This document shows, piece by piece, positions 1 through 64,000 of a stretch of 64,000 nt of DNA. The notes under the pieces were generated by a model. The model was not told the origin of the DNA. It saw only the letters and a list, made by a program, of their open reading frames with translations, and made no database searches. Position numbers and translations under genes: made by a program. Numbering within the stretch: the first letter of the stretch is position 1; every line of letters starts with the position of its first letter. Source of the stretch: an uncultured Myxococcia bacterium (GTDB lineage Bacteria; Myxococcota_A; JAVEVO01; CAYZFJ01); NCBI GenBank assembly GCA_964477705.1, contig CAYZFJ010000001.1, positions 11,380 to 75,379 on the forward strand. The letters run 5' to 3'.

Positions 1-1
1 G

Positions 2-262
2 AAGAAGAAGGGGTTCCCGGTACCTGTATTTTCTTGGTTGAAGGATAAGAATGGTTTGGGAGGCCTGGCCATGGAGTCCCTCACTTCGTCCTTATCTATC
101 TGCCGGGATCTGTTCCCTGTAGATTCAGTTCGCTCACTGGTGGAGAGGCAACTCTATGGCGAAGGGGATGCGGGGGCCGAGGTGTATACCCTCATGTTCT
201 TGAACGCATGGTATGAACAGGTGATCAGGGGTCGCAAGGTTTATACTGGTGGAGAACTTTGA
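2..262 (+). CDS. C-terminal fragment of an asparagine synthase (glutamine-hydrolysing)-like protein, 5' truncated by window edge
   Basis: ORF open to window start in frame 2; C-terminal K-x-G-F-x-V-P-x-x-x-W-L motif typical of AsnB-like enzymes of polysaccharide loci; followed by a glycosyltransferase. Confidence 0.4.
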   Translation, partial: KKKGFPVPVFSWLKDKNGLGGLAMESLTSSLSICRDLFPVDSVRSLVERQLYGEGDAGAEVYTLMFLNAWYEQVIRGRKVYTGGEL

Positions 263-1679
263 TGTTCAATGGTTCAGCCTGCGAAAAATGGCTCCATGGA
301 AGGAACAGGAATACGGGACGAATAAGGAGGTTGGAGCAATGTGGGGAATGGATGGTGGTCCGAAAGGCGGGCAGGACAAGACCCATGCCGTGCAAACTGA
401 ACCAGCCGGGGAGCCAGGCCTGAGGCAAACGGGAAGGGGAGCGTTGACTGCCCCCCCCAGGCAGGAAGAAGCAACGGCCGTTCTCACCTCTGGCGAGATC
501 TCCAGGTTGCTTAGCGGATGGGACATAATCACTTTTGCCAACGACTGGGAAGGGGATCCACTCTCTAAAAAGCATTTTATGAAGCTGGTTGCAGAGCATA
601 GCCGGGTTCTCTGGGTCAACTCGTTGGGAAACAGAACCCCTAAGGCCTCAGCCTCTGACCTGAAGCGGATTGTTAATAAACTGGGTTCCTTCTTTCGGGA
701 ACATCTGGGTAATCCTGAGCAGAATATTTATGTGCTCAGACCGTTGGCGTTGCCACTCTTCGGATTACCCTGGGCTGAGAAGCTGAATCGCCATATGTTG
801 GGGATGCAGATACGGGCGGTGATGAGGAAACTAGGCTTCCAGAAGACCCTGATCTGGAGTTTCCACCCCAGCGCTGCCTGGATTATGGGGGCTGTTAATG
901 AGGATGCAGTGATGTATCACTGTGTTGACGAGTTTTCTGCCTTCGCTGGTGCACCCACAGAGTCGATTCTAGAATTGGAGGCCAGGTTGGCTGTGGCGTC
1001 TAATCTGGTAATTTGCTGCTCGGCTCCCCTGTATGAACGTAAAAAGAGCCTTAACCCAAAGACGTTTATGGTAAGGCACGGGGTGGATGTGGCCCACTTC
1101 CGCAAAGCCCTTGACAGTACACTCCCCATTCCCGAAGATCTGGCCCAAATTCCCGAGCCGAGGGTGGGATTCTTCGGGCTGATTGCTGAGTGGATTGACC
1201 AGGAACTTATGGGGCAGGTAGCCCGGCTCATGCCCGACGTGTCCTTTGTCTATATCGGAAAAGCAGCGGCAGATACCTCCATGCTGCAGGACGGTAATCC
1301 CAATGTTTATCTGCTCGGTCACCGTTCCTATGATCTTTTGCCTGGATATGCCAGGGGGTTTGCTGCGGCGGTGCTCCCATTTGCCCGAGGTGAGCTTGCA
1401 GATAGTGCCAATCCACTCAAGTTGCGTGAATATTTGGCTGCCGGACTACCGGTAGTCAGCACTGGCATACCTGAGGCGGTGGCCCTTGAGCCAGCCGTAA
1501 GTACGGCGGATCAGGCAGCGCCATTTGTGGGCCACCTGCGCCGCATTCTGGGAGAAAGTGTCGGGCCCTCCATGGAGCGTTCCCGGTTGATGGACAACGA
1601 GGACTGGGAACACAAGTTCAGCCAGATTATCAGTTATCTGGCCCCTCACCTATCTGCACAGACCGAGTCCATTGAGTAA
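249..1679 (+). CDS. Glycosyltransferase (GT-B, GT4-like C-terminal domain) with low-complexity N-terminal region; true start uncertain (ATG at 339 possible)
   Basis: 476-aa ORF; C-terminal half has the GT1/GT4 donor-binding pattern (FGLIAEWIDQ..., E...K). N-terminal ~100 aa Gly/Pro/Gln-rich. Confidence 0.5.
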   Translation: MENFDVQWFSLRKMAPWKEQEYGTNKEVGAMWGMDGGPKGGQDKTHAVQTEPAGEPGLRQTGRGALTAPPRQEEATAVLTSGEISRLLSGWDIITFANDWEGDPLSKKHFMKLVAEHSRVLWVNSLGNRTPKASASDLKRIVNKLGSFFREHLGNPEQNIYVLRPLALPLFGLPWAEKLNRHMLGMQIRAVMRKLGFQKTLIWSFHPSAAWIMGAVNEDAVMYHCVDEFSAFAGAPTESILELEARLAVASNLVICCSAPLYERKKSLNPKTFMVRHGVDVAHFRKALDSTLPIPEDLAQIPEPRVGFFGLIAEWIDQELMGQVARLMPDVSFVYIGKAAADTSMLQDGNPNVYLLGHRSYDLLPGYARGFAAAVLPFARGELADSANPLKLREYLAAGLPVVSTGIPEAVALEPAVSTADQAAPFVGHLRRILGESVGPSMERSRLMDNEDWEHKFSQIISYLAPHLSAQTESIE

Positions 1680-1702
1680 TACGCAATATTGTTTGAATGG
1701 AT

Positions 1703-2251
1703 TCAGCTACTGACCACACCTACCGTTCGCTCAATAATGAAGGCAACCAATGAGGTTATTAATACGAAAAAGATCATCTTGATGATGGAGCGAGCCATAC
1801 CCATTCTGCTGATTTTTCCTATATAGATACCGAGCAGGACCATGACTACTAGGACAATGGCGATTGCGGTGATTGCTGCGGGGATGGCATCCAGGAACAG
1901 GAAAGGAAGAACTGGCATCACTCCGCCCACCATTGACGATATCGCATCCATTATTGCCCCTTTGTGCACAGTCTGCTTGAGGCGTTCTTCCTGGATGGTG
2001 GCTCGCAGAGGGATGGTCATTGCCTCTTCGACCTCTTTCAGATACCGGTATTGCTCAGCATATTCAGCGGTAAAGGCGGCCCACAGGTTGGACATGCCAT
2101 TGGCCATACTTCCCGCCAGACCTGCTGCAATAACGATGGTCGAATCCGGGTTGAGAGCGCCTATGACTACGCCCAGGACAGAGAGGCTTCCGTCCATGAG
2201 GCCTCTGACCATGTATCTAAGGTTCATGGATTTCTTTCGGGCATGGGGCAA
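1703..2251 (-). CDS. VIT1/CCC1-family (DUF125) iron/manganese transporter
   Basis: 182 aa, 5 predicted TM segments, conserved E/M-rich cytoplasmic loop typical of VIT family. Confidence 0.6.
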   Translation of the reverse strand: MPHARKKSMNLRYMVRGLMDGSLSVLGVVIGALNPDSTIVIAAGLAGSMANGMSNLWAAFTAEYAEQYRYLKEVEEAMTIPLRATIQEERLKQTVHKGAIMDAISSMVGGVMPVLPFLFLDAIPAAITAIAIVLVVMVLLGIYIGKISRMGMARSIIKMIFFVLITSLVAFIIERTVGVVSS

Positions 2252-2312
2252 TCACCAGCATACCAGGCCGGACCAAGCCGGACCCAACTGCGAAAAGCTA
2301 AAGTAGCGGGTC

Positions 2313-2609
2313 TTAGTCGGGACCGCCTATGGGCATTACTTCTCCAATGTTGATTCTGGATGTGAGAACTCTATCAAGGGAATGTATGCTTCCTCCCAGG
2401 CCTCGGATGGTCTGGGCGATCTCATCCAGGTTCAACTCCTGCCCTTTGATGGTTAGCTTCAGGCTTTCTGTACGTGCATCGAATTCCACTACCGAAATGT
2501 TCACTGCATCGATTCCCTTGAGGGCGTTGATGGCCTGGGCATAGGTGACCACATTGGGCTCGTGGGGTTTCAGTACGTCGAGGACTAGCAGTTTAACCTT
2601 GGCATCCAC
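2313..2609 (-). CDS. DUF211-family small protein (commonly paired with VIT/DUF125 genes)
   Basis: 98 aa; N-terminal LVLDVLKPH motif characteristic of DUF211; sits immediately upstream of the VIT gene on the same strand. Confidence 0.5.
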   Translation of the reverse strand: MDAKVKLLVLDVLKPHEPNVVTYAQAINALKGIDAVNISVVEFDARTESLKLTIKGQELNLDEIAQTIRGLGGSIHSLDRVLTSRINIGEVMPIGGPD

Positions 2610-2912
2610 TGTGTTCTCCCGTTGTATTCATGATTGGAATGATGATCCTCACAGACCATCGATCAAGTGGATACTTGTTCCGGAGAGCTTCAAGAGGAAG
2701 TGGAAGAGGGTAAAGAAGACATGCGCCTAGGTGACGCTTGCCTTTGAAAGCATGGGAGTCTACCACTGAGATCTGGCTGTATTAAAAGTAAAATGGCTTT
2801 GGTTTGTTGCTTGAATGATTTGACGGTATGCATGACCTGCGTTAATTTTCCTGATTGTTTAAATCTAATGTGAGATGTCATTCTCCCATCTCTGGTTTGC
2901 AGGAGGAACTGC

Positions 2913-3947
2913 GTGAATTTAGCGGAAGCACTTATTCTCGGCGCCGTACAAGGATTGACTGAGTTTCTTCCTATCTCCTCTTCGGGCCATTTGGCCTTGG
3001 GCCACTGGTTTCTGGGTGGGGCAACTGGGGAGAACGATCTGTTGTTTGATGTTTTTGTACATGTGGGCACTCTGGTGGCTGTTTTTGCCGTATTTGGCCG
3101 GGATGTACTCAAAGTGATAACAGACACTTTTGCAGTGCTGGTCGGGGTGGTCAGGACCAGGTCGTCTATGGCTTCGCTTCTGCAAGAGAAGCCCTTTGCC
3201 ATGCTCGGGTTGATGATTGTGCTGGCAACCATCCCTACTGGTCTGATTGGTCTCTTCTTTGGTGACTCTCTTGTAAATCTTACCACTACACCCATCACCG
3301 TGGGTGTAGCTCTGCTGGTGAATGCCGCCATTCTCATGTCTGTAAAGGTGTTCAGGAGGACGGCTGTTGACTATGCAGGCGGTGCAGGTGATGCGGGTGA
3401 TGCGGTGCCTGGTGCTGGAAGCGACATCAGGGGAGCCCGTCTCCAACAGCCTGTATCCTCGCAGGCTGTCTCCTCCGCCGCTGTCTCACAAAACCAGATA
3501 CCATTTCAGGGTGTGGGGACGCTCGCCTTACTCCGTACCGTCTTAATTATCGGCATCGGTCAGGGGCTAGCCATAACAAGGGGTATTTCCCGGTCTGGAA
3601 CAACCATTTCGCTCGCTCTCTTGTTGGGACTCAAACAGGAAGAGGCTGCAAGATTCTCATTCATGCTCTCTATTCCTGCCATCCTTGGAGCTATGGTTCT
3701 TGAACTGGGCAAAGTGGAGCCTGGAGCTATGCTGGTTGCATCCGGCAGCGCTGCTGCTGCAGGCGCTGGTGCGGGTATGGGATTGGCGCAGCTCTTGCCC
3801 TATGTGGCTGGGTTTGTGGTGGCCGCTCTGGTGGGGTACCTGGCATTAAAATTCCTGTTGGGTGTACTCAGGAAGGGTGGGCTGCATTATTTTGCCATAT
3901 ACTGCTTTGTGCTTGGAGCTACGGCTATCGCTTATTCCATCATCTAG
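2913..3947 (+). CDS. uppP: Undecaprenyl-diphosphate phosphatase UppP/BacA, carrying a ~50-aa Gly/Ala/Ser-rich insertion; GTG start
   Basis: GLTEFLPISSSGHL signature near N-terminus, C-terminal SRSG motif, multi-TM. Confidence 0.8.
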   Translation: MNLAEALILGAVQGLTEFLPISSSGHLALGHWFLGGATGENDLLFDVFVHVGTLVAVFAVFGRDVLKVITDTFAVLVGVVRTRSSMASLLQEKPFAMLGLMIVLATIPTGLIGLFFGDSLVNLTTTPITVGVALLVNAAILMSVKVFRRTAVDYAGGAGDAGDAVPGAGSDIRGARLQQPVSSQAVSSAAVSQNQIPFQGVGTLALLRTVLIIGIGQGLAITRGISRSGTTISLALLLGLKQEEAARFSFMLSIPAILGAMVLELGKVEPGAMLVASGSAAAAGAGAGMGLAQLLPYVAGFVVAALVGYLALKFLLGVLRKGGLHYFAIYCFVLGATAIAYSII

Positions 3948-4223
3948 GGATGCTGGTCAGAATTCTGGTCAGAATTGGGCAGTGGCGTGGTAGTCTGGTA
4001 CTTGACGAAAATGATTGTACACACCAAGGATTTGTAGTTGACCTCCACGACGGTGATAACACCGTAGTCTCCGTTCTGGTACGGTAACTGCAGTTGGTCC
4101 AATTCAAATAGTCGCTGATTGTTCATGAGACGTTGTCCCGGTTGCCACAGCGACCGCTTCCGGGATGCACGTTCAATCAACCCAAGCTGAGTTCAGACGT
4201 CGCAATCTCAAGGAGTATCTTTG

Positions 4224-5597
4224 ATGGCTAATGTTACAGTTAACCGGAACATCTTTAGAGAATACGATATCAGGGGAATTGTCGAGCGGGATATGCCTCC
4301 TGAGGTGGTTTACCTACTTGGCAGGGGTGTCGGAACCTACCAGCGGCGCCGCAATGTGAAGAGGGTAGCCCTTGGGAGAGACTGTCGGCTTACTTCGGAC
4401 ACCATGGCTGTGCACTTCTCTGACGGATTGCTTGCATCGGGCCTGGATGTGATCTGGGTGGGAGTTGTCCCTACCCCATTGTTATATTTCGCTTGCCACG
4501 AGCTGGATGTGGATGGTGGAGTGATGATCACCGGTTCGCATAACCCTGCGGAATATAATGGCTTCAAAGTACTGGTTGGCACTGAGACTATCCATGGATC
4601 CCAAATCCAGGAGATCGCATCCATCATTGAAGCCGGTGATTTTGAAGAAGGTAATGGGGTGCAGACCCACCAAGAGGTGACTACAAAATACCTGGCAATG
4701 GTGAAGGAGAATATTCGCCCGACAAAATCTCCCGTGAAGGTCCTTATCGATGCGGGTAATGGTACGGGTGGGGTTGTAGCTGCCCCCCTGTACCGCAGCC
4801 TGGGGCATCAGGTATCAGAGCTTTATTGCGAGATGGATGGGCGATTCCCTAATCACCATCCTGACCCCACCATTGAGGCAAATCTGGTCGATGCCAAGCA
4901 GGCTGTGGCCAAGGGCGAGGTGTCATTGGTTATCGCCTTCGATGGAGATGCGGATCGTATTGGTGTGGTGGATGATAAAGGCTCAATCATCTGGGGCGAT
5001 AAGCTGATGATTCTCCTGTCCCGTCAGATCCTCAAGGAGAAGCCGGGAGCAACGGTGATTGGTGAGGTGAAATGCTCCCAGACGTTGTTTGATGATGTTA
5101 AGGCTCATGGCGGTAACCCCATTATGTGGAAGGTGGGCCATTCCCTCATCAAGGCTAAGATGAGGGAGACAGGTGCCATGCTTGCCGGTGAGATGTCTGG
5201 CCACATTTTCTTCAAGCACCGCTACTACGGTTATGATGATGCCATCTATACGGGGGCCAGGCTGCTGGAGATTCTCTCTGAAACCGGCCAGTCCGTCTCT
5301 CAGTTGCTGGCTGATGTGCCTGCTACTGTTTCCACTCCGGAGATCAGAATAGATTGTCCTGACGAGATCAAGTTCCAGGTGGTTGATGCAGCAGTGGATT
5401 ATTTCCGCAAGCACCATGAGGTTGTTGATGTAGATGGTGTGAGGGTCATGTTCAGAGATGGAGCATGGGGTCTGGTGAGAGCCTCCAACACTCAGCCAGC
5501 CCTGGTGATGCGTTTCGAGGCCAGGGATGCGAGTACACTTACAGGTGTGCGAGCCGTGGTGGAGGATGAGGTTAATCGGCTAATGGCTTCCATGTGA
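4224..5597 (+). CDS. Phosphomannomutase/phosphoglucomutase (alpha-D-phosphohexomutase family)
   Basis: TGSHNP active-site serine loop, GEMSGH sugar-binding loop; AGGAG RBS 8 nt upstream of ATG at 4224 (ORF track starts at TTG 4221). Confidence 0.75.
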   Translation: MANVTVNRNIFREYDIRGIVERDMPPEVVYLLGRGVGTYQRRRNVKRVALGRDCRLTSDTMAVHFSDGLLASGLDVIWVGVVPTPLLYFACHELDVDGGVMITGSHNPAEYNGFKVLVGTETIHGSQIQEIASIIEAGDFEEGNGVQTHQEVTTKYLAMVKENIRPTKSPVKVLIDAGNGTGGVVAAPLYRSLGHQVSELYCEMDGRFPNHHPDPTIEANLVDAKQAVAKGEVSLVIAFDGDADRIGVVDDKGSIIWGDKLMILLSRQILKEKPGATVIGEVKCSQTLFDDVKAHGGNPIMWKVGHSLIKAKMRETGAMLAGEMSGHIFFKHRYYGYDDAIYTGARLLEILSETGQSVSQLLADVPATVSTPEIRIDCPDEIKFQVVDAAVDYFRKHHEVVDVDGVRVMFRDGAWGLVRASNTQPALVMRFEARDASTLTGVRAVVEDEVNRLMASM

Positions 5598-5653
5598 TTA
5601 TTGGATTTGATATTTGATTTTTGTTGGTGGTGTTTTGCGTATTGGGAGGAGAG

Positions 5654-6628
5654 ATGAAGCCGGCGTATGCAGGAGTTGATCTGGGAGGGACCAACCTGAG
5701 GGGGGTGGTCGCTGATTACAGTGGCCAGATTATTATTGAGCAGGCGGTCCCTGTTGGGTTGGACAGGGAGCCTCACTCTATAGTGGTCCGGATGGGGGAC
5801 CTGGTTGGCCAATTGTCCAATAGGGCAGCAGAGAAGGGGTATTCAGTTCTCGCTGCTGGGTTTGGCATAGCAGGCTGGTACAATAATACCACTGGTATCA
5901 TGACTAATTCTCCCAACCTTGGCTGGCGAAACGTCCCCTTGAAGCAGATGGTTGCTTCTACTGTCTCTATCCCCTTTTTTATATTCAATGACCTGTCGGC
6001 AGTTACATATGCAGAATATAAGCTGGGAGCAGGGAAGGGGAGCACCAATATGCTGTGTGTGTTTGTGGGCACGGGAGTTGGCAGTGGTATGGTGCTCAAT
6101 GGGATGATTTTCGAGGGAACAGAAGGGTATGCGGGTGAGTTGGGGCATATCCCCATTTTTCCAGTGGAGACCGGCGAGAAATGCTCCTGTGGTGGGTGTG
6201 GTCATCTGGAAGCCTATACGGGAGGGTTTGGGATTGAGTGCAGGGTTAAAGGCCGATTTGCGATTCAGCCCGATCAGTTTCCCGGGATGGATGAGCTTAC
6301 CGGAGGAGATCCTCATCAAATAACTGCGGCAACTGTGACGGAAGGGGCACGGAGAGGGTGGAAGTGGGCCCTGGACGTGCTGGATGAGGCAGCTACTTAT
6401 CTGGCTATGGGGCTCTCTACCGCACTGTGTGTTCTCAACCCTGACACGGTTATTCTGGGCGGCGGCGTGATGGAAGGTTCGGAGATATACAGAGAGATGA
6501 CTCTTCAGAGATTACACAAGTATGCTCTCCCCATGACCGTTGAGAATGTGGCCATACGAAAACCGGAGCTGGGGAGCAAGGCGGGCATTGTGGGAGCGGC
6601 CATCTTGGCCCGGGATCATCTCTTGTAG
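5654..6628 (+). CDS. ROK-family sugar kinase (glucokinase-like)
   Basis: N-terminal DLGGTN ATP-binding motif; CSCGGCGHLE zinc motif of ROK family; GGGAGGAG RBS before ATG 5654. Confidence 0.7.
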   Translation: MKPAYAGVDLGGTNLRGVVADYSGQIIIEQAVPVGLDREPHSIVVRMGDLVGQLSNRAAEKGYSVLAAGFGIAGWYNNTTGIMTNSPNLGWRNVPLKQMVASTVSIPFFIFNDLSAVTYAEYKLGAGKGSTNMLCVFVGTGVGSGMVLNGMIFEGTEGYAGELGHIPIFPVETGEKCSCGGCGHLEAYTGGFGIECRVKGRFAIQPDQFPGMDELTGGDPHQITAATVTEGARRGWKWALDVLDEAATYLAMGLSTALCVLNPDTVILGGGVMEGSEIYREMTLQRLHKYALPMTVENVAIRKPELGSKAGIVGAAILARDHLL

Positions 6629-6893
6629 GCGAAAGAAAGAATAGTTGGTTGCATCAGGCAATTATTGCCATCCTTTCTGGTTTCTTCTAATTCCATTCTT
6701 AGTTTCCTGATGAGAATTGTTTGCTGGTTGGCAGGGCTCAATGTGCAGTCATGACCTGCCCAGTATAACTCTTTTGTTCATCAGCTCTTGCTGGCTAGCA
6801 TCACTTATCAAATTTAAATCCAATAAAGTGCTCAAGAGCCCCATTGGCTGAGGATGGTAATGGAGGTTTGAGCAGACTGCGGACGGGTGTTTT

Positions 6894-9800
6894 GTGGAAA
6901 GTCGATTTATTGTTGATCTCACGGGCACAGGTGTTGGTGTAGCTGTGGAAATGGGTGGAGGTGGAGATGGCGCGGGAGAGGGATGGGTGGGGCAATGGGG
7001 AGGAGACCTATCGGATTCCCGTGTGCTGCTGACGCTGGGAGGGAAGGCGCTTGGGCTGGCCAGGCTTTCCCGTGCCGGGTTTCCTGTGCCTCGTGGCATT
7101 TGCGTGACCACTCGGGCATGGCGTCATGTGGTCTTGCATAATGTGCTGAAAAAGGTCAGATGGGCTGGGAATATCTCCCTTGCTGATAATTTGTCGAATA
7201 TCAGGCAGGCAATTGTTGATGGACTGATTCCCCAAGAGTTGATGATTCAACTGGAAGATGCTTATGTGCGGCTCTCAGAGGGGGGTAGAGTTCCGCTTGC
7301 AATCAGGTCATCGGCCATAAGTGAAGATGGTCGTTCTGCCAGTTCTGCCGGGATGTTGGCGTCTTATCTCAATGTCTCTGATTTCTCGCACATGATTCGG
7401 AGTATCAAGCTCTGCTGGGCTTCCCAATGGACCCTGGAGGCGCTTTTGTATCAGCACCGGATGTTAGACCTGGTTGATGGTGAAGGTGGTGAAGGTGGTG
7501 GAGACAGAGGGAGGGAAGATGTGCAGAATTCCCTTACACAGATTGTTCCCCAGATGGCAGTGGTGGTTCAGCAGATGGTTTCGCCCCATGTGGCTGGTGT
7601 GTTGTTCTCCCAGGAGCCGGTTACTGGTATGGGCGACAGAGTGGTCATTTGTGCGGCAAGGGGCTTGGGGGAGCATGTGGTAAACGGTGAAGCTGTGGAT
7701 ACTTATGTGGTGGCAAAGGAAGATAAGCGGATCCTTGAATTTACAGCACATGGTCATTGTCAGCAGGGGCAGCTCAATCAGATTGATGAGCGGCTGGGAG
7801 GAGATGATAAGAGACAGGGCATAGAACAGGCTGAACGGGTAGTGATGGATGAGATCTTGTCCAGTGAGATGATTAATGATCTGGTCCAGATGGCATGTGC
7901 AGTGGAGATTGCGATGGGGGAACCCCAGGATATTGAGTGGGCTATCGCTAATGGCCAGATCTGGCTGCTGCAGGCACGCCCCATCACCACATCTGCTTCA
8001 AATCCCGCATCTTCATCCATTGACCCGCATGGCCCTGGAGGGCAGGGTGCATCTGATTCATCACAGCAGAGCCTTCAGCCACTGTTCAACCCATCGGTTA
8101 AAGCTCACCATTCATCATGCGCAGACAACGAACCGGCAGTCTGGTCCAGCGTTAATGTGGGCGAAGCATTGCCAGGCGTGGCCACCCCTCTTACATGGTC
8201 CATTATCCGAAGCTTTTCACGACGCGGGTTTCAGATAGCATTTGGTTCACTGGGGCTCACGGTTCCCGCCCGATTTGGGCTGGTTGGCAGCATCAGGGGC
8301 AGGGTTTATCTGAATATCACTGAATTCATGGATGTGGCCTCAGCAGTTCCCTTTCTTGACGTTCAGACTCTTCTCGCCCTGGGAGGAGGCTTCTGTCCAC
8401 CTCGGGTGGCTGACGTCTTGCAGGAGATGGCGAGCAGAAAGAAGAAGAGAGCTTTGCCTTATCTGCTCAAAATGCCGCTGATTGCTACCAGGATGCTCTT
8501 GTCTCATCTGTTCACGCCTCTTAGGGCATCTCTCAATTCGAGAAAGCTTGAGCAGTTCCTTAAACAGACCAATGCCCAAGCGTCCCAATTGAATGATTGG
8601 TCAAGTAGGCAGTTGACTGCCAAGTTAGAAGAAACCGACAGTATTTTTACTACAACTGGTGAGGTGATGCTTGCTGCCGCTTCCAACTGCCTGGCTTCGA
8701 TAATTATGGTACGAGTGTTGCTGAGGTTGGTGGTGGGAGAATCTGTCAGTCGTGAGGAGCAACGGCTCTTCGCTGGACTGGGTGTAAAGAGTGCAGCACC
8801 CGGACTGGATCTGCTGAAGCTGGCTGGTCAGGTATCCCTCTGCCCGGAATTAAAGGCTGCTCTCCTATCTGCGATTGGCCAACAGGGCCGTGGTGCTCTG
8901 GAGACGTTAAGAGAGAGTCCAGCGGGTAAGTGCTTTCTGGATGGCCCTTTCTCGGAATTTCTGGATCGGCATGGTCACCGTGCAATCCGTGAAACCGAGC
9001 TCTCTGTGTCGAGATGGAGAGAGGACCCTGTCTTTCTGCTGGGGGTCCTCTCCCGCCATATACGGGATGCTTCGGTGGAGGGGCGGGGCATGGGCGTCCA
9101 AGATGGTGGCAGCAGTACAAGTATCACCAGTGCCACCAGCGCTAACAGTGCTAACAGCACCAACACTACCACGCAGAGCAGCGCCACTTGCAGTAGCAGG
9201 CTGAGAGAGGTTGTGCAGCCTGACCATGGAGATGCTGTGGTTGTTGCTGGATGGGAGCGAGAGAATACTGCCCTCGCTCTTAGAAAGCGGGCGACCATGG
9301 AGGTGGCGTCTCACCTTCCCAGGCTGCTGCGTCCTCTCTTCTATCTGCTTCTGGGCCACGCCCAGAGTGGAACCAGGCGCAGGGAAGCGCTGCGATCAGA
9401 TGTGGTGCAGTTGTTGGGCGTGTACCGGATGCTCTTTCGTGAGGCCGGACGCAGGCTCTCTCATGAGGGATATCTCTCAGAACCTGACGATGTCTTTTTT
9501 ATGAAAGCTGGAGAGATTGCCCATTACCTGCACTTGCTGACCGGACAGGACCAGAAATCGTCTGGCCGTAGCGATAATGCTGGTTCTCGCATAGGTGCTG
9601 ATGAATCTATTGTTCAGGCTGGGTTAGCAAAGGAGCAGAGCATGGACCGATCCGCTTGCTCCACAGATGTATTGCGTCGGAAGATCATATTCTCTCTGGA
9701 CCAATCCTTACCCGAACCCCCCTCCACATTTATTGCGGGAGAGAAGCCATTCCATCATGGAGGCTCGCTGGAAATAGAATGTGTTTCGACATCGAACCAC

Positions 9801-10142
9801 GAAGGGAAGAAGCGGGGGAGTGTGCTCCGTGGTCTGGCAGCTTCGCCGGGAAGGGTGGTCAGTCGGGTGAGACGGCTGGATAGCCCTGAACAGTGGAGTA
9901 AACTGGCGACAGGCGAAATTTTATTGATACGTAGTGTGGATGTGGGATGGACGCCTCTCTTTCTGGTAGCTGGAGGAATGATCACTGAGCAGGGAGGTCC
10001 TCTGAGTCATGGGGCTGTGGTGGCTAGAGAGTATGGGCTTCCGGCAGTAGTAAATGTGCCTGGTGCCCTAGATGTGCTGGAAGCTGGCATGTTGGTGGAG
10101 GTTGATGGGGACAAGGGAATAGTCACTATCATTGAACAATAG
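6894..10142 (+). CDS. PEP-utilising enzyme with rifampin-phosphotransferase-like architecture (N-terminal PPDK_N ATP-grasp + C-terminal swivel phosphohistidine domain, no TIM barrel), with low-complexity S/T/N insertion; start uncertain
   Basis: N-terminal pyruvate-phosphate-dikinase PEP/pyruvate-binding-type region; C-terminal GGPLSHGAVVAREYGLPAVV mobile-domain motif at extreme C-terminus. Confidence 0.6.
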   Translation: MESRFIVDLTGTGVGVAVEMGGGGDGAGEGWVGQWGGDLSDSRVLLTLGGKALGLARLSRAGFPVPRGICVTTRAWRHVVLHNVLKKVRWAGNISLADNLSNIRQAIVDGLIPQELMIQLEDAYVRLSEGGRVPLAIRSSAISEDGRSASSAGMLASYLNVSDFSHMIRSIKLCWASQWTLEALLYQHRMLDLVDGEGGEGGGDRGREDVQNSLTQIVPQMAVVVQQMVSPHVAGVLFSQEPVTGMGDRVVICAARGLGEHVVNGEAVDTYVVAKEDKRILEFTAHGHCQQGQLNQIDERLGGDDKRQGIEQAERVVMDEILSSEMINDLVQMACAVEIAMGEPQDIEWAIANGQIWLLQARPITTSASNPASSSIDPHGPGGQGASDSSQQSLQPLFNPSVKAHHSSCADNEPAVWSSVNVGEALPGVATPLTWSIIRSFSRRGFQIAFGSLGLTVPARFGLVGSIRGRVYLNITEFMDVASAVPFLDVQTLLALGGGFCPPRVADVLQEMASRKKKRALPYLLKMPLIATRMLLSHLFTPLRASLNSRKLEQFLKQTNAQASQLNDWSSRQLTAKLEETDSIFTTTGEVMLAAASNCLASIIMVRVLLRLVVGESVSREEQRLFAGLGVKSAAPGLDLLKLAGQVSLCPELKAALLSAIGQQGRGALETLRESPAGKCFLDGPFSEFLDRHGHRAIRETELSVSRWREDPVFLLGVLSRHIRDASVEGRGMGVQDGGSSTSITSATSANSANSTNTTTQSSATCSSRLREVVQPDHGDAVVVAGWERENTALALRKRATMEVASHLPRLLRPLFYLLLGHAQSGTRRREALRSDVVQLLGVYRMLFREAGRRLSHEGYLSEPDDVFFMKAGEIAHYLHLLTGQDQKSSGRSDNAGSRIGADESIVQAGLAKEQSMDRSACSTDVLRRKIIFSLDQSLPEPPSTFIAGEKPFHHGGSLEIECVSTSNHEGKKRGSVLRGLAASPGRVVSRVRRLDSPEQWSKLATGEILLIRSVDVGWTPLFLVAGGMITEQGGPLSHGAVVAREYGLPAVVNVPGALDVLEAGMLVEVDGDKGIVTIIEQ

Positions 10143-10351
10143 AACAATAAGCGGTTAGATTGGTGACTGGTTTTCAGAAAACGGAAGTATTGCTTTCCTT
10201 TCGTGTTATGCTCTGCACAGGTGCTTTGCAAGAAGATGTCTGTTTGTTCGTTTGTATTATAAGAGTTACACTCATTGTCTTGGCGCGTTTTTAGGCGGTC
10301 ATGGTGGCCGAGCCGCATGTCTACATGCGTTTTTGAGAGTGTGAGGTGATA

Positions 10352-10711
10352 ATGAATGAGAAAAATAACCAGCCCAATGATGTTGATGCGCATGTGGTGG
10401 AGAAGCAGACCGCAGGTGGGTTGGAAATCCAGATTGATGACCTTATCGCACAGGGTGTTTATAGTAATGGCATGATGATCAACTTCAATGAAAATGAATT
10501 CGCCATCGACTTTCTTTATGTGCAGCCTACCCACCCCAAAGCAAAAGTCCGTTCCAGAGTGATTGTCACCCCTGGTCAGACTCGGCGTTTTCTGCAGCTT
10601 CTACAGGAAAACGTTCAGCGGTATGACAACAGGTTCGGCAGGCAGTCCCGCATAGGTGACAACAGCGGACCTGCTGCTGCAGGCCGACAGGGAGGACCTC
10701 CTATCCATTGA
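10352..10711 (+). CDS. DUF3467-family hypothetical protein
   Basis: NFNENEFAIDF motif typical of DUF3467; ATG 10352 preferred over GTG 10346. Confidence 0.45.
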   Translation: MNEKNNQPNDVDAHVVEKQTAGGLEIQIDDLIAQGVYSNGMMINFNENEFAIDFLYVQPTHPKAKVRSRVIVTPGQTRRFLQLLQENVQRYDNRFGRQSRIGDNSGPAAAGRQGGPPIH

Positions 10712-10991
10712 CAGAGTTGTCTGCGAGCATGCTGAGTTGCTGGCTGCATCGAGGATTAAAGCCAGGAGCCAGGGGAGGATTGTGCAAGGCAAGCAGGTAG
10801 TATCTGCCTCTAGATTACTTTTTATTGTCTTTATCCAGTATTTTGGGTATTTAACAAGTCGGTGTGGTAGATATTGACCCTTGAAGTTTGGTTTAATCTT
10901 TCAATGGTGCTGTAGGTGAAGTCGGAATCCTGGGGAACTATGTTTCCGGCAAATTCCTCTCTGTTGTGCGAGATAAGGCAAGGAGCATAAG

Positions 10992-12116
10992 ATGAAGCGA
11001 TTGCTGAAAGGCAAGGCTTTGAGCTTAATATTGGGTGCCACGGTTTTCTGGTCCATTCTGGCTGCAGGATGCACTAATTCGGGAGGAGGGGGAACCGCAG
11101 GTGGGGCTCTGGCTCTTCAGGACTATTCGAAGGAGTATGCAAAGGCCATCTGCAACTTCATGGATAGGTGTGTCGGAGAGAGCCAGATGGCTGCTGCGAA
11201 TATGCCAAGCTTTGAAGTTTGCATAGCGTCTGTTGGCAAGACTTACCAGAACACCCACTACGCAAACCTGCTTAATCTCATCCAGGCCGGGATCACTACC
11301 TTTGACTCGGCTCAGGCCCGGGAATGCGTCAATGCCATTAAAAACGCCACCTGTGATGATAGCTCCTGGTATAAGCAGATTTGTGCTGGTGTATTTCAGG
11401 GCAGCGTGGCTGTGGGCGAGGAGTGCGTAATGGACGAAGTATGCACCAACCCACAGGTCAATCATTGCCAGTTTTCAGGAGAGTGTCCGGGCGTTTGCAC
11501 ACCAAGGATTGCGTTGGGCAAGGATTGTAGTGGTGCATACGATCAGTGCGATTTTGGGACCATTTGTGTGGATGATACCTGCGTGACTGCTCCTGGAGAG
11601 GGCGAGGAGTGTGGAGCAGGGATTGAGTGTGCTGGTTCGCTCTTCTGTGTGGGAGCCACTAATGGTGCCGATGAGCCCGATGGTGAGTGCAAGTCTCTCC
11701 AGGACCTGTACATCAGGGGAGAGCTGGCCACCTGTGACATCTCGAAGAATTTCTATTGTCGGGATGGCCTGCGGTGCGAATTTAACAGGGACCCGGTCAG
11801 TGACTCCGAGGGTATCTGTATGAAAGGTGGAGCAGAGGCAAATTCCGCCTGTTATCCTTCATTCCCGGATCCCTGCCCCGATGGTTTTTATTGTCAGGTA
11901 ACTACACCGGGGCGTGCGGGCAGGTGTAACGAAGTACCTCTCTATACGCAATCTTGTCCTGAAGGCAGGTGTGCCTGGCCAGCAGTGTGTGTTGAGGGTT
12001 CATGCCTCTTGCAGGTGGAAAATGGGCAGAATTGTGGTGGCAAGAGTCCTGTATGCCACAGCAACACATGTATTAATGATATCTGTGCCGCCCCAGATCC
12101 CTGCGAAGGATTCTGA
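10992..12116 (+). CDS. Secreted Cys-rich lipoprotein
   Basis: Signal peptide with lipobox LAAGC; ~40 Cys in 374 aa arranged in repeated C-x-x-x-C / C-x-G-x-C patterns. Confidence 0.55.
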   Translation: MKRLLKGKALSLILGATVFWSILAAGCTNSGGGGTAGGALALQDYSKEYAKAICNFMDRCVGESQMAAANMPSFEVCIASVGKTYQNTHYANLLNLIQAGITTFDSAQARECVNAIKNATCDDSSWYKQICAGVFQGSVAVGEECVMDEVCTNPQVNHCQFSGECPGVCTPRIALGKDCSGAYDQCDFGTICVDDTCVTAPGEGEECGAGIECAGSLFCVGATNGADEPDGECKSLQDLYIRGELATCDISKNFYCRDGLRCEFNRDPVSDSEGICMKGGAEANSACYPSFPDPCPDGFYCQVTTPGRAGRCNEVPLYTQSCPEGRCAWPAVCVEGSCLLQVENGQNCGGKSPVCHSNTCINDICAAPDPCEGF

Positions 12117-12414
12117 TCACCCTTAAACACCACATTATAGGTTCATCCCCCTTCAATCTTCTCCTTTAGCTTTCACTTTCACACCCCCATACATTTCTTT
12201 GTACTGCCAACTTTTTGCCCTTTAACGTCCCCATCTAGCTTGTGTTCCATGACATGAGCTGAGCTTCCACCTGTAAATATTAAACAGTGTCACGTGGAAC
12301 TTTGGGTTTGTGAATATGCTTAACCGAACACACATTCGGCATGCCGTGCCTCATGTACAGGAGTCTAAGTTGGAGCAAGGACTTCTGGGGAGCAATGTTC
12401 AACAGCCAGGTGCA

Positions 12415-15096
12415 TCAGATGAAAAGGTTGATATTGCCCTCGGATGCGCTCTCGATGTATGTGGCCACGCCACCTTCTTCAACCCCGTCTATCAGCTCTT
12501 CACGTTTCAGCCCCATCACATCCATTGACATGGTGCATGCAACCATACGAGCCCCATTTTTCATGGCAGCATCCAGGAGCCCAGGCAGAGAATCCACATT
12601 TTTCTGCTTCATCACATGTTTCATCATGCTGGTGCCCATACCAGCCATATTCATCTTGGATAAGGCGAGCTTTCTCGGCCCCCTTGGCAGCATGAAACCG
12701 AACATTTTTTCCATCAGATTCTTGCGTGTCTTGACCGGCTGATCCTTGCGCAGCAGGCTCAGCCCCCAAAAAGTGAAGAACATGACCACCTTCATGCCCA
12801 TGGCAGCCGCACCATTAGCGATGATAAATGCCGCCATAGCCTTGTCCATGTCGTTGTTAAAGACGATGATGCTCAGTTGCTGAGAGTGACCACTTTGGGC
12901 CGTAGTGTTGCCAAGGGAAAACCCGGTAGGAGCACCATGAATCATGTTGGTAGCCGGGTCTGCAGGAGATGTGCCATGGCTGATAGTGGCTGTATATCGC
13001 CCATTGTTAGCGTCCACTGATATCAGCTTGTGGCCGGCTTTGCGACACCAGGCTGCTGCATCAGCCGGGAATCCGGGGTCTGTGGCGATAACCTTCAGGA
13101 TCTGGCCTGGCTTTAGGGAATCCATCTTCTCTCTCATGCGCATCAGCGGTCCGGGACACTGGAGGCCGCATGCATTAAGCACAAAAGTATCCATTCCATT
13201 TTCCTGATTAGTCTCTCTATTCATCTGGTTACTCTCTCCTGAGGTCATTGATGGAGCAGCAGGTGATGTCTGGACCGCCATGGCTCTGTCGCTGTTCTCT
13301 GGGGAATCGCACATTCCGGTGGTAAGCGGCTGAGAGGGCATCTCAAATTGAGGCAATTGACCCGTATACATGAGCCAGGAGGTGTAACCGCCGACCAGAT
13401 TCCTGGCGTTGAATCCACTCTGAGTCAGAATGCGTTGGGCCGTGTAGCCTCTTAGCCCAACACGGCAATAGGTGATGTACTCCTTATCGGCAGCGAGTTG
13501 ACTTATGCGATCTCTCAGCTCATCTACCGGCATGAGAATAGAGCCGGGAATATGCCCTGCTTCATGCTCTTCCAAGGTGCGCACATCAAGGAGGACAGTG
13601 TTATTTCCCTTATCGGGTGCGTATTCACTTTGTTTCAGGATTTCTTCCAGTTGGGCCGATTGGATGGGGCGATGGTCGCCTCGAATCATATTGGCGGCTA
13701 CGAACCCGATCATATTGACTGGGTCTTTGGCAGAGTTGAACGGTGGTGCATAGGCCAGCTCCAGATGTTCCAGATCAAAAACGGTCAATTTACCTGCTAT
13801 TGCTGTGGAGATCACATCGATTCGTTTATCAACCCCTTCCATACCAATGGCCTGAGCTCCGAAAATTTGTCCGTTTGTCGGGTTGAAATACATCTTGAAT
13901 GTGATTGGAGAAGAGCCGGGGTAGTATCCGGCGTGATTCCCCGGGTGGATTATAGCCGTCTCAAACTGGGTCCCGGCGGTAGTGAGCGCCTTTTGGTTGA
14001 GCCCTACGGTTCCTGCTGCAAGATCGAATACCTTGCAGATGGATGTCCCGGAAGTGCCCCTGTATCTGCTGTCCTTGCGGCCAAAAACCTGGTCTGCTGC
14101 AATGCGACCCTGTCTGTTGGCGGGGCCGGCCAGGGGAATCAGCACTTGCCTATTGCTGATGGGGTTTGTGACCTCAACGGCATCGCCCGCTGCATAGATG
14201 TGTTCATCGGAGGTCTCCATGCGTTCATTTACCTGGATGCCTCCGGTGATACCAAGCTGGAGACCGGCTTCTTTTGCGAGGGCGGTTCGTGGGCGTACAC
14301 CCGCTGCGACGATGACCATGTGAGTGTTGAGAGAGGACCGTGTGCCAGCCTTGTCCTCCAGGTTGACAGTCAAGCATGTCTCTGGAGAGGGCTTGGTGTT
14401 GAGGCCAGTGCTAACCTTTGGGGCGATCGAGGTGAGCTTGGTCTCCAGCTTCAGATCCACCCCGTGCAACCGGATGTTCTGGTGTAGAAGCTCAGCCATG
14501 TCCCTATCTACGTTAGGCAGTACCTGAGGACCGAGCTCGATCATGCTGACTGCAAGTCCACGCTGCCTTAGATTTTCTGCAACCTCAACACCGATGAAAC
14601 CTGCCCCCAGCACTGTGGCATGCTTTACCTGGTGGTTCTTGATCCAACTTATAATCCCGTTCATCTCGGTAATGGTCTGGAGGTTAAACACATTCTCCAA
14701 GTTGAGACCAGGCAGGGGAGGACGGAATGCCTCTGCGCCGGGAGCCAGGATCAGCTTGTCATAGGAGAGCTCATATTCCCTCTGCTCCGGAACGATGAGC
14801 ACCTTGAGCAGCTTCCGCTTCCTGTCGATGGACAAGACCTGATTATTGGTGCGCACGTCTATGTTGAACCGTGCTTTAAGGGATTGTGGGGTCTGGACGA
14901 TGAGGGCTCCCTGCTCTGGGATTACGCCTCCAATGTGGTATGGAAGACCGCAGTTGGCAAAACTGACATGGGGGCCCTTTTCGAGAATGATGATCTCTGC
15001 GCTCTCGGAGAGGCGGCGTGCGCGGGTGGCGGCAGATGCGCCACCTGCCACACCTCCCACAATTACCAGGCGCATGGGAGGACGGGAGGCTGTCAT
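12415..15096 (-). CDS. Multidomain sulfur oxidoreductase: CoA-disulfide-reductase-like FAD/NAD(P) oxidoreductase + rhodanese + TusA-like + DsrE-like (NADH-dependent persulfide reductase-type fusion)
   Basis: N-terminal GGVAGG dinucleotide fold and SFANCGLPY active-site Cys motif; rhodanese CRVGLRG loop; CPGP TusA motif; C-terminal DsrE/F-like domain. Confidence 0.7.
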   Translation of the reverse strand: MTASRPPMRLVIVGGVAGGASAATRARRLSESAEIIILEKGPHVSFANCGLPYHIGGVIPEQGALIVQTPQSLKARFNIDVRTNNQVLSIDRKRKLLKVLIVPEQREYELSYDKLILAPGAEAFRPPLPGLNLENVFNLQTITEMNGIISWIKNHQVKHATVLGAGFIGVEVAENLRQRGLAVSMIELGPQVLPNVDRDMAELLHQNIRLHGVDLKLETKLTSIAPKVSTGLNTKPSPETCLTVNLEDKAGTRSSLNTHMVIVAAGVRPRTALAKEAGLQLGITGGIQVNERMETSDEHIYAAGDAVEVTNPISNRQVLIPLAGPANRQGRIAADQVFGRKDSRYRGTSGTSICKVFDLAAGTVGLNQKALTTAGTQFETAIIHPGNHAGYYPGSSPITFKMYFNPTNGQIFGAQAIGMEGVDKRIDVISTAIAGKLTVFDLEHLELAYAPPFNSAKDPVNMIGFVAANMIRGDHRPIQSAQLEEILKQSEYAPDKGNNTVLLDVRTLEEHEAGHIPGSILMPVDELRDRISQLAADKEYITYCRVGLRGYTAQRILTQSGFNARNLVGGYTSWLMYTGQLPQFEMPSQPLTTGMCDSPENSDRAMAVQTSPAAPSMTSGESNQMNRETNQENGMDTFVLNACGLQCPGPLMRMREKMDSLKPGQILKVIATDPGFPADAAAWCRKAGHKLISVDANNGRYTATISHGTSPADPATNMIHGAPTGFSLGNTTAQSGHSQQLSIIVFNNDMDKAMAAFIIANGAAAMGMKVVMFFTFWGLSLLRKDQPVKTRKNLMEKMFGFMLPRGPRKLALSKMNMAGMGTSMMKHVMKQKNVDSLPGLLDAAMKNGARMVACTMSMDVMGLKREELIDGVEEGGVATYIESASEGNINLFI

Positions 15097-15398
15097 TGTA
15101 TATCACCTTTCTTGCATGTCGTTATGCAGTTGAGAAGGACTTTCATGTTGGGATTTGCATTCTCGTAAATCCGGAGGTTTCCGTTCTTAAGTACTTTGAC
15201 CAGCTTTGCCTGGCGCAGAATTCTCAAGTGCTGTGAGATGATGGCCTGTTCCATGTTCATGACCTCTACAATGTTACCAACCGTCATGTTGCATTGGACC
15301 AGATGTGCCATGATGCGTATTCTGGAAGGATGGCCCAGGGCTTTGAGAACCGATGCTACGTGCTCCAGCTCTGTACCTTCCATGTCTTTTATTGGCAT
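15093..15398 (-). CDS. ArsR-family HTH transcriptional regulator (candidate BigR/SqrR-type persulfide sensor), translationally coupled (ATGA) to the downstream oxidoreductase
   Basis: 101 aa, winged-helix ArsR pattern (HPSRIRIMAHL... QHLRIL); Cys residues in N- and C-terminal regions. Confidence 0.65.
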   Translation of the reverse strand: MPIKDMEGTELEHVASVLKALGHPSRIRIMAHLVQCNMTVGNIVEVMNMEQAIISQHLRILRQAKLVKVLKNGNLRIYENANPNMKVLLNCITTCKKGDIQ

Positions 15399-15542
15399 AG
15401 CAATACCTTGGGAAAATTCATATAGCATTTCATATATATACGATTCGCTATATTTGCAAGTTGAGTTGCATAATAATATTACATTCGTCGGGCATTTGGC
15501 TGGATAACAAGGGGTAAGGGGGAGGGGCGAGGCTGCTCTGCC

Positions 15543-15660
15543 GCTGTAGGGGCACGGCATGCCGTGCCCTTCGTTAGCGGTGCACCCAACCTGCCCAAAC
15601 AATTTTGTGAAATCAAACTGCCTTAAAAGAACACGCATGTGGCATGCCGACCCCTCAAGT
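15543..15660. repeat. REP-like palindromic intergenic element, long composite copy (core GGGCACGGCATGCCGTGCCC at ~15550-15569)
   Basis: Perfect 20-nt palindrome plus conserved flank TTCGTTAGCGGTGCACCCAAC; near-identical ~110-nt copy at 45541-45690. Confidence 0.7.
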
Positions 15661-15707
15661 TGCAAAGAACAAGAGGAATATTATGATTCTTTCTACTTTC
15701 CTCCCGC

Positions 15708-16997
15708 CTACTCCACTTCAAGCAGGAGGGCTGCACCTTGCCCCCCTCCAATGCAAAGCGTAGCCAGCCCCCTGTTCTTTCCAGTGCGGACCAGCTCTTT
15801 CAGGGTGTGGAGTACCAACCGGGTGCCGGTCATTCCAACCGGGTGACCTAGAGCAATAGCACCACCCATAGTGTTCAGTTTGTCCCGGTCTATGGAACCT
15901 ATCCTGGAGGAACGGTGTAGATGCTGCTGGGCAAAGCTGTCCGAATCAAATGCTAGCTCATTGGCGATCACCTGAGCCGCAAATGCTTCATTGATCTCCA
16001 CCAGATCCATGTCTCTTATGGTAAGGTTGGTACGGGCCAGCAGCCGAGCCGTTGCATACGTGGGGCCAAGGCCCATATGAACTGGGTCGGTTGCTGCATA
16101 TGCGTAATCAGTCAAATAGCCAAGAGGTTTCAATCCTCGTTTTTTAACCTGCTCTTCTCCTGCCAACAGCAGGACGGCTGCTCCGTCGGTGAGAGGGCAG
16201 GCGTTACCTACAGTGACTGTTCCCGATTCCAGGTTAAAGTATGGCTTGAGGCGAGCCAGCTTCTCCATGCTCTGGTCTGGCCGGAAGCCTTGATCCTCCA
16301 CGATGTGACGTGGAGCATCTCCGGGGATATCCAGGCCAGTAATCTCCCCTGCCAGCAACCCCTCCCTAGTAGCCCTGGTGGCCAACTGGTGGCTGCGGAG
16401 GGCAAACTGATCCTGGTCGGAGCGACTGATGTTGAATTCTTTAGCCAGCAGGTCAGCCGTATCGCCCATCATCATCCCAATCAAGGGGTCGTAAAGCCCC
16501 TGCTGTATGCCTACAACCGGCTTGAGGTGACTCATGCGAAATTTGGTAAGGGCCTTGAGCTTATCGGCCGTTCTCTTCGACTTCCATAAGGCTGATATGA
16601 AATCCGTATAGCCTCTGTTGAAGATAAGGGGGATGTTGCTCATGCTTTCTGTACCTCCGGCTAGAACGACAGATCCCCTCCCTGCCTGGATCATGTCGGC
16701 TGCCGAGGTGATGGATTGCATCCCTGAGCCACAGTTGCGCTGAACCGTAAAGGCAGGTTTGTCAACTGGTAGCCCTGCCTTGACAGCGATCACCCTGGCG
16801 ATATTAATGGCGTCCATGGGTTGGGCCACATTGCCGAAAATAATTTCGTCCACCTCTTCTGGTTTAATGTGGCCACGTGAAACAATCTCTCGGGTCACAT
16901 GAACACCAAGGTCCACGGCATTAAGGGCGCAAAGAGCAGTCCCTGCCTTGGCCATTGGAGTTCTTGTCCCGTCTATTATGGCTATTCTGTTTTTCAT
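15708..16997 (-). CDS. Acetyl-CoA C-acetyltransferase / 3-ketoacyl-CoA thiolase
   Basis: Thiolase family motifs (NxxCxSG active-site Cys region, C-terminal CIGGGQG); start placed at MKNRIAIIDG (ATG 16997). Confidence 0.8.
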   Translation of the reverse strand: MKNRIAIIDGTRTPMAKAGTALCALNAVDLGVHVTREIVSRGHIKPEEVDEIIFGNVAQPMDAINIARVIAVKAGLPVDKPAFTVQRNCGSGMQSITSAADMIQAGRGSVVLAGGTESMSNIPLIFNRGYTDFISALWKSKRTADKLKALTKFRMSHLKPVVGIQQGLYDPLIGMMMGDTADLLAKEFNISRSDQDQFALRSHQLATRATREGLLAGEITGLDIPGDAPRHIVEDQGFRPDQSMEKLARLKPYFNLESGTVTVGNACPLTDGAAVLLLAGEEQVKKRGLKPLGYLTDYAYAATDPVHMGLGPTYATARLLARTNLTIRDMDLVEINEAFAAQVIANELAFDSDSFAQQHLHRSSRIGSIDRDKLNTMGGAIALGHPVGMTGTRLVLHTLKELVRTGKNRGLATLCIGGGQGAALLLEVE

Positions 16998-17354
16998 GTT
17001 CGTTTCGCAGTAAGCAGGCCTAGACAGGAGAAACACCTGTCGCTGTGTCATCATAGAGCGTCGGGCAGTGACCATGTATGAGCGCCGGCACTCGCAAACC
17101 TGATCATCCATCCTAGCATGATATGTTCAGGCAGGCCGAATTTTCTTGGGTGTCCTTGCTGCTGTCCGGATTCTGCGTCCGGTTTCCGGTCATTTTCCAC
17201 AGCTTTCTATCCACTCTAGCAGGATCTCATCTGAGGCAGGTGCTGTTTACCTGCCATTACAGCGATTTGATAAACTCAGACCAGTTGGCCTGTTTGTTGC
17301 TGACCATGGTGCTTGCTGTTCAGGGACCCAGGCAGACACAGAGAGGGGGGCATT

Positions 17355-18071
17355 ATGCGACTAAACAGGCTGAAAAGGAGGGATGATATGGTCGACATGG
17401 ATAAATGGCCAACTGAAGAGAGGCCACGGGAGAGGATGATTTCTTCAGGAGTTGAAGGCCTCACTGATGCGGATCTTGTGGCTATCTTGATTGGTGTAGG
17501 TGGGCGAGGGCGGGGGAATGCTTCCCAGCTTGCGTTAGAACTGTTGGGGGCTTTTGGTGGACTGGCAGGCCTTGAGAAGGCTGGGGTACAGGAGCTGTCC
17601 AAGGTGGCGGCGGTTGGAGTGGCCAAGGCATGCAGGATTAAGGCTGCGTTAGCCCTAGGCAGACGTTCAGTATCTGCGAATTGGAACAGGGGAGAGGCAT
17701 TTCGTTCAGCCAGGGATGTTTACCAGTGCTACGGTCCCCTGCTTGGAGGCTTGAAAAAGGAGGTCTTTCTGGCCATCCCCCTGGATACTAGAAACCGCAG
17801 ACTTGGTGAGGTAAGAGTGGCAGAGGGTACTCTCACCTCGTGCCCGGTTCATCCAAGAGAGGCATTCGTTCCCTTGATGCGGGAATGTGCTGCTGCTGCC
17901 GTGTTCATCCATAATCATCCAAGCGGAGATCCCACACCCAGTGGGGATGATATTGCCTTGACTATCAGGCTCCGGGATGTGGGTGAGCTGATTGGAATCA
18001 GGGTGCTGGATCATGTGGTGGTGGCCTCTGAAGGGTATGTCTCTCTGGCTGAAAGGGGCGTAATCAAATGA
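17355..18071 (+). CDS. radC: RadC-like JAB/MPN-domain protein (UPF0758)
   Basis: HNHPSGDPTPSGDD JAMM-type motif, N-terminal ERPRER...LSDAELLAILI pattern; GAGAGGGGGG RBS. Confidence 0.7.
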   Translation: MRLNRLKRRDDMVDMDKWPTEERPRERMISSGVEGLTDADLVAILIGVGGRGRGNASQLALELLGAFGGLAGLEKAGVQELSKVAAVGVAKACRIKAALALGRRSVSANWNRGEAFRSARDVYQCYGPLLGGLKKEVFLAIPLDTRNRRLGEVRVAEGTLTSCPVHPREAFVPLMRECAAAAVFIHNHPSGDPTPSGDDIALTIRLRDVGELIGIRVLDHVVVASEGYVSLAERGVIK

Positions 18072-18790
18072 ATGTGAGGCCTCTCAAAATAATTAAATCG
18101 ATTGGATCTGTGAGCAAAACAGGCTGTCTCATTCTGAGGTTGTCCCAAGCAATTGCCGTGATAGCTTGTACAGTCATAGTGACCGCCTGCGTGGGTGATG
18201 GGGAGATGGGGACTCCTCATGGTTTAAAAGATCAGGATGGTGAAGTTGAAGTGCGTACTTCGGATAAGCATCGGGTGCCAGGTGAAGATTACCCAGATAA
18301 GTGCTCTCTCCCACAGGCTCCTATCAATTCTTCCGACCGGTTGAGAGAGCCTGCTGAACATCAAAGAGTCGAAGAAGAGGCAAAAGTTAATCTGTCAAAC
18401 TGGTCATCAGCGCAGAACAATATGGATTTCGCCGGTGAGGATAGCAATATCTGCTCCCTCAAGGGTATCTTCGTTGTGGACAGGATAGTGGAAGGATGGG
18501 TAGTGCTGTTAGCTGTTGAGGGGTCAGGGGCTTGGTGCCAATGGATGGAGATTCCAAAGGACTATATGCCGGAAGGAATCCATGAGGGGAGCGTTCTGGT
18601 AGACGGACAGGTTTCAATTGAGGAGGAGGAACGTATCAGGGCCAGGATCAGTCAATTGCTGGAGAGACTGATGGGCCATACTGAGCAGGATAGACCCAGT
18701 GACGACCAGGCAGGGAGTAATCTAGCCAATGATAATAAGAGGGATTGGTATGGGCATGGGGATGGGGGAGAGCAGGTCATTAATCTTTAG
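18068..18790 (+). CDS. Hypothetical protein with C-terminal DUF3006-like domain; start overlaps radC stop (ATGA)
   Basis: C-terminal IFVVDRIVEGWVVLLAVEG... resembles DUF3006; possible N-terminal signal/lipobox. Confidence 0.4.
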   Translation: MNVRPLKIIKSIGSVSKTGCLILRLSQAIAVIACTVIVTACVGDGEMGTPHGLKDQDGEVEVRTSDKHRVPGEDYPDKCSLPQAPINSSDRLREPAEHQRVEEEAKVNLSNWSSAQNNMDFAGEDSNICSLKGIFVVDRIVEGWVVLLAVEGSGAWCQWMEIPKDYMPEGIHEGSVLVDGQVSIEEEERIRARISQLLERLMGHTEQDRPSDDQAGSNLANDNKRDWYGHGDGGEQVINL

Positions 18791-18804
18791 TGCGGCAAAA
18801 AAAG

Positions 18805-18838
18805 AAAGAGGGGAAAGCTTTTCGGCTTTCCCCTCTTT
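18805..18838 (-). terminator. Rho-independent terminator hairpin between convergent genes (serves the bS22 gene; T-tract on minus strand)
   Basis: AAAGAGGGGAAAGC-ttttcg-GCTTTCCCCTCTTT perfect 14-bp stem; revcomp followed by CTTTCTTTTTTTGCC. Confidence 0.55.
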
Positions 18839-18850
18839 GCAAGATCACTT

Positions 18851-18949
18851 CTACTTCTTGTTCCGGCGCTGGTGCCTGGTCCTGGCCAGCATCTTCCGGT
18901 GCTTATGCTTGCGGATTTTCTTCCGCCGCTTTTTAATAACTCGGCTCAT
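18851..18949 (-). CDS. Small basic ribosomal protein bS22-like (AURKAIP1/COX24-type, 32 aa) - not in ORF track
   Basis: Translates to MSRVIKKRRKKIRKHKHRKMLARTRHQRRNKK; GGAGA RBS upstream; terminator downstream. Confidence 0.55.
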   Translation of the reverse strand: MSRVIKKRRKKIRKHKHRKMLARTRHQRRNKK

Positions 18950-19112
18950 TGTCTCTCCTAGTTCCAGTCGGGGAATGGTTCTTTTTATTCCCTGTGGCGA
19001 AATCAGGAATTGGTACCGCCGGTCAGGCTGGCACTATAACCTTAAGTTTTTCAAAAATTTTGGAATCAACCAACGTGTGATCAATTCACAAAGGATGCTT
19101 TGCAGTCAGAGA

Positions 19113-22100
19113 TTAACCGTTGGCTGCAGCTATATCCCGCGTTGACTCACCGTTTCGGTGATCATTAGATTTCCGCTGGGTCTCTCCGGTTGCGGGAGGT
19201 GTGACCACCATCCTCAGCTTCTTATATTTGGCCAACCCGGTTCCTGCCGGAATCAGACGGACCATGATAACATTTTCTTTTAGCCCACGCAGGAGATCAA
19301 ATTTGCCCGATACAGCCGCATCGGTCAATACCTTGGTGGTCTCCTGGAATGAAGCACCCGAGATGAATGATTCGGTTGACAAGCTTGCCTTGGTGATACC
19401 AAGCAGCAGCGGCTCTCCGATTGCGGGTTGGCCGCCATTTGCCAGCACCTTGGCATTCTCAGTCTCGAATTTCCACTTCTCTACCTGCTCATCAATGAGA
19501 AACTCGGTATCACCCACATCCTTGATCTTTACCCGACGGAGCATCTGACGAACGATAATCTCAATATGCTTGTCGTTGATCTTGACGCCCTGCAAGCGGT
19601 AAACCTCCTGCACCTCGTCAACCAGATACTTGGCCAGTTCTTTCTCGCCAAGGACCTTCAGGATGTCGTGGGGATTAGAGGAACCGTCCATGAGCGGTTC
19701 ACCGGCCTGAACTCGGTCACCATCGTGCACGGTCAAGTGCTTTCCCTTAGCGATGAGGTATTCTTTAGCCTCACCCACTTCAGGAGTAATGACCACCTTC
19801 CTCTTACCCTTGGTGTCCTTGCCATAGGAGACCACACCGTCGATCTCAGAAATGACTGCGTGCTCCTTGGGCTTCCTCGCTTCGAAGAGCTCAGCGACCC
19901 TGGGAAGACCACCGGTGATGTCCTTGGTTTTGGTGGTTTCCCTGGGGATCTTTGCGATGATGTGACCAGGCTGAACCTCGTCGCCGTCACTCACAAACAA
20001 GTGGGCGTGGACCGGGAGCTGGTAGCGGGCATCTGCTCCTGCTCCAGCATCCTTGGAGCCCCTCTTCCCCTTCTCCTTGGTGACAATGATTGCCGGCCGG
20101 AGGTTGGGGTCTTTCGACTCGGAGATGACGTTACGGCTCAGGCCGGTAACTTCGTCAACCTGCTCACTCATGGTGAGCCCTTCGGTAATATCCTCAAACC
20201 TGACAATACCGCCTGTCTCCGTGATAATGGGCATGGCAAAGGGGTCCCACTCAGCCAGGGTCTGGCCGGGAGTCACCTTGGTATCTTCAGGAATCAGCAA
20301 ACGTGAACCGTAGGTCAGGGTGTACCTTTCCCGCTCTCGGCCACTGTCATCCTTCACAACCAACTCGGCATTCCGGTTGAGGACGATCAAGGTGCCATCA
20401 GGTCGTGCAACCGAGCTGAGATTCTGGAACTTGACGGTTCCTTCAGTGCGGGTTTCAAGTGTGGATTGCTCCGCCCGCCGGCTCGCCGTACCACCGATGT
20501 GGAAAGTACGCATGGTGAGCTGGGTTCCGGGTTCTCCGATTGACTGGGCAGCAATAACGCCCACAGCCTCACCCACATTGACCATCCGTCCCCGTGCCAG
20601 GTCACGGCCGTAACACTGTACGCAAACCCCATGGGCAGCCTGGCATGTGAGCACGGACCTGATCTTCAGGCGGTCAATACCTTCTTCCACAATTTTGGCC
20701 ACCTTGCTCTCGGTGATTTCTTCATTGGCCTGCACAATGACTGAACCGTCAGCAGCCTCAATGTCATCAATAGCAACCCTGCCGAGCACACGCTCTGACA
20801 TGGGCTGAATGATCTCACCACCTTCGATCAGGTTGCCAATCTCGATTCCGTCCAACGTTCCACAGTTCTGTTCGGTGACGATACAGTCCTGAGCAACGTC
20901 CACCAATCTTCTGGTAAGGTAACCGGAGTTGGCAGTTTTCAAGGCAGTATCAGCCAAACCCTTACGGGCACCGTGAGTGGAGACGAAGTACTGGAGGACG
21001 CTCAACCCTTCACGGAAATTGGCCACAATTGGTGTTTCAATAATTTCACCGGATGGTTTGGCCATCAGACCACGCATACCGGCAAGCTGCCTCATCTGCT
21101 GGGCTGAACCTCTTGAGCCGGAGTCCGCCATGATGTAAATGGAGTTGAAAGAAGGACCACTGCGGGTAACCGTCTGTCCAGATCCATCCTCGCCGGTGTA
21201 CTCGCTGGTTCCGATAACACGCATCATCTCAGCGGCGATGTCTTCTGTGGCCTGAGCCCAGATGTCAACGACCTTGTTGTATCGCTCACCCTGGGTGATG
21301 ATACCCTCTGAGTACTGATCTTCAATTTCCCGAACCACGTCAATGGCTCGGTTTACAATAACAGGCTTCTGGTCTGGTATAACCATGTCGTCGATACAGA
21401 TAGAGATACCCGCTTTGGTGGCATATTCATAACCGAGGGTTCTCAGTCGGTCTGCCAGGATTACAGTCTCTTTCTCTCCGCATCGCCGGTAGGCATTGTC
21501 GATCAGGTCTGCCAGGGCTTTCTTGTCCTGCACCTTGTTGATCTGGGTAAAATCAAGGGCCTTGTTGCCTGTTTTTTCTTCGTAGGGGATGATTTCCCAC
21601 AGCAGAATACGTCCCACTGTGGTAGTTTCCATCTTCCCGTCCATACGAACTTTGATCCGAGCCTGCAGGTGTACCTGACCGGCATCATAGGCGATCCGCA
21701 CTTCATCAGGATTTGCAAACACACCACCGATGGTCCTGCCCTGTTCATCCTCCTTGAACTCACCAAAGGCGAAAGGACGTTCCCTAGTCAGATAGTAGCA
21801 ACCGAGAACCATATCCTGGCTGGGAATGATGATCGGCTTACCGAAGGCAGGGCTGAGGATGTTGTTGGTGCTCATCATGAGCACCCTGGCTTCCATCTGG
21901 GCCTCAATGGATAGAGGCACGTGTACCGCCATCTGGTCGCCGTCGAAGTCAGCGTTGAATGCGGCGCACACCAGGGGGTGCAACTGGATGGCCTTACCCT
22001 CAATCAGAACAGGCTCGAAGGCCTGAATGCCAAGCCTGTGCAGGGTAGGGGCCCTGTTGAGCATAACAGGGTGTTCCCTGATAACCTCTTCCAGGATATC

Positions 22101-23339
22101 CCATACCTCGGACTTCTCTTTTTCCACCATCTTCTTGGCACTCTTGATGGTGGTTACATAGCCTTTCTCTTCAAGCTTGTTGTAGATGAAAGGCTTGAAC
22201 AGCTCCAAGGCCATCTTCTTGGGAAGCCCGCACTGATGCAGTCTCAGGGTAGGGCCGACCACGATGACCGATCGGCCTGAGTAGTCGACTCGCTTTCCGA
22301 GCAGGTTCTGACGGAAACGACCCTGTTTGCCCTTGAGCATATCGCTGAGGCTCTTAAGAGGTCGCTTGTTGGGGCCGGTGATGGTCTTGCCTCTCCGCCC
22401 ATTGTCCAGTAGGGCATCTACTGCCTCCTGGAGCATCCGCTTTTCGTTGCGGATGATGATCTCAGGTGCGTTCAGCTCTTGAAGTCTTTTCAGCCGGTTG
22501 TTTCGGTTGATAACTCTCCGATAGAGATCATTGAGATCGGATGTGGCAAAACGCCCGCCATCCAGGGGGACCAAAGGACGCAAATCCGGTGGAATAACCG
22601 GAATCCGTTCCATGATCATCCACTCTGGCTTGTTGTTGGAGTCCCTGAAGGCCTCCACCACCTTGAGGCGCTTCGACAGCTTCTTGCGCTTGGCCTCGCT
22701 GGTGGCCTCACGCATCTCCTGACGAAGCTCGTTTGCTAGTGCCTCAATGTCCAGGTCTTTGAGCATGTCGCGAATGGCTTCCGCACCCATGGTGGCTTTG
22801 AAAGCGTCGTATCCGAGATCATCGACCAGCTTCTGGTACCGCTCTTCGGACAAGACCTCACCCTTGCGCAGGCCAGTCAGCTTCTCATCGCCAGGATCCT
22901 GGACCATGTAGGCTACACAATACAGGACCCGCTCGACCTCTTTCAGGGTGATGTCAAGCATGTTACCGATTCGGCTTGGCAGGGATTTCAGGAACCATAT
23001 ATGGGCAACGGGTGTTGCAAGGTCGATGTGACCAAGCCTTTCACGCCGTACTTTCGATTGGATAACCTCGACGCCGCACTTTTCGCAGACAACGCCACGG
23101 TGCTTCATGCGCTTGTATTTGCCGCAGTTGCACTCGTAGTCCTTAACGGGACCGAAGATCTTAGCGCAGAATAGACCATCTCTCTCCGGCTTGAATGTCC
23201 GGTAGTTGATGGTCTCAGGCTTCTTCACTTCGCCGTGGGACCACTCTTCGATCTTCTCTGGTGATGCCAGAGAAATCCTCATTGCGCTAAATGACAATGG
23301 ATCTTTGGGCTTTTCGAAGAAACTAAGGATATCTTTCAT
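19113..23339 (-). CDS. rpoC: DNA-directed RNA polymerase subunit beta'
   Basis: 1408 aa; NADFDGD catalytic motif, Zn-binding Cys clusters, full-length collinear. Confidence 0.95.
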
Positions 23340-23601
23340 GCCGCCTCCCGGGAATTATATATTATTCCCGTGTAGGATTACTTATTGCCGACAAAGTCAG
23401 TCCAGAAGGAGGGCTCTGTGGGACTTTAGATGGAAAACATGACAGATTGGAGTGGGCTGCCGGCAACAAACAACTGAGATAATCGCAATGCCAATAGTAT
23501 TAGCTAAGCAAGAGCAACCACAACAGCATCGACAACGAGATGAATCAGATTAAGGACCAGTGCAATTGTCTGTTGCGGGCAGCCTTTCTCCGTATATTCT
23601 A

Positions 23602-26600
23602 TCAGTTGGCCCCGGCTCCTGCCGCAGCCACAGCTTCCCTTCCAGTATTCTGCCCGACGGTTTCAGCCGAAGACTTATCTGTCTTGAGCAAGCTTTCGGC
23701 TTCTTCTGTCTCCAGCAGTTCCACATCAAGAGCCAGGCTTTGCAGCTCTTTCAGCAGAACATTGAAGGACTCGGGCAGGCCACTCTCAAGGGTATTTTCG
23801 CCCTTGACGATGGCTTCGTACATTCGGGTACGACCGGAAACATCATCAGATTTAACGGTCAGGAACTCCTGGAGAGCATAGGCAGCGCCATAGGCTTCCA
23901 GCGCCCACACTTCCATTTCACCAAGCCTCTGACCACCAAACTGGGCCTTGCCACCAAGGGGCTGCTGGGTGACCAGGCTGTATGGACCGATGCTCCTGGC
24001 GTGAATCTTGTCGTCAACCAGATGGTGCAGTTTGAGCATGTAAGCAATGCCAACCGTCACCTTGTTGTGGAATGCCTCACCTGTGCGGCCATCATACAAG
24101 GTGGTCTGACCGCTTCTGGGAAGCCCGGCAAGTTCCAACATGTCCTTGATCTCGTCTTCGCTGGCTCCATCGAAAACTGGTGTAGCCAGGAAAACTCCCT
24201 TTTGCAGCTTGTGCGCCAGAGTGTGCAAGTCATCGTCAGAGAGACTATCAACCATCTTGGCCAATTCGTTGCCGTTGTAGATGGACTTGATCTTCTCTTT
24301 CACTGCCTGGGTTTGATTTGCCTCGATCAGTCTGCCGATCTGCTCTCCCAGGTTCAATGACGCCCATCCCAGGTGGGTCTCAAGGATCTGACCCACGTTC
24401 ATACGAGAGGGAACGCCAAGAGGATTGAGGACCAGGTCAACAGGTCTGCCGTCGGGCAGGTAAGGCATATCCTCTGAGGGCAGAATCTGGGCAATAACAC
24501 CCTTGTTTCCGTGACGTCCGGCCATCTTGTCGCCAATGGCCAGCTTGCGCTTGATGGCAACATACACCTTGACCATCTTGATCACGCCCGGAGGGAGCTC
24601 ATCACCCTTCTTAAGTTTGCTGATTTTGTCAGCAAATACCATCTTGATCTGCTGGATCTGATCCCGCATGTTCTCCAGGATCCGCTCCACCTTATCTTCG
24701 GTATCTCTCTCATCACCCAGAGTGATCTCTTCAAGGTACTTTTTCGGCAGAGAGGTGAGCGCCTCGACTGTGAGCACTTGCCCTTTGTTCAAAAGTACCT
24801 TGCCTGACTCATCAACAAGCCTGGCGGCAGTTTCTTTGCCGGTGAACAACTCAACCACTCGACGGTAGGCAGAGTCTTTGATGATCTTGATTTCGTCATT
24901 CTGATCTTTGAGGAGTTTAGCCTCCTCCAGATCCTCGATGTCCTTGGTTCTCTCGTCCTTGTCCGCCCCTTTACGGGAGAAAACCTTGGCATTTATGACG
25001 GTTCCAACAACACCAGGTGGCACTCGCAGGGAGCTATCCCTAACATCGCCAGCCTTTTCACCGAAAATGGCTCGGAGCAGCTTCTCTTCTGGGCTGAGCT
25101 GAGTCTCTCCCTTGGGAGTGATCTTGCCTACCAGGATATCGCCGCTCACCACCTCTGCGCCAATACGAATAATACCGCTCTCGTCCAGATCCTTGAGTGC
25201 CTCTTCACCAACGTTTGGGATGTCGCGGGTGATCTCTTCTTTGCCCAGTTTGGTATCCCGGGCGATGCACTCAAACTCTTCAATGTGGATTGACGTGTAA
25301 ACGTCATCCTTCACCAAGCGCTCACTGACGAGAATGGAGTCTTCATAGTTGTAACCGCCCCAGGGCATGAATGCGACTAGCACGTTCTGTCCCAGAGCCA
25401 GTTCTCCGGTATCGGTAGCAGAACCATCGGCCAGAATATCACCCTTCTTCACCCGGTCACCCCACTTCACAATGGGCTTCTGGTTGAGACAGGTGTTCTG
25501 GTTCGACCGCTGGTATTTGAGCAGGTTGTAAATGTCAGGCTTGGCGGACACCTCAATATCTTCCGCACTATCATCAACTTTAATGACGATACGGCCTGCA
25601 TCCACGCCCTCAACAACACCAGCATGCCGGGCTACAACGGTCACCCCTGAATCCCGGGCAACCGTATTCTCCATACCAGTTCCAATAAGCGGAGCAGCAG
25701 TACGGATAAGGGGCACTGCCTGACGCTGCATGTTAGAGCCCATCAGAGCTCTGTTGGCGTCGTCATTCTCCAGGAACGGAATCAGAGATGCGGCCACGCT
25801 CACAAGCTGGTTGGGTGAAACGTCCATAAGGGTGATATCAGAAGGAGGAGAGGTGATGAATTCACCTTCCTGTCTGCTTGATACCATTTCAGCAACAAAC
25901 TTGTTTTCGTCATCGAGCTGAGCATTGGCCTGGGCGATGATGTGATCCTTCTCCTCCAGAGCGGAATAGAAGCGCACTTCATCGGTGACCCGACCATCCA
26001 CAACGGTCCGGTACGGAGTCTCCACAAATCCGAAATCATTAACCCGGGCGAAAGTGGACAGGCTGGCGATAAGGCCGATGTTCGGTCCTTCAGGTGTCTC
26101 GATAGGACAAATTCGGCCATAGTGGGTGCCGTGAACGTCACGGACCTCAAAGCCCGCACGCTCTCTGGTCAAGCCTCCTGGCCCCAGGGCGCTAAGCCTT
26201 CTCTTGTGGGTGACCTCTGAGAGCGGGTTGGTCTGATCCATAAACTGGCTAAGCTGGCTGGAGCCAAAGTACTCCTTGACCACTGCGCTGACCGGTTTGG
26301 CATTAATCAGATCATGAGGCATGAGAGTCTCCAGTTCCTGTGACATGCTCATGCGTTCCTTGATGGCTCTTTCCATGCGCACCAATCCGATGCGATACTG
26401 GTTTTCCATCAATTCGCCCACCGCTCTGACCCGCCTGTTGCCCAGGTGGTCGATGTCGTCAATAACACCGTGCCCGTTTTTCAGGTCAATCAGGTACTTG
26501 ACGGATTCCATAATGTCCGTCTTGGTAAGGGTGGTCATGTCAACTGGAGGACCATGCTTCCAGCCGTTCTCCTGGAACTCTTCAAAATCCTTGGAACGCT

Positions 26601-27858
26601 TTTCATAGTTGAACTTAAAGTTCAACTTGATACGGCCCACCTTAGACAGGTCATACCGCTCTGCATTGAAGAACAGATTATTGAAGAGATTGCCGGCAGC
26701 TTCTTTGGTTGGTGGATCACCAGGGCGAAGTCTGCGATAGATCTCCTCGACAGCTTCATCGCTTGAGGTGATCTTGTCAGCCAGGAGGGTGTTCCTCAGC
26801 CAAGGACCAACATTCAAACCATCAATGAACAGAACTTTGATTTCGCCGATTTGGCGGATTCTGAGCTCAGCCAGATGGTCCTCGGTGATCTCTTCGTTGC
26901 ACTCGAGGAGAACCTCACCTGTTCCCTCGTCAATCACGTCCACAGCGCAGATGCGCCCGATAAGGCTCTCTTTGTCAACAGGAATCCGCTCCACACCGGC
27001 GGCTTTCATTTGCCTGACTACCTGCCGGGTGAACTTGCGGTTCTTTTTGACAATGACTTCGCCATTCTCAGGGCTGATAACGTCCATTGAAGCACGCTGA
27101 TTGCCGAGCAGATCATACTGAATGCTCTTCTCGAAACGTTCCCCATCCATAAGGAAGATGGTCTCGGTGTCATAGAAGTAGTTCAGCAGCTCCTCAGCAG
27201 TATAGCCAAGGGCTCGCAGCAGTACGGTGGCATGGAACTTGCGCCTGCGGTCAATGCGAACGTAGATGATGTCTTTGGGATCAAATTCAAAATCAAGCCA
27301 TGAACCACGGTAGGGAATAACCCTGCACGAGTACAACAGCTTGCCGCTTGAATGGGTCTTCCCTTTGTCGTGATCGTAGAAAACGCCGGGGCTGCGGTGT
27401 AACTGACTTACCACAACCCTCTCGGTGCCATTGATGATGAAGGTACCGTTTTCGGTCATCAGAGGAAGTTCTCCGAAATAGACCTCCTGCTCTTTAACAT
27501 CGCGCAGGTTACGGGTATTGCCTTCTACGTCAAAGACAACCAGACGGATCACCACCTTTACCGGGGCAGAATAGGTCATACCCCTCTGATGGCATTCTTC
27601 TACGTCATATTTCGGCTTATCAAGGTAGTACGATACAAATTCCAGACTGGCTGTGTCGTTGAAATCCTTGATAGGAAAGACGCTTTTGAACACTGCCTGC
27701 AGGCCGAATTCTTCACGCTTATCTGCGGGAAGATCTTTTTGCAGGAATTGCTCGTAAGATTTTTTCTGGATGTCAATGAGATTGGGAAGATCCATGATGT
27801 GGGAAATCTTACCAAAACTCTTGCGGACTCGATAATTGCTCTGAATGACGGACGTCAT
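23602..27858 (-). CDS. rpoB: DNA-directed RNA polymerase subunit beta
   Basis: 1418 aa; conserved rifampicin-cluster and catalytic regions; directly upstream of rpoC. Confidence 0.95.
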
Positions 27859-27968
27859 CGTCCCTCCTCAGCCGGGATCCAAATACGTCAATAGGGGCTG
27901 CAAAGGGCCGGCCAACGCTCCTCTGCAGCCCCATGACCATTAAACACAAAAAAAAGCTAATTTGTGTC

Positions 27969-28352
27969 TTACTTTACTTCTACTTGGGCCCCTGCTGCTT
28001 CCAGCTTGGCTTTAATATCATTGGCTTCGTCTTTGGACACGCCTTCCTTAACGGCACTGGGTGCCCCTTCAACCAGCTCCTTGGCCTCTTTCAGACCAAG
28101 GCTGGTGATGGCCCGGATTTCTTTAATGACATTGATCTTGTTGTCACCGAAGGACTTAAGGATAACGTCAAATTCGGTCTTCTCTTCGACTGCTGCTGCT
28201 TCAGTAGCGGCGCCACCGGCGAATCCACCCATGACGATAGGAGCGGCGGCGGTTACGCCCCACTTCTCTTCAAGATCCTTCTTCAGCTCGGACAACTCAA
28301 GCACGGTCATTCCACTCAGGTGCTCAATCAACTGCTCTTTAGTAATTTCCAT
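27969..28352 (-). CDS. rplL: 50S ribosomal protein bL12 (L7/L12)
   Basis: [33 protein letters not shown]...; start at ATG (ORF track extends to upstream TTG). Confidence 0.9.
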
Positions 28353-28413
28353 TTCAATAAACTCCTGATTCCCCTGCCCGATCAACGTCGGGTATTTAAC
28401 TAATCATCAACGA

Positions 28414-28938
28414 TCATTCCGCCAGTTGTTTTTCTCTGGCATCAAGAACTCCAACAAAATCCCTGGGAACAGCGGAAAGGATTCCGACCAGTCCCTGAGG
28501 AACTGCAACCAATGCTGCTAGCACTGTGGCACGCAATTCATCACGGGTTGGCATTGATGCCAATGCTGTGACTGCCTGCACATTTAGAAGTTTCCCTTCA
28601 AGAGCACCGCCCTTGATTTCGAGCTTTTCGTTTTTCTTAACGAAATCTCTGAGAACCTTGGCAGATGTGACAGGTTCGCCTGCCGTGTATGCTATGGCAG
28701 TAGGTCCTTCGAATAAGCTGGCTAGCTTCTCGAATTTGGTACCTTCCAGAGCACGCTTTGCAAGGGTGTTCTTGACGACCTTGTAGCGGACGCCTTCTTT
28801 GTGGAATTCCTGACGCAGCTGCCTTAGTTCCTCAACGCCGAGGCCACGGAAACCAGTCAGAAAAGCCACCTGCGCATTTTTGAGATCCTCATTTAGCGCA
28901 GTAATTAATTGTTCCTTGTCTGTACGATTCAACTGCAA
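28414..28938 (-). CDS. rplJ: 50S ribosomal protein uL10
   Basis: 174 aa, collinear with L10; position between rplA and rplL. Confidence 0.9.
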   Translation of the reverse strand: MQLNRTDKEQLITALNEDLKNAQVAFLTGFRGLGVEELRQLRQEFHKEGVRYKVVKNTLAKRALEGTKFEKLASLFEGPTAIAYTAGEPVTSAKVLRDFVKKNEKLEIKGGALEGKLLNVQAVTALASMPTRDELRATVLAALVAVPQGLVGILSAVPRDFVGVLDAREKQLAE

Positions 28939-29116
28939 TCACCCCCTTTCGGGTGAGAGACCGTTCATGCAGGGGGGCACCAGGAACGAAATCAGCCCCG
29001 CCTCGGCAGGTAGTACGCCCCGGAGCGAACTATTATACTCTTCAGTACCTGCTGTCTTAAGCGATCTCAGGGTCTATAGGGCACAAAACACCGGGTATCA
29101 ATCACCTTTCAAACCA
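28939..29116 (-). promoter_or_regulatory. Putative rplJ (L10) leader region
   Basis: 178-nt untranslated spacer between rplA and rplJ, GC-rich with stem-forming segments; position homologous to the L10 autoregulatory leader. Confidence 0.3.
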
Positions 29117-29824
29117 TCAGCGCAGTGCGTTAGTCACTGCCTGAGGGTCCAACCGGATGCCAGGACTCATGGTGGTTGCAAGGCAGATACTCTTCAAGTA
29201 TGTACCTTTGCTGGTGGATGGCTTCATTTTAAGAAGTGTCTCCACCAGGGCCATCACGTTCTCCATAATCTGGCTGTGTTCAAAGGAGATTTTTCCGACA
29301 GGAGCGTGGATGATACCGGTCTTGTCAACTTTGAATTCAATCCGGCCGCCTTTCAGTTCGTTGACAGCCTTGGCGACTTCAAAAGTGACAGTACCTACCT
29401 TTGGGTTTGGCATCAAACCACGGGGACCGAGGATACGGCCAATGGGACCGACCAGACCCATCATATCAGGTGTAGCGATGGCTTTGTCGAACTCGAGCCA
29501 TCCCTCATCTTTAATTTTGGCAACCAGATCAGCATCACCGACATAATCAGCTCCTGCTTCCCTGGCTTCCCGTGCCTTGTCGCCCTTGGCAAAAACAACG
29601 ATTTTTACAGTCTTGCCAGTTCCATGCGGTAGAACACAGGCACCACGTACCATCTGATCGGCTTTACGGGGATCAACACCTAGATTCACGTGAAGCTCGA
29701 CGCTCTCGTCGAACTTTGCAAATTTAACTTCTTTAAGCAGCGCCACTGCTGGGTCCAGTTCATACCTGGCATCCCTGTCGATTTTAGCTCTGGCTGCCGC
29801 ATATTTCTTGCCCTGAGTTGCCAT
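29117..29824 (-). CDS. rplA: 50S ribosomal protein uL1
   Basis: 235 aa, full-length L1. Confidence 0.9.
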
Positions 29825-29834
29825 CTTTTAAACC

Positions 29835-30260
29835 TCAATCGCGGATTTCGATACCCATGCTGCGGGCAGTACCGGCGATAATGTTGTATGCTGTTTCCGG
29901 ATCATATGCGTTCAGATCTGGCGCCTTGGTTTTGGCGATTTCCTTGATCTGTGCAGTTGTCACACGTCCCACCTTGTTCCTGTTGGGGACGCCGGACCCT
30001 TTATTCACGCCAGCGGCCTTTTTGATAAGGTCAGATGCGGGTGGGGTCTTGGTGACAAATGTGAAGGAACGGTCAGCAAAGATGGTTATCACTGCTGGAA
30101 TGATCATTCCAGCTTGATCCTTAGTCCTCTCATTAAAGGACTTGCAGAATTCCATGATGTTTACGCCATGCTGGCCCAGTGCGGGACCTACCGGTGGAGA
30201 AGGGTTTGCCTTCCCGGCCGGGAGCTGCAGCTTGACGTAACCGACTACTTTCTTAGCCAT
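29835..30260 (-). CDS. rplK: 50S ribosomal protein uL11
   Basis: [29 protein letters not shown] conserved N-terminus; start at internal ATG 30260. Confidence 0.9.
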
Positions 30261-30393
30261 TGGGGACTCCTGTAACGGAAGGCTGGCTTCCTCCCTCGGT
30301 CGCAAATTTTCCTGATTACCCTCAGTTGTATTGTTCGCCCGTTAACACCGCCAGTAGTTTAGGACTGGGAGAACAGGAGGGTTCCAGGTGCTC

Positions 30394-30930
30394 CTATTCC
30401 TGGAGCTTTTCGACCTGCGTAAAATCCAACTCGACAGGGGTAGCTCGACCGAAAATGCTGACTAACACACGCAGCTTTCCCTTGTCGGGCTTGACCTCTT
30501 CAACAATACCATTGAAGTTTGAGAATGGTCCGTCAACGACTCGAACATTCTCTCCCTCTTCGAATGCATGTTTTGGTTTGGGTCGCAAAGTGCCTTCGGC
30601 AATTTCCTGGGTCAGCCGTAGCACTTCCTCATCGGGAACTGCAGGCGGGTTGGTGGTTCCGCCCACAAATCCTGTAATCTTTGGAGTGGATTTGACCAGA
30701 TGCCAGGTTGTCTCATCCAGCTCCATCTTAACCAGCATATATCCTGGAAAAAATTTCCTGGTTGAGGTGCGCTTGCGACCTTTGACCATCTCTACAACAG
30801 GCTCTGTAGGAATGAGGATCTCCTCAAACTTGTCTTCGAGGCCGGCAGACTTTACCCTCTCTATAAGAGAAGTCTTGGCCCGATTCTCATAACCCGAGTA
30901 GGTGTGTACCACATACCATTTCTTAGCCAT
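30394..30930 (-). CDS. nusG: Transcription termination/antitermination factor NusG
   Basis: MAKKWYVVHTYSGYENR... NGN + KOW domains; start at ATG 30930. Confidence 0.9.
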   Translation of the reverse strand: MAKKWYVVHTYSGYENRAKTSLIERVKSAGLEDKFEEILIPTEPVVEMVKGRKRTSTRKFFPGYMLVKMELDETTWHLVKSTPKITGFVGGTTNPPAVPDEEVLRLTQEIAEGTLRPKPKHAFEEGENVRVVDGPFSNFNGIVEEVKPDKGKLRVLVSIFGRATPVELDFTQVEKLQE

Positions 30931-30943
30931 TGAGATATTTCTT

Positions 30944-31318
30944 TCAGGTGTAAATGACACCTGTCAACTTGGACCATACGGCATCGAACAAGAACAGGAT
31001 CAACGAAATTATCACCGTCAGAATGATCACAACGATGGTGGCTGCCCTGGTATCCTTCCAATTCGGCCAAGTGACCTTCTTTAACTCGTTGGCAACTTCC
31101 GTGGCCAGAGTCCGGAGCTTTTCGTTCCGATAGCACAGGAAGCCGATAACACCGGCGACGAGCCAGGATAAGAGGCCAATCAGGGAGATTCCGCCGAGCA
31201 GTTGTGGATCCGGAATCCTGATCAAACCTGCCAACGCACCAAATAGCTTGGTAGTAACCACTGCCAACAGCAGTGTTAATACCAAGAACCCTATTGATAC
31301 CCAGCGGCCAACGCCCAT
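30944..31318 (-). CDS. secE: Preprotein translocase subunit SecE (multi-TM form)
   Basis: 124 aa, three TM helices, C-terminal conserved SecE segment; canonical position before nusG. Confidence 0.8.
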   Translation of the reverse strand: MGVGRWVSIGFLVLTLLLAVVTTKLFGALAGLIRIPDPQLLGGISLIGLLSWLVAGVIGFLCYRNEKLRTLATEVANELKKVTWPNWKDTRAATIVVIILTVIISLILFLFDAVWSKLTGVIYT

Positions 31319-31352
31319 GCTATAACTCCTTAACCTGAGAGCCAGAATAAGC

Positions 31353-31425
31353 AGGCCAGGGAGGATTCGAACCTCCAGCCCTCGGATTTGGAGTCCGATG
31401 CTCTACCGTTAGAGCTACTGGCCCA
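31353..31425 (-). tRNA. tRNA-Trp (anticodon CCA)
   Basis: GGGCCAGTAGCTCTAACGGTAGAGCATCGGACTCCAAATCCGAG...GGTTCGAATCC cloverleaf; anticodon loop CT-CCA-AA. Confidence 0.85.
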
Positions 31426-31515
31426 AAAACCGGGTCCCCACTCTAATGAAGACCCGGTTAATGTTTTTCACACTTTTAATCAATCACTGGAATCAGATTC
31501 CAGCGTATTCGATTA

Positions 31516-31674
31516 TCAGACCTTAACCTCTTTGTGCTCTTGGTGGCAGCGACAATTAGGACAGAACTTTTTGAGGACCAGTTTGTCTGGGGTGCTCTTC
31601 TTGTTCTTGTCCGTTGTGTAATTGCGATGCTTGCACACGGTGCACTCAAGGCCGATTAGTACTCGGTTTCCCAT
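31516..31674 (-). CDS. rpmG: 50S ribosomal protein bL33 - not in ORF track
   Basis: Translates to [52 protein letters not shown] (C-x2-C...C-x2-C zinc ribbon). Confidence 0.8.
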
Positions 31675-31685
31675 TATTGCCTCGC

Positions 31686-32882
31686 TCAGTCCGGGAGGAT
31701 TGCGGTAACAACCCCGGCACCGACTGTACGGCCGCCTTCACGAATTGCGAACCTGAGCTGCTCTTCCATGGCGATGGGGTTGATCAGGTTAATAGTAACC
31801 TCAACGCTGTCGCCAGGCATAACCATCTGAACATCATCAGGCAGGGTCACAATACCGGTGACGTCTGTAGTTCTGAAGTAGAACTGGGGACGATAACCGT
31901 TCATGAATGCGGTGTGACGTCCGCCTTCTTCCTTCTTCAGGACATAAACGCTCCCCTTGAAGTTCTTGTGGGGAGTGATTGAACCGGGCTTGGCCAGAAC
32001 CTGACCACGCTCGATGTCGGTCTTCTTGATTCCACGAAGCAGACAACCGACGTTATCGCCAGCCTGGCCCTGATCGAGGAGCTTGCGGAACATCTCGACG
32101 CCGGTAACGACAGTCTTGCGGGTTTCGGTAATACCAACAACCTCAACTTCGTCGCCAACCTTGACGATGCCTCTCTCAATCCTGCCGGTAGCAACGGTGC
32201 CACGGCCAGAGATGGAGAACACATCTTCAACTGACATGAGGAAAGGCTTCTCAGTCTCACGTGCTGGATCAGGGATATAGCTGTCAACAGCGTCCATGAG
32301 CTTCAGGATTGGTGCGGCTGCGGGGTCTTTAGCATCGCCTGCTTCAAGAGCCTTTAGAGCAGAACCGGGGATGATGGGGATCTCGTCGCCGGGGTACTCG
32401 TACTTGGTGAGCAGCTCACGGAGTTCCATCTCAACCAGTTCCAGAAGCTCAGGATCGTCCAGCAGGTCTGCCTTGTTCAGGAAGACTACCATTGCAGGGA
32501 CACCAACCTGGTGAGCCAGGAGGATGTGCTCCCGGGTCTGAGGCATGGGGCCGTCTGCAGCGGAAACCACTAGAATAGCGCCGTCCATCTGAGCAGCGCC
32601 AGTGATCATGTTCTTGATGTAGTCAGCGTGGCCCGGGCAGTCGACGTGAGCATAGTGCCGTTTTTCAGTCTGATACTCGACGTGAGAGGTATTGATGGTA
32701 ACGCCTCTCTCCCTCTCTTCAGGGGCTTTGTCGATCTCGTCGAAAGACAGGAACTTTGCCTGACCCTTGCTTGCCAGAACACGGGTAATAGCAGCGGTCA
32801 ATGTTGTCTTGCCGTGGTCCACGTGGCCGATGGTACCAACGTTCACGTGGGGTTTCTCGCGCTTGAACTTTTCCTTAGCCAT
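31686..32882 (-). CDS. tuf: Elongation factor Tu
   Basis: [28 protein letters not shown]...; start at ATG 32882. Confidence 0.95.
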
Positions 32883-32948
32883 CGCAGGACCTCCCATTGG
32901 GGTAATCAATCAACCCCGAGTTGTTTAGGTAGTTGTAAAATATGACGG

Positions 32949-33021
<73 letters not shown>

Positions 33022-33094
33022 GTCCAGGAACACTTAACAAATTATCACATTAACGCACAAACAAAGGCCCCGCCCGAGGACGAGGCTCATAAAG

Positions 33095-33167
33095 AGCGGG
33101 AAACGGGACTCGAACCCGCGACATCCAGCTTGGAAGGCTAGCGCTCTACCAACTGAGCTATTCCCGC
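33095..33167 (-). tRNA. tRNA-Gly (anticodon TCC)
   Basis: GCGGGAATAGCTCAGTTGGTAGAGCGCTAGCCTTCCAAGCTAG...GGTTCGAGTCC. Confidence 0.85.
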
Positions 33168-33177
33168 AACATTATAG

Positions 33178-33259
33178 TGGAGGGAGAAGGATTCGAACCT
33201 TCGAAAGCTGAGCTGGCAGATTTACAGTCTGCTCCCTTTAGCCACTCGGGAATCCCTCC
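33178..33259 (-). tRNA. tRNA-Tyr (anticodon GTA), long variable arm
   Basis: GGAGGGATTCCCGAGTGGCTAAAGGGAGCAGACTGTAAATCTGC...GGTTCGAATCC. Confidence 0.85.
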
Positions 33260-33296
33260 ATATCATAGATTAGTTATTTTTCAAAGGCCGAATTAG

Positions 33297-33368
33297 AGCT
33301 GGCGATGGGATTCGAACCCGCAACCCCCTGATTACAAATCAGGTGCTCTACCGTTGAGCTACGCCAGC
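33297..33368 (-). tRNA. tRNA-Thr (anticodon TGT)
   Basis: GCTGGCGTAGCTCAACGGTAGAGCACCTGATTTGTAATCAGGG...GGTTCGAATCC. Confidence 0.85.
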
Positions 33369-33429
33369 GCTCGGCGGTTTCCTCGTTTCAGAACATACCA
33401 ATCCGGTCGTTCCTCGAACTTGGAAGCAT

Positions 33430-33465
33430 GTATATTTAATGGCCATCAATCTTGGAGTCAAGAAC
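33430..33465 (-). promoter_or_regulatory. Candidate sigma70-type promoter for the tRNA-tuf operon
   Basis: On minus strand TTGACT - 18 nt - TAAATA about 60 nt upstream of first tRNA. Confidence 0.25.
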
Positions 33466-33499
33466 TTTTTAAGGAAGCTGCAAAAAGTCAAAAACTTTG

Positions 33500-34105
33500 T
33501 CACAAACAATCTGAGGAGCCCAGCCCCTGCCGGATCACATCAGGTGCTTCACCCAGGAGGCTGACAACTGTGGTGTACCCGCCCTGGAGAAGGCCCCCAT
33601 CTATGACCACTTCTACGGAATTGCTGAATGCCTCGTTCACCTCATATGGGTCGGCCATAGGTGGATCTTCACCGAATTGTGCAGTTCCGCTAACCAGCGG
33701 CCGTCCAAGCTCTTTTACTATGGCCAGGCAGATGGGGTTGTCTGGAATGCGCACGCCCACCTCTCGGCGCTTGGGGATGAGTGTCTTAGGGACGGTTGGC
33801 GTAGCCGGCAGAATAAAAGTATATGGTCCGGGCAGGCACCCTCTAAGTGTGCGAAACGCCTGGTTGTTGATGACAGCGTACCTGGCAATCATCTCTATGT
33901 CTGCGCAGATCAAGGTGAGGGGCTTGCCGCTTCCCCGTTTTCTGACCCCATATACCCGATCGTGGGATTTTCGCTGTTCGATATCACACCCGATGGCATA
34001 GGATGTATCGGTGGGGTATGCAATTACTCCCCCCTGTTTCAGGGTTTCCACCACTTTGGCTATTGTTCTGGGCTGGGGATGTGCTTGGTTTATTTCCAGT
34101 AACAT
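33500..34105 (-). CDS. tsaC: L-threonylcarbamoyladenylate synthase (YrdC/Sua5 family)
   Basis: 201 aa; YPTDTSYAIGCD N-terminal motif of YrdC fold. Confidence 0.7.
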   Translation of the reverse strand: MLLEINQAHPQPRTIAKVVETLKQGGVIAYPTDTSYAIGCDIEQRKSHDRVYGVRKRGSGKPLTLICADIEMIARYAVINNQAFRTLRGCLPGPYTFILPATPTVPKTLIPKRREVGVRIPDNPICLAIVKELGRPLVSGTAQFGEDPPMADPYEVNEAFSNSVEVVIDGGLLQGGYTTVVSLLGEAPDVIRQGLGSSDCL

Positions 34106-34422
34106 CAGGGCAACTCTATTCTTGAACCTTGGGTTTTCTTGCGGAAGAGGATGATCACTCTGCCGACCTGGCCGATTATGGAGGAATTGGTAGCCTGCTT
34201 GAGAACTTCGGCTACCTGATCCCTGTCTTCGGGAGAAGATTCCAGGACTTTCACCTTGATTAGTTCCCGTGCTTCAAGAGCTTCTTCTGTACTCTTGATC
34301 ACCCCTTCGTCAATCCCCCCTTTGCCAACCTGCACTACGGGCTTGATCTGGTGCGCCAGGCCTTTAAGATATTGGCGCTGCCTTGTATTTATTAAATTAT
34401 CTTCCAACATTTTTATCCTCAC
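34105..34422 (-). CDS. yhbY: Ribosome assembly RNA-binding protein YhbY (CRS1/YhbY domain)
   Basis: 105 aa; LKGLAHQIKPVVQVGKGGI conserved core. Confidence 0.7.
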   Translation of the reverse strand: MRIKMLEDNLINTRQRQYLKGLAHQIKPVVQVGKGGIDEGVIKSTEEALEARELIKVKVLESSPEDRDQVAEVLKQATNSSIIGQVGRVIILFRKKTQGSRIELP

Positions 34423-34876
34423 CCTATCGGGAATCAGGAATGGGCCGGTTAACCGTCCGGGTGGCGGTGATATCCAGGGAATACTGCCTGGAACTTGATC
34501 CCAGTTGTTTTGGCTCGTTATCAGGTATCACTACGTTCGAATCTGCACTCGAATCTCAGTCAGCAACTGTTGCACCAGTCTGAGTCTATACAACGTCTCG
34601 TGTTGATTCAGTATCGGATTAGCTCCGGTCCCTTGTGCCGTGCCATTGGCGTGTGGTTGTGTTATGCGCCCATGATGGGTGGAGCCACACTGATTCCCCA
34701 TTCCCATGAAAATATGGTCTGCCGGATGCCATTGGGTAGTTCTGGCTGGGCTAGTTTGCACAATTCCCTTTGAGCTTCAGGCACCTGCTCTGCTGTTTTC
34801 AGGTTGCCGTCCATCATGGGGTATATGGGGTATCTGGTGCCCTGCCTGTCTAAAGGCGGGAGCAGAACGCATGAAA

Positions 34877-36373
34877 TTAGAGCACAGTACTATACAAGTC
34901 AACAGGCAATTGTCGCTTAATGAAGTCTATAGCCCACTGGATTTCTTCTAAGACCTGGACGTCATGTTCTGCTGCGAGGGCCTTGTGAAGGGCCTCAAGG
35001 CTTCTGTTACCGCCTGACATGCCAATGGCCCATGCCCCATGGAGACGAACAATGGGTTCTCTGTCTTCCAGGAGACAGCGGATAGCAAGGGGGAGGTGGT
35101 GGTCTGGGTCTTTCCCGTTACCCATGCAGATCAGGATGTTTCGTTTCAGTCTGGCCAAGCCGGTGCGCTTTATGGGGGTGTCGGCGAATTCACTGGTGAA
35201 CTGCTCCTGGCTCATAAACAGATGGTTGGCTGTCAGGTTTGTGTGTCCGGTGATTGGCTCTAACCCGGGAGCAATGGGCCATGGATGTGATTGGAAGAGG
35301 GCCGCCGCTCGCTGGTTAGACGGGCAGATTTCCTGGCAGATGTCGCAGCCGAACACGTGTTGCCCTATGGCTGGGCGCAGTTCCCTGGGTATGATTCCTT
35401 TAAACTCAATGGTCAGGTAGGCGATGCACTTGCGGGCATCAACTATTCCAGGACTGATGATGGCTGAGGTTGGGCAGGCTTTGAGGCATCTATTACATTT
35501 AATACATGCGATACGATCGTGTTGGTTGTGTTGGTCGCATTGGTTGCGTGGGGCGGGCAAGGGGGATGAGCGGGATGAGGGGGAGGGAGATGAGGGGGAG
35601 GGGGCGGCGGTGTGTGCGGGGTGCGCAGGGGGTATGGGGGGCTCTGTCTGGTGTTGTGTAGCAGGCTGGGTGTTGTCTTGAGAGGGGGCGGGAAAGAATG
35701 GTCCAGCGGGGTCCATGGCCAGAGTGGTAATGATGGTGGCCAAGAAGACGCTGGTTCCGTAAATGGGGTGGTGGAGTAAAGCAGAATAGCCCCACTCTCC
35801 CAGACCAGCACGGATTGCCCATGCCCTCTCCAGTACTGGCCCAGCATCACACCACCCATGGTGGATGTGGTCGGGAGCCATGTTGCGGAGCAAGCCCAAC
35901 AGGGTATCCAGTTTGTCGCCAATGACCTGGTGGTAGTCTTTGCCCCGAGCGTATGTGGCAACCTGGAACGAGCCCGATACGGTTGTGGGAGTGGTGTTTG
36001 GTGGTGTGGACAAACCCGCTGAGTCATGCTCAATGATTGGGCCATAGGGGAGAGCCAGGCTGATCACAGACCCGGTGTTGCCGATGAGTTGCCGGGGATC
36101 CTGCCTGATAGCCAGGCTCCTCTCCATGAATCTCATCTCGGCACCACAGCCAGCCTCCAGCCACTGTTTCAGCCTATTCTCTCCGTCTATGGCATCCACC
36201 TTGCAGATGCCTACGCTAAAACCCAGATTCAGAGCCTCTTGTGTGATGGTGTGGGAGGTGGGGGGTTGAGTTTGGGGTTGGGGTTGGGTGAGTGGATTGA
36301 GCATTGGCTGCTCTTCTTCGCATGTGGAGTCCGATTGGTTGGTGGTGTTTCTCTCTGGGGTTGTGATCTTCAT
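34877..36373 (-). CDS. queG: Epoxyqueuosine reductase QueG with low-complexity P/T/Q/S-rich insertions and C-terminal HEAT-like repeats
   Basis: Two 4Fe-4S Cys clusters (CIKCNRCLKACP, CDICQEICP), C-terminal PIVRLHGAWAIG HEAT motif; start set to ATG 36373 (MKITTPERN). Confidence 0.75.
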   Translation of the reverse strand: MKITTPERNTTNQSDSTCEEEQPMLNPLTQPQPQTQPPTSHTITQEALNLGFSVGICKVDAIDGENRLKQWLEAGCGAEMRFMERSLAIRQDPRQLIGNTGSVISLALPYGPIIEHDSAGLSTPPNTTPTTVSGSFQVATYARGKDYHQVIGDKLDTLLGLLRNMAPDHIHHGWCDAGPVLERAWAIRAGLGEWGYSALLHHPIYGTSVFLATIITTLAMDPAGPFFPAPSQDNTQPATQHQTEPPIPPAHPAHTAAPSPSSPSPSSRSSPLPAPRNQCDQHNQHDRIACIKCNRCLKACPTSAIISPGIVDARKCIAYLTIEFKGIIPRELRPAIGQHVFGCDICQEICPSNQRAAALFQSHPWPIAPGLEPITGHTNLTANHLFMSQEQFTSEFADTPIKRTGLARLKRNILICMGNGKDPDHHLPLAIRCLLEDREPIVRLHGAWAIGMSGGNRSLEALHKALAAEHDVQVLEEIQWAIDFIKRQLPVDLYSTVL

Positions 36374-36835
36374 GTGGTGGAGCTCTGCCTGTAACTTGAA
36401 AACACTGTGATAACTGGAGCCAGGCTGATTATTGACTGGAAGAAAGGCCAAGGTCAAATAGGCTACTGTATCACTTATCGAAACAGCGCATTCTTTATTG
36501 TTAAATATCTGGATAAAAAGATGAACAAAATTATTTAGTCGGTTAATATATGTGGAATTGTAAACTCGCAATATTCATGCGAGGCCCTCAGCCATGGTAT
36601 CTCACCCCGTGTGAAGTGGCAGGAGGCTCTGTCGGCGCCTGAAATGGCCCAGTGAGTGGTTTCCTGTTGCAGACCGAGTTGTGATTATTGAGGCCAAAGG
36701 TTGCCCCATGATTTTTTGTGGGGTATTGTTCGCTTTGTGGGTAATTTTACATGCTTGAATTTGGCTGTGCGGAATGGGATTCCGGCAGTGTCTGGAGGTT
36801 GCCGCTTGCGTAATCCAATTGGCAGTAGAATTTGC

Positions 36836-38290
36836 ATGTCAGCTCTAGTCCTGGCGTTTATCGCGTCTTGGGCGTGTACCAAGCCTAATCCAGCATGGGT
36901 TGGCTTGATTGACGATCTCGACTCGGGCAAGGATGACTCCGGCATTTCTGACGGTGGATTAGAGGATGTTGGCTGGGTGGAGGATACAGGCTCCGATCAG
37001 GACACGGGAACCGATGTGGGAGAGCGGCCAGACAGTGACGTGATTGTGGGCTTCCGTCTTGATGCACCTGCTGAGATCGCTGAAGACGAAGAATTCCTCA
37101 TGAAGGTTATCCCCATAAACCCATATGGTGAGGATATTGGCGGGTTCCGGGGCGATGTGACCATCACTGGTAATTGGGGTAATGTGGGCTGCTTCGATGA
37201 GCCTTCCAATGGAGTAGTTGGAAGGGTAGCTCCTGCATCTTTGCGGATCGAGAGCAAGACTGCAGAGGGCGCCAGTCTGTATTGCACTCTGAATCGGGCC
37301 GGTGCGGTCTCGGTGGTAGTGACCAATGTGGGGCGTGATCCTGGGGTGGCTGAGATTACTGTGGTTCCCAGAGCATGGGAGGCTGTTTATACGGTTCCTG
37401 TGTTTTCTGTAGGGGCTGCTGGTAGCTGGGATGCGGCAAGCGTACGTCATCCGTCTATCCTGGCTGAACCAGGTGACCAATTCCGTATGTTTTATGCGGG
37501 AAGTGGTGGCAACGGTAAGTATCGTATTGGTGTCTCCGCTCTGACGGACAGTCTTAACCGCTGGGAGCGCAACTCTAATGATAAGCCGGCCCTTGATGTG
37601 TCGGATGAGGACGACTCATTTCTGCGGCCCATGGTAGTGAAGGATGTCTCTGGCTACCACATGTGGCATACCCGGGAGAGGGCCGATGGATACACCTACA
37701 TCTCCACGGCTTATGCTCACCTGTCAGGTAATCTTGCTTTTGTGACCCGAGTAAATGAAGAGGGGAAGTTGGAACCCTTTAATGAAGGGGCTAATCCTGA
37801 AACATCTGTTTACTCACCATTCATGTTGAGGGAATCCGGTCAGTCCAAGTTGTGGTATGTCACCATGGGCAACTCGGGTGTCGCCAATATTAGTTTCGCC
37901 ACTACCTACAGCTTCCCCTGGACATGGCAGGTCAGCAACAGCAATCCCGTGCTGGTACCTGACATCGGGCGGTGGGAGATGTCAGGGCTAGATACTCCTG
38001 CGGTCATCAAGGTGGGGTCGGTTTATCGTATGTGGTATGTATCTAAGGTGGCTGAGCCTGGGAAGCCTGTCCGGGATGCTATCGGTTATGCCACCTCTGT
38101 CGATGGAGTGGAATGGACCAAGGTGGGCAATGGCCCGGTGTTTACAACCGGCCATGGTGGGGGAGGATTCGACGCTATCGGCGTTGCAGACCCATTTGTC
38201 ATCTCCGTTGATGGCAAGCTAATCATGTTCTATGCAGGGTATAATGGTAGCAAGTGGGAGATTGGCATGGCTCAACAGGTGGTTGACTGA
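36836..38290 (+). CDS. Secreted lipoprotein with five-bladed beta-propeller glycoside-hydrolase-like repeats (GH43/GH130-like)
   Basis: Lipobox SWAC; repeated blades W-D...P..I....Y.M.Y.G. Confidence 0.45.
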   Translation: MSALVLAFIASWACTKPNPAWVGLIDDLDSGKDDSGISDGGLEDVGWVEDTGSDQDTGTDVGERPDSDVIVGFRLDAPAEIAEDEEFLMKVIPINPYGEDIGGFRGDVTITGNWGNVGCFDEPSNGVVGRVAPASLRIESKTAEGASLYCTLNRAGAVSVVVTNVGRDPGVAEITVVPRAWEAVYTVPVFSVGAAGSWDAASVRHPSILAEPGDQFRMFYAGSGGNGKYRIGVSALTDSLNRWERNSNDKPALDVSDEDDSFLRPMVVKDVSGYHMWHTRERADGYTYISTAYAHLSGNLAFVTRVNEEGKLEPFNEGANPETSVYSPFMLRESGQSKLWYVTMGNSGVANISFATTYSFPWTWQVSNSNPVLVPDIGRWEMSGLDTPAVIKVGSVYRMWYVSKVAEPGKPVRDAIGYATSVDGVEWTKVGNGPVFTTGHGGGGFDAIGVADPFVISVDGKLIMFYAGYNGSKWEIGMAQQVVD

Positions 38291-38464
38291 CCGCAACTGT
38301 ATGACCGGCTATCTCTCTATCATCTATGATCACAGGTGGCAGCAGCATTGCTTGTCATGTCCTTCTGTGTAAATGAATACCTTTACAGGATCGATTGGCT
38401 GTAGTTGCCCATATTAGATGGTAGATGGGTAACCTAAATTTTTTCTGAATCGGAATCACCATAC

Positions 38465-39211
38465 ATGTCCAGTATATCAAGAGATGTCTCAGGGGCGGCC
38501 AGTACGAAGAAAAACAGAGAGTATTACGACGAATTCAGCAAGACCTATGAGCGGGAACGGCACCAAGGCTACCACGCCCTCCTGGATCAGATGGAGCTGG
38601 TTGAGGCTCTGCCATGGTGCCGTGGTGCTGATGTGCTTGAGGTGGGGTGTGGGACGGGTCTGATCCTGCGTGAGATTACACCTGTTGCGAAAACTGCTGT
38701 GGGCCTGGATATCTCCAGGCAAATGCTGGCAGGTGCACGGGACCGCGGGCTTGATGTGCTCCAGGGCAGCGCATCTCAGTTGCCATTTGCTGATGGATCC
38801 TTCGATATGGTGGTTTCCTTCAAGGTGCTGGCCCATGTGCGTGAGATCCAGAAGGCGATGGATGAGATGGTCCGGGTCACCAGGCCTGGAGGTAGGCTCA
38901 TACTGGAGTTTTATAACCCGCGGAGCTTAAGGTATCTGGGTAAAAAGGTGCGATCAGGGATGATCTCTGAGACCACATCTGAGGCGGCTGTTTATACCAG
39001 GTGGGATACCATAGGTGATCTGCAGAAGCTCCTGCCCCCTTCAGTAACCCTTGAGAGGGTGCGTGGTCTGAGGATTTTCACTCCATTTGCCTTTATCCAT
39101 AAGGTTCCAGTTCTGGGAGCAGTCCTCGCAGGGATGGAGAAGATGGCGGTTGGTGGGCCTCTGCGGCGTTTTGGCGGGTTTATGGTGCTTCATCTGCATA
39201 AGCAAGCATAG
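38465..39211 (+). CDS. Class I SAM-dependent methyltransferase
   Basis: VLEVGCGTGL motif I, downstream acidic motif II/III. Confidence 0.7.
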   Translation: MSSISRDVSGAASTKKNREYYDEFSKTYERERHQGYHALLDQMELVEALPWCRGADVLEVGCGTGLILREITPVAKTAVGLDISRQMLAGARDRGLDVLQGSASQLPFADGSFDMVVSFKVLAHVREIQKAMDEMVRVTRPGGRLILEFYNPRSLRYLGKKVRSGMISETTSEAAVYTRWDTIGDLQKLLPPSVTLERVRGLRIFTPFAFIHKVPVLGAVLAGMEKMAVGGPLRRFGGFMVLHLHKQA

Positions 39212-39376
39212 AGCGGCAGCAAGGGGCAAGGTGAAATCACCTCTGCCTCTGCACGGGCACGGCATGCCTGAGAAGTTGTCAGTGGGCAGTGGGCAGTGGG
39301 CAAAGTTCAAGGGAGTCACCTCAGCCTCTATAGGGGTAGGGAGAACCGGTTATTACCCCGGTCCCCCCTCCCAACG

Positions 39377-39427
39377 CCTGTACGGGCACGGCATGCCGTG
39401 CCCTTCGTCAGCGGTGCACCTAACCAG
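39377..39427. repeat. REP-like palindromic element copy (core 39384-39403); degenerate half-copy at 39251-39272
   Basis: CTCCCAACGCCTGTACGGGCACGGCATGCCGTGCCCTTCGTCAGCGGTGCACCTAACC. Confidence 0.7.
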
Positions 39428-39470
39428 CCGCAAAGCCACTCTCCAAACTCTACTTCTTCCAATTCTTGTC

Positions 39471-39731
39471 TCACTGTCCGACCATACCCAAAACTACAGA
39501 GCTGAATCTGACCACCTGGTCTCCAATCCATGGTGCGGCAAGGATCAGGGCAACTAGCCCGGCAATGGTCCGTGATAGGGGAGAGAGGCCGGAATCGTTA
39601 ACTCTGAACACCCGGCCAAGTAGCGAAATGGCCAACCCAGCCACCATGGAGGCTATGATTACCGGCAGGGATAACACCAGCACAAGCAGCAGTCCTTCCA
39701 TAACGATTTCCGTGAGCTGCTCAGGGAGCAT
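39471..39731 (-). CDS. FliQ/SctS-family-like small 2-TM membrane protein (orphan)
   Basis: 86 aa, two TM helices, central L-S-P-L loop and AAPW motif aligning with FliQ/SctS; strong AAAGGAG RBS. Confidence 0.4.
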   Translation of the reverse strand: MLPEQLTEIVMEGLLLVLVLSLPVIIASMVAGLAISLLGRVFRVNDSGLSPLSRTIAGLVALILAAPWIGDQVVRFSSVVLGMVGQ

Positions 39732-40364
39732 GTGAAGCTCCTTTACTGTTGGGGATGTTGGTTCATTCCCCCCGCCGAGTCAATGCCGCCACCCACCTCA
39801 CCACCACCAGACCATGGGGTATCTGCGCATGAGGGTCTGCAACTCGCTGCGCCTTACTGGGGTTACGCCGTCAGCAATCTGCGATGCACCGATCCCTCTC
39901 CTGACCAAGTCCTCTCGCAGAACCAGTATCTCTTCCGCTTCCCATGCGCGCAATCCAGGAAGGAATCGCTCCAGGGACCATTCGGAGGCTGTACCCGTCA
40001 GCAGGATGGTGAGCCTTCTCTCTTCTCTGGAAACAATGGAGAGCATGGCAGACATGAGCAGGGGAAGCATATTCCGATCCCATGGCAGCAGGTTCTCAAG
40101 GACGAGGAGCATTGCGGTTCGTTTATGGGGCTTCATTGGTCTCAACCATCCTGTGCCTGTCATCCAGCCGACCAGTCAGGCAGCAACCCAGGTCGCCTTG
40201 TAGTAATCAGTTATACTGAGCTCTGCTTCCATCTACTTCCATCTACTTCCCTCTGCTTTATGTCGCTTCGCTCTGCTTTGTCGTGGGCAAGCCAAGGCAA
40301 GTCGAGCTAAGCCAAGCCATGCCTTATCTTGGCTATTTAAGATCGCTTTAAAGAGAGGGGCCTT

Positions 40365-40697
40365 TCATGGGTGCCAAATCATTAAAGATGCAGCCTCACC
40401 CTCTAAGGCTTGTTCTTGAACGTCCAGTATCTGGGCGATGGAGCCGGACTTTACTGATACTCCCGCCTCTCCATCGCACCGGGCTTGGAGCGCCGCCATG
40501 GAAGGGATGCCTGATTGCATCTGCGACCCCCTGTTCTCGTTTGGATTTATGTCAAACAAGTTGTGAAGCAGAACCTCTACCTTGGCTCCCTGTTGGGCGG
40601 CAGCGGCGGCGAGCTCGCCGATGAAGGCGCCCGCTTCGCTGCGGGATGGACCGAGACAGCCAGAGATAATCAGTTTGTCGAATTCAACGTATGCCAT
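40365..40697 (-). CDS. DsrF/TusC-like sulfur-relay family protein (start MAYVEF, 14-nt overlap with upstream gene)
   Basis: 111 aa; KVEVLLHNLFDINP pattern; paired with DsrE-like gene. Confidence 0.4.
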   Translation of the reverse strand: MAYVEFDKLIISGCLGPSRSEAGAFIGELAAAAAQQGAKVEVLLHNLFDINPNENRGSQMQSGIPSMAALQARCDGEAGVSVKSGSIAQILDVQEQALEGEAASLMIWHP

Positions 40698-41019
40698 GCC
40701 ATACCGCCTTACAGCCTTGTAGCAGGTATTGGGCCACAATTTGGGGAGTGCCCTCCTCGATTCCGGGAGGCAGGTCACCTCGGTTCATACCCCGGTTCTC
40801 CATGGATTCATTATCCGCAAGAATAATCACCCCCATATCGGACATGGCTTTGACCCGATCCCGGTAAGGTCCTCCCCTGAGAGGGGTTACACCGTCGCAG
40901 ACCAGGTAAAGAATTACCTTCTCTCCCTCCATCGCCAGCCCGGCGGCCATGTCGAAGAATTGGTCCACGGCCCTGTTCTCGGTGGCGGAGCTTGGTTCAA
41001 ACAATAAGTATCTTCTCAT
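40684..41019 (-). CDS. DsrE/TusD-like sulfur-relay family protein
   Basis: 111 aa; KVILYLVCDGV pattern of DsrE/DsrF/YchN fold. Confidence 0.45.
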   Translation of the reverse strand: MRRYLLFEPSSATENRAVDQFFDMAAGLAMEGEKVILYLVCDGVTPLRGGPYRDRVKAMSDMGVIILADNESMENRGMNRGDLPPGIEEGTPQIVAQYLLQGCKAVWHGIR

Positions 41020-41050
41020 AAATTAGGTGTGATCCCCGCAGGGGTGGATT

Positions 41051-44000
41051 TCAAGGGGCAGGACGCAATCTTGGGTAAAGTGTGTAGCCTTCTGTGTCCA
41101 TGGCGTTGCCCCTCTCGCCATAGTAACTGTTAGAGAAGTTCTGTTCCCATATGGAATTGTTGCCGATGGCAGGAGCAGCAGGGGAGGCATCGTCATTGTT
41201 TACCATGTCAGGTCGATAGTATCTGTCTACTCCGCCACCATCTATAAAGAGGGCTCTGGTGAGGTATTGTTTTCTGGTGTAATCCTGGTGTGACATGGCC
41301 ATTCCAAGGGTGGTGCTGTCTCCCATCTCGTAGGTGTCTGCTCCATCTGTATCTATGAAGAGGGAGATGGAGTTGTAACGGGAAAAGCTGGCGGCTCTGG
41401 CATTGGCCACATAGCGATCCGAGCCGGAGATGTTATATACAACAGCCGCACTGAATTCGCCCGCAGATGCCAGGTGGCTATGGTGCAGCCTGTTGACGGT
41501 TACATTGAACTGGTCGTTGCCGTCATAATCCAGGAGTACTGCCAGACTGTAGTTGTCCGCACTGGCCTGGGCGAGTGCGGAGGAGTCGTATCGGTCGTTT
41601 CCTCCATGGTCGACCAGGTTGCCCCGCCCTGCCCATTCGGCTCGACCCTGTGCTCCCACGCCGGCCCGGTAGTAATCATCACCACCACCGTCTACTAGCA
41701 AGCCCAGTCCACCAGACATGATGCCTTCTGTATAAATGTTGAACGGGGGCACTCCTGCCGCTGCTCCCTGGCACAGGTTGCGGTTGAGGGCCTGGTTCTC
41801 TGACCATGGAAAGATGACTGTGTCCCTGCCTGTGGCGGGGGCGCTGGATGGTGGTGTAGTCGGGCCTGCTGATGGGGCTGCATTCTCGTCTCCAGCTACT
41901 GCGTGGTAGGTGTCAGGACTGTCACCAAGGTTGACGACTGCGCCAAACCCCAGGGTGCCTCCGTATCCCTGACATCCGTGCCAGGCCAGCAGCTCGTCTT
42001 GCCCTGCCAGGTCGAGGAGCAGCCCGGTGCCGAACAGGGCGCTGCCCTGGCTGAAAGATTCGCTTGCGTATCGGTCGTCTCCACCGTCGTCCAGGAGGAT
42101 GCCAACTCCCAGTATTCCGAATCCCTGGGACATGCGCAGTGAGCCGTACCAGTCATCGCCGGCACCGTAGTCAGCGATGATGCCTATGCCAAGGCGCCCA
42201 GAACCCTGGCGGCCGACCTGGGAGCTGGATTGGTTGGGGCCCTGGCCGAGGGGGACGAGCTGGTCGGAGTCTGGTGGTGCTGATGAGGATGAGGATGATG
42301 CAGGGTAGCGTCCCGCTGCGTCGGGTGTGAGCAGAGATACGGGAGCGACTGGGGCGATGCTGCTTGGTCGAGCGGTCTCTGTGGTGGTTGTTGTAGGGGG
42401 AGCGGTAGCCCCAGTACCAGTGTTGACGTGAGCAGGGGCGTTGAGGGTGGGGGATGTGGGGGCGGTGTTGGTGCCGGTGTCGGTGGGTGCCTGGTACGAA
42501 TAGGTGTCGTGACCGCCCAGGTCAATGGCGATGGATATGGGGTTGGAGATTGACATGGTTGCGCCGACCGGGATCTCATACAGGTCGTCACCTCCTGTGT
42601 CGATAAGCAGCAGGATGGCTTCTTCTTCGCCTTCAGGTTTCAGTATGCCTGCTCCATTACCAGAGTTGTGGTCAGCTCCTGTTGGCTGGTGGTGATCGTC
42701 CGCACTGTCCGCTATAATGAGCCGACCCATGGGGGTGACCAAATCCAGGTAAAAACCGGTGGTGTCAGCCAGTGGTGTCCAGTCGATCTGGTCTATGGCG
42801 CTGGTTATGGTGAGGGCCGCCTGTAGCATCAGGTCATGCTTGTAGTGTCTGGAGAGGAATCCCATGACCGCCGGCGACCTGAACCAGTGGTCAGCAGGCA
42901 TACTCTTTGTGGCAAATAGTACCTCTGGTATCCGGTAGTACAGGTCATTAATGAACTGGCCGTATGTTGGCGTGATGTTGGCCGCCCCCTCCAGGGCCTG
43001 GTTTCGCAGTGTGGATGCCTGGGCAGAGGCTTTGAGCAGGTGACCAGCCGCTGCCGCAACCGGGGCTGGCAGGGATGCGACTTGGTCGAGCAGATCGTCC
43101 TGTGGTGGTGCCTGTGTGCCTGCGGCGGTATAGATTGCTTCCAGCCCGTCAATCAGGAGCAGCTTGCCTTCGCCTTCTTTGAATATGGTCGGGTCAAAGG
43201 TGAAGTCATAGGTTTGATTGGCGCCGCCGGGTTGCCAGGCGTTGGTTGCATCAGCGTAGCCTTGCTGTTCGGCAGCATGGAGCACGGCCAAGGTGAGGGG
43301 CTTGCCCGCTGGATCTCCTATGCGAGAGAGCGCCTGGCTTCTGGTTGCCCCAAGCTGGGCTCCTTGCAGGGGTAGGCGGTATTCGTCGCTGAAACCATGC
43401 ATTGTGAGAGGGTCGGCTTTTACCGCCTCTGGAACCGCCAGCAGATCTCTGGCGGCGTTGTTGCCAAACGCACATGGGGATGAGAGGAGCATCTCCCGCA
43501 GCAGGTCCCGTTGGCCTGCCGGCGGCTTTTCCATACAGGAGCAGCTGTCTGGGAGGCATACTTTGGCTGGCCAGGCGCCGTACATTGGTGTGCAGATGGA
43601 CCCTGCCCCGCATTCGGTGTCACTGTTGCAGGCATGGGAGCAGATGCCTCTGGTTTCTCCGTTCAAGGTGAACGAGAAGCAGATCCCCTCGGCACATGGG
43701 CGCTGGGCTGAGCAGGAAGCTCCTACTCCAGCTCCAACTCCAACGCCGTTTTCATCTTCAGTTTGAGTCAGGGGAGTGATAAAGCCGCACTGGTTCCATC
43801 CATACGGCTCCTCTTGTATGCAGATGCCTGTGTCTGTACTAGTCCCATTCCCATTCCCATTCCCATTACCATTCCCTGTCCCTGTCCCTGCTTCAGGATT
43901 GTCACTGCTGCTGCTTATCTGACAGTGCCTCCAGCCTTCCGGGCAGTCCCGGTCCGCAGAGCAGGGGCTGGTACACCGGCCTCCTGAAGTCGGATTGGAG

Positions 44001-45283
44001 CACACATGATTCTGGCCGCCGCATGTGTCGCCATAGGGGCCACCACACAGGGTTCCCAGGAGCCAGGTTTCGCAGCGTGCAGTGTCAGGCACACATCCAT
44101 AAAGGGTTCGAGAGTTGGGCACATCTGGCACTGTAGAGCATGAGAACCCGAGAGGGCAGGTCTGACAGCGGTTCTGGTAGCAGATGGACCCAGCCGGACA
44201 CTCTCCAGTAGTCTGGCACCCATAGCAACTGCCGCCAATGCAGCGCAGGCGACATGTTCCGTCAATGCACCGCTGCATGTATGGGCAGGAGTTGTCTGGC
44301 TGGCATGGGCCTGTAGTGGTGCAGTCATAATCGCTTGAGCAGGTGTCACACTCCCTGGAACAAAATCCGGGTTCTCCTGCTTGTCGGACTACGCACAAAT
44401 CTCGCTCTGTACCGCACTCATCGTTTGTGAGGCATGGGCCACCACAGAGAGCTTGATCAGGGAGAAGACACCGGTCACCAGTTGATGGCTGGCAAACCAT
44501 GCCATCTGGGCAGGAGGTCTCTTCGCATTGGTTGTCACAGGTGCCGGCCAGAGGGACACACCATCCTTCGGTTGCGTCGGTTGTGATGGTGGCGCAGGTG
44601 TAGTTATCGGGGCATTTTAGAAATTGGTTGCAGCCTATGGAGCAGAAGCGTTGTTCGATGGCTGGGTGGTAGAGGCAGGAGGTGTTCCCCGTGCCACACT
44701 GATGATCGGTTTTGCATGGCTGGCACAGATATTCTGCATCGGGTTTGCATTTACCACTGGTCGGGTCACAGCCGTTACCCCAGGAGCAGGCGGGCTGGCC
44801 GATGCATGGGTCATCGCATCCGGTGACAGGCGTGCAGTAGTAATCTCCCCCAGAAGAGGCCATGCATGTGGTTCCGGTCGGGCAAATGGAACCGGCGGTG
44901 CTGTCTTGGGCATGGGGAGAGCAGGGCAAGGTGCAGATGCCACTTCCTGGCTCGGTGTGGGTGGGGATGATAGCGCAGGAGAGCCCGTCTGCAGTGCAGT
45001 GGGCTTGGTCTGTCAAGGAGCATGGGGTGCAGAATGAGTCGGGAACGGTGCGGTTATCGCCACCGTCAGGCCCCGTGTCGCTGTCTGCGGCAGCATCCGG
45101 ATTGTGGGTGTTGTCTCCCGCATCATCTGCGAAGTCTGCGTCATCCTCCAGGTCTGAATCGTAAGGTTCTTGGGAATCCTGATCATCAAATAAACTGGAC
45201 GGAGAGGAGCATGCAGGCAGAGCGCCCGCAATAATCAAGGTAAACAAGATGATCGGGATGAGCAGAAACTTCACGTTTATCAA
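41051..45283 (-). CDS. Giant secreted lipoprotein (1410 aa): Cys-rich EGF-like N-terminal half, (GN)n linker, C-terminal array of hhhD-x-G-G-x-D-x-Y repeats (FG-GAP/beta-propeller-like)
   Basis: Signal peptide with lipobox LPAC; >90 Cys in first 600 aa; about 10 repeats of LLxDxGGxDxY in last 500 aa. Confidence 0.6.
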   Translation of the reverse strand: MINVKFLLIPIILFTLIIAGALPACSSPSSLFDDQDSQEPYDSDLEDDADFADDAGDNTHNPDAAADSDTGPDGGDNRTVPDSFCTPCSLTDQAHCTADGLSCAIIPTHTEPGSGICTLPCSPHAQDSTAGSICPTGTTCMASSGGDYYCTPVTGCDDPCIGQPACSWGNGCDPTSGKCKPDAEYLCQPCKTDHQCGTGNTSCLYHPAIEQRFCSIGCNQFLKCPDNYTCATITTDATEGWCVPLAGTCDNQCEETSCPDGMVCQPSTGDRCLLPDQALCGGPCLTNDECGTERDLCVVRQAGEPGFCSRECDTCSSDYDCTTTGPCQPDNSCPYMQRCIDGTCRLRCIGGSCYGCQTTGECPAGSICYQNRCQTCPLGFSCSTVPDVPNSRTLYGCVPDTARCETWLLGTLCGGPYGDTCGGQNHVCSNPTSGGRCTSPCSADRDCPEGWRHCQISSSSDNPEAGTGTGNGNGNGNGNGTSTDTGICIQEEPYGWNQCGFITPLTQTEDENGVGVGAGVGASCSAQRPCAEGICFSFTLNGETRGICSHACNSDTECGAGSICTPMYGAWPAKVCLPDSCSCMEKPPAGQRDLLREMLLSSPCAFGNNAARDLLAVPEAVKADPLTMHGFSDEYRLPLQGAQLGATRSQALSRIGDPAGKPLTLAVLHAAEQQGYADATNAWQPGGANQTYDFTFDPTIFKEGEGKLLLIDGLEAIYTAAGTQAPPQDDLLDQVASLPAPVAAAAGHLLKASAQASTLRNQALEGAANITPTYGQFINDLYYRIPEVLFATKSMPADHWFRSPAVMGFLSRHYKHDLMLQAALTITSAIDQIDWTPLADTTGFYLDLVTPMGRLIIADSADDHHQPTGADHNSGNGAGILKPEGEEEAILLLIDTGGDDLYEIPVGATMSISNPISIAIDLGGHDTYSYQAPTDTGTNTAPTSPTLNAPAHVNTGTGATAPPTTTTTETARPSSIAPVAPVSLLTPDAAGRYPASSSSSSAPPDSDQLVPLGQGPNQSSSQVGRQGSGRLGIGIIADYGAGDDWYGSLRMSQGFGILGVGILLDDGGDDRYASESFSQGSALFGTGLLLDLAGQDELLAWHGCQGYGGTLGFGAVVNLGDSPDTYHAVAGDENAAPSAGPTTPPSSAPATGRDTVIFPWSENQALNRNLCQGAAAGVPPFNIYTEGIMSGGLGLLVDGGGDDYYRAGVGAQGRAEWAGRGNLVDHGGNDRYDSSALAQASADNYSLAVLLDYDGNDQFNVTVNRLHHSHLASAGEFSAAVVYNISGSDRYVANARAASFSRYNSISLFIDTDGADTYEMGDSTTLGMAMSHQDYTRKQYLTRALFIDGGGVDRYYRPDMVNNDDASPAAPAIGNNSIWEQNFSNSYYGERGNAMDTEGYTLYPRLRPAP
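43844..43890. repeat. Hexanucleotide SSR (CCCATT)n then (CCCTGT)2 inside the giant lipoprotein gene, encoding GNGNGNGNGNG
   Basis: cccattcccattcccattcccattaccattccctgtccctgtccctg. Confidence 0.8.
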
Positions 45284-45540
45284 ACCATCCGATTTCGGGA
45301 TTTCTCACTATCAATAATTGAAGAGGCATTTTTTCCAATTGTCCATAATACCAGCAGAGCTTGTGATTTGGAATAATATCCTTTGAACTACCCACCCCAT
45401 TGTCCCTTATGAGCCTCAGCACTAAATGTCTGTACGGGCACGGCACGCCGTATGTATGTTCAGTTAAGCTTCAACTCCATGCCATGAAGCCATCAGGCAC
45501 CCTATCATTTCTGTATCGATATGGATCTGGTACCACACTC

Positions 45541-45690
45541 CCTCCCAACGCCTGTAGGGGCACGGCATGCCGTGCCCTTCGTCAGCGGTGCACCCAACTC
45601 GCCTAAACAATTTTTGGCAATCCACTTGCCTTAAAAGAACACGTATGCGGCACACTGTGCCCTTCGCCAGCGGTGCGAACACTCCTTCAT
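45541..45690. repeat. REP-like element, long composite copy (core 45558-45577); additional degenerate copy at ~45430-45455
   Basis: About 110 nt near-identical to 15543-15660 including TTAAAAGAACACG segment. Confidence 0.7.
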
Positions 45691-45893
45691 CGGCCACCAT
45701 GGAAACTCTGAACAGCCCTCTTCCTGCTTGCTACATGTAACTTTCCATTTCCATTTTCATTTTTCGCTTTCCTCTTCCCATGGTGAACTAATCAGCCTCT
45801 CTCCACTGTTGTCACAACTGTGATATTAAGGTTGCAATAAAACGATAAAACCATGAGAGAACCGCTTTATATAAGATAGATGGTCATCTTAAC

Positions 45894-45921
45894 TTGACTA
45901 AGTATTTTAGTTTTATAGAAT
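45894..45921 (+). promoter_or_regulatory. Candidate sigma70-type promoter of the deo operon
   Basis: TTGACT - 16 nt - TAGAAT in AT-rich spacer ~85 nt upstream of deoC ATG. Confidence 0.35.
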
Positions 45922-46006
45922 ACTGCGCTTGTCTGAACCCGTGTTTTTCGTGCGAGTCCGCGACAGGCATAAGAGCCATGAAAAATATGGGTTGAAGGAG
46001 AATGTC

Positions 46007-46906
46007 ATGCATGATGATAAAAATATGGCCTTGCTCGTAGAAGAGATCGCAGCAAGGGTCCGTGAAAAATTACAAGCAGGCGGCGGCTGGAACCCAGCCG
46101 CAGTCAGCACACCAGCGATGCCCTGTTCTGCAACCAATCACCCCTGTTCCAGTTGTGGAAACTGCCTCGTTCGGGCTGAGGACCTGGCAGGAGCAGGAGC
46201 AGATCGTATTGGCGGCCGACCGGGCGCTCCACAGGTACCGGCCGCTCTGGCTAAATATATCGATCACACCCTCCTGAAAGCTGATGCCACCAAGGACGAA
46301 GTGATTAAGCTCTGCGAAGAAGCAGTAAAGTACAACTTTGCCTCCGTTTGTGTGAACCCCTCTTGGGTTCGTCTTGCCAAAGGGTGCGTGGAGCGGTCCG
46401 CTGTCAAGGTGGTTGCAGTTGTGGGCTTCCCTCTGGGAGCCACTGCTGCCGCAGCTAAAGCCTTCGAAGCCCGTGAAGCCGTCCGTCAGGGCGCCGAAGA
46501 GATTGACATGGTGCTGAACATTGGCGCCCTTCGTTCCGGCGAATATTCGGTGGTCTTCGATGACATCCGTAAGGTGGTTGATGCTGTCAGGCCCGTTCCG
46601 GTGAAGGTCATTCTGGAAACCTCCATGCTCAATGAGGAGCAGAAGGTGGTTGGATGCACCCTCTCTAAACTGGCAGGGGCAGCCTTTGTCAAGACCAGCA
46701 CCGGCTTCTCGGGCGGTGGTGCTACCGCCGAGGATGTGGCTCTGATGAGGCGAGTTGTGGGCCCTGAGATGGGTGTGAAAGCCTCTGGTGGCGTCCGCAA
46801 CACTGATGATGCCAAGAAGATGATTGAAGCTGGAGCAACCCGTATTGGTGCAAGCGCCAGCGTGGGAATTGTCACCGGACAGAGTGGTTCGGGCAAGGGG
46901 TACTGA
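46007..46906 (+). CDS. deoC: Deoxyribose-phosphate aldolase with ~75-aa N-terminal extension bearing C-x5-C-x2-C-x2-C
   Basis: [16 protein letters not shown]...CVNPS...KVILETSML...KTSTGF class I aldolase Lys region; GAAGGAG RBS before ATG 46007. Confidence 0.8.
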
Positions 46907-46907
46907 T

Positions 46908-48116
46908 TTGAGCTCGTCAGTTACTGTAGACGAACGTTCTCCTTTCAAGCGGGTAGTGTTAATTGTGGCAGACTCGGTCGGTGTGGGCCAAATGCCCGAT
47001 GCCGCCAAGTTCGGCGATGATGGAGCCGCCACCCTTCAGAATGTGGCCGCACACCTTGGTGGTCTCAACTTGCCCAACCTGGCCTCTTTAGGGCTGGGCA
47101 ACATCGTCCCGGTAAAAGGGGTACCTGCATCCCCTGCTCCCCGTGCCTTTTACGGAAAATCTGCTGAACTCTCCGATGCCAAGGACACCACTACCGGGCA
47201 CTGGGAAATCGCCGGGCTACCGTTGCAGAAACCGTGGTCCTATTTTCCAAAAGGGTTTACGGGTGAGATCATCGATGAGTTTGTGCGGAATGCTGGATTG
47301 ACAGGTGTTCTTGGCAATAAAGCATCGTCCGGTACGGTGATTATCGATGAATTGGGGCCCGAGCACATCAGAAGCGGCATGCCCATCGTCTATACCTCTG
47401 CTGACAGTGTGTTTCAGATAGCTGCCCATGAAGAGGCGTTCGGACTAGAGCGACTGTATGAGATCAGCGCTATTGCAAGGGAGATCCTGGATCGTCATCA
47501 GGTGGCCCGGGTGATTGCCCGCCCCTTCGTCGGTTCAGTGGATGAGGGGTTCAAGCGCACATACAACAGGCACGACTACTCCATGGAGCCGCCCGGTGAT
47601 ACGGTTCTGGATATCCTCAAGGCTGCTGGAAAGTCGGTGGTCGGTGTTGGCAAGATTGGCGACATATTTGCCGGTAAAGGATTGACCAAGTCTGTTCACA
47701 CTGAAGGTAATGTGAATGGAATGGAGATCACGGCCAATCTGTTGGATGAGCATGATGAAGGGCTGATTTTTGTAAACCTGGTCGATTTTGACATGCTCTA
47801 CGGACACCGTAACAATCCAGAAGGGTATGGGGCTTCGCTGGAAGAGTTCGACAGTAAACTGGCGCTGCTCCTTGGTAAGCTGGGCGCCGGTGACTTGCTG
47901 ATCATCACAGCCGATCACGGTTGCGATCCCACCTTTACGGTGCATACGGATCACACCCGTGAGTATGTGCCTATCATCGCCTACAATCCGGCCAATACGA
48001 CGGGCAAAAGCCTTGGGGTGCGAAGCACTTTTGCTGACATCGGGGCAACAGTAGCTGATGCCCTTGGGGTGGCCCCTACGGCGGTCGGCACATCATTTCT
48101 TGAGGAGGTTCGCTGA
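46908..48116 (+). CDS. deoB: Phosphopentomutase; TTG start assumed
   Basis: VVLIVADSVGVG N-terminal metal site, ITADHGCDPT C-terminal motif of DeoB. Confidence 0.75.
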   Translation: MSSSVTVDERSPFKRVVLIVADSVGVGQMPDAAKFGDDGAATLQNVAAHLGGLNLPNLASLGLGNIVPVKGVPASPAPRAFYGKSAELSDAKDTTTGHWEIAGLPLQKPWSYFPKGFTGEIIDEFVRNAGLTGVLGNKASSGTVIIDELGPEHIRSGMPIVYTSADSVFQIAAHEEAFGLERLYEISAIAREILDRHQVARVIARPFVGSVDEGFKRTYNRHDYSMEPPGDTVLDILKAAGKSVVGVGKIGDIFAGKGLTKSVHTEGNVNGMEITANLLDEHDEGLIFVNLVDFDMLYGHRNNPEGYGASLEEFDSKLALLLGKLGAGDLLIITADHGCDPTFTVHTDHTREYVPIIAYNPANTTGKSLGVRSTFADIGATVADALGVAPTAVGTSFLEEVR

Positions 48117-48119
48117 CTC

Positions 48120-49439
48120 ATGCTGCGTATGTACGACATCATCAAAAAGAAGCGGGATGGTCTGGAACTAACACCCGATGAGATTCGGGCCCTGATTCAT
48201 GAATATACCCATGATCAGATTCCCGATTATCAGATGGCCGCCCTGACGATGGCTGTTTTCATACGCGGGCTGACAGATGCTGAGCTGGGGGTCTGGACCC
48301 GGGCTATGATGGATTCGGGTCGGGTGATGGACCTCTCTCACATTTCCAGTGTGAAGGTGGATAAGCACTCCACTGGTGGGGTAGGCGACAAGATCTCCTT
48401 GTGCCTGGCTCCGCTGGTGGCTGCATGCGGCGTGCCAGTCCCTATGATCTCCGGGCGTGGCCTGGGGCATACGGGCGGCACCCTGGATAAGCTTGAGTCT
48501 ATCCCTGGTTTCAGGGTTGACCTTGACCCCGACCAGTACGCGAAAATTGTTGGGGACATCGGTCTGTGTCTAATCGGACAGACCAAAGACCTGGCTCCTG
48601 CAGACCGTAAATTGTATGCCCTCCGGGACGTGACCGGTACCGTTGACAGCATCCCTCTCATCTCTGCCAGCATTATGTGCAAGAAGCTTGCCGAGGGGAT
48701 TGATGCTCTGGTGCTGGATGTGAAGACAGGCTCGGGCGCCTTTATGAAAACCGAGGCTGAGGCCCGTGTTCTGGCATCTAAGATGGTGGCTATCGGTCGG
48801 GAGATGGGGCGTGAGGTGGAGGCTTTTATCACTGACATGGACCAGCCGTTGGGCAATACGGCTGGAAATGCGCTGGAAGTGATGGAAGCCGTAGATGTGC
48901 TGAAGGGTGTGGGACCTGCTGATACTACTGAGATTACTTACACTCTGGGGGCTGCCATGTTGAGGCTTGGCAAGGTCGCCGCTGATGATGCTGAAGGGCG
49001 CCGGATGATTGCCCGGGCTGTGGCAGATGGGAGCGGGCTTGCCAAGTTCAAGCAGATGGTGGCTGCACAGGGTGGTAATCCTGCGGCTGCAGACGACTAT
49101 TCCCTGCTCCCCGGTGCGTCGGGAGTGGAGGTGTTGACTGCGCCCAGGGCCGGGTATGTGACCGGTATAGATACTGAGAAGATGGGTATTGCCATTCTGG
49201 TGTTGGGCGCTGGGCGGGAACGGTTCGATTCACCTATTGACCATGGTGTCGGTGCCATGTTCCTGAAAAAGAAGGGTGCCTGGGTTGAGAAGGGAGAACC
49301 CCTGGTCAATCTGCTCGTTAACGACCGGTCCAGGCTGGCCCAATCCCTGCAGTTGGCTGGGGAGGCTTTTAGCATAGGCGATGAACCTCCCGTAGAGAGA
49401 CCACTCGTTTTTGGAAAGATCACCGCAGCTGATCTTTGA
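48120..49439 (+). CDS. deoA: Pyrimidine-nucleoside (thymidine) phosphorylase
   Basis: MYDIIKKKRDG...HSTGGVGDK...ISGRGLGHTGGTLDKLE family signature; GAGGAGG RBS. Confidence 0.85.
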   Translation: MLRMYDIIKKKRDGLELTPDEIRALIHEYTHDQIPDYQMAALTMAVFIRGLTDAELGVWTRAMMDSGRVMDLSHISSVKVDKHSTGGVGDKISLCLAPLVAACGVPVPMISGRGLGHTGGTLDKLESIPGFRVDLDPDQYAKIVGDIGLCLIGQTKDLAPADRKLYALRDVTGTVDSIPLISASIMCKKLAEGIDALVLDVKTGSGAFMKTEAEARVLASKMVAIGREMGREVEAFITDMDQPLGNTAGNALEVMEAVDVLKGVGPADTTEITYTLGAAMLRLGKVAADDAEGRRMIARAVADGSGLAKFKQMVAAQGGNPAAADDYSLLPGASGVEVLTAPRAGYVTGIDTEKMGIAILVLGAGRERFDSPIDHGVGAMFLKKKGAWVEKGEPLVNLLVNDRSRLAQSLQLAGEAFSIGDEPPVERPLVFGKITAADL

Positions 49440-49469
49440 ACGAATGACTAAACAACAGTAAACTTTTGG

Positions 49470-49512
49470 ACGAACTGCAAAATTAACTGCAACTGCAACT
49501 GCGACTGCACTG
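49470..49512. repeat. Imperfect hexanucleotide tandem repeat (AACTGC)n in the deoA-punA spacer
   Basis: aactgcaaaattaactgcaactgcaactgcgactgcactgcaacgc. Confidence 0.7.
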
Positions 49513-49602
49513 CAACGCTCGATTCCTTCAATCTGCTAACTGCTTTTTTTTGAACTGCAGATTTCCCTTTTTGATTTAATTTATTTTGTTGAGGATTGAT
49601 AG

Positions 49603-50460
49603 ATGACTACTCCCGCTAAACGGGCAAAAGAATCTGCTGATTACATTATCGGCGTCGTAACCAGTGAGAAGGGCAAGTGGATAGCCCCGCAGGTAGGTAT
49701 GGTGCTTGGATCTGGGCTCGGTGCCTTGGCCGATTCGGTCCAGGATGCAATTAGAATCCCCTATGCGGAGATTCCCGGCTTCCCGGTGTCATCCGTTGTT
49801 GGCCATGCGGGCTGCCTGGTGCTGGGCACCCTCAATGGGGTTAATGTGGTGATTATGCAGGGGCGGGTGCACTATTACGAGGGATACTCCATTGAGGAGG
49901 TGGTCCGTCCAGTGCGTACTCTGGGCATGCTTGGGGTTCGTAACCTGCTGCTCACCAACGCTGCTGGCGGGGTTGATCTTGACCTTGCTCCCGGTACTTT
50001 GATGATTATCACTGATCACGTTAACCTCAGCGGTGTGAGTCCGCTGCTTGGCCCCAACGACAGCAAGCTCGGCCCCCGCTTTCCCGATATGAGCTCGGTA
50101 TATGATAGTGCTATCGTCGAGAGTCTTAATGAGACAGGCAAGGATTTGGGGCTCGAGTTGGGGCAGGGTGTTTATGCGTGGCTGTCTGGGCCAAGCTATG
50201 AGACGCCGGCTGAGATCCGAATGCTTCGGGGGCTCGGTGTGACCGCTGTGGGAATGAGCACTGTTCCCGAGGCTATTGTTGCCCGTCACATGGGGATCCG
50301 GGTTGGTGGCGTCTCCTGCATCACCAATTATGGTGCGGGGATTGTGGTTGATGCTGTTCTTAATCACAAGGAAGTGGAAGAGACTGCTGGCAGGGTGCGG
50401 GACCAATTCTGCAGGCTGCTGACAGATGCTCTGCCCCGGATTGCGTCCCTGACCGCTTGA
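49603..50460 (+). CDS. punA: Purine nucleoside phosphorylase (PNP/MTAP family, trimeric PunA type)
   Basis: 285 aa; VGHAGCLVLGTLNG, SGPSYETPAE, MSTVPE motifs. Confidence 0.8.
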   Translation: MTTPAKRAKESADYIIGVVTSEKGKWIAPQVGMVLGSGLGALADSVQDAIRIPYAEIPGFPVSSVVGHAGCLVLGTLNGVNVVIMQGRVHYYEGYSIEEVVRPVRTLGMLGVRNLLLTNAAGGVDLDLAPGTLMIITDHVNLSGVSPLLGPNDSKLGPRFPDMSSVYDSAIVESLNETGKDLGLELGQGVYAWLSGPSYETPAEIRMLRGLGVTAVGMSTVPEAIVARHMGIRVGGVSCITNYGAGIVVDAVLNHKEVEETAGRVRDQFCRLLTDALPRIASLTA

Positions 50461-50498
50461 GCCAGTAATTGATACACAGATGATGAGTGAGACTCAGA

Positions 50499-50963
50499 AT
50501 GCTTAATGCTACAGAAAGAATGATTATACCTCCCCATGCGGGAGCTGATAACGCCCAGGCTGAACTGACAGCCGAAGAGATTGAGATCCTCCTGGAGCAT
50601 GCCCGTCGCACCAGAGAGCGGTCCTACGCCCCTTACAGCAGGTTTAAGGTAGGGGCAGCAATTTTGGGGCAGAGTGGTCGAATCTACACAGGATGCAATG
50701 TGGAGAACGCCTCCTTCAGCGCTACCATTTGCGCAGAGCGGGGAGCCCTCTGCGGCGCCCTTGCCGCAGGTGAGAACCAACTGAGGGCGGTGGCTGTGAT
50801 GGCTGATACCAAGAAGCCATGTCCCCCGTGCGGAGTGTGCAGGCAGATGCTCGCCGAGTTCGGGTTGGGGATGTGGGTGGTTATGGGCTCCACCGATGGC
50901 GCCTACCGGGTAGTCACCCTGGGCTCCCTGATACCTGAAGCCTTCGACTCCTCCGTGCTGTAA
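50499..50963 (+). CDS. cdd: Cytidine deaminase
   Basis: CAERGAL (H/C-A-E) and PCGVCRQ zinc-binding motifs. Confidence 0.8.
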   Translation: MLNATERMIIPPHAGADNAQAELTAEEIEILLEHARRTRERSYAPYSRFKVGAAILGQSGRIYTGCNVENASFSATICAERGALCGALAAGENQLRAVAVMADTKKPCPPCGVCRQMLAEFGLGMWVVMGSTDGAYRVVTLGSLIPEAFDSSVL

Positions 50964-50964
50964 A

Positions 50965-51012
50965 CCCACCCCTGTACGGGCACGGCATGCCGTGCCCTTC
51001 GCCAGCGGTTTA
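50965..51012. repeat. REP-like element copy immediately 3' of cdd (core 50978-50997)
   Basis: CCTGTACGGGCACGGCATGCCGTGCCCTTCGCCAGCGG. Confidence 0.7.
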
Positions 51013-51117
51013 ATTCACTCTTCTCTTCCCGCTTTCAACCTGTAACTCTCTGTCGTAGGGGCGAGCGGCGCTCGCCCGCCAGAGCTTCGTGTCGGCAATT
51101 CAATCCAGAGCTCAAAC

Positions 51118-51175
51118 ACCTGTACGGGCACGGCATGCCGTGCCCTTTGTTAGCGGTGCACCTAACCCGCCACCA
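51118..51175. repeat. REP-like element copy (core 51126-51145); second unrelated palindrome GGGCGAGCGGCGCTCGCCC at 51056-51078
   Basis: CTGTACGGGCACGGCATGCCGTGCCCTTTGTTAGCGGTGCACCTAACC. Confidence 0.7.
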
Positions 51176-51676
51176 AACATCAGATCCTCGAGTGGAGAAA
51201 GCAGCAGATTCGTAATGTGTACTTTGAGGAACAGCCCCGGTTTCTGCTCCACGACCATGATGTCAAGTACGGTCAGTCTGGCCGCTCGAAAGAAGTGGCA
51301 GGCGTCTATTGCAACGCCGAGAAGAAGGTGAACTGCCAATAGGTGCTGGATGCCTGGCTGTAGTGATTGATTGGCATCAAAGGACTGCCCACACCTGAGC
51401 AAGTTAGAAAGGTCAACAGTTGAGGAAATAACGCTCAGATACTCTTCTAAATCTTTATTTTGTTATTTAAATGATCCGGATCATGTGAGATAAATTATTG
51501 CCTAGAAGCAAAATAATTTATTTATCATCAAATCTGATTTTAGATACAGTTGATTTCATTTTCTAAACTACGGTGAGGTCAAAAGCATTAAGTCTTTGTT
51601 TACTGTAGTTGACAAATATTATTGTGTAAATTATTAGTTTTCAATAGTCTTTTGAAAAACTTCTTAAGGTAATATT

Positions 51677-54600
51677 GTGAAGAATCCTGATCAATTTCGC
51701 CATACCCTATTGATTTTATTAATATTTCAATTTTCTCTACTAATCTTCTTCGGTGCTTTGGGGGGCTGTGGTGGAGATCAGAATCAGGTTGAGCTGAAAC
51801 CGGATGGAGCCATCCTAAATGGTGACGCATCGTGGGCGGCTGGGGATGCGCAATTCCAGGGTGGTTGCAGTGACGGGGAGTCTTTTTGTTTGGAGAGCGG
51901 TTGTGTCGATTTGCTCCATGACTCAGCCCATTGCGGGGAATGTGGCAATGAGTGTGATTCGGACTATGAATGTACAAATGGCTTTTGTATCTTGGCTTGC
52001 CCAGAAAACCAAGCATCTTGTGGTGATCAGTGTGTCAATCTTGCCAAGGATCTGGAACACTGCGGTGAGTGTAACAATAAATGCCCTGCAGGATACTGGT
52101 GCGAAGAAGGGGACTGTTTCTTGTTTTGTCCAGAAAACCAGACATCTTGTGGGGGGCAGTGTGTCAATCTTGCCAAGGATCCGGGACATTGTGGAGCATG
52201 CGGCATCTTTTGTAGACAGGGTCAGGTCTGCGTCAATGGTGAATGCACCTACAGTTGCCCCATTGATCAGACCGTCTGTGGCTCCCAGTGTGTGAACCTA
52301 GCCTCTGATCCCTTTAATTGTGGCCAGTGTGGGGAGGACTGCTCCGATGGAATGGTCTGCTCTGAGGGAGAATGCAATATCCATTGTGCCGTTGGCTTTC
52401 ATCAATGCGGGAGCAGTTGTGTAAACCTGCAGATTGATCGCAAACACTGTGGTGAGTGTAATGGAAAGTGTCCACCCGGTGGGCTTTGTTCTGGTGGTGA
52501 ATGCATAGTGAGTTGTCAACTCGGACTCACCGACTGTAATGGCAGTTGCGTTGATTTGCTGGATGATCGAGCTAATTGCGGGGTTTGTGACCATGCTTGT
52601 GAGGGGGGTATGGTCTGTGACAATGGGGAATGTGCATTGGATTGCCCTACACCCACAGAAGAGTGTGCCGACACGTGCGTTAATACCAATTCGGACCGTT
52701 TTCACTGTGGCCAGTGTAGTCTTGAGTGTCCGCCGGGAATGGTCTGTGACAGCGGCCAATGTACCCTCATCTGCTCATTGGACCTTACCGATTGTGAAGG
52801 TAGCTGTGTGGATCTGATGACTGATTTCAGTCACTGTGGCCAGTGTGATCTCCAGTGTTCCCAGAATCAAGAATGCAGTGATGGCTCTTGTAATTGTCGG
52901 GAAGGCTTTGTGGAATGTGACAAGGTTTGTGTCGACCTGAAAACGGATTTGGACCACTGTGGCCAGTGTGACGTCCTGTGCGAGGTTGGGTCAGAATGTA
53001 TGGCTGGGCTCTGCATAGTTCCGGTGGTTGGTGTCTCTCTGGATGCCATCCTGCTGGATTTGGCTACAGGAGCCACCCAACAACTGCTAGCTACAGTTAT
53101 CCCCGCTCAGGCAACCAACAAGGCCCTCATCTGGTCCTCCAGCCATCCCCAGATCGCCACCATTGACGAGAATGGAGTGGTGGAGGGGATCAGTCCTGGT
53201 CAGGCTCAGATCAGCGTGCAGACCGTGGATGGAGGGTACTTCGCTACCTGCATGGTCAACGTGAAGATATTGGTGAGTGGAGTAGATATTTCCCTGGCAG
53301 AATTACTGCTCAGCCCGGGCCAGACCACCCACCTCCATGCTGCCGTGAAGCCTGCCACCGCCTGCAACCAATCTCTTACCTGGCAGAGCAGCAACAGCCA
53401 GGTGGCAACTGTGGACGGGAACGGCGTGGTCACTGCCAAGGCTGATGGTCAGGCATCAGTCACGGTCACCACCGTTGATGGAGGTTTCCAGGCATCGTGT
53501 CTGGTCACAGTGGTAACAATCCAAGTTACAGGGGTGGTGCTGATGCCCGGTGAGATTCATGTCGGCCGGGGGGCGGAATATGCACTGACAGCGGTAGTGA
53601 GCCCCGCCGATGCCTCTAACAAGACTGTGGTCTGGTACAGCAGCAACCCTGCCGTGGCCAGTATCAGCCAGGATGGAGTGGTGACTGGAGTGGAGAAAGG
53701 GTCGGCCACTATTATGGTGATCACTGGTGATGGCGGATTCCATGATACTGGCACGGTCCATGTGCAGATATCTGTAGAGAGGGTAGATCTCTACTTGGAC
53801 GCTTTGTACATGGAGCAGGGTGATTATGGGACCATTTTTTTTAGAATTTTCCCGGATGATGCTACCAATAAGACGGTCATCTGGGAATCCAGTGATCCAT
53901 CCATCGCTACTATTACAGACTCTGGCATAGTCACTGCCTGCAATGTGGGAGTCACCACAATCACTGTGACCAGCGTGGATGGCAGTCACACGGATTCACT
54001 CCAAATGTTTGTATGGCTTTAATCTGCGGGAAATTACCATAGACCCGTCATCAGCCACATTGGAGGTGGGTCAGACCATTACCCTGGTGCCTGTCTTCGA
54101 TCCGTCTGACATCCTGAACCAAAGCGTGAGTTGGAGCACCAGTGACCCTGCGGTGGCAAAGGTCGATTCAGAGGGGGTGGTGACGGGTCATGCTGTAGGT
54201 CAGGCCACTATCACTGCGCTCAAGCCGGGCACGGGAGTGAGTGGCTCCTGCAAGGTACATGTGTTCACCCGGGTTACTGGTGTTACCATCACCCCGAAGA
54301 CGCTGGAGTTGACCTTGGGGCAATCGGCATCCATGACTGCCACTGTGATACCGCCTGATGCACGTGTCAGGGATGTAGTGTGGACCAGCCACAATGATCA
54401 GATCGCCATGGTGAGCAGTGATGGTTTGGTTACCGGAGTGGGCATGGGGAGAACCCGAATCACTGTTGCCACCGTAGACGGGGCGTTGTCTGACAGTGCG
54501 GACGTGGAGGTGATAATCATTCCGGTGGAGGGGGTGACCATCACTCCCACTTCGCTGAACCTGCATGTAGGTAGTGCCGGGCAGTTAAGCGCCACCATCA

Positions 54601-55800
54601 TTCCGGCTGACGCCACCGATCAGTCGGTCACCTGGGCGACTGGAATCCTGCAGTTGCCACTGTTGATGCCAACGGACTGGTCACTGGACTGGGTGTTGGT
54701 ACGACTACCATCTCTGCCACCTCCCATGATGGAAATTCAGTGGCTGTCGCCATGTTCCAAGTAAGCGCCCTGGTTGAGAGTGTGTCTGTCAGCCCAACTG
54801 AGGCTTATGTTCTGATTAATCAATCAACCCAGTTGACCGCCACGGTGTTGCCTGCCAATGCCAATAACAAGGCGGTAACCTGGTCATCGTCTGCCAATTC
54901 CGTAGCCATGGTCAATGCTTCCGGCCTGGTGACCGGGGTGGGTCTTGGCAATGCCACTGTTACAGTGAAAACGGTGGATGGTCATTTTGTCGCTACAGCT
55001 TCAGTACGAGTAATCAGCATTCCGGCAGGGTATACGTTGATTCCTTCCGGTGCTTTCACCATGGGCAGCCCGCCCGATGAACCGTTTTGGTATTATGATG
55101 AAACCCAGCATCAGGTGACCCTTACAGTCCCTTTCCTGATGAAGATTACAGAGGTAACCCAGGGAGAATGGCAGACCATAATGGGTTATAATCCATCAGC
55201 ATTACAGTCGTGTGGCTCCAATTGCCCTGTGGAGCAGGTTTATTGGCATGAAGCGTTGGCCTATGCCAATGCACTGTCCGCTGCTGAGGAGTTGCCCCAA
55301 TGTTTCACCTGTACGTGGAGTGATGACAGAGCGAACTGTAGCCTCAAGTTGCAATATGGCAAACCTTATGACTGCCCAGGCTATCGGCTGCCCACGGAGG
55401 TAGAGTGGGAGTATGCTGCCCGGGTTGGTACACCACCACAGCCATCCATACTGGACCGATAACCAGTCAGGCGTCATGTCCCAACATGAATGCTGCAGGG
55501 TGGTATTATTACAATTCAGGTGGTACCACTCATACTGTAGGGAGTAAAGCAGCCAATGCCTGGGGCCTGTATGACATGCATGGCAACGTGTGGGAGTGGA
55601 CCTGGGATTGGTATCAGTTCGACTTGGGCAGCATGGCAGTGACAGACCCTTATGGCCCATCAATGGGCGAACTCCGGGTTGCGCGGGGCGGTTCGTATCG
55701 CGAGAGCGGAGGTTACTGCCGGGCAGCGTTTTGCGGCCCCAGCAATCCTGATGAACGCGACATTTCCGTAGGTTTCCGCCTCGCCCGGTCTGTATTGTAG
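51677..55800 (+). pseudogene. Disrupted gene for a large secreted protein: ~12 tandem 38-aa Cys-rich repeats + multiple Big_2 Ig-like domains + C-terminal FGE-sulfatase (SUMF1-like) domain; reading frame broken at ~54010-54030, ~54640 and ~55420-55470
   Basis: Four consecutive ORFs (51677-54022, 53979-54764, 54740-55462, 55405-55800) whose translations continue the same domain series across frame changes. Confidence 0.5.
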
Positions 55801-56388
55801 TTATCCTTTGTAGGTTGGGCATTGGAGCGTAATGAATGGCGGTGCTGTCTGTCAGCGCAACCTGCACTTTTCTCGATGATGGTCCGACACTACCGAACCT
55901 CCCGTGGAAATACGACCTCCCCTCGAAGTTGAGTTGTTGCTTCTTCATGTGCTGATGCCCTCCATCCTCAGTGAAGCTGTCTGGTCGGCTGGCTGCTCGC
56001 CTTGGCGTTGGCCTTCATGTTTCTGAACGCTTGGTCAGGGTAGCGGTATTTCTCCGTTTTGGCATACAGAGAGTGTTGACTCTACCGTCAGCCACATCCA
56101 CATAACGCCATGGAATCATGTTGGCGGGCGCTAGGCCAGAAGCAGTGCACCCCACGATGGTGCGGATTCCCATATGTTGTCTGCCTAGTTGCCTGCAACA
56201 GAGGAACAGGAGGTCGCAAAGCAACACAGCAGCACAAGGACACGCCAAGGCGATAGCACGGCAAGGTGACATAGCGGCGAGGCTGCAAGACAACAAGATG
56301 ACTGAGCAGCGGGGCGCAGGTGACGGAGGGATAGGGCGACAGAGCAAGATAACAGTGTGACACAACCGAAAGATGGCGGGAAGAGACA

Positions 56389-58965
56389 ATGGCCAATTTC
56401 AAGTATGTCAAATGGTTCGAGAATGTGGGTAATGAAGATGTACCGACAGTGGGCGGGAAAAATGCTTCCCTGGGCGAAATGATTCAGCACCTGCGCACCG
56501 AGAATATCCGGGTGCCCGGGGGATTCGCCACTACCTCCGACGCCTACTGGACCTACCTGGCCTACAACAACCTCACGGGAAAGATGGGCGACATCCTCGC
56601 CTCAATGCGGGAAAACCGCACCTCTCTGAACAGGGCCGGCGAAGAGGTGAGGCAGGCTATTCGCCATGGAATCTTCCCGGAAGAGGTTGAGACCGAAATT
56701 CACGACGCATACAGGGAACTTTCCCGCAGGTATGAGCAGGAGGACCTTGCCGTTGCCGTCAGGAGCAGCGCCACTGCAGAAGACCTTCCAAGCGCCAGCT
56801 TCGCCGGTCAGCAGGAGACCTTCCTCAATGTGCGGGGTGCAGCGGATCTGCTGGCAGCTTGCAGGGACTGCTACGCCTTCCTCTTTACCGACCGGGCAAT
56901 CGTCTACAGGGAGCGGCTTGGCTATGATCACATGAAGGTGGCCTTGTCTGTGGGTGTGCAGAAAATGGTCCGCTCCGATAAAGCGGGAGCGGGCGTCATG
57001 TTCTCACTGGACACGGATACCGGATTCCCTGATGTGGTGGTGATCAATGCTTCGGTTGGGCTTGGTGAAACGGTTGTTCAGGGCGCTGTCACGCCTGACG
57101 AGTACCGTGTGTTCAAACCTAGGCTCGGAATAGGTGTCCCTCCGAGGGAAAAGGCAGCCGCAAGAGAAGGCGGGAGAGTTGGGGCAACACCGGGAGGCGT
57201 ATCAGGAAGCACATCAAGAACAGCCGCCAGAGCAGAAGCTGCCGGAGCAGAGATGGCAGCCCGGGGCACGCCTGCTACTCCTGTGGCCACCCGTGGCGCA
57301 GCAGCAGAAGCAGAAGCGAGCTCCACCCGATACAGGCCGATCATTGAAAAACGGCTGGGCGTCAAGGAGAAGATGATTGTCTATGCCGAAGGAGGCAAGA
57401 ATCGCACCAAGACCATCGACACCCCTGCTGTACAGCGGAAGCAGTTCGTCCTGTCGGATGACGAGATTATCACCCTCGCACGCTGGGCAACCGCCATCGA
57501 GCGACACTATGGTCGGCCGATGGATATGGAGTGGGCCAAGGATGGTGACTCGGGAGAGCTCTATTGTGTGCAGGCTCGACCCGAGACGGTTTTTTCGCAG
57601 AAGAAGACTCATGCCTTGAAGACATACCATCTGGACCCAACCGGTCATACCCCAATCCTGACAGGCGTGGCGGTCGGCGAGTCGATTGCGGCGGGGCGGG
57701 TGAAAGTCCTGCACCGCCCTGAACAGATGCATCTCTTCCAGGATGGCGAAATCCTTGTCACGGAGCGGACTGATCCCGACTGGGGGGAGATCATGAAGAA
57801 GGCGGTAGCCATCATCACCGACCATGGGGGAAGGACCAGCCATGCCGCAATCGTCAGCAGGGAGCTGGGCATACCGGCGGTGGTGGGGACCGGGAATGCC
57901 ACCATCACCCTGCGTGATGGGCAGGAGATAACCCTGAGTTGCGCCGAGGGGGAGGAAGGACGCATCTATGAGGGTCATCTCCAGTACGAGGAACATGAAC
58001 TGGATACCTCCACACTGCCCAGACCTCCAGTCCAGTTCATGATCAACCTGGCCACCCCACAGGCTTTGTTCCGGTGGTGGCAGCTCCCGGTGAATGGCGT
58101 GGGCCTGGCGAGGATGGAATTCATCATCAATAACTGGATCAAGATCCACCCGCTCGCCCTGGCCAGGTTCAATCAGTTGCGGGATGACAATACCAATGCC
58201 AGAGCGCAGATTGAACAACTCACAGAAGGCTATGGAGACAAGACGGAATTTTTTGTCGACAAGCTCTCCATGGGTATTTCCATGATCGCCGCATCGCAGT
58301 ACCCCGACCCCGTGATTGTGCGGACGAGCGATTTCAAGACCAACGAGTACGCCAAGCTGATTGGTGGCGCCCAATTCGAGCCCCATGAGGAGAACCCGAT
58401 GCTGGGGTTCAGGGGCGCATCCAGGTACTACAGCGACCGCTACAGAGACGGATTCGCCCTGGAATGCAGGGCGGTGAGGAAAGCACGTGATGTAATCGGG
58501 CTCGACAACATCGTGGTCATGATTCCCTTTGTCCGCACCGTCGGCGAAGCGGACCAGGTGTTGCAGGAGATGGCCGTTCACGGCCTTCAGCGCGGCCAGG
58601 ATGGTCTCCAGGTCTACATGATGTGCGAGGTGCCCTCCAACGTTTTCCTTGCCCGGGAATTCGCCGACCGCTTTGACGGATTTTCCATCGGGAGCAACGA
58701 TCTCACCCAACTCATCCTGGGGGTGGATCGGGACTCCGAGACATTGCGGTCACTATTCGATGAACAGAATGAGGCGGTGAAGATTGCCATCAGCCAGGTG
58801 ATACAGAGTGCCCACGAGAAGGGCGTAAAGGTGGGGCTGTGCGGGCAGGCTCCCAGCGATTACCCCGACTTCGCCCACTTCCTGGTAGATGAGCATATAG
58901 ATTCAATCTCCCTCAACCCGGACAGCGTCCTCCCACTACTTCAGGGTTGGGGGAAGAGAGGTTGA
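56389..58965 (+). CDS. ppsA: Phosphoenolpyruvate synthase with ~70-aa Ala/Gly/Arg-rich insertion
   Basis: MANFKYVKWFENVG...GGKNASLGEM N-terminus; TDHGGRTSHAAIVSRELGIPAVVG phosphohistidine domain; C-terminal TIM-barrel motifs. Confidence 0.85.
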   Translation: MANFKYVKWFENVGNEDVPTVGGKNASLGEMIQHLRTENIRVPGGFATTSDAYWTYLAYNNLTGKMGDILASMRENRTSLNRAGEEVRQAIRHGIFPEEVETEIHDAYRELSRRYEQEDLAVAVRSSATAEDLPSASFAGQQETFLNVRGAADLLAACRDCYAFLFTDRAIVYRERLGYDHMKVALSVGVQKMVRSDKAGAGVMFSLDTDTGFPDVVVINASVGLGETVVQGAVTPDEYRVFKPRLGIGVPPREKAAAREGGRVGATPGGVSGSTSRTAARAEAAGAEMAARGTPATPVATRGAAAEAEASSTRYRPIIEKRLGVKEKMIVYAEGGKNRTKTIDTPAVQRKQFVLSDDEIITLARWATAIERHYGRPMDMEWAKDGDSGELYCVQARPETVFSQKKTHALKTYHLDPTGHTPILTGVAVGESIAAGRVKVLHRPEQMHLFQDGEILVTERTDPDWGEIMKKAVAIITDHGGRTSHAAIVSRELGIPAVVGTGNATITLRDGQEITLSCAEGEEGRIYEGHLQYEEHELDTSTLPRPPVQFMINLATPQALFRWWQLPVNGVGLARMEFIINNWIKIHPLALARFNQLRDDNTNARAQIEQLTEGYGDKTEFFVDKLSMGISMIAASQYPDPVIVRTSDFKTNEYAKLIGGAQFEPHEENPMLGFRGASRYYSDRYRDGFALECRAVRKARDVIGLDNIVVMIPFVRTVGEADQVLQEMAVHGLQRGQDGLQVYMMCEVPSNVFLAREFADRFDGFSIGSNDLTQLILGVDRDSETLRSLFDEQNEAVKIAISQVIQSAHEKGVKVGLCGQAPSDYPDFAHFLVDEHIDSISLNPDSVLPLLQGWGKRG

Positions 58966-59298
58966 AAAGGCGGCTTTCAACAGCCCCTGCTGGCGGCCGC
59001 AGTACCGTTTGAAGGATATCTCTCAAGATTCCTCCAGTAAATGCTGACAAACAGAGCGTCTAGATCTTACACATACCTCTTGAATGACCATGAGCCATCA
59101 GTTCAGGTTCCTTCCCCGAATGTTCAAACCGTTGTAATCCCTTGAATTGTCATAAAATTATTTCAAATCAACTTACAATAACCAGTTGGAAGGTTCTGCC
59201 CTTTGTTCACGCCACCAAAGTAATACCTTGACAACCAAATCTCATCAAAGTTACATCTAAGACTCATTTTTCAACAACATCCTCAGGGGGAAACACTG

Positions 59299-59499
59299 AT
59301 GATGGACAAGTCACTTCTTGATGCCGGCTGCCGTGTTGCGTTTGCTGCACTGCTGCATGATCAAGGTAAATTTGCTGAACGGGCAGGTATGCCCAACTCC
59401 TGCAAAGTCAGGGCTCTAGGGCTAATAAACGGGAGCAAAGGGCAGCGATTTAGCGCTTGTTGGCTCAAGGGTAATACGACCGAAGAGCAGACCACATGA
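59299..59499 (+). pseudogene. 66-aa ORF carrying a Cas10/Cas3-type HD-domain N-terminal motif (AALLHDQGKFAERAG); probable truncated HD nuclease remnant or mini-protein; stop overlaps cas6 start (ATGA)
   Basis: LLHDxGKF is the start of the HD motif of Cas10/Cas3 HD domains; ORF ends after 66 aa; GGGGGA RBS. Confidence 0.3.
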
Positions 59500-60611
59500 A
59501 CCATTCTCTGAGTCTAATCAGCAATGATGCCAACATTCAGGCACAGGCTGCATCCCTCCTGGACCTGTCATCCAGCTTAACTTTGGGCAGGATCACTTTT
59601 ACCTTCTGTTCCGAGGATAATACTCGGCTTCCCCCTTTTCTTGGCTCTACCCTGAGGGGAGCTCTCGGTGGTGCCCTGCGCTCCATTGCCTGTGTGCGTG
59701 AGAGAGGTACCAACTGCCTCACTTGTGCCTTGTGTGAGGGGTGTGCCTATGCCTATCTGTTTGAAACTCCTGTCCCCTCAGCGGCCAACCGTCTGCGCCG
59801 TTTGCAGCATCTGCCTCATCCATTCATTATTGAGCCGCCTCCTCTCCAGCCAGGCGGGCTGAATCTTGAGCCTGGCTCCCTGCTCACCTTTTCTATGGTC
59901 CTGATAGGTAAAGCTACCACCTACCTCCCATATGTCCTGTTGGCAGCGTCCCGTATGGGGGCAGCCGGGTTGGGTGCCGAGCGTGCCGTCTTCCAGTTGA
60001 TAAAGGCTGAATCGGATTTGCCAGGATGGCTGATGGATGCAGTGGAAAGCGGTGAGAGCCAGAGAGACGACAGCGAACTGGCGGTTCAAGCCGCCCCGTC
60101 GTCTCTGCTCCTCTGGACGCCGGATTCAGCCGCTATCAATGGGCTCCCCAAGGTGACCCCATCCGGGCTGCAAAAGGTTCTGTCCATGCAACCAACTGAG
60201 GCAGGTGCCGCTGGCGAGCGAGTTCAGGTTGAGTTTACCACCCCTGTCAGGCTCGTTGAGCAGGGCCGAGTTGTCAGCAATCTGGAATTTAGAGTATTTA
60301 TCCGGTCTTTGCTAAGTCGTGTCTCTTCTTTGGCCATCTTCCATTGTGGGCAAGATGAACAGGATTTGGACTACCGGAGCTTGGTTGATGCTGCTGATAT
60401 GGTCAATGAGACAGAGCAAGATCTCTCCATTCGACCTCTCCAGCGGTGGAGTCAGCGTCAACAGCGGACTATTGGCCTTGATGGCCTCCTGGGAGGGGTT
60501 GCCTGGAGAGGAGAGATCATGCCGCTCCTGCTGCCCTTGATTAGAATTGGCCAGATTGTTCATGTGGGTAAAGGGACCGTCTTTGGCCTCGGCCGTTATC
60601 GCCTCTTGTAG
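59496..60611 (+). CDS. cas6: Cas6-like RAMP endoribonuclease with Zn-finger-like cysteines
   Basis: C-terminal glycine-rich loop VHVGKGTVFGLGRYRLL (G-x-G-x5-G-x-G); CLTCALCEGC cysteine cluster; adjacent to cas1. Confidence 0.5.
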   Translation: MNHSLSLISNDANIQAQAASLLDLSSSLTLGRITFTFCSEDNTRLPPFLGSTLRGALGGALRSIACVRERGTNCLTCALCEGCAYAYLFETPVPSAANRLRRLQHLPHPFIIEPPPLQPGGLNLEPGSLLTFSMVLIGKATTYLPYVLLAASRMGAAGLGAERAVFQLIKAESDLPGWLMDAVESGESQRDDSELAVQAAPSSLLLWTPDSAAINGLPKVTPSGLQKVLSMQPTEAGAAGERVQVEFTTPVRLVEQGRVVSNLEFRVFIRSLLSRVSSLAIFHCGQDEQDLDYRSLVDAADMVNETEQDLSIRPLQRWSQRQQRTIGLDGLLGGVAWRGEIMPLLLPLIRIGQIVHVGKGTVFGLGRYRLL

Positions 60612-60725
60612 AAAAGCAACCAGGTACAGAGGCGATCACAACCGCTCGATAGGTGCACGCACATTACGTTGTATTCTCTGACGAGCAATTCGCACACACC
60701 ATGGCAACATTTCGGGAGGTAGTTC

Positions 60726-63323
60726 ATGGATAAACTGGAGAAGCCCCCACTCGATACATCCTCTTTCGCCGAGTCCGCCCCTTTACCATCACCACCAGGG
60801 CTGCCCGAACAGCTTAAAATCCTGATGAGGGATGGGCTCTTTGACCAGGCCGCAGACCTGCTTCAGGCAACCGACACTAAAGCAGAGATAGACGCGCCCC
60901 TCCACCACCAATTGGCCGTCCTGGCCGAAGAGTTGGGCGTCCTGGACAAGGCGGTGCTTGAGTATAATCTCTCACTGCGTGATGTGCCTGAACAACCCGC
61001 TGTTCTTCTGCGTCTTGCTCGATTACGTCGTGACCAGGGCGATGGGGATAGAGCACTGAGGGCCTATGGAAGATTGCTTCAGCTTGAGCCAGAAAATGTA
61101 CAAGCACGCATAGAGGCTGCCGACGTCTTGGTCGAGCTTGGCAGGTATGGTGAGTCGGCCAACCTCTTGCGTGTTGGCCTTGCTTATTCGGAGAATGTGC
61201 AGTTAAAGACTGCCCTGCGGCGCCTGAACATTGTTGATGGAAGTAGGGTAAGGTCTGCGACTGCTTGTGGGTTCTCAGATGCTGGTACAGGAGATGATTA
61301 TGACGGCACCAGTACCAGCGCTGACCCAAACAGTGATTATAGCGACAATAGTGGTAATGACGAGAAGCGAATGGGCGATGGTGCGGTTCTGGGGTTGGGC
61401 ACAGGAGTGGAGGCTGGGCCTAAGGCTGGGCCTAACGCTGTACCAGTAATTGGGTCTGACTGGGGGGCAAATCAGGAAACAGGGAGGGTGGATCCAGGCG
61501 CAAACCGTGGCAGTCTTGCTTTGCGGTCTGATTGCCTGGTACCTGATGATGTGGATTTAGTTGTGTTTTCTTCTCTGTTTGCGGGTCGAGAAGGCTTTTA
61601 TGCCAGACAGTGGGCAAGCGCATCTGGTAAACACGGTTATACGCCAATAGCAGAGCCATTCACTCCTCACGTTGCCCGTGGCCACCTGCTTGGCAATCAT
61701 ACGATTGGCATTTATCCGGTTCGGATGGATCATTCTGCTCTGTTTCTCGCTTTTGATATTGATATTGCCAAGTTTGCTTTGGGAAGGTGGAACGGTGCTG
61801 GCAGCGTTGTTGGCAGCGGTGTTGGTGAGGGTAAGAGTGGGGCGTCTGGAGGTCGTGCTGCCTTGCCCGGCCATCCTATGTTGCGTCTCGCACATCAGGT
61901 CGCTGTTGGTCTGGTGAGGGCAGCGGCATCCCTTGGTGTCCCAGCCTATCTTGAAGACTCTGGCAGCAAAGGCCGCCATGTCTGGATCTTCTTTGAGACT
62001 CCCATACCGGCAGTTGCAGCCAGAAGAATTGGCAATGCAATTATCGCAGGCTCCCCCGTGGCATGTCCCCCGGAAATTACTATTGAGGTGTTCCCCAAAC
62101 AGAATCGGGTGGATAAGGATGGTGGTCTTGGCAACCTGATTAAGCTGCCCCTCGGTATTCACCTTGTTTCAGGAAGTCGCAGCCTGTTTCTGGATGAAGG
62201 TGGCAGGCCGGTTCGAGAGCAATTAGCCTACATCCGCTCGATAAAGCGCCTCTCACGGGTGGCTGTGGCAGACTTGCTCCGTGGGCTATCTGTGGTTGAT
62301 GATCCTCTCGTCACAAGAGGGAGCGGGGGACACATGCCCAGGCAAGGGCAGCTGGCAAGTCGCCAATCAGTAAATATAAAGAGCAGTCGTGGTTATGAAG
62401 TAGCAGGGCTGGCTGATGAGATGGGGGTTTGCCCTGGTGTGGTTGATGAGGTTGATGATTTACCTGAGCTTGATGAGCTTGATGAGCTTTGTGGAAGCTA
62501 CTCGGAGGCAGGCAATCGGGCCCATGGTGGTGCAGCGGCGGGGAGTGGACTTAGGCCCGGTTCTAGGCCCGGGTCTGCACAATATGTGGGCCCATTAGGT
62601 GCTGCCGGACCTGAGGTGCCACAGTACAACCTTGATGCCGATGAAGAGTTTCTATGGCTTACCCAAAAATGCCCGGTTATTGCCCAGATTGTGCGCCGGG
62701 TGCGAGAGGACAGGATTCTGCCCAACTCCCATCGCCTGATTGTTACCTATACTGTGGGGCATCTCCCAACCGGGCCCCAGGCAGTGAACACCATATTATC
62801 GTTTGCCCTCAATACGGATCGATCCTTGTTCCTTAAGTCTACGCTTAAGGGTAATCCCATGAGTTGTCCCAAGATCCGTTCTCATCTATCAGATTTGGCA
62901 AGCGCAGTGGAATGTAATTGTCGTTTTAATATGAGAGATGGCATGTATCCCACTCCTCTTTTGCATCTACAGTCGTTGAGATTGAGCGGAACCATAGGAG
63001 CTAGCCCGGGAGAGCTTGGCATGTTGCAGGTGGAACGAATGGTGTCTGATCTTTTCCGGCTTCGTGGCGAAATTGAGCGCAGCGAGAGATTGGCAAGGCA
63101 GATTGAGTCCCGGCTACTTGAGGTGATGAATGAGCACCAAGTGCGGGAATTGAGCGTGCCATCGGGGATTCTGCGGCTGCAGCCTGCTTCGGGCGGCCAG
63201 GAACATGACGAGCTTGTATTGGGACTGCCGGGTGAGAGTGTGTGTATGGCTGGTGGGGGGAGCATGGTTGTAGGGACGGGCGTAGGAGAAGATGTGGCAG
63301 CGACCACAAAAGAAACCAGATAA
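60726..63323 (+). CDS. TPR-repeat + primase-polymerase (archaeo-eukaryotic primase superfamily, CAPP-like) protein with C-terminal Cys/His-containing domain
   Basis: AEP motifs: FLAFDIDI (DxD), SGSKGRHVWIFF (sGxGxH), NLIKLPLGIHLVSGSR (motif III); N-terminal ~200 aa TPR-like helical repeats; GGGAGG RBS. Confidence 0.6.
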   Translation: MDKLEKPPLDTSSFAESAPLPSPPGLPEQLKILMRDGLFDQAADLLQATDTKAEIDAPLHHQLAVLAEELGVLDKAVLEYNLSLRDVPEQPAVLLRLARLRRDQGDGDRALRAYGRLLQLEPENVQARIEAADVLVELGRYGESANLLRVGLAYSENVQLKTALRRLNIVDGSRVRSATACGFSDAGTGDDYDGTSTSADPNSDYSDNSGNDEKRMGDGAVLGLGTGVEAGPKAGPNAVPVIGSDWGANQETGRVDPGANRGSLALRSDCLVPDDVDLVVFSSLFAGREGFYARQWASASGKHGYTPIAEPFTPHVARGHLLGNHTIGIYPVRMDHSALFLAFDIDIAKFALGRWNGAGSVVGSGVGEGKSGASGGRAALPGHPMLRLAHQVAVGLVRAAASLGVPAYLEDSGSKGRHVWIFFETPIPAVAARRIGNAIIAGSPVACPPEITIEVFPKQNRVDKDGGLGNLIKLPLGIHLVSGSRSLFLDEGGRPVREQLAYIRSIKRLSRVAVADLLRGLSVVDDPLVTRGSGGHMPRQGQLASRQSVNIKSSRGYEVAGLADEMGVCPGVVDEVDDLPELDELDELCGSYSEAGNRAHGGAAAGSGLRPGSRPGSAQYVGPLGAAGPEVPQYNLDADEEFLWLTQKCPVIAQIVRRVREDRILPNSHRLIVTYTVGHLPTGPQAVNTILSFALNTDRSLFLKSTLKGNPMSCPKIRSHLSDLASAVECNCRFNMRDGMYPTPLLHLQSLRLSGTIGASPGELGMLQVERMVSDLFRLRGEIERSERLARQIESRLLEVMNEHQVRELSVPSGILRLQPASGGQEHDELVLGLPGESVCMAGGGSMVVGTGVGEDVAATTKETR

Positions 63324-63343
63324 GCACTGATAAGCACCAAACA

Positions 63344-64000
63344 ATGTCTTCAATTCTTTATGTAACTGAACAGGGGAGTGAACTCGGCATACAGCGTACC
63401 CGTCTGGAGGTCAGGAAGGGTGGACGTGTGCTGAACTCCGTGCGTTTTGAAGATCTTGGTCAAGTAGTCTTGTGCGGCAATGTACAGCTCTCCATTCAGG
63501 CAATACGCTCTCTGCTGCGTAATGGAATCGACACGGTGTTTCTTACAATGGGGGGCTCGTTTCTAGGCAGGCTCTCAGGACCGATGGGCAAGAATGTGGA
63601 GCTGCGTCACCTTCAGCACCAGCTCCTTGATGATCCTGAACAGACCCTTGAGATCGCCAGGCGAATGGTAGCAGGCAAGCTGGCTAATTCGGTTGCTTTG
63701 CTCCGTCGTTATCAAAGGAGCAGACAAGATGACCGGATTGCCCGACCCATGGTAGCTATCAGATTGCTCGGAGAGAGATTAGCCGAGGTAGATAACCTTG
63801 ATGCCCTGAGAGGGATGGAAGGCAAAGCCGCTGCCGACTATTTCAGTGCCTTTCCTGCATTGCTCATGGCCCCGGGAATGGATTTCGTCAAGCGGGTAAG
63901 AAGGCCGCCGCCTGATCCGGTCAATATTCTTTTGTCTCTCGGGTACACAATGCTTGGAAACCTGGTGCAGGGGATGGTTGAGCTGGCAGGCTTGGACCCA
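63344..64000 (+). CDS. cas1: CRISPR-associated endonuclease Cas1, 3' truncated by window edge
   Basis: MSSILYVTEQGSELG N-terminus; RVRRPPPDPVNILLSLGYTML conserved Cas1 segment; 20 nt after Prim-Pol gene. Confidence 0.8.
   Translation, partial: MSSILYVTEQGSELGIQRTRLEVRKGGRVLNSVRFEDLGQVVLCGNVQLSIQAIRSLLRNGIDTVFLTMGGSFLGRLSGPMGKNVELRHLQHQLLDDPEQTLEIARRMVAGKLANSVALLRRYQRSRQDDRIARPMVAIRLLGERLAEVDNLDALRGMEGKAAADYFSAFPALLMAPGMDFVKRVRRPPPDPVNILLSLGYTMLGNLVQGMVELAGLDP

Follow-up and report, generated by a model that had tools for sequence, protein, structure and literature searches.

What are the palindromes that recur in unrelated intergenic regions of this 64,000-nt stretch of DNA (the whole of which we call the window), and how did they come to lie there? 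The window is a bacterial chromosome segment of 53% G+C that carries a tRNA cluster, tuf, secE, nusG, rplA, rpoB and an rpoC-sized ORF. The closest RpoB proteins are 72-74% identical, the named relatives being Myxococcales, Polyangia or Deltaproteobacteria MAGs, and a search of the window against Rfam at the gathering thresholds returned tRNAs as the sole matches. An earlier note on this DNA had described the palindromes as REP-like elements at seven intergenic sites that could act as terminators or as targets of a RAYT transposase.

A tagged palindromic unit in five intergenic regions

The perfect 20-nt palindrome GGGCACGGCATGCCGTGCCC (80% G+C) occurs exactly at 15550, 39384, 45558, 50978 and 51126, which are the five positions given in the earlier note, and it occurred 0 times in 100 dinucleotide-preserving shuffles of the window. 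A search with the tag plus the left half-palindrome (CTGTASGGGCACGGCAYGCC, up to 3 mismatches) found 7 sites against 0 expected, the extra sites lying at 39249 and 45430. We then built a profile from the five 64-nt units and searched it against the window; the five full copies were recovered at E 1e-18 to 1e-20, and partial copies at 45423-45451, 45648-45676, 39241-39268 and 12337-12366 (minus strand) at E 3.5e-5 to 1.7e-3. The half or degenerate copies noticed before at 12338, 39255 and 45434 were recovered in this way, with the copy at 12338 lying in the opposite orientation to the others. The copies at 12338 and 45434 share a distinct right-hand side (ATGTRTGTTCRGTTAAGC), which indicates a propagated sub-variant rather than random decay. 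All nine copies (five full and four partial) are intergenic and inside a 39-kb span, and they occupy five unrelated intergenic regions, not seven.

In the window genome the unit is about 47-64 nt long and consists of CTGTA[G/C], the palindrome and TTCGYYAGCGGTGCACCYAAC. This 21-nt 3' tail stands behind four of the five full copies, as had been claimed for the family, except that the copy at 50978 lacks the GGTGCACC portion. The 5' flank had been called conserved as well, but CTCCCAACGCCTGTA is complete only at 39384 and 45558, and the remaining copies have CTGTA alone in common. The tag is GTAG at 15546-15549 and 45554-45557 and GTAC in the other three full copies, and the 3' side of the window palindromes is TTCG or TTTG, not CTAC. 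The tag lies on the plus strand in eight of the nine copies, and the units are clustered as head-to-tail doublets or triplets with all tags on one strand within a cluster.

The first region (12.3 kb) lies between convergent genes and holds the partial variant CCTGTAC-ATGA-GGCACGGCATGCCG-AATGTGTGTTCGGTTAAGC at 12337-12366 on the minus strand. The second (15.5 kb) runs from a thiolase stop (15708, minus strand) to the arsR start (about 15398, minus strand); its full unit at 15544-15590 on the plus strand (tag CTGTAG at 15544-15549, palindrome at 15550-15569, tail TTCGTTAGCGGTGCACCCAAC) is antisense to both flanking genes and is followed by a spacer and a degenerate second copy (15591-15655, the copy itself at about 15634-15655 with 14/20 palindrome matches). 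In the third (39.3 kb), between the convergent stops of a methyltransferase gene (39211, plus strand) and a fliQ-like gene (39471, minus strand), a plus-strand partial copy at 39241-39268 (CTGCAC followed by GGGCACGGCATGCC, with no right arm) lies 129 nt upstream of a full GTAC-tagged unit at 39378-39424 on the same strand. The fourth (45.5 kb), from which deoC (plus strand) and a 1410-aa ORF (start at 45283, minus strand) diverge, carries on the plus strand a variant copy at 45423-45451 (CTGTAC, GGGCACGGCACGCCG and TATGTATGTTCAGTTAAGC, the right-hand side as at 12337-12366), a full GTAG-tagged unit at 45552-45598, and a spacer with a degenerate second copy (GCGGCACACTGTGCCCTTCGCCAGCGGTGC) at 45599-45676. 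In the fifth (51.0 kb), a palindrome begins 15 nt past the cdd stop codon (50963); this copy (50972-51007, the GTAC tag starting at 50972) has a short tail (TTCGCCAGCGG), and behind it, in equal orientation on the plus strand, come a separate GTAG-tagged hairpin at 51055-51077 (GTAG and GGGCGAGCGGCGCTCGCCC) and a full GTAC-tagged unit at 51120-51166, the sole copy with a T-rich stretch (TTTGTT) after it. Pfam family matches confirmed the gene context given in the earlier note, namely thiolase, arsR, deoC and other deo-type genes, and cdd, with the fliQ-like gene matching Bac_export_3.

The composite of about 110 nt that had been likened to a MITE is indeed shared by two sites (15544-15655 and 45552-45663, 112 nt, 85% identity) and does contain a second, degenerate palindrome. 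By alignment, it is a head-to-tail doublet made of a full unit, a conserved spacer and a decayed second unit, rather than a MITE. The similarity between sites stops at the unit borders and the flanks are unrelated past 64-112 nt, which argues for a dispersed short repeat and against a segmental duplication.

Several other features of the window were recorded along the way. An imperfect, AT-rich palindrome at 15420-15453 (ATATAGCATTTCATATATATACGATTCGCTATAT) precedes the arsR start by about 25-55 nt and could serve as a promoter element or operator. Downstream of arsR, 12415-15096 (minus strand) encodes an 893-aa fusion of pyridine-nucleotide disulphide oxidoreductase, rhodanese, TusA and DsrE domains that looks like a sulfur-trafficking fusion protein. 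Just 3' of the rpoC-sized ORF, a hairpin at 18805-18838 with a 13-bp stem and A and T runs on either side (AAAGAGGGGAAAGC...GCTTTCCCCTCTTT) looks like a bidirectional intrinsic terminator, with no relation to the REP family. The fliQ-like gene (39471-39731, minus strand; Bac_export_3, E 3.8e-14) is solitary, as no other flagellar or type III secretion gene was found among the adjoining ORFs scanned, and the 1410-aa ORF (41051-45283, minus strand) had no Pfam match at E up to 0.001. Three successive secreted-type proteins are encoded at 51677-55462 (plus strand), the first with nine Stig1 cysteine-rich repeats (129-nt period in the DNA) and Big_2 domains, the second having Big_2 domains alone and the third combining Big_2 with an FGE-sulfatase domain; a 374-aa ORF at 10992-12116 is also cysteine-rich and had no Pfam match. 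A candidate defence or conflict locus spans 59475-63323 (plus strand), where the gene for a Cas6-like protein (PF10040) precedes one for an 865-aa protein that combines TPR repeats with a primase domain of the AEP-TOTE type (PF22548, 'TOTE conflict system'); no CRISPR array was noticed.

The palindrome in other genomes and in RAYT genes

We scanned one genome per species for the exact 20-mer and found at least 119 loci with at least 133 copies, where chance would give about 0.5 occurrences in 596 Gb (our own estimate, assuming equal base frequencies). The matches listed place the exact palindrome in more than 100 other genomes of about 20 phyla. Many of the hosts listed are Acidobacteriota, and others belong to Chloroflexota, Planctomycetota, Omnitrophota, Gemmatimonadota, Nitrospirota, Desulfobacterota, Verrucomicrobiota, Cyanobacteriota, Deinococcota, Bacillota, Armatimonadota, Latescibacterota, beta- and gamma-Proteobacteria and Entotheonella, with one archaeal (Methanosarcinales) MAG; the two isolates among them are Iodobacter sp. 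CM08 and Nostoc foliaceum FACHB-393. The 24-mer of GTAG plus palindrome was also found in 14 IMG/VR contigs, one of which, with genes for Gam and terminase, is a Mu-like phage. The only plasmid with a close variant is a Nostoc megaplasmid, in which the variant, with a CAGTG centre, occurs in 8 places. A 7.8 kb putative viral contig (L128, IMG/VR UViG_3300017593_001354) carries five palindrome copies between ORFs at 1606-7008, and 0 of 6 of its ORFs had a Pfam family match.

Outside the window genome, the conserved part at these loci (at least 119) is the palindrome preceded by GTAG and, in some copies, followed by CTAC. Before the copies were oriented, 90 of those listed (at least 133) had one foot, GTAG in 41 of them and CTAC, on the opposite side, in 49, and 21 had both feet. 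When the copies listed were oriented, each letter of GTAG was present in 118-123 of 131, and C stood at the fourth tag position in 4 of 131. The extended unit of the window had 0 matches in JGI metagenomes, which indicates that the tail and the GTAC tag are lineage-specific. As for strand, GC skew is positive in the window, where eight of nine tags are on the plus strand, and at the loci elsewhere the skew of the tag strand has a mean of -0.029 (Wilcoxon p 0.005, sign test not significant, among the matches listed); the two signals conflict, and gene strand confounds them.

In an all-against-all BLAST of the listed loci, the genes beside the copies were unrelated, the clusters being widespread families (ABC ATPases, methyltransferases, SDRs and the like), together with a four-member RAYT cluster. 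A tblastn search, in which RAYT sequences were used as probes only, found Y1-type ORFs at five of the loci (L008, L056, L021, L065 and L100, of at least 119). Pfam Y1_Tnp confirmed those at L021 and L056, and the match at L065 was weak and under the curated cut-off. At L021 and L065, the palindrome lies in-frame directly after the HuH motif. No Y1 transposase was found in the ORFs between paired copies or in the phage-contig ORFs.

We found the same arrangement among homologues. JGI names several of the best 120 homologues 'REP element-mobilizing transposase RayT', and 69 of the 120 contain the exact palindrome, read as RGTACRAPT or, in another frame, as VGARHAVPL, a count that is biased by the word index of that search. 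In nearly all palindrome-bearing homologues checked, the palindrome is at one HuH-Y loop, some proteins having two copies; other homologues have VGAKNFSPL, into which another double-foot palindrome, GTAGGGGCGAAAAATTTTTCGCCCCTAC, translates. When 1.84 billion representative proteins were searched with a profile and without an index, 40,591 family clusters came up at E up to 0.001. Of the best 150 of these, 15 carry the exact palindrome in their HuH-Y loop, read in frame 1 by 10, in frame 2 by 4 and in frame 3 by 1, and insertions of the related forms 'VGA.....PL' or 'RG.....APT' are present in many more. That one protein position is read in three frames shows that it is the DNA and not the peptide that is conserved. 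The sole PDB relative of the palindrome-bearing RAYT family is E. coli TnpA-REP (4ER8).

The palindrome also stands beside RAYT genes. In an Acidobacteriota MAG (L056, CAVOOU010000002.1), inverted palindrome doublets lie at 4007/4144 and 6724/6867, and about 450 nt from the second doublet is a gene (7331-7999) that passes the NCBIfam REP_Tyr_transpos cut-off (88.1 vs 80 bits). The two doublets (4007-4163 and 6724-6887) are REPIN-like, with members about 140 nt apart and identical flanks, and similar doublets of a second hairpin family (CACAGGCATTCCTGCCTGTG) lie close by. The RayT genes of L135 and L137 contain the palindrome, and other GTAG hairpins lie at the RayT gene ends in L135 and inside both neighbouring genes in L137. 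In L137 (JGI Ga0373638_0000078, 7023-13490), the RayT gene at 10001-10615 is flanked by genes for an N6_N4 DNA methyltransferase and a ResIII helicase, both of which its ends overlap, and double-foot GTAG palindromes of three sequences are in-frame within all three genes.

The RAYT gene for which the earlier note had proposed a search was not found within the 64-kb window, either by Pfam on ORFs of about 80 aa or more that had no prior identity or by tblastn and the family hmmsearch in six frames (best E 0.23), and no transposase of any kind was found there. We considered whether the left flank of the copy at 15550 resembles RAYT coding sequence and rejected this, since the match (E about 0.001 over 120 related queries) is driven by the palindrome peptide and is not significant.

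Taken together, the results point to the window elements being REPs of the GTAG-tagged superfamily, of the type tied to RAYT/TnpA-REP subclass 2.4 (RAYT group 4), and mobilised by a RAYT, a reading to which we give a probability of about 0.78. The suggestion in the earlier note that the elements are REP-like and may be RAYT targets is borne out by a tagged, G+C-rich intergenic hairpin in the window and by the palindrome beside or inside RAYT genes elsewhere.

Alternative readings: RNA element, operator or transposon remnant

A different view is that the copies are primarily RNA elements, that is, intrinsic terminators or 3'-end mRNA stabilisers that are kept by selection at each site and are not mobile. 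A DNA hairpin with an 8-bp stem and a 4-nt loop is predicted in every window copy, the stem base being GGG...CCC (three G-C pairs) in all of them, and the RNA 32-mer is predicted to fold into a very stable hairpin (-18.5 kcal/mol at z -4.3, a stability that 0 of 200 shuffles reached). Elsewhere, the copies lie at a median of about 39 nt past stop codons, in 28 convergent vs 14 divergent contexts, and the sense strand carries the tag in 22 of 28 tandem ones (among the matches listed and by crude ORF calls), as would suit elements that act on transcripts, and E. coli REPs are reported to influence 3'-UTR fate. On the other hand, only the copy at 51126 passed the terminator scan. The others continue into TTCG, and since a T-rich tail is present in only one of the five copies, the terminator role raised in the earlier note is weak; a classical intrinsic-terminator role of the window hairpins is not supported. 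Furthermore, the copy at 45558 lies between divergent gene starts and that at 15550 is antisense to both neighbours, and site-by-site selection would not give identical 47-64-nt units with a shared GTAC, tail and 112-nt composite. It would also leave the copies within RAYT genes unexplained. We therefore regard this view as unlikely. An outer helix around the hairpin (CGCCTG/CAGCGG) was predicted in 3 copies and was set aside, as its z reaches only -1.6 to -2.4 and clear covariation was not seen.

The perfect two-fold symmetry of the palindrome, with its CATG centre, is what would be expected of operator sites for a dimeric regulator that binds duplex DNA and whose regulon would comprise arsR and the deo/cdd nucleoside genes, among others. 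Promoter-containing regions hold two of the sites, one upstream of arsR and one ahead of deoC in the divergent region, and sister hairpins in the listed loci stay perfectly symmetric through paired changes (for example GGGCACAGCATGCTGTGCCC and GGGCAATTCATGAATTGCCC). However, convergent gene ends flank some of the other copies, one copy begins 15 nt past a stop codon, two to three copies are clustered at a site, and the conserved GTAG tag is asymmetric. The identical sequence also stands in about 20 phyla beside unrelated genes, in phage contigs, and in-frame in RAYT and other genes. This makes operator sites very unlikely.

That the elements are a MITE or another DDE-type insertion sequence remnant, or a segmental duplication local to the contig, is scarcely credible: the 112-nt composite common to two sites, the confinement of the nine copies to a 39-kb span and the missing extended unit in JGI metagenomes would fit, but the composite is a direct doublet of one REP unit, there are no terminal inverted repeats, no target-site duplications were noticed, no transposase was found in the window, similarity ends at the unit borders and the core is dispersed in more than 100 genomes. 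The earlier note had taken the elements for a dispersed family and named a segmental duplication as the alternative, and the unrelated flanks and the spread of the core agree with a dispersed family and speak against such a duplication. Integron attC sites, CRISPR repeats and dif were considered and dropped on anatomy, the flanks being direct rather than inverted and there being no array.

Relation to described REPs and possible mode of spread

The REP class, to which our preferred reading assigns the elements, consists of short repeats that form hairpins and are linked to RAYT tyrosine transposases. The GTAG-tagged REP superfamily, which includes the SMAG repeats of Stenotrophomonas, comprises 24 families in several phyla, with subfamilies that differ by complementary stem changes; these REPs lie mostly downstream of genes and some lie inside genes, and head-to-tail dimers are rare (Di Nocera, De Gregorio, Rocco 2013, PMC3733652). 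The window elements resemble this superfamily in their short, G+C-rich palindromic stem-loop with an unpaired terminal GT[AG]G foot (at 15546-15549, at 45554-45557 and in the sister hairpin at 51055) and in their extragenic placement. The likeness extends to paired stem changes between subfamilies, a position mostly downstream of genes, an occurrence as singletons, dimers and clusters, the presence of some families in distant organisms and of some REPs inside genes. The palindrome itself was not found in the text or supplements of PMC3733652, and neither the DNA string nor its peptide translations were found in the searchable literature.

A closer comparison is with TnpA-REP subclass 2.4, which equals RAYT group 4 of Bertels (Quentin 2018, PMC6006769). 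Its proteins have the motifs NH[IFV]H, WQ and YIxNNP and a median length of 194 aa, are abundant in Cyanobacteria and Bacteroidetes and have scattered members in other phyla, and their REPs come in two forms, 'long canonical', in which the stem opens with three G-C pairs, and 'double foot', with 5' GT[AG]G and 3' C[TC]AC (PMC6006769); group 4 is present in 17 bacterial classes (Bertels 2017, PMC5581495). Point by point, the family agrees with what has been published. Like these REPs, the elements have a GT[AG]G 5' foot, a long stem that opens with three G-C pairs, an optional 3' CTAC, a patchy spread over many phyla and in-gene copies (the in-gene palindrome being seen in other genomes only). 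Unlike them, the window copies are single-foot with TTCG for CTAC, carry GTAC in three of five cases and a 21-nt lineage-specific tail, and stand head-to-tail, and no subclass 2.4 gene is visible in the 64-kb window. The window copies have no 3' C[TC]AC foot, which does not exclude subclass 2.4 because the subclass includes single-foot 'canonical long' REPs (PMC6006769).

Two other systems are less close. The E. coli REP/BIME system with its TnpA-REP (4ER8) has the same GTAG plus hairpin architecture, but its REPs are imperfect, bulged and of alternating orientation in BIMEs, whereas the window palindrome is perfect and the repeats are direct. The REPINs of Pseudomonas (Bertels and Rainey 2011, PMC3116915) are likewise non-autonomous REP-derived units tied to a single-copy RAYT, and the inverted doublets of L056 are like them. 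The window doublets are head-to-tail, not inverted, and do not have the form of a REPIN, inverted doublets being seen in L056 only. The single-foot, head-to-tail arrangement of the window copies, reported as rare in PMC3733652 and different from an inverted REPIN doublet, counts against our explanation, as do the failure to find a Y1/RAYT gene in the 64-kb window, the GTAC tag of three full copies and the missing extended unit in JGI metagenomes.

The mechanism with the best support is that a RAYT encoded at another place in the genome mobilises the elements, and for the window genome we infer it from the link seen in other genomes. We propose that the core, a 5' GTAG or GTAC tetranucleotide plus an 8-10-bp G+C-rich hairpin with the stem GGG...CCC, would be exposed in single-stranded DNA, where a Y1 HuH tyrosine transposase (RAYT) encoded elsewhere would recognise the hairpin and the tag. 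By nicking and rejoining single-stranded DNA, the RAYT would let the elements act as non-autonomous mobile DNA, and the elements would build up between genes where they are tolerated, for the most part shortly after stop codons. In the window genome, one derived master unit of about 47-64 nt with the GTAC tag variant and the lineage-specific tail would have been amplified, often as head-to-tail doublets or triplets. Where it is transcribed, the hairpin probably also has the secondary effect of protecting upstream mRNA 3' ends. The GTAC tag, the 21-nt tail and the 112-nt doublet are shared between copies, and a truncated sub-variant occurs at two sites, which indicates that a local master was copied and argues against separate arrivals. 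It may be that the GTAC copies (three of the five full ones) are no longer recognised by the RAYT.

The identical REP core across about twenty phyla is the only unusual aspect of the family. Quentin (2018, PMC6006769) reports REP insertions within subclass 2.4 genes, and does not report cross-phylum identity or a donor role. One explanation, which we consider possible but doubtful, is that a single 24-28-nt REP (GTAG-GGGCACGGCATGCCGTGCCC, with or without CTAC) has stayed essentially invariant across about 20 bacterial phyla, an archaeal MAG and phage contigs since it is carried inside the coding sequence of a horizontally spreading group-4 RAYT. The embedded copy, in any of three frames and at one loop, would then be the master or donor, or an autoregulatory hairpin, that seeds a new REP population upon each transfer.

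For the organism, the window adds REPs of a described class to an uncultured Myxococcota-like lineage, which by itself matters little, and flags five intergenic regions with strong hairpins that may affect mRNA 3' ends. The shared core provides a sequence-defined handle on whether group-4 RAYTs and their REPs spread jointly by horizontal transfer, and on whether the gene-internal copy is a donor, a target or a regulator. If the in-gene REP does travel with its RAYT and seeds new REP populations, REP families could no longer be seen, as they usually are, as lineage-specific and inherited vertically.

What the first reader, a model, noticed from the sequence alone, without database searches (positions are those of the whole stretch)
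51677..55800. Large secreted-protein gene (Cys-rich repeats + Big_2 + FGE-sulfatase domain) broken by at least three frameshifts
Translation across four consecutive ORFs gives one continuous domain series, but the frame changes near 54010-54030, ~54640 and twice within 55420-55470. At ~54640 a W-S-S-S-N-P-A-V-A Big_2 consensus is readable only after a 1-nt shift. Neighbouring genes such as rpoB/rpoC (4 kb each) are intact, so a globally error-prone assembly is unlikely. Explanations are a real pseudogene, repeat-driven misassembly, or programmed/phase-variable slippage. An FGE-type (formylglycine-generating/sulfatase-modifying) domain fused to an adhesin-like Cys-repeat/Ig array is unusual in itself.
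Basis: seen in the sequence. Interest (0 to 1): 0.6.

Follow-up and report, generated by a model that had tools for sequence, protein, structure and literature searches.

The report
Frameshift-broken surface lipoprotein gene
One 4.1-kb gene for a large cell-surface lipoprotein (cysteine-rich repeats, eight Ig-like domains, a lectin-like tip) is cut into four pieces by three small insertions or deletions, most likely a recent pseudogene, and both the gene family and the breakage are ordinary.

Summary
Four consecutive + strand ORFs (51677-55800) are one gene. Intact homologues (52-53% identity) align colinearly and change frame exactly three times: 54020 (+1 nt), 54642-54643 (-1 nt) and 55430-55434 (most simply +2 nt). 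A fourth shift is not needed.

The repaired product has 1373 aa: a lipoprotein signal, nine 43-aa MXAN_6577-like Cys repeats, eight Big_2 domains, and a C-terminal FGE-sulfatase-type C-type-lectin domain. That domain's closest solved relative is TvpA, the Treponema DGR variable protein. It is not a true formylglycine-generating enzyme, because one catalytic Cys is Glu. The domain combination recurs intact elsewhere, so the fusion is not unusual.

Some related loci are genuine DGR targets. This window has no template repeat and no reverse transcriptase.

- **Repeat-driven misassembly:** not supported. No DNA repeats lie at the junctions.
- **Homopolymer read error:** not supported. A T8 run, four G6 runs and 134 runs of 5 nt or more in other genes are all in frame.
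- **Programmed slippage:** not supported. Two junctions have no slippery motif.

The other 39 genes are intact. The best reading is a recent real pseudogene, possibly leaving a 781-aa truncated lipoprotein (about 0.55). A local assembly or consensus error (about 0.3) cannot be excluded without reads. No close relative exists to compare. Interest is low.

The parts
51677..55800 (+). One disrupted gene, read as four ORFs in the sequence as given. The repaired product is a 1373-aa lipoprotein.
   Evidence: ORFs; continuous Pfam domain series; colinear tblastn of intact homologues with three frame switches; reconstruction.
51677..51769 (+). GTG start, hydrophobic signal peptide and lipobox A-L-G-G-C (Cys31 codon at 51767-51769). 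AAGG lies 7 nt upstream of the start.
   Evidence: Sequence. The lipobox fits the PROSITE PS51257 pattern (established knowledge). P0001 and P0002 also carry a ...G-C lipobox.
51860..53020 (+). Nine tandem 43-aa cysteine-rich repeats (72 Cys), MXAN_6577-like / Stig1-like.
   Evidence: NF041328, 292.9 bits against a cutoff of 100; PF04885, 9 stretches; [HN]CGxC motif with a 43-aa period; 129-nt DNA periodicity at 62-84% identity.
53021..55018 (+). Eight Big_2 Ig-like domains with a period of 83-84 aa. Number 4 ends at J1, and number 7 is split by J2.
   Evidence: PF02368 hits, 4+3+1; domain starts at aa 449, 532, 616, 699, 782, 865, 949 and 1032.
55019..55800 (+). C-terminal FGE-sulfatase-type C-type-lectin domain (aa 1115-1373) plus the stop codon. 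It is split by J3.
   Evidence: PF03781 halves in ORF3 and ORF4. PDB hits: TvpA 2Y3C at E 6.8e-32, PvdO at 7e-16, human FGE at 3e-15.
54017..54023 (+). J1 (CTT TAA T): one extra nucleotide, most simply a T in the T-run. It moves the frame from 2 to 0 and itself creates the TAA stop of ORF1. It lies exactly at the boundary between Big_2 numbers 4 and 5.
   Evidence: In one search, P0002 residue 626 maps to a codon ending at 54019 and residue 628 to one starting at 54024, which leaves 4 nt for one residue. The repaired 'FVWLNLREITID' matches 'SVWVPLIGITLV' of P0001.
54639..54646 (+). J2 (ACT GG- AAT): one missing nucleotide, moving the frame from 0 to 2, inside the conserved W-x-S-x-N-x-x-V-A motif of Big_2 number 7.
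   Evidence: In one search, P0001 residue 832 maps to a codon ending at 54641 and residue 834 to one starting at 54644, which leaves 2 nt for one residue.
55427..55437 (+). J3 (GGTAC[AC]CACC): the frame moves from 2 to 1. The most parsimonious cause is a 2-nt AC/CA duplication. A 1-nt deletion plus one extra residue is the alternative.
   Evidence: In one search, P0002 residue 1013 maps to a codon ending at 55429 and residue 1015 to one starting at 55435, which leaves 5 nt for one residue. The repaired '[13 protein letters not shown]' matches 'AARVGTTTAFHTG' of P0005.
55684..55788 (+). The stretch equivalent to the DGR variable region of related proteins (RGGSY...GFRLAR). No cognate template repeat is present in the window.
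   Evidence: Codon listing and VR/TR pairs of L010, L014, L045, L056 and L073. blastn of 55400-55830 against the window finds only itself.
53835..53842 (+). T8 homopolymer inside ORF1, in frame. It serves as an internal control against homopolymer-type read error or phase variation.

Best explanation
The region is one gene for a roughly 1373-aa surface lipoprotein. Its parts are a lipobox, nine disulfide-rich MXAN_6577-like repeats, a stalk of eight Big_2 Ig-like domains, and a C-terminal FGE-sulfatase-type C-type-lectin head. By analogy with TvpA, invasin and intimin, the head is a ligand-binding tip rather than an enzyme.

In this genome the gene carries three small indels: +1 at 54020, -1 at 54642-54643, and +2 (or -1) at 55430-55434. 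I take these to be genuine, recent mutations. The first one creates a TAA stop exactly at a domain boundary. This truncates the product to a 781-aa lipoprotein that lacks four Big_2 domains and the lectin head. The downstream part, no longer translated, then picked up two more indels neutrally.

- **Shown:** the gene's unity, the positions and sizes of the shifts, the domain identities, and the intactness of the neighbouring genes.
- **Inferred:** that the indels exist in the cells rather than only in the assembly, the order of events, and the binding function.
For: - **Gene unity and shift positions:**
- **Clustering:** three indels in this gene and none in 39 other genes covering 50.7 kb (p = 4e-4 to 6e-3). 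Relaxed selection after a first hit predicts this. A uniform error process does not.
- **Not homopolymer error:** the junctions are not at homopolymers. The gene's T8 run, four G6 runs, and 134 runs of 5 nt or more in other genes are all in frame.
- **J3 mutation type:** it is best explained by a 2-nt tandem duplication, a replication-slippage type of mutation.
- **No repeats or close paralogues:** no DNA repeats at the junctions and no close paralogue of the FGE domain.
- **Low base rate:** 78 of 79 FGE-domain copies in related MAG loci are single-frame.
- **Stable truncated product:** J1 sits exactly at a Big_2 boundary, so the 781-aa product would be built from whole domains.
- **Function by homology:** the best solved relative is TvpA at E 6.8e-32. 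TvpA has no FGE activity and is thought to bind ligands (PMC5758913).
Against: - No reads and no close relative are available. The nearest rpoB is only 72-74% identical, every window protein looked up has no full-length relative at 90% identity, and two metagenome scans found nothing. The reality of the indels is therefore untested.
- The repaired frames contain no stop codon in about 590 downstream codons.
- The FGE domain deviates at only 1 of 29 columns that are at least 95% conserved (R to C, FGE-domain position 241). This is ordinary among 76 homologues. There is no independent sign of decay, which fits an intact gene with assembly errors equally well.
- All three lesions lie in the 3' 43% of the gene.
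Confidence: 0.55

Rival explanations
1. The gene is intact in the organism. The three indels are local assembly or consensus artefacts of a metagenome-assembled contig, for example strain heterogeneity or low coverage over a variable surface-protein gene.
For: - The repaired reading frame is clean. It has no stops and ordinary conservation at invariant FGE columns. Identity to P0001 and P0002 is as high downstream of the shifts (53-64%) as upstream (49-55%).
- The source is a single 75.8-kb NCBI contig from a lineage with no close relatives, so it is probably a MAG.
- Surface-protein genes are typical sites of strain heterogeneity (general knowledge).
Against: - The other 50.7 kb of coding sequence shows no frameshift.
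- The junctions are not at homopolymers, and the T8 and G6 runs are in frame.
- There are no DNA repeats at the junctions and no near-identical paralogue.
- Only 1 of 79 related FGE copies in other MAGs is frame-split.
- A 2-nt duplication is an unusual read or consensus error.
Confidence: 0.3
2. Programmed recoding or phase variation: the ribosome or RNA polymerase slips at the three sites, or simple repeats switch the gene on and off, so that full-length protein is made conditionally.
For: J1 reads CUU UAA U. This resembles the prfB +1 site CUU UGA C, and a +1 slip there gives exactly the homology-supported sequence WL|NLREITID.
Against: - A T inserted before AAT automatically creates CTT TAA T, so the resemblance is expected by chance.
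- There is no Shine-Dalgarno-like element 3 nt upstream of J1; the sequence there is GTATGG.
- J2 (ACT GGA ATC) and J3 (GGT ACA CCA CCA) have no X XXY YYZ heptamer and no homopolymer.
- The intact homologues need no shift.
- The only long tract, T8 at 53835, is in frame.
- Three different recoding events in one gene would be unprecedented.
Confidence: 0.03
3. The gene is a remote or orphaned target of a diversity-generating retroelement located elsewhere in the genome, and the damage is linked to error-prone retrohoming.
For: - The closest solved relative is the DGR variable protein TvpA.
- Five related loci have textbook VR/TR pairs with 15-18 adenine-specific mismatches at the same C-terminal stretch.
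- 10 of 12 variable-position codons in 55696-55767 are NNC or NNT, as expected for AAY-templated codons.
- Remote targets, and frameshifting indels between TR and VR, are documented (PMC5758913).
Against: - No template-repeat copy of 55400-55830 is present anywhere in the 64-kb window.
- No reverse transcriptase appears among the window's ORFs.
- Most related loci have no detected TR either: 72 of 77, though many of these contigs are short.
- Two variable-position codons are GAG and GAA, which AAY mutagenesis cannot produce.
- All three frameshifts lie 250-1670 nt upstream of the VR-equivalent stretch, outside any retrohoming tract.
- P0002 is identical in three independent assemblies.
Confidence: 0.07
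4. These are four genuinely separate small genes (an operon of fragments), not one gene.
For: The protein collection holds ORF2, ORF3 and ORF4 as separately called proteins.
Against: - Big_2 number 7 and the FGE domain are each split in mid-domain between ORFs.
- ORFs 2-4 have no signal peptide.
- Single intact homologues cover all four ORFs colinearly.
Confidence: 0.01

Closest known systems
Uncharacterised Myxococcota/Bradymonadia-type lipoproteins P0001 (1129 aa), P0002 (1135 aa) and P0005 (891 aa)
   Same: They share the same three-part architecture (Stig1/MXAN_6577-like Cys repeats, Big_2 array, C-terminal FGE-sulfatase domain) and an N-terminal lipobox. Identity is 52-53% overall and 63-68% in the FGE domain, and the alignment is colinear.
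   Different: They are intact single ORFs. P0002 is identical in three independent assemblies. They have fewer Cys repeats and, in P0001 and P0002, 7 Big_2 domains where the window gene has 8. Synteny is unknown, so orthology is not shown.
TvpA, Treponema denticola variable protein (PDB 2Y3C), a DGR target with an FGE-type C-type-lectin fold
   Same: It is the best solved-structure match of the C-terminal domain: E 6.8e-32 over query residues 33-258. Both are lipoproteins. The C-terminal RGGS...C...GFRLA scaffold is the same as in DGR variable regions.
   Different: No template repeat and no reverse transcriptase are present in the window. TvpA lacks the Cys-repeat and Big_2 stalk.
Formylglycine-generating enzyme (human SUMF1/FGE and bacterial FGEs), PvdO, EgtB, GldK/PorK
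   Same: The domain belongs to the same Pfam FGE-sulfatase family (PF03781) and fold class.
   Different: Similarity is much weaker, about 1e-15. The residue equivalent to catalytic Cys336 is Glu (alignment). All NCBIfam equivalog scores are far below their cutoffs: GldK 82 against 350, PvdO 73 against 500, EgtB 58 against 360.
Invasin/intimin-type adhesins (a rod of Ig-like domains capped by a C-type-lectin-like tip)
   Same: The overall design is the same: a tandem array of bacterial Ig-like domains ending in a lectin-fold head. There are weak Pfam hits to Invasin_D4 and to Ig_Eae on homologues.
   Different: The anchoring differs: a lipobox here, against a beta-barrel in those adhesins. The lectin subclass also differs. 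This is an analogy of design, not demonstrated homology of the head.

Membership tests
Pfam FGE-sulfatase (PF03781) superfamily / C-type-lectin fold | A significant full-length match to the family profile | tested here: met
   ORF3 matches profile positions 6-126 (73.6 bits) and ORF4 matches 160-255 (80.8 bits), against a cutoff of 23.3. More than 6900 database relatives have E <= 1e-20.
Formylglycine-generating enzyme (catalytic FGE) | The catalytic, copper-binding cysteine pair (human Cys336 and Cys341) | tested here: not met
   In the HMMER alignment to 2AFT, Glu aligns with position 336 and Cys with position 341. The numbering of human FGE is taken from memory of the literature.
GldK/PorK, PvdO, EgtB, SenA equivalogs | NCBIfam score above the curated cutoff | tested here: not met
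   Scores against cutoffs: 82.3 vs 350, 72.7 vs 500, 58.5 vs 360, and 40.5 vs 420.
DGR variable (target) protein | A C-terminal CLec/FGE-type domain homologous to known variable proteins | tested here: met
   TvpA 2Y3C is the top PDB hit at E 6.8e-32. Relatives in L010, L014, L045, L056 and L073 carry true variable regions.
DGR variable (target) protein | A cognate template repeat that differs from the VR almost only at adenines | tested here: not met
   blastn (word size 7, E <= 10) of 55400-55830 against the whole window finds no second copy. The rest of the genome is not available.
DGR variable (target) protein | A DGR reverse transcriptase (with or without Avd) nearby | tested here: not met
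   No RVT domain was found in any of the gene-like ORFs of the window that were scanned. The PrimPol at 60726-63323 is CRISPR-associated, not an RT.
MXAN_6577-like cysteine-rich protein (NF041328) / Stig1-like repeats | Score above the curated cutoff | tested here: met
   292.9 bits against a cutoff of 100, in 4 stretches. PF04885 scores 181.7 bits in 9 stretches.
Bacterial lipoprotein | A signal peptide ending in a lipobox [LVI][ASTVI][GAS]C / PS51257 | tested here: met
   The N-terminus reads ...LLIFFGALGG-C31. This was pattern matching by eye, and no predictor was run.
Programmed +1 frameshift site of the prfB type | CUU-stop shifty site plus an upstream Shine-Dalgarno-like stimulator, conserved in homologues | tested here: not met
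   CUU UAA U is present at J1, but there is no SD-like element upstream, and the homologues are in frame there.
Phase-variable contingency locus | A simple-sequence repeat or long homopolymer at the site of frame change | tested here: not met
   The junction contexts are a T3 run, GGAAT, and ACACCACC. TRF finds no array there. The T8 tract lies elsewhere and is in frame.

The most novel reading that the evidence does not exclude
J1 (CUU UAA U at a domain boundary) could be a genuine shift-prone stop of the RF2 type. It would let the cell make both a 781-aa stalk-only lipoprotein and longer forms. In that reading the locus is a regulated or recoded surface protein carrying an orphaned DGR-type variable head, rather than a dead gene. 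The evidence disfavours this but cannot strictly exclude it without reads or expression data.
Probability: 0.03. Interest if true: 0.6.

Novelty: new member of a known kind. Interest (0 to 1): 0.15.

Why it matters
The finding matters little beyond annotation. It shows that four hypothetical ORFs, three of which the protein collection holds as separately called proteins, should be merged into one frameshifted pseudogene or suspect gene. It also shows that the 'FGE-sulfatase' label here denotes a TvpA-like lectin-fold binding head, not a sulfatase-maturing enzyme.

If the indels are real, the locus is a snapshot of very recent loss of the binding tip of an adhesin-like lipoprotein, in a deep-branching Myxococcota-like lineage with no sequenced close relatives. 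If they are artefacts, the locus flags a local quality problem in an otherwise clean contig.

Tried and rejected
- **Close orthologues or the source genome:** none are available.
  - The search for related loci on genome contigs returned nothing above 53% identity.
  - Exact look-ups show that the window proteins have no full-length relative at 90% identity.
  - The look-up of encoding contigs failed for P0001, P0005 and the window proteins.
  - Two gapped exact-pattern scans of metagenome contigs, across J3 and J2, found nothing.
- **Repeat-driven misassembly:** rejected, because no DNA repeats lie at the junctions.
- **A DGR in cis:** rejected for this window.
- **Detecting relaxed selection:** I counted deviations at invariant FGE columns against 76 homologues. 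The result was uninformative, with 1 of 29 deviating, which is ordinary.
- **Other broken genes in the window:** none found, using a codon-usage gene map and Pfam.
rejected, because one shift explains the alignment.
- **Structure prediction:** not run.
Full report
**Observation.** The + strand between 51677 and 55800 carries four consecutive, slightly overlapping ORFs:
- 51677-54022 (781 aa, frame 2)
- 53979-54764 (261 aa, frame 0)
- 54740-55462 (240 aa, frame 2)
- 55405-55800 (131 aa, frame 1)

Pfam shows that they form one domain series. The first ORF has Stig1-like Cys repeats and four Big_2 domains. The second has three Big_2 domains. The third has one Big_2 domain plus FGE-sulfatase profile positions 6-126. 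The fourth has FGE-sulfatase positions 160-255. One Big_2 domain and the FGE domain are therefore cut in mid-domain.

A search with the conceptually repaired protein found intact homologues with the same architecture: P0001 (1129 aa), P0002 (1135 aa) and P0005 (891 aa), at 52-53% identity. Their tblastn alignments to the window are colinear and switch frame exactly three times.

**The three junctions.**
- **J1:** P0002 residue 626 ends at 54019 and residue 628 starts at 54024. That leaves 4 nt for one residue, so there is one extra nucleotide. Removing one T from CTT-T-AAT gives ...FVWLNLREITID..., which matches ...SVWVPLIGITLV... in P0001. The extra T itself creates the TAA that ends ORF1.
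- **J2:** 2 nt (54642-54643) stand for one residue, so one nucleotide is missing.
- **J3:** 5 nt (55430-55434) stand for one residue. Removing a 2-nt AC/CA duplication gives [13 protein letters not shown], against AARVGTTTAFHTG in P0005. The alternative is a 1-nt deletion plus one extra residue.

**What the gene encodes.** The repaired product has 1373 aa:
- A signal peptide with the lipobox ALGG-C31.
- Nine 43-aa cysteine-rich repeats at aa 62-448. NCBIfam NF041328 (MXAN_6577-like) scores 293 bits against a cutoff of 100.
- Eight Big_2 domains with a regular 83-84-aa period, at aa 449-1114.
- An FGE-sulfatase-type domain at aa 1115-1373.

The closest solved relative of the last domain is TvpA (2Y3C, E 6.8e-32). 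TvpA is the Treponema denticola DGR variable protein with an FGE-type C-type-lectin fold. True FGEs, PvdO and PorK match only at about 1e-13 to 1e-16. In the alignment to human FGE, Glu occupies the position of catalytic Cys336. All NCBIfam equivalogs (GldK, PvdO, EgtB, SenA) score far below their cutoffs. So the domain is a lectin-fold module, not a sulfatase-maturing enzyme. TvpA itself has no FGE activity and is thought to bind ligands (PMC5758913).

The overall design is a lipid anchor, a disulfide-rich region, an Ig-domain stalk and a lectin-fold tip. This is the classical adhesin or receptor-binding layout. It recurs in P0001, P0002 and P0005, and partly in P0012 and P0081. The fusion is therefore not unusual.

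**DGR lead.** Because of the TvpA hit, I looked for a diversity-generating retroelement. Five of 77 related loci have textbook VR/TR pairs at the same C-terminal stretch, with 15-18 mismatches almost all at template adenines: L010, L014, L045, L056 and L073.

In the window the equivalent stretch is 55684-55788. Most of its variable-position codons have the NNC/NNT form, but two are GAG and GAA, which AAY mutagenesis cannot produce. No second copy of 55400-55830 exists anywhere in the 64 kb. No ORF scanned has a reverse-transcriptase domain. I therefore do not file the gene as a DGR target. A remote DGR elsewhere in the genome cannot be excluded. All three frameshifts lie upstream of the VR-equivalent stretch, so retrohoming does not explain them.

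**Real or artefact?** No reads are available and no close relatives exist:
- The nearest rpoB is 72-74% identical, from Myxococcota, Polyangia or 'Deltaproteobacteria' MAGs.
- Every window protein looked up has no full-length relative at 90% identity, and all come from one 75,783-bp NCBI contig.
- The genome is absent from the genome collection.
- Two metagenome scans across J3 and J2 found nothing.

The circumstantial evidence favours real mutations:
- **Clustering.** The other 39 gene-like ORFs (50.7 kb) are intact with full-length domain matches. All three indels falling in this 4.1-kb gene has p = 4e-4 under a uniform model, or 6e-3 for the second and third joining the first.
- **Homopolymers.** The junctions are not at homopolymers. 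A T8 run (53835-53842) and four G6 runs inside the gene, and 134 runs of 5 nt or more in other genes, are all in frame.
- **Repeats.** The only DNA-level repeats lie in the Cys-repeat region, 51986-52980. None occur in the Big_2 array or at the junctions. No paralogue of the FGE domain above 65% identity is known.
- **Base rate.** Only 1 of 79 FGE-domain copies in related MAG loci is frame-split.
- **Mutation type.** J3 looks like a 2-nt tandem duplication.

A pseudogene explains the clustering naturally. After the first hit, later indels are neutral.

There is no independent sign of decay, however. The repaired frames contain no stops. The FGE domain deviates at only one of 29 columns that are at least 95% conserved (R to C at a 99%-conserved Arg, FGE-domain position 241). 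This is ordinary among 76 homologues. Inactivation would therefore be very recent, at roughly 1-2% neutral divergence by a rough indel-to-substitution argument, which is inference. A local consensus error remains a serious rival.

**Programmed recoding.** J1 reads CUU UAA U, which resembles the prfB +1 site. Inserting a T before AAT produces that string automatically. No SD-like stimulator precedes it. The homologues are in frame there. J2 and J3 have neither a slippery heptamer nor a homopolymer. I give this about 3%.

**Verdict.** The most likely reading (about 0.55) is a recently inactivated gene. Its first lesion sits exactly at the boundary between Big_2 numbers 4 and 5. It may leave a 781-aa truncated lipoprotein made of whole domains, while the distal stalk and lectin head decay. 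An assembly artefact has about 0.3, a remote-DGR link about 0.07, and recoding about 0.03. The gene is a new member of a known, very large family. Interest is low.

Noticed in passing
window 59496-64000 (+): This is a CRISPR adaptation/processing module: Cas6 (59496-60611), then an 865-aa TPR + archaeo-eukaryotic primase protein (60726-63323), then Cas1 (from about 63350 to the window end). The primase protein matches PADLOC 'PrimPol, adaptation polymerase' at 271 bits and Pfam AEP-TOTE. This is a CRISPR-associated primase-polymerase arrangement. No CRISPR array was seen inside the window.
   Followed up: partly
window 56389-58965 (+), insert at about aa 250-315: The PEP synthase/PPDK-like gene downstream of the finding carries a roughly 65-aa Ala/Arg/Gly/Thr-rich low-complexity insert (REKAAAREGGRVGATPGG...AEAEASSTRY) that splits its PPDK_N domain into two stretches. 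The insert coincides with a locally purine-skewed stretch and a long antisense shadow ORF, 57214-58710.
   Followed up: no
window 41051-45283 (-): A 1410-aa ORF with coding-like codon usage has no Pfam or PADLOC match at all.
   Followed up: no
window 12415-15096 (-): An 893-aa fusion protein combines a pyridine-nucleotide-disulfide oxidoreductase with rhodanese, TusA and DsrE-like domains. An ArsR-type regulator lies next to it at 15093-15665, which suggests a sulfur-trafficking module.
   Followed up: no
L010 3603-3733 / 5939-6066; L014 5261-5373 / 1371-1483; L045 6265-6390 / 6899-7024; L056 339-472 / 2584-2717; L073 7161-7316 and 14193-14347 / 7760-7915: Clear DGR variable-region/template-repeat pairs occur in loci that encode relatives of the FGE-type domain. 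Of 15-19 mismatches per pair, 15-18 are at template adenines. L073 has two VRs for one TR.
   Followed up: partly
protein P0005 (891 aa), C-terminal ~35 residues: This homologue leaves the family consensus after ...RGGSWSNYARCC and ends in unrelated sequence (WAAGAGLHMVSGHG...). It looks like a frameshift inside its own VR-equivalent stretch. Its DNA could not be fetched.
   Followed up: partly
L076 205-901: This is the only related locus, of 79 FGE-domain copies, whose FGE domain is split between two frames. The two tblastn pieces are 17 nt apart.
   Followed up: no
window 53835-53842: A T8 homopolymer lies inside the Big_2 number 4 coding sequence (..TIFFRIF..), in frame. It is a potential slippage hotspot that is not the cause of the observed breaks.
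   Followed up: yes
window 10992-12116 (+): A 374-aa ORF without a Pfam or PADLOC match shares a 90% cluster with 54-aa protein fragments from Logan/ENA assemblies, one of them on a 3.39-Mb contig. It is the only window protein looked up that was not a singleton.
   Followed up: no

Follow-up and report, generated by a model that had tools for sequence, protein, structure and literature searches.

A probable type III-associated cas6-CAPP-cas1 operon behind a putative cas10 relic in an uncultured Myxococcota-like bacterium

What kind of system is encoded where a primase-polymerase gene lies between cas6 and cas1, behind a very short open reading frame (ORF) that carries an HD motif? The question is raised by the 3´ end of a 64,000-nucleotide stretch of DNA, the whole of which was analysed and is referred to here as the window. 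An earlier note on this DNA had recognised four same-strand ORFs, spaced by an ATGA overlap, 114 nt and 20 nt, interpreted them as a candidate type III CRISPR adaptation unit built around a Prim-Pol, and proposed that the Prim-Pol replaces the reverse transcriptase (RT) of Cas6-RT-Cas1 modules. The coordinates and spacings were all recomputed and are exact. The main features are the following.

58966-59298, no strand: low-GC intergenic region of 333 nt, from the stop codon of the PEP synthase gene to the first ATG.
59299-59499, plus strand: mini-ORF of 66 aa, putative N-terminal stub of the Cas10/Csm1 HD domain; its stop codon and the cas6 start share an ATGA.
59496-60611, plus strand: cas6, crRNA-processing endoribonuclease of the PF27225 + PF10040 family, 371 aa, apparently intact.
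60726-63323, plus strand: CAPP, CRISPR-associated primase-polymerase of class A 'CAPP-TPR' (NCBI type A1), 865 aa.
63344-64000, plus strand: cas1, first 219 codons; the ORF continues past the window end.

The cas6, CAPP and cas1 genes are three separate ORFs with their own stop codons, and no single-polypeptide fusion is formed. The gene content of the window, which includes rpoB/rpoC, EF-Tu-region tRNAs, and nucleoside and PEP metabolism genes, indicates a chromosomal context. RpoB shares 72-74% identity with proteins of Myxococcota or 'Deltaproteobacteria' metagenome-assembled genomes (MAGs). The genes upstream of the cluster are housekeeping genes, no integrase was found in the window, and the G+C content of the cluster is the same as that of the remainder of the window.

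The 371-aa ORF, previously described as a Cas6-like RAMP protein, encodes Cas6. The PADLOC Cas6 model PDLC01477 matches residues 27-370 at profile positions 2-294 of 296 (E = 5.6e-86), and Pfam PF10040 matches with an E value of 1.4e-14. Among 175 homologues, many bear the name 'precrRNA processing endoribonuclease RAMP protein Cas6' in NCBI and JGI records. All 27 family-invariant residues are retained, including those of the C-terminal glycine-rich loop HVGKGTVFGLG (H356 to G366), in which every position is invariant or nearly invariant. The AF2 model (pLDDT 89, pTM 0.88) was matched in its top 27 PDB hits exclusively by Cas6 proteins or Cas6 domains (E 2e-12 to 2e-7), with the Cas6 domain of a Cas6-RT-Cas1 protein (6dd5, E 2e-12) and the canonical Cas6 structures 4ill and 4c9d as the best matches. 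The two nearest relatives, at 44% and 39% identity, both head type III-A operons.

The 865-aa ORF had been taken for a TPR array joined to a Prim-Pol of the AEP superfamily with its catalytic motifs, and profiles, predicted structure and invariant residues all bear this out. The NCBIfam model NF040561, 'CRISPR-associated primase-polymerase type A1', is matched with 266.2 bits (E = 5e-79) against a curated cutoff of 200, and the PADLOC PrimPol 'adaptation polymerase' model covers residues 36-788 (E = 4e-81). In a 26-sequence family alignment, the protein keeps 47 of 47 invariant columns. It comprises three domains.

60801-61253, plus strand: TPR domain, residues 26-176.
61548-62300, plus strand: AEP/Prim-Pol catalytic domain, residues 275-525.
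62628-63230, plus strand: C-terminal domain (CTD), residues ~635-835, helical at first, then a long helix and a small β unit.

Residues 26-176 are predicted by AF2 to form a helical repeat array (pLDDT >90) whose Foldseek matches are TPR structures, and Pfam TPR_19 (2.2e-8), TPR_16 and TPR_14 match at residues ~90-165. The catalytic domain is recognised by Pfam AEP-TOTE at residues 279-515 (2.9e-45); a literature search on the 'TOTE' system behind this domain name found nothing that bears on the present case. This domain contains DxD (D344, D346), SGxKGxH (H418) and E454, all of which are family-invariant and which we take to be AEP motifs I-III. A phmmer search against the PDB returned 7nqd/7nqf (~4e-27), and Foldseek superimposed the core on the Prim-Pol domain of the Marinitoga sp. 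1137 CAPP with a TM score of 0.92-0.93, an rmsd of 2.0 Å and 29% identity. The AF2 model also predicts a folded helical CTD (residues 640-835). In this domain C649, C714, C732 and H747 are family-invariant and C730 is nearly so; the Pfam PriCT model does not match it. It is the counterpart of the CTD of MpCAPP, which has been described as PriCT-like and Cys-containing (PMC8211822).

The protein is longer than MpCAPP (546 aa) and than most of the 26 aligned relatives (582-795 aa). Extra domains were considered as the cause of this length and rejected: ~190 of the surplus residues form lineage-specific, low-complexity inserts in the linkers on both sides of the AEP domain, in one AEP loop and in the tail, which are predicted to be disordered (pLDDT <50) and are absent from most relatives. 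Identity to any database protein is at most 55%. In species-representative genomes 373 relatives were found, none above 51% identity, and a scan of metagenome contigs gave nothing above 42%.

The fourth ORF starts 20 nt 3´ of CAPP on the same strand and is Cas1, as had been read: PF01867 matches at profile positions 1-214 of 283 (E = 1.1e-61), and TIGR00287 reaches 179 bits (E = 1e-52) against a cutoff of 71.7. The catalytic Glu presumably sits in the conserved segment GMEGKAAADYF, which is present here, whereas the catalytic His and Asp, on the same assumption, fall beyond position 64000.

The cluster can be compared with loci that carry a related polymerase. We surveyed 83 related loci, in which the placement of cas1 could be assessed in 69, that of cas2 in 35 and the cas6-CAPP spacing in 62. 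Cas1 comes next after CAPP in 69 of 69 loci (68 by script; L006 is a scoring artefact, with Cas1 directly after CAPP there too), and Cas2 then follows in 33 of 35. The arrays usually start a few hundred bases 3´ of cas2 and have repeats of 36-37 nt that end in GGGGATTG[CA][GA]AC. The canonical operon, found in L003, L019, L026, L037 and L085, has the order cas6-cas10-csm2-csm3-csm4-csm5-MJ1673-CARF gene-CAPP-cas1-cas2. CAPP-cas1-cas2-array is thus an almost invariant block that is attached to Csm, Cmr and RT-containing type III loci, and one specific Cas6 family often heads these CAPP operons. Type III-A (Csm) loci with a CAPP adaptation module are carried by Desulfomonilales, Thermodesulfobacteriota and Myxococcota MAGs.

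Taken together, the Cas6, CAPP and Cas1 profiles and the gene order in relatives uphold the earlier interpretation of the cluster as a type III CRISPR adaptation unit with a Prim-Pol. We consider it highly probable (roughly 85%) that a type III-associated operon for CRISPR adaptation and crRNA processing (cas6, CAPP with TPR-AEP-CTD architecture, cas1) begins here, in the chromosome of an uncultured Myxococcota-like bacterium. By analogy with the relatives, cas2 and an array with 36-37-nt repeats should lie just past the window end. Within the 64-kb window, no CRISPR array was detected by a direct-repeat finder, TRF, a k-mer periodicity scan or Rfam, and no solitary repeat was detected by fuzzy matching to the repeat consensus sequences of 22 relatives (≤7 mismatches). 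The array cognate to Cas6 is absent from the window and, if the analogy holds, would be located beyond its end, so its absence is a property of the window and not necessarily of the locus. In such an operon, CAPP would make double-stranded prespacers for Cas1-Cas2 from invader ssDNA fragments, or alternatively may fill and resolve gapped repeat intermediates after integration, and Cas6 would cleave the transcribed array into crRNAs. That CAPP acts in adaptation in vivo is still at the stage of a proposal in the literature too.

The cas6-CAPP-cas1 cluster is of a known kind, described and biochemically tested in 2021, and the claim to novelty fails. Zabrady et al. (2021; PMC8211822) demonstrated DNA-templated priming, polymerisation, strand displacement and Cas1-Cas2 binding of CAPP-TPR proteins with MpCAPP and DbCAPP; their paper, which defines the CAPPs, does not mention Cas6. 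The earlier note had also regarded a TPR-fused Prim-Pol as untypical, whereas TPR-AEP-CTD is the archetypal 'CAPP-TPR' arrangement (PMC8211822), captured by a curated NCBI model, and the family has 373 relatives in species-representative genomes. The protein here has the same TPR domain, AEP core and Cys-bearing CTD as CAPP-TPR, the first type of class CAPP_A (MpCAPP of Marinitoga piezophila and the CAPP of Marinitoga sp. 1137; PDB 7nqd, 7nqe, 7nqf and 7p9j), and like the Marinitoga genes it lies in a type III context with Cas1 immediately 3´. It differs from them in its low core identity (~29%), in its host, a Myxococcota-like MAG rather than a member of the Thermotogae, and in its upstream neighbour, which is Cas6; no Argonaute partner was seen here.

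What is unusual is the ~30-residue cas10 stub in front of cas6 and the lack of effector genes between cas6 and CAPP. The earlier note had picked out a Cas6 beside the Prim-Pol together with an HD remnant as untypical, and the survey agrees: among 62 relatives only 2 have cas6 next to CAPP, and 6-8 kb of effector genes normally lie between the two. In L085 (JBBRBO010000014.1), which has the canonical operon up to cas1, the Cas6 family, the CAPP family, Cas1, the strand and the relative order are shared with the present locus. However, such type III-A loci have effector and ancillary genes, ~8 kb in all, between cas6 and CAPP that are absent here, and Cas10 is a stub of ~30 residues upstream of cas6 instead of a gene downstream of it. 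The two loci in which cas6 lies directly 5´ of CAPP, in an Acidobacteriota MAG (L042, CAYREJ010000232.1; 126 nt) and a Planctomycetota MAG (L065, VGZC01000059.1; 215 nt), have no Cas10 N-terminal HD motif upstream of cas6, unlike the present locus; L065 has homologues of cmr2 and cmr3 and a CARF-family gene upstream of cas6 on the same strand. The adjacency of Cas6 and CAPP and the presence of the stub likely mean loss or relocation of effector genes and no new mechanism. A relic of the cas10 5´ end implies that the effector genes, which are part of the same operon in relatives, were deleted or moved. Because cas10 follows cas6 in the closest Cas6 relatives and the stub precedes cas6 here, one simple deletion does not yield this arrangement. 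The stop codon of the relic still overlaps the cas6 start, so the relic may now only couple translation into cas6.

A first rival reading is an orphaned or decaying module, in which deletion of the type III effector operon left the stub and cas6-CAPP-cas1(-cas2-array), which now acts in trans with a type III system elsewhere or is being lost. We regard this as a tentative alternative of some weight. The reduction of Cas10 to about 30 residues favours it, as does the rarity of the cas6-CAPP junction, and the 59 kb upstream yielded no further effector homologue: in tblastn, queries of Csm1 and Cmr2 matched only the cas10 stub in the window, and the Csm2-5 and Cmr3 queries of relatives gave no window match at E <1e-4. 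Stand-alone cas6-x-x-CAPP-cas1-cas2-array modules are also known, in L086/L063, where ~8 kb of unrelated genes separate them from a cas10 gene. Against decay, every invariant residue is kept in Cas6, in CAPP and in the N-terminal part of Cas1. Relatives may moreover carry effector genes 3´ of cas1, as in L062, and ~11.8 kb of the contig lies outside the window. A narrower version supposes a clean deletion of the whole type III effector operon that joined ~30 cas10 codons to a short tail, after which a minimal cas6-CAPP-cas1(-cas2-array) cassette was kept by selection and supplies crRNAs and spacers in trans; we regard this as rather unlikely.

Is the mini-ORF truly derived from cas10? On sequence similarity, the 66-codon ORF is a relic of the cas10/csm1 5´ end, in agreement with the HD remnant noted before. 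The Cas10-like part comprises the first ~30 residues (nt 59302-59391). When 1478 six-frame ORFs of the window were searched with a Cas10 N-terminus profile derived from 19 sequences, the mini-ORF was the only match (E = 3.8e-5; runner-up 2.8), and the independent PADLOC Cas10a model agrees, its positions 1-20 aligning with residues 13-32 (E = 4.3e-4). The stretch MDKSLLDAGCRVAFAALLHDQGKFAERAGM aligns with MDPTLLKIAAAALLHDIGKFADRTAL of the Cas10 protein of L019. All six frames of the window together contain a single instance of a motif of two hydrophobic residues followed by HD-x-GK, and in the loci of relatives this motif is confined to Cas10 N-termini; its distance from the start Met in the mini-ORF equals that in real Cas10 proteins. 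The homology to Cas10 is short, about 18-30 residues. That the HD motif arose by chance, in an ORF that is spurious or encodes an unrelated leader peptide, is quite improbable. Such a view could draw on the shortness of the homology, on the weak HD matches in Pfam (E 0.23) and NCBIfam (E 0.04-0.08), and on the position of cas10 in the closest relatives, where it is not upstream of cas6. The final ~35 residues (~32-66) likewise match nothing, and blastx of this tail and of the 114-nt cas6-CAPP gap against all ORFs of the related loci gave only matches to the Cas10 N-terminus and the Cas6 C-terminus. The uniqueness of the profile match, the agreement of the second model and the conserved motif spacing argue against it, as does the mini-ORF's direct junction with cas genes and its own ribosome-binding site (AGGGGGA, 7-13 nt 5´ of the ATG at 59299).

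The proposed replacement of RT by a Prim-Pol that supports RNA-templated spacer acquisition is very improbable. The order Cas6, polymerase, Cas1 is indeed that of the Cas6-RT-Cas1 fusions (Marinomonas mediterranea; PDB 6dd5 and 7kfu), both kinds of module serve type III adaptation, and the nearest structural neighbour of this Cas6 is the corresponding domain of the M. mediterranea fusion, although 6dd5 (E 2e-12) is only marginally better than canonical Cas6 (~1e-10). The genes here are separate, however, and the polymerase is an AEP Prim-Pol instead of an RT: RVT_1 matches none of the four ORFs, and the PADLOC RT_UG10 matches at CAPP residues 394-491 fall inside the AEP domain. In relatives, RT and CAPP-TPR often occur together, as neighbouring genes or as RT-AEP fusions (L081, L171, L010 and L070), which speaks against one replacing the other. 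RNA-templated synthesis finds no backing in the published biochemistry of homologous CAPPs: MpCAPP and DbCAPP show a clear preference for DNA templates in dNTP incorporation (PMC8211822), and in RT-CAPP fusions the activity resides in the RT domain, not in the Prim-Pol domain (PMC10415136).

That the 865-aa protein is the replication primase of an integrated plasmid or phage and adjoins cas1 by coincidence, a possibility raised by the earlier note itself, is scarcely credible and effectively refuted: AEP Prim-Pols related to CAPPs do occur in mobile elements and phages (PMC8211822), the Pfam name AEP-TOTE comes from a non-CRISPR conflict system and the distant matches (E 1e-24 and weaker) are helicase fusions, but the protein scores well enough to pass the cutoff set for NF040561, a curated CRISPR-specific model, has the full TPR-AEP-CTD architecture and lies 20 nt from a cas1 gene that follows CAPP in essentially every relative, with housekeeping flanks, no integrase and the G+C content of the rest of the window.

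The significance of the locus beyond annotation is small. Its CAPP-TPR, from a Myxococcota-like lineage that is uncultured, is a divergent addition to the family, with ~29% identity to the crystallised core and ≤55% to any protein in the databases. It shows that the CAPP family tolerates ~190 residues of inserts, predicted to be disordered, between its domains and within a catalytic-domain loop. The cas10 stub is a small, datable trace of the loss or rearrangement of effector genes and could help to show how adaptation modules detach from interference modules. If the clean deletion were true, the cluster would be a natural free-standing Prim-Pol-based cassette for adaptation and processing.

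The low-GC spacer of ~330 nt upstream of the cluster, which had been read as the promoter region of the operon, is real (333 nt) and has a G+C content of 0.385-0.40, compared with ~0.53 for the whole window. The promoter assignment is unsupported by a sigma-70 consensus scan of 58966-59298, which returned 0 sites. By eye, a perfect TTGACA is present at 59228-59233 in this spacer, followed 17 nt on by a weak TTACAT, and an operon promoter may lie within 58966-59298.

The cluster at the end of the window consists of four open reading frames (ORFs) on the same strand, and their layout and spacings (an ATGA overlap, 114 nt and 20 nt) are exactly as the earlier note had described.

59299-59499, + strand: 66-codon HD mini-ORF, read here as a cas10 stub
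59496-60611, + strand: cas6, 371 codons; its ATG overlaps the mini-ORF stop (ATGA)
60726-63323, + strand: gene of the CRISPR-associated primase-polymerase (CAPP), 865 codons, 114 nt past the end of cas6
63344 to the window end, + strand: cas1, 219 codons up to the window end, 20 nt past the end of the CAPP gene

The 333 nt that separate the first ATG from the stop codon of the preceding gene (58965) have a G+C of 0.385-0.40, compared with ~0.53 for the window. The AGGGGGA ribosome-binding site belongs to the mini-ORF itself.

By every sequence-level criterion, the 865-aa protein is a CAPP of the TPR type (CAPP-TPR). It scores above the cutoff of the curated NCBI model NF040561, 'CRISPR-associated primase-polymerase type A1' (266 bits versus 200), and also matches Pfam AEP-TOTE (2.9e-45) and TPR models. 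The Prim-Pol domain of the Marinitoga sp. 1137 CAPP, for which a crystal structure exists, matches the catalytic core at ~4e-27 by sequence, and the predicted structure of the core aligns to this domain with a TM score of 0.92-0.93, an rmsd of 2.0 Å and 29% identity. All 47 columns that are invariant in a 26-member family alignment are retained, including D344, D346, H418 and E454 as well as the C-terminal residues C649, C714, C732 and H747. CRISPR-associated Prim-Pols were defined by Zabrady et al. (2021; PMC8211822), in whose account the TPR type has a TPR domain at the N-terminus, then an AEP core, then a PriCT-like C-terminal domain that contains Cys residues. The fusion to TPRs, which had been considered unusual, is instead the archetype of CAPP-TPR. 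In the model of the window protein, the TPR array (26-176), the AEP core (275-525) and the C-terminal domain (~640-835) are predicted with confidence.

The length of this protein does not reflect an additional domain. Approximately 190 residues (178-231, 235-250, 355-374, 541-578, 600-609 and both ends) occupy alignment columns that are absent from most relatives, and the main inserts fall within linker regions with pLDDT below 50 (172-268, 362-377, 526-628 and 838-865). A similar low-complexity insert, ~70 residues rich in Ala, Gly, Arg and Thr (residues ~250-325), is found in the PEP synthase encoded upstream (56389-58965, + strand; PPDK_N, mobile and PEP-binding domains). The genome seems to acquire such insertions readily.

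The 371-aa protein is a Cas6. It aligns over the whole of a PADLOC Cas6 profile (5.6e-86, residues 27-370) and also matches Pfam PF10040 (1.4e-14), and 175 homologues with the architecture PF27225 + PF10040 were detectable, many of them called Cas6 by their sources. All 27 invariant residues of a 37-sequence alignment are retained, the C-terminal glycine-rich loop included. When the AlphaFold model (pLDDT 89) was compared with the PDB, the 27 highest-ranking structures were all Cas6; the M. mediterranea Cas6-RT-Cas1 fusion came first through its Cas6 domain (6dd5, 2e-12), ahead of canonical Cas6 proteins (~1e-10). The two closest relatives (44% and 39% identity) are each encoded at the start of a type III-A operon that has cas10 after cas6. 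The last protein, incomplete at the window end, is a Cas1 (PF01867, 1.1e-61).

The association of CAPP with cas1 is conserved. Species-representative genomes were scanned for relatives of the Prim-Pol (373 loci found, 80 kept), and cas genes were mapped on 83 related loci. cas1 directly follows CAPP in 68 of the 69 loci with enough downstream sequence; the sole miss, L006, is a scoring artefact, and Cas1 follows CAPP there as well. cas2 comes next in 33 of 35, and the array usually starts a few hundred bases past cas2. The repeats of these arrays are 36-37 nt long and share the 3´ end GGGGATTG[CA][GA]AC across several phyla (loci L003, L019, L025, L037, L057 and others), which provides a possible query for the window's own array. 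The operon seen most often is cas6-cas10-csm2-csm3-csm4-csm5-MJ1673-like-CARF gene-CAPP-cas1-cas2 (L003, L019, L026, L037, L085), and versions with Cmr genes also occur (L025, L045, L061, L065, L069, L073). The Cas6 family of the window lies within 10 kb upstream in 19 of 37 related loci. Cas6 has 0 occurrences in the text of Zabrady et al. (2021); the present survey makes a modest addition by showing how often this family heads operons that contain CAPP.

The reading of the cluster as a Prim-Pol-based adaptation unit is correct, yet the family is already characterised. Binding to Cas1 and Cas2 was demonstrated, and prespacer synthesis and resolution of an integration intermediate were proposed as roles (PMC8211822). 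By analogy with these homologues, the window CAPP would have primase and polymerase activities and would bind Cas1-Cas2. It may turn single-stranded invader DNA into double-stranded prespacers or, alternatively, repair gapped repeats after integration, while Cas6 would process the array transcript. The suggestion of RNA-templated synthesis is not supported; a follow-up paper on CRISPR-associated RTs reported that RT-CAPP fusions are active through the RT domain and not the Prim-Pol domain (PMC10415136). Nor is the proposal that the Prim-Pol has replaced a reverse transcriptase: in the closest relatives of the CAPP, the CAPP-TPR gene is directly preceded by a large gene for an RT or an RT-AEP protein (L171, 1857-7580; L081, 6891-12319; L010, 7411-11659). 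The RT-AEP fusion is seen in L171 and probably in L010, and for the RT of L081 no AEP match is on record. In loci that carry the fusion, cas1-cas2 come after two Prim-Pol domains and one RT.

The mini-ORF was weakly detected by generic HD models (Pfam E 0.23). The first 20 positions of the PADLOC Cas10a model align to its residues 13-32 (E 4.3e-4), and the best pairwise match pairs 'MDKSLLDAGCRVAFAALLHDQGKFAERAGM' with 'MDPTLLKIAAAALLHDIGKFADRTAL' of a Csm1. The motif [hydrophobic]2-HD-x-GK is confined to the N-termini of full-length Cas10/Csm1 proteins in 18 related loci; a six-frame translation of the 64-kb window has a single instance, which lies in the mini-ORF at the same spacing from the start Met. 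A profile of 19 Cas10 N-termini, chosen by the same motif though from proteins independently identified as Cas10, ranked the mini-ORF first among 1478 window ORFs (E 3.8e-5; next best 2.8). Residues ~32-66 gave no match. We interpret the mini-ORF as what is left of the 5´ end of a cas10 gene, which would be a scar from the loss or rearrangement of effector genes; translation of cas6 may still be coupled to that of the relic through the ATGA overlap.

A tblastn search with the relatives' Cas10, Csm2-5, Cmr2, Cmr3, CARF-gene and Cas2 queries found nothing else in the 64-kb window, and five approaches found no CRISPR repeats in it. The compact cas6-CAPP junction with its cas10 stub is real and uncommon, as Cas6 adjoins CAPP in only 2 of 62 related loci (L042, L065), and these features point to gene loss rather than new biology. 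A single deletion would account for the stub only if cas10 once lay before cas6, an order found in the Cmr-type loci L061, L065 and L073. Against such an origin, the stub resembles Csm1-type N-termini, and cas10 lies after cas6 in the closest Cas6 relatives. In locus L086, cas6-x-x-CAPP-cas1-cas2-array is separated from its own cas10 by ~8 kb of unrelated genes.

In the relatives, the gene most commonly found immediately upstream of CAPP encodes a 425-485-aa protein (L085, 8681-9958; L086, 8532-9986) that either has a Csx1-CARF match which is weak at best (E 0.004) or belongs to the Cas_Cas02710 family; this gene is absent from the window. A 694-aa adenosine-deaminase-domain protein adjoins CAPP in L172 (5368-7452, - strand), where it also has a weak CARF-family (Cas_NE0113) match, and adjoins the closest Cas6 relative in L167 (279-2363, - strand). 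This protein probably serves these type III loci as an ancillary effector that depends on cyclic oligoadenylate.

The genes upstream of the cluster are housekeeping or surface genes (PEP synthase, nucleoside phosphorylases, phosphopentomutase-like, DeoC-like and Big_2 proteins), and the window also contains rpoB/rpoC and a tRNA cluster. No integrase was found in the window, and the G+C of the cluster is similar to that of the remainder. RpoB shares 72-74% identity with proteins from MAGs of Myxococcota, Polyangia and 'Deltaproteobacteria'; the host therefore belongs to an uncultured lineage without close sequenced relatives. A 1410-aa ORF (41051-45283, - strand), for which Pfam gave nothing below E 1e-5, lies where the window is richest in G+C (0.58-0.60) and contains short tandem repeats (43841-43882). 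Upstream of the DeoC-like gene, an intergenic 29-nt sequence is present in two copies (45563-45676; 86% identical, 85 nt apart), which may be due to chance. Three consecutive ORFs with Big_2 Ig-like repeats (51677-55462, + strand) form a probable cell-surface protein cluster; six STIG1-like cysteine-rich repeats are also present in the first (781 aa), and an FGE-sulfatase domain in the third.

Follow-up and report, generated by a model that had tools for sequence, protein, structure and literature searches.

A 66-codon reading frame in front of cas6 probably derives from the start of a type III-A cas10 gene

The cas locus (58966-64000) starts directly behind the housekeeping gene ppsA and occupies the end of the 64,000-nt stretch of DNA that was analysed here as a whole (the window). 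It consists of an intergenic region, a short open reading frame (mini-ORF), cas6, a gene for a CRISPR-associated primase-polymerase (CAPP) and the first part of cas1 (Table 1). Cas6 was identified by Pfam PF10040 (CRISPR_Cas6; 55 bits against a cut-off of 25, 1.4e-14), and 175 homologues with PF27225 and PF10040 align with it over residues 17-371; all 41 of the 41 invariant columns of a 24-sequence alignment that includes the window Cas6 are present. A genome scan with the single window Cas6 protein as query gave no match. CAPP was assigned to type A1 by NCBIfam NF040561 (266 bits, cut-off 200) and shows an AEP-TOTE domain (Pfam, 2.9e-45) together with TPR repeats. Beginning 20 nt after CAPP, cas1 is recognized by Pfam Cas_Cas1 (1.1e-61), with 68% identity to the Cas1 of locus L089. 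No CRISPR array was found within the 64-kb window. PpsA and CAPP are both interrupted by long inserts of low complexity that are rich in Ala, Gly, Arg and Ser. That of PpsA (about residues 255-325) cuts the PPDK_N match into two stretches, and CAPP has 865 aa compared to 575-875 aa (mostly about 620-800) in homologues with E<1e-100, which align in separate blocks.

Table 1. Positions of features in the window and of cas10 stubs and partial cas6 copies in related loci (numbering of the window or of the locus named)
Locus	Feature	Position	Strand	Remarks
Window	ppsA	56389-58965		Pfam PPDK_N and PEP-utilizers
Window	Intergenic region ppsA/mini-ORF	58966..59298	+	333 nt, 43% GC
Window	Shine-Dalgarno sequence AGGGGGA	59285..59291	+	8 nt before the mini-ORF ATG; read from the sequence
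Window	Mini-ORF	59299-59499	+	66 codons
Window	Segment derived from cas10 (csm1)	59299..59400	+	codons 1-34; start codon and HD dyad (H20, D21)
Window	Mini-ORF tail	59401..59499	+	codons 35-66 and stop; without detectable homology
Window	ATGA overlap of mini-ORF stop and cas6 start	59496..59499	+	4 nt; coupling-type configuration
Window	cas6	59496..60611	+	full length, 371 aa
Window	CAPP, TPR-AEP type	60726..63323	+	865 aa
Window	cas1, first 219 codons	63344..64000	+	runs past the window end
L056	cas10 stub	12286-12375		directly before RAMP genes, then a Cmr2 gene
L023	cas10 stub	12725-12790		directly before RAMP genes, then a Cmr2 gene
L016	cas10 stub	5315-5413		directly before RAMP genes, then a weakly Cas10-like gene
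L038	cas10 stubs	3931-4002 and 4333-4467		directly before RAMP genes
L083	cas10 stub	12772-12858		28 aa; its stop codon shares ATGA with the start of another, full-length cas10
L024	cas10 stub	12127-12237		before an HD-less Cas10
L030	cas10 stub	1145-1216		
L033	cas10 stubs	14721-14840 and 14833-14904		
L052	cas10 stub	8606-8836		
L053	cas10 stubs	13245-13340 and 14110-14208		
L071	cas10 stub	11063-11140		
L092	cas10 stub	1541-1753		70 aa, motif HDAGK
L093	cas10 stub	1487-1699		70 aa, motif HDAGK
L043	partial cas6 3' copies	4425-4658 and 5332-5568		
L052	partial cas6 3' copy	7451-7636		
L034	partial cas6 3' copy	11510-11608		
L070	partial cas6 3' copy	11776-11919		
L053	partial cas6 3' copies	10796-10881 vs 11675-11760		
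L033	partial cas6 3' copies	10884-10926 vs 14779-14821		

Elsewhere in the window, four successive, slightly overlapping ORFs on the plus strand (51677-54022, 53979-54764, 54740-55462 and 55405-55800) encode Cys-rich repeats and repeated beta-rich modules, the C-terminal part being similar to ORFs of L079; they may represent one large surface-protein gene broken by frameshifts, either as a pseudogene or due to an assembly error. On the minus strand (19113-27858), two ORFs of about 1400 aa with 69-70% identity to ORFs of a Syntrophorhabdus MAG (L073) are, by their size, probably rpoB and rpoC, which points to a relative of Syntrophorhabdus as the source of the window.

The product of the mini-ORF is MMDKSLLDAGCRVAFAALLHDQGKFAERAGMPNSCKVRALGLINGSKGQRFSACWLKGNTTEEQTT. 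The original prediction had described a 66-aa ORF with a ribosome-binding site and a stop codon fused to the start of cas6, and the reading frame, the AGGGGGA and the ATGA were indeed all found, with the stop codon TGA at 59497-59499 overlapping the cas6 ATG at 59496-59498. A Logan contig from an independent assembly (L001, 976 nt) is 100% identical over 58946-59921, so that neither of the two mini-ORF junctions is an artefact of one assembly.

We were interested in the origin of this reading frame, and tblastn with the mini-ORF against 80 genome loci encoding relatives of the window Cas6 led to the first codons of large ORFs adjoining cas6, among them the Cas10 of L036 (LLNATCRVALAGMLHDIGKFAERA; 75% over 24 aa) and a protein of L022 with the N-terminus MMDETIL--KIALAGLMHDIGKFAERAGM. 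The matched ORFs encode 810-950 aa with Cas10 palm2, Csm1_B and HD domains (Pfam), and the alignment to the full-length Cas10 proteins runs Met-to-Met over residues 1-31/34. When all 1785 stop-to-stop frames of the window were compared with an HMM of Cas10 N-termini, only the mini-ORF was detected (E=1.4e-7; next best E=2.5). From 1.84 billion proteins searched exhaustively with phmmer, nine Cas10-type N-termini like LLDASCRVAFAALLHDLGKFAERA were obtained (E 1e-5 to 8e-4), and a metagenome scan seeded with these nine gave 80 loci, most of which encode 860-915-aa proteins with end-to-end matches to the Csm1 model TIGR02578 (E about 1e-200). The best relative, the Csm1 of L094, is 81% identical over residues 1-31 of the mini-ORF, and an HMM of 57 full-length Csm1 proteins from this closest family gave 46.5 bits (E=1.5e-11) at model positions 1-34. 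Alignments with P0216 (64% over 36 aa) and P0210 (60% over 42 aa) end by residue 40-41, and pairwise Cas10 alignments in general reach about codon 40 (59420). With the mini-ORF as query, a word-indexed search gave no protein but the mini-ORF itself among 5.8 billion. P0208 (72 bits, E=1.5e-15) was rejected as a relative: it is a 991-aa tandem-repeat protein with 18 copies of SRPGKFAERGGSANSRCRKV, and as a single repeat gives only 23 bits, the match reflects chance multiplied by repetition. P0209 is likewise repetitive.

Therefore, from the matches of the family HMM, tblastn and phmmer, the similarity is specific for Cas10/Csm1, begins at the initiator methionine and spans about 34-40 residues, with the mini-ORF as the only frame of the window that shows such start-anchored homology. 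The homology supports the mini-ORF as the 5' end of a type III-A cas10 of the Csm1 type. The similarity thus goes beyond the LHDxGK hexapeptide, from residue 1 to about residue 34-40 (E=1.5e-11). The original prediction had named a Cas10/Cas3 HD motif, of which the Cas10 part is borne out by Cas10-specific relatives, whereas the likeness to Cas3 is that of a generic motif of the HD superfamily (13 bits vs 43). The curated library models are not significant on their own, with 12.7 bits against 170 for TIGR02578 (E=0.036; positions 2-25 of 753), 13 bits against a cut-off of 43.45 for the Cas3 HD model TIGR01596 (E=0.081) and E=0.23 for the Pfam HD domain. Taken alone, these values (E 0.036 to 0.23) would suit a chance ORF containing an HD-like hexapeptide, but the family HMMs (E=1.4e-7 and 1.5e-11) already refute such an origin, and the match is anchored at the start codon, lies in the sole such frame of the window and is located inside a type III-associated cas operon, which leaves chance with practically no probability.

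The mini-ORF peptide contains a single His. Fitting to the HD fold (PF01966) led to 12.2 bits, with a gathering threshold of 22, and covered 19 of 116 profile positions. The columns conserved to at least 90% in the relatives (H74, H76, D120, H129 and H130) are absent or substituted, the motifs H..HAA.T, DS and HH.P of their HD domain are missing, and the residue after the HD dyad is Gln, compared to Leu (49), Ile (20) or Val (11) in 80 of 80 full-length relatives. From the residues that it carries, the product cannot be a working HD nuclease and is not to be annotated as such. Because the later HD residues are absent and a Gln stands at an always-aliphatic position, the mini-ORF is to be regarded as a gene remnant and not as a minimal nuclease. 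Two explanations had been offered originally: a decayed effector remnant, which agrees with a Csm1-type N-terminus without continuation and with the later HD residues gone, and a deliberately minimal HD peptide, which is contradicted by the single His, the missing later HD residues, the 19/116 positions and the Gln substitution.

Downstream of the Cas10-like segment, the tail scored -1.6 bits with the HD-domain HMM, and 967 of 2000 shuffled sequences scored as high or higher. In no frame did the tail match Cas10 proteins or ORFs of 88 related loci. A placement of the tail on the later HD motif 'LINAAAxHHxP' by MAFFT is an artefact of forced alignment, as shown by the same HMM score and shuffles. 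The idea of a remnant of the gene that precedes cas6 in relatives was dismissed as well, the local alignments to the C-termini scoring 15-27, which is noise level, and the mini-ORF is not related to the 110-aa ORF that precedes cas6 in L002. Cas10 proteins and all ORFs of related loci, used as queries on the three forward and the reverse frames of 58966-59800, revealed no frameshifted continuation of cas10. The search of all frames for further Cas10 pieces that had been proposed with the original prediction was run within the window and gave no further piece: with 25 Cas10 queries, matches in the window were confined to 59284-59466, except for 35339-35497 (E=7.6e-4), an isolated stretch of 34% identity in an unrelated 564-aa ORF that was attributed to chance. 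Neither these 25 Cas10 proteins nor the plus-strand ORFs of 172 related loci revealed a further window sequence of Cas10, Csm or Cmr, and the palm/cyclase (Cas10-Cmr2_palm2) and Csm1_B domains are not found in it.

A complete type III-A locus is likewise missing in the 64 kb, with no similarity to Csm or Cmr, and no effector genes were found in the 59 kb upstream of the mini-ORF. As the window breaks off within cas1 at 64000, effector genes may be located further downstream or elsewhere. A comparable arrangement was observed in L085, a Latescibacterota chromosome (OZ241362.1, 10001-20939), where housekeeping genes are followed by cas6, a Cas10-type HD protein, a 581-aa protein without Pfam match, CAPP, cas1, cas2 and, directly after cas2, a CRISPR array in which a 37-nt repeat occurs at least 54 times. 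The Cas10-type HD protein stands alone, has 178 aa and carries YD in place of HD, and there are no effector genes within 10 kb. This independent parallel is an effector-less cas6-CAPP-cas1-cas2-CRISPR locus that includes a shortened HD piece of cas10.

In the Csm1 family closest to the stub, cas10 comes first and a Cas6 of this family follows 4-6 kb downstream in at least 22 loci, the usual order being cas10-csm2-5-cas6; L099, for example, shows cas10-csm2-RAMP-?-RAMP-cas6-Card1. The mini-ORF is probably a 5' relic of cas10/csm1 whose remaining part was removed by deletion or module replacement, and which would now act at most as a translated leader. Retained from cas10 would be the Shine-Dalgarno sequence, the start codon and the first 34-40 codons or so to just past the HD dyad, and presumably also the promoter region upstream of the stub; the rest of cas10, and by extension the csm genes too, would have been lost by deletion or module replacement, which brought the stub next to sequence that ends at the start of cas6. 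The stub-cas6 arrangement could have arisen by a single deletion that began at about codon 35-66 of cas10 and extended to where the gene before cas6 ends, and we infer this deletion history from the gene orders. A simple internal deletion is not the sole possible history, because L002, which harbours the closest Cas6 relative (44% identity), has the opposite order with cas6 before cas10. A closely related genome with an intact ancestral locus was not found.

Alternatively, a cas6-CAPP-cas1(-cas2-array) module could have entered cas10 at its 5' end and duplicated this end, in which case the mini-ORF would be the left copy and an intact cas10-csm would be located beyond the window. The source contig (75.8 kb) does continue up to 11.8 kb past the window, related loci show cas10 5' and cas6 3' ends as diverged direct repeats around small-gene cassettes, and in one locus (L032) cas6 is followed by about 8 kb of genes and then by CAPP. 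The known duplicates flank cassettes of 0.4-4 kb, however, and not whole adaptation modules, the 64 kb contain a single Cas10-like segment, L085 offers a parallel that has no effector nearby and its array directly after cas2, and the degenerate HDQGK suggests an old, unconstrained copy. Altogether, we consider such an insertion unlikely.

For the relic of cas10 left by deletion or module replacement, the sequence features make a passive role in translation the likeliest. The mini-ORF shows the characteristics of a coupled leader, namely a Shine-Dalgarno sequence and start codon of its own and a stop/start overlap with a cas6 that has no G-rich Shine-Dalgarno sequence; ATGA or GTGA overlaps with the preceding gene are common at the cas6 starts among relatives. 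Ribosomes would start at the Shine-Dalgarno sequence of the mini-ORF, stop at the ATGA and re-initiate on cas6, and the former initiation region of cas10, presumably together with its promoter, would now drive cas6-CAPP-cas1. The cas operon presumably has its promoter in the region 58966-59298. This region contains a perfect TTGACA at 59228-59233 with no consensus -10 hexamer; a consensus scan found no sigma-70 promoter upstream of the mini-ORF, and Rfam no RNA family. Both the translational coupling of the mini-ORF to cas6 and the use of this promoter are predictions from the arrangement of signals, according to which the mini-ORF is now probably no more than a leader that is translated ahead of the genes for Cas6, the primase-polymerase and Cas1.

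Of the 80 Cas6-anchored genome loci, about 11 contain similar stubs; these loci come mostly from MAGs of anammox Planctomycetota and Nitrospirota. Two metagenome contigs have such stubs as well. In the genome loci, the stubs are frames of 22-82 aa in which a Csm1-type Cas10 is represented by no more than its first 20-32 residues (...EYQTVVLGALLHDIGK...), and they are located directly upstream of unrelated modules such as RAMP/Cmr2 genes, another cas10 or an HD-less cas10. The stub of L092, which is independent, matches the window stub with 61% identity over 41 aa, and in L092 and L093 the stop codon of the stub overlaps (ATGA) a gene with a RAMP-like N-terminus (MKEWKLDVSFATPAFLGDAEQKGAWRTPPFKALLRQWWR...) and no Pfam match. 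The DNA of L056 and L023 is 86% identical from a point within the stub into the Cmr-type module; as this homology does not start upstream of the stub, promoter retention is not the reason why these two stubs persist.

The recurrence of the stubs might also be taken as a sign of a functional micro-protein derived from the Cas10 N-terminus, i.e. a minimal HD peptide or a regulator which would, for example, bind a partner or complement an HD-less Cas10. The mini-ORF has kept its start codon behind a strong Shine-Dalgarno sequence as well as the residues H-D-G-K, comparable stubs occur in several lineages, with L016, L038 and L053 sharing the derived ending ...VGDVGKEG, and the stub of L024 directly precedes an HD-less Cas10. 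Against this, about 35 residues with one helix-turn and a single His, lacking H..HAA.T/D/HH, would not form an HD metal site (Pfam HD 12 bits vs cut-off 22), the tails of the stubs are wholly different from one another, the invariant aliphatic residue is lost in the window stub and in L092, and no homologue of the whole 66 aa is present among 5.8 or 1.84 billion proteins. A function as micro-protein is therefore very unlikely in our opinion.

Partial copies also exist for the other gene, as 3' ends of cas6 (...HVGKGTSFGLGKY) are found between cas6 and cas10, flanking small inserted genes, and the partial cas6 3' and cas10 5' ends form diverged direct repeats around small cassettes. In L033 and L052, in-frame chimeras of a Cas10 N-terminus and a Cas6 C-terminus are joined at LHD(V/I)GK / GTSFGLGKY, and since they join at the similar motifs LHD(V/I)GK and LHVGKG, recombination at the conserved ends of cas10 and cas6 is suggested. 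The recurring stubs look like scars of the exchange of modules and cassettes. Extensive module shuffling of type III systems has been discussed (PMC12669027). A tentative and rather doubtful extension would be that cas10 5' and cas6 3' stubs in general are recurrent scars of type III exchange rather than random debris, in which cas10, with its conserved HD-motif end, and cas6, with its G-loop end, supply the recombination arms and the stub is retained since, as a leader ORF, it passes ribosomes to the newly joined gene, here cas6-CAPP-cas1. No description of cas10 5' stubs was found in the literature searched.

By itself, the mini-ORF is most likely an ordinary gene remnant (pseudogene fragment) that would serve as a coupling leader ORF. 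Its presence would imply that a type III-A effector operon, since removed from this position, either was the ancestor of the cas6-CAPP-cas1 operon or became joined to it. The recurrence of cas10 stubs is a modest and possibly new lead on the reshuffling of type III systems. Module shuffling in type III has until now been deduced for the most part from incongruent trees (PMC12669027), and stubs together with cas6 3' copies would provide datable breakpoints at the sequence level.

Compared to Csm1 (TIGR02578), the mini-ORF shares the extreme N-terminus, the HD dyad and the GKFAERA motif, but represents only about 4% of the protein and lacks the remainder of the HD domain as well as the palm/cyclase, zinc-finger and C-terminal domains. 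With the HD domains of Cas3 (TIGR01596) and PF01966 it has the generic hydrophobic-HD-x-GK motif in common, whereas the scores stay at 13 vs 43 and 12 vs 22 bits, respectively, and all of its specific relatives are Cas10. Genes coupled by a stop/start overlap (ATGA), like leader ORFs, are a known pattern, which the mini-ORF resembles by its strong Shine-Dalgarno sequence, the 4-nt overlap and the cas6 without such a sequence; in contrast to usual coupled genes, the upstream ORF is here a gene fragment and not a complete gene, and the coupling is predicted. Type VII Cas14 carries a Cas10 remnant domain, reflecting reductive evolution of type III (PMC12669027), and is thus similarly a case of a Cas10 fragment that survived the loss of the type III effector; its remnant, however, is a folded domain in a functional effector, while the stub of the window is a separate 66-aa frame that gives no hint of a structural function. 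The CAPP-TPR class, its association with type III and operons in which CAPP is followed at once by cas1 have been described (Zabrady et al., 2021; PMC8211822). The window agrees with these CAPP-Cas1-Cas2 operons in having a TPR-AEP CAPP of type A1 and then immediately cas1, and differs from them in that cas6 and the cas10 stub directly precede CAPP: the five closest CAPP loci are CAPP-cas1-cas2, none of the five with cas6 or a stub in front, and only L085 is comparable.
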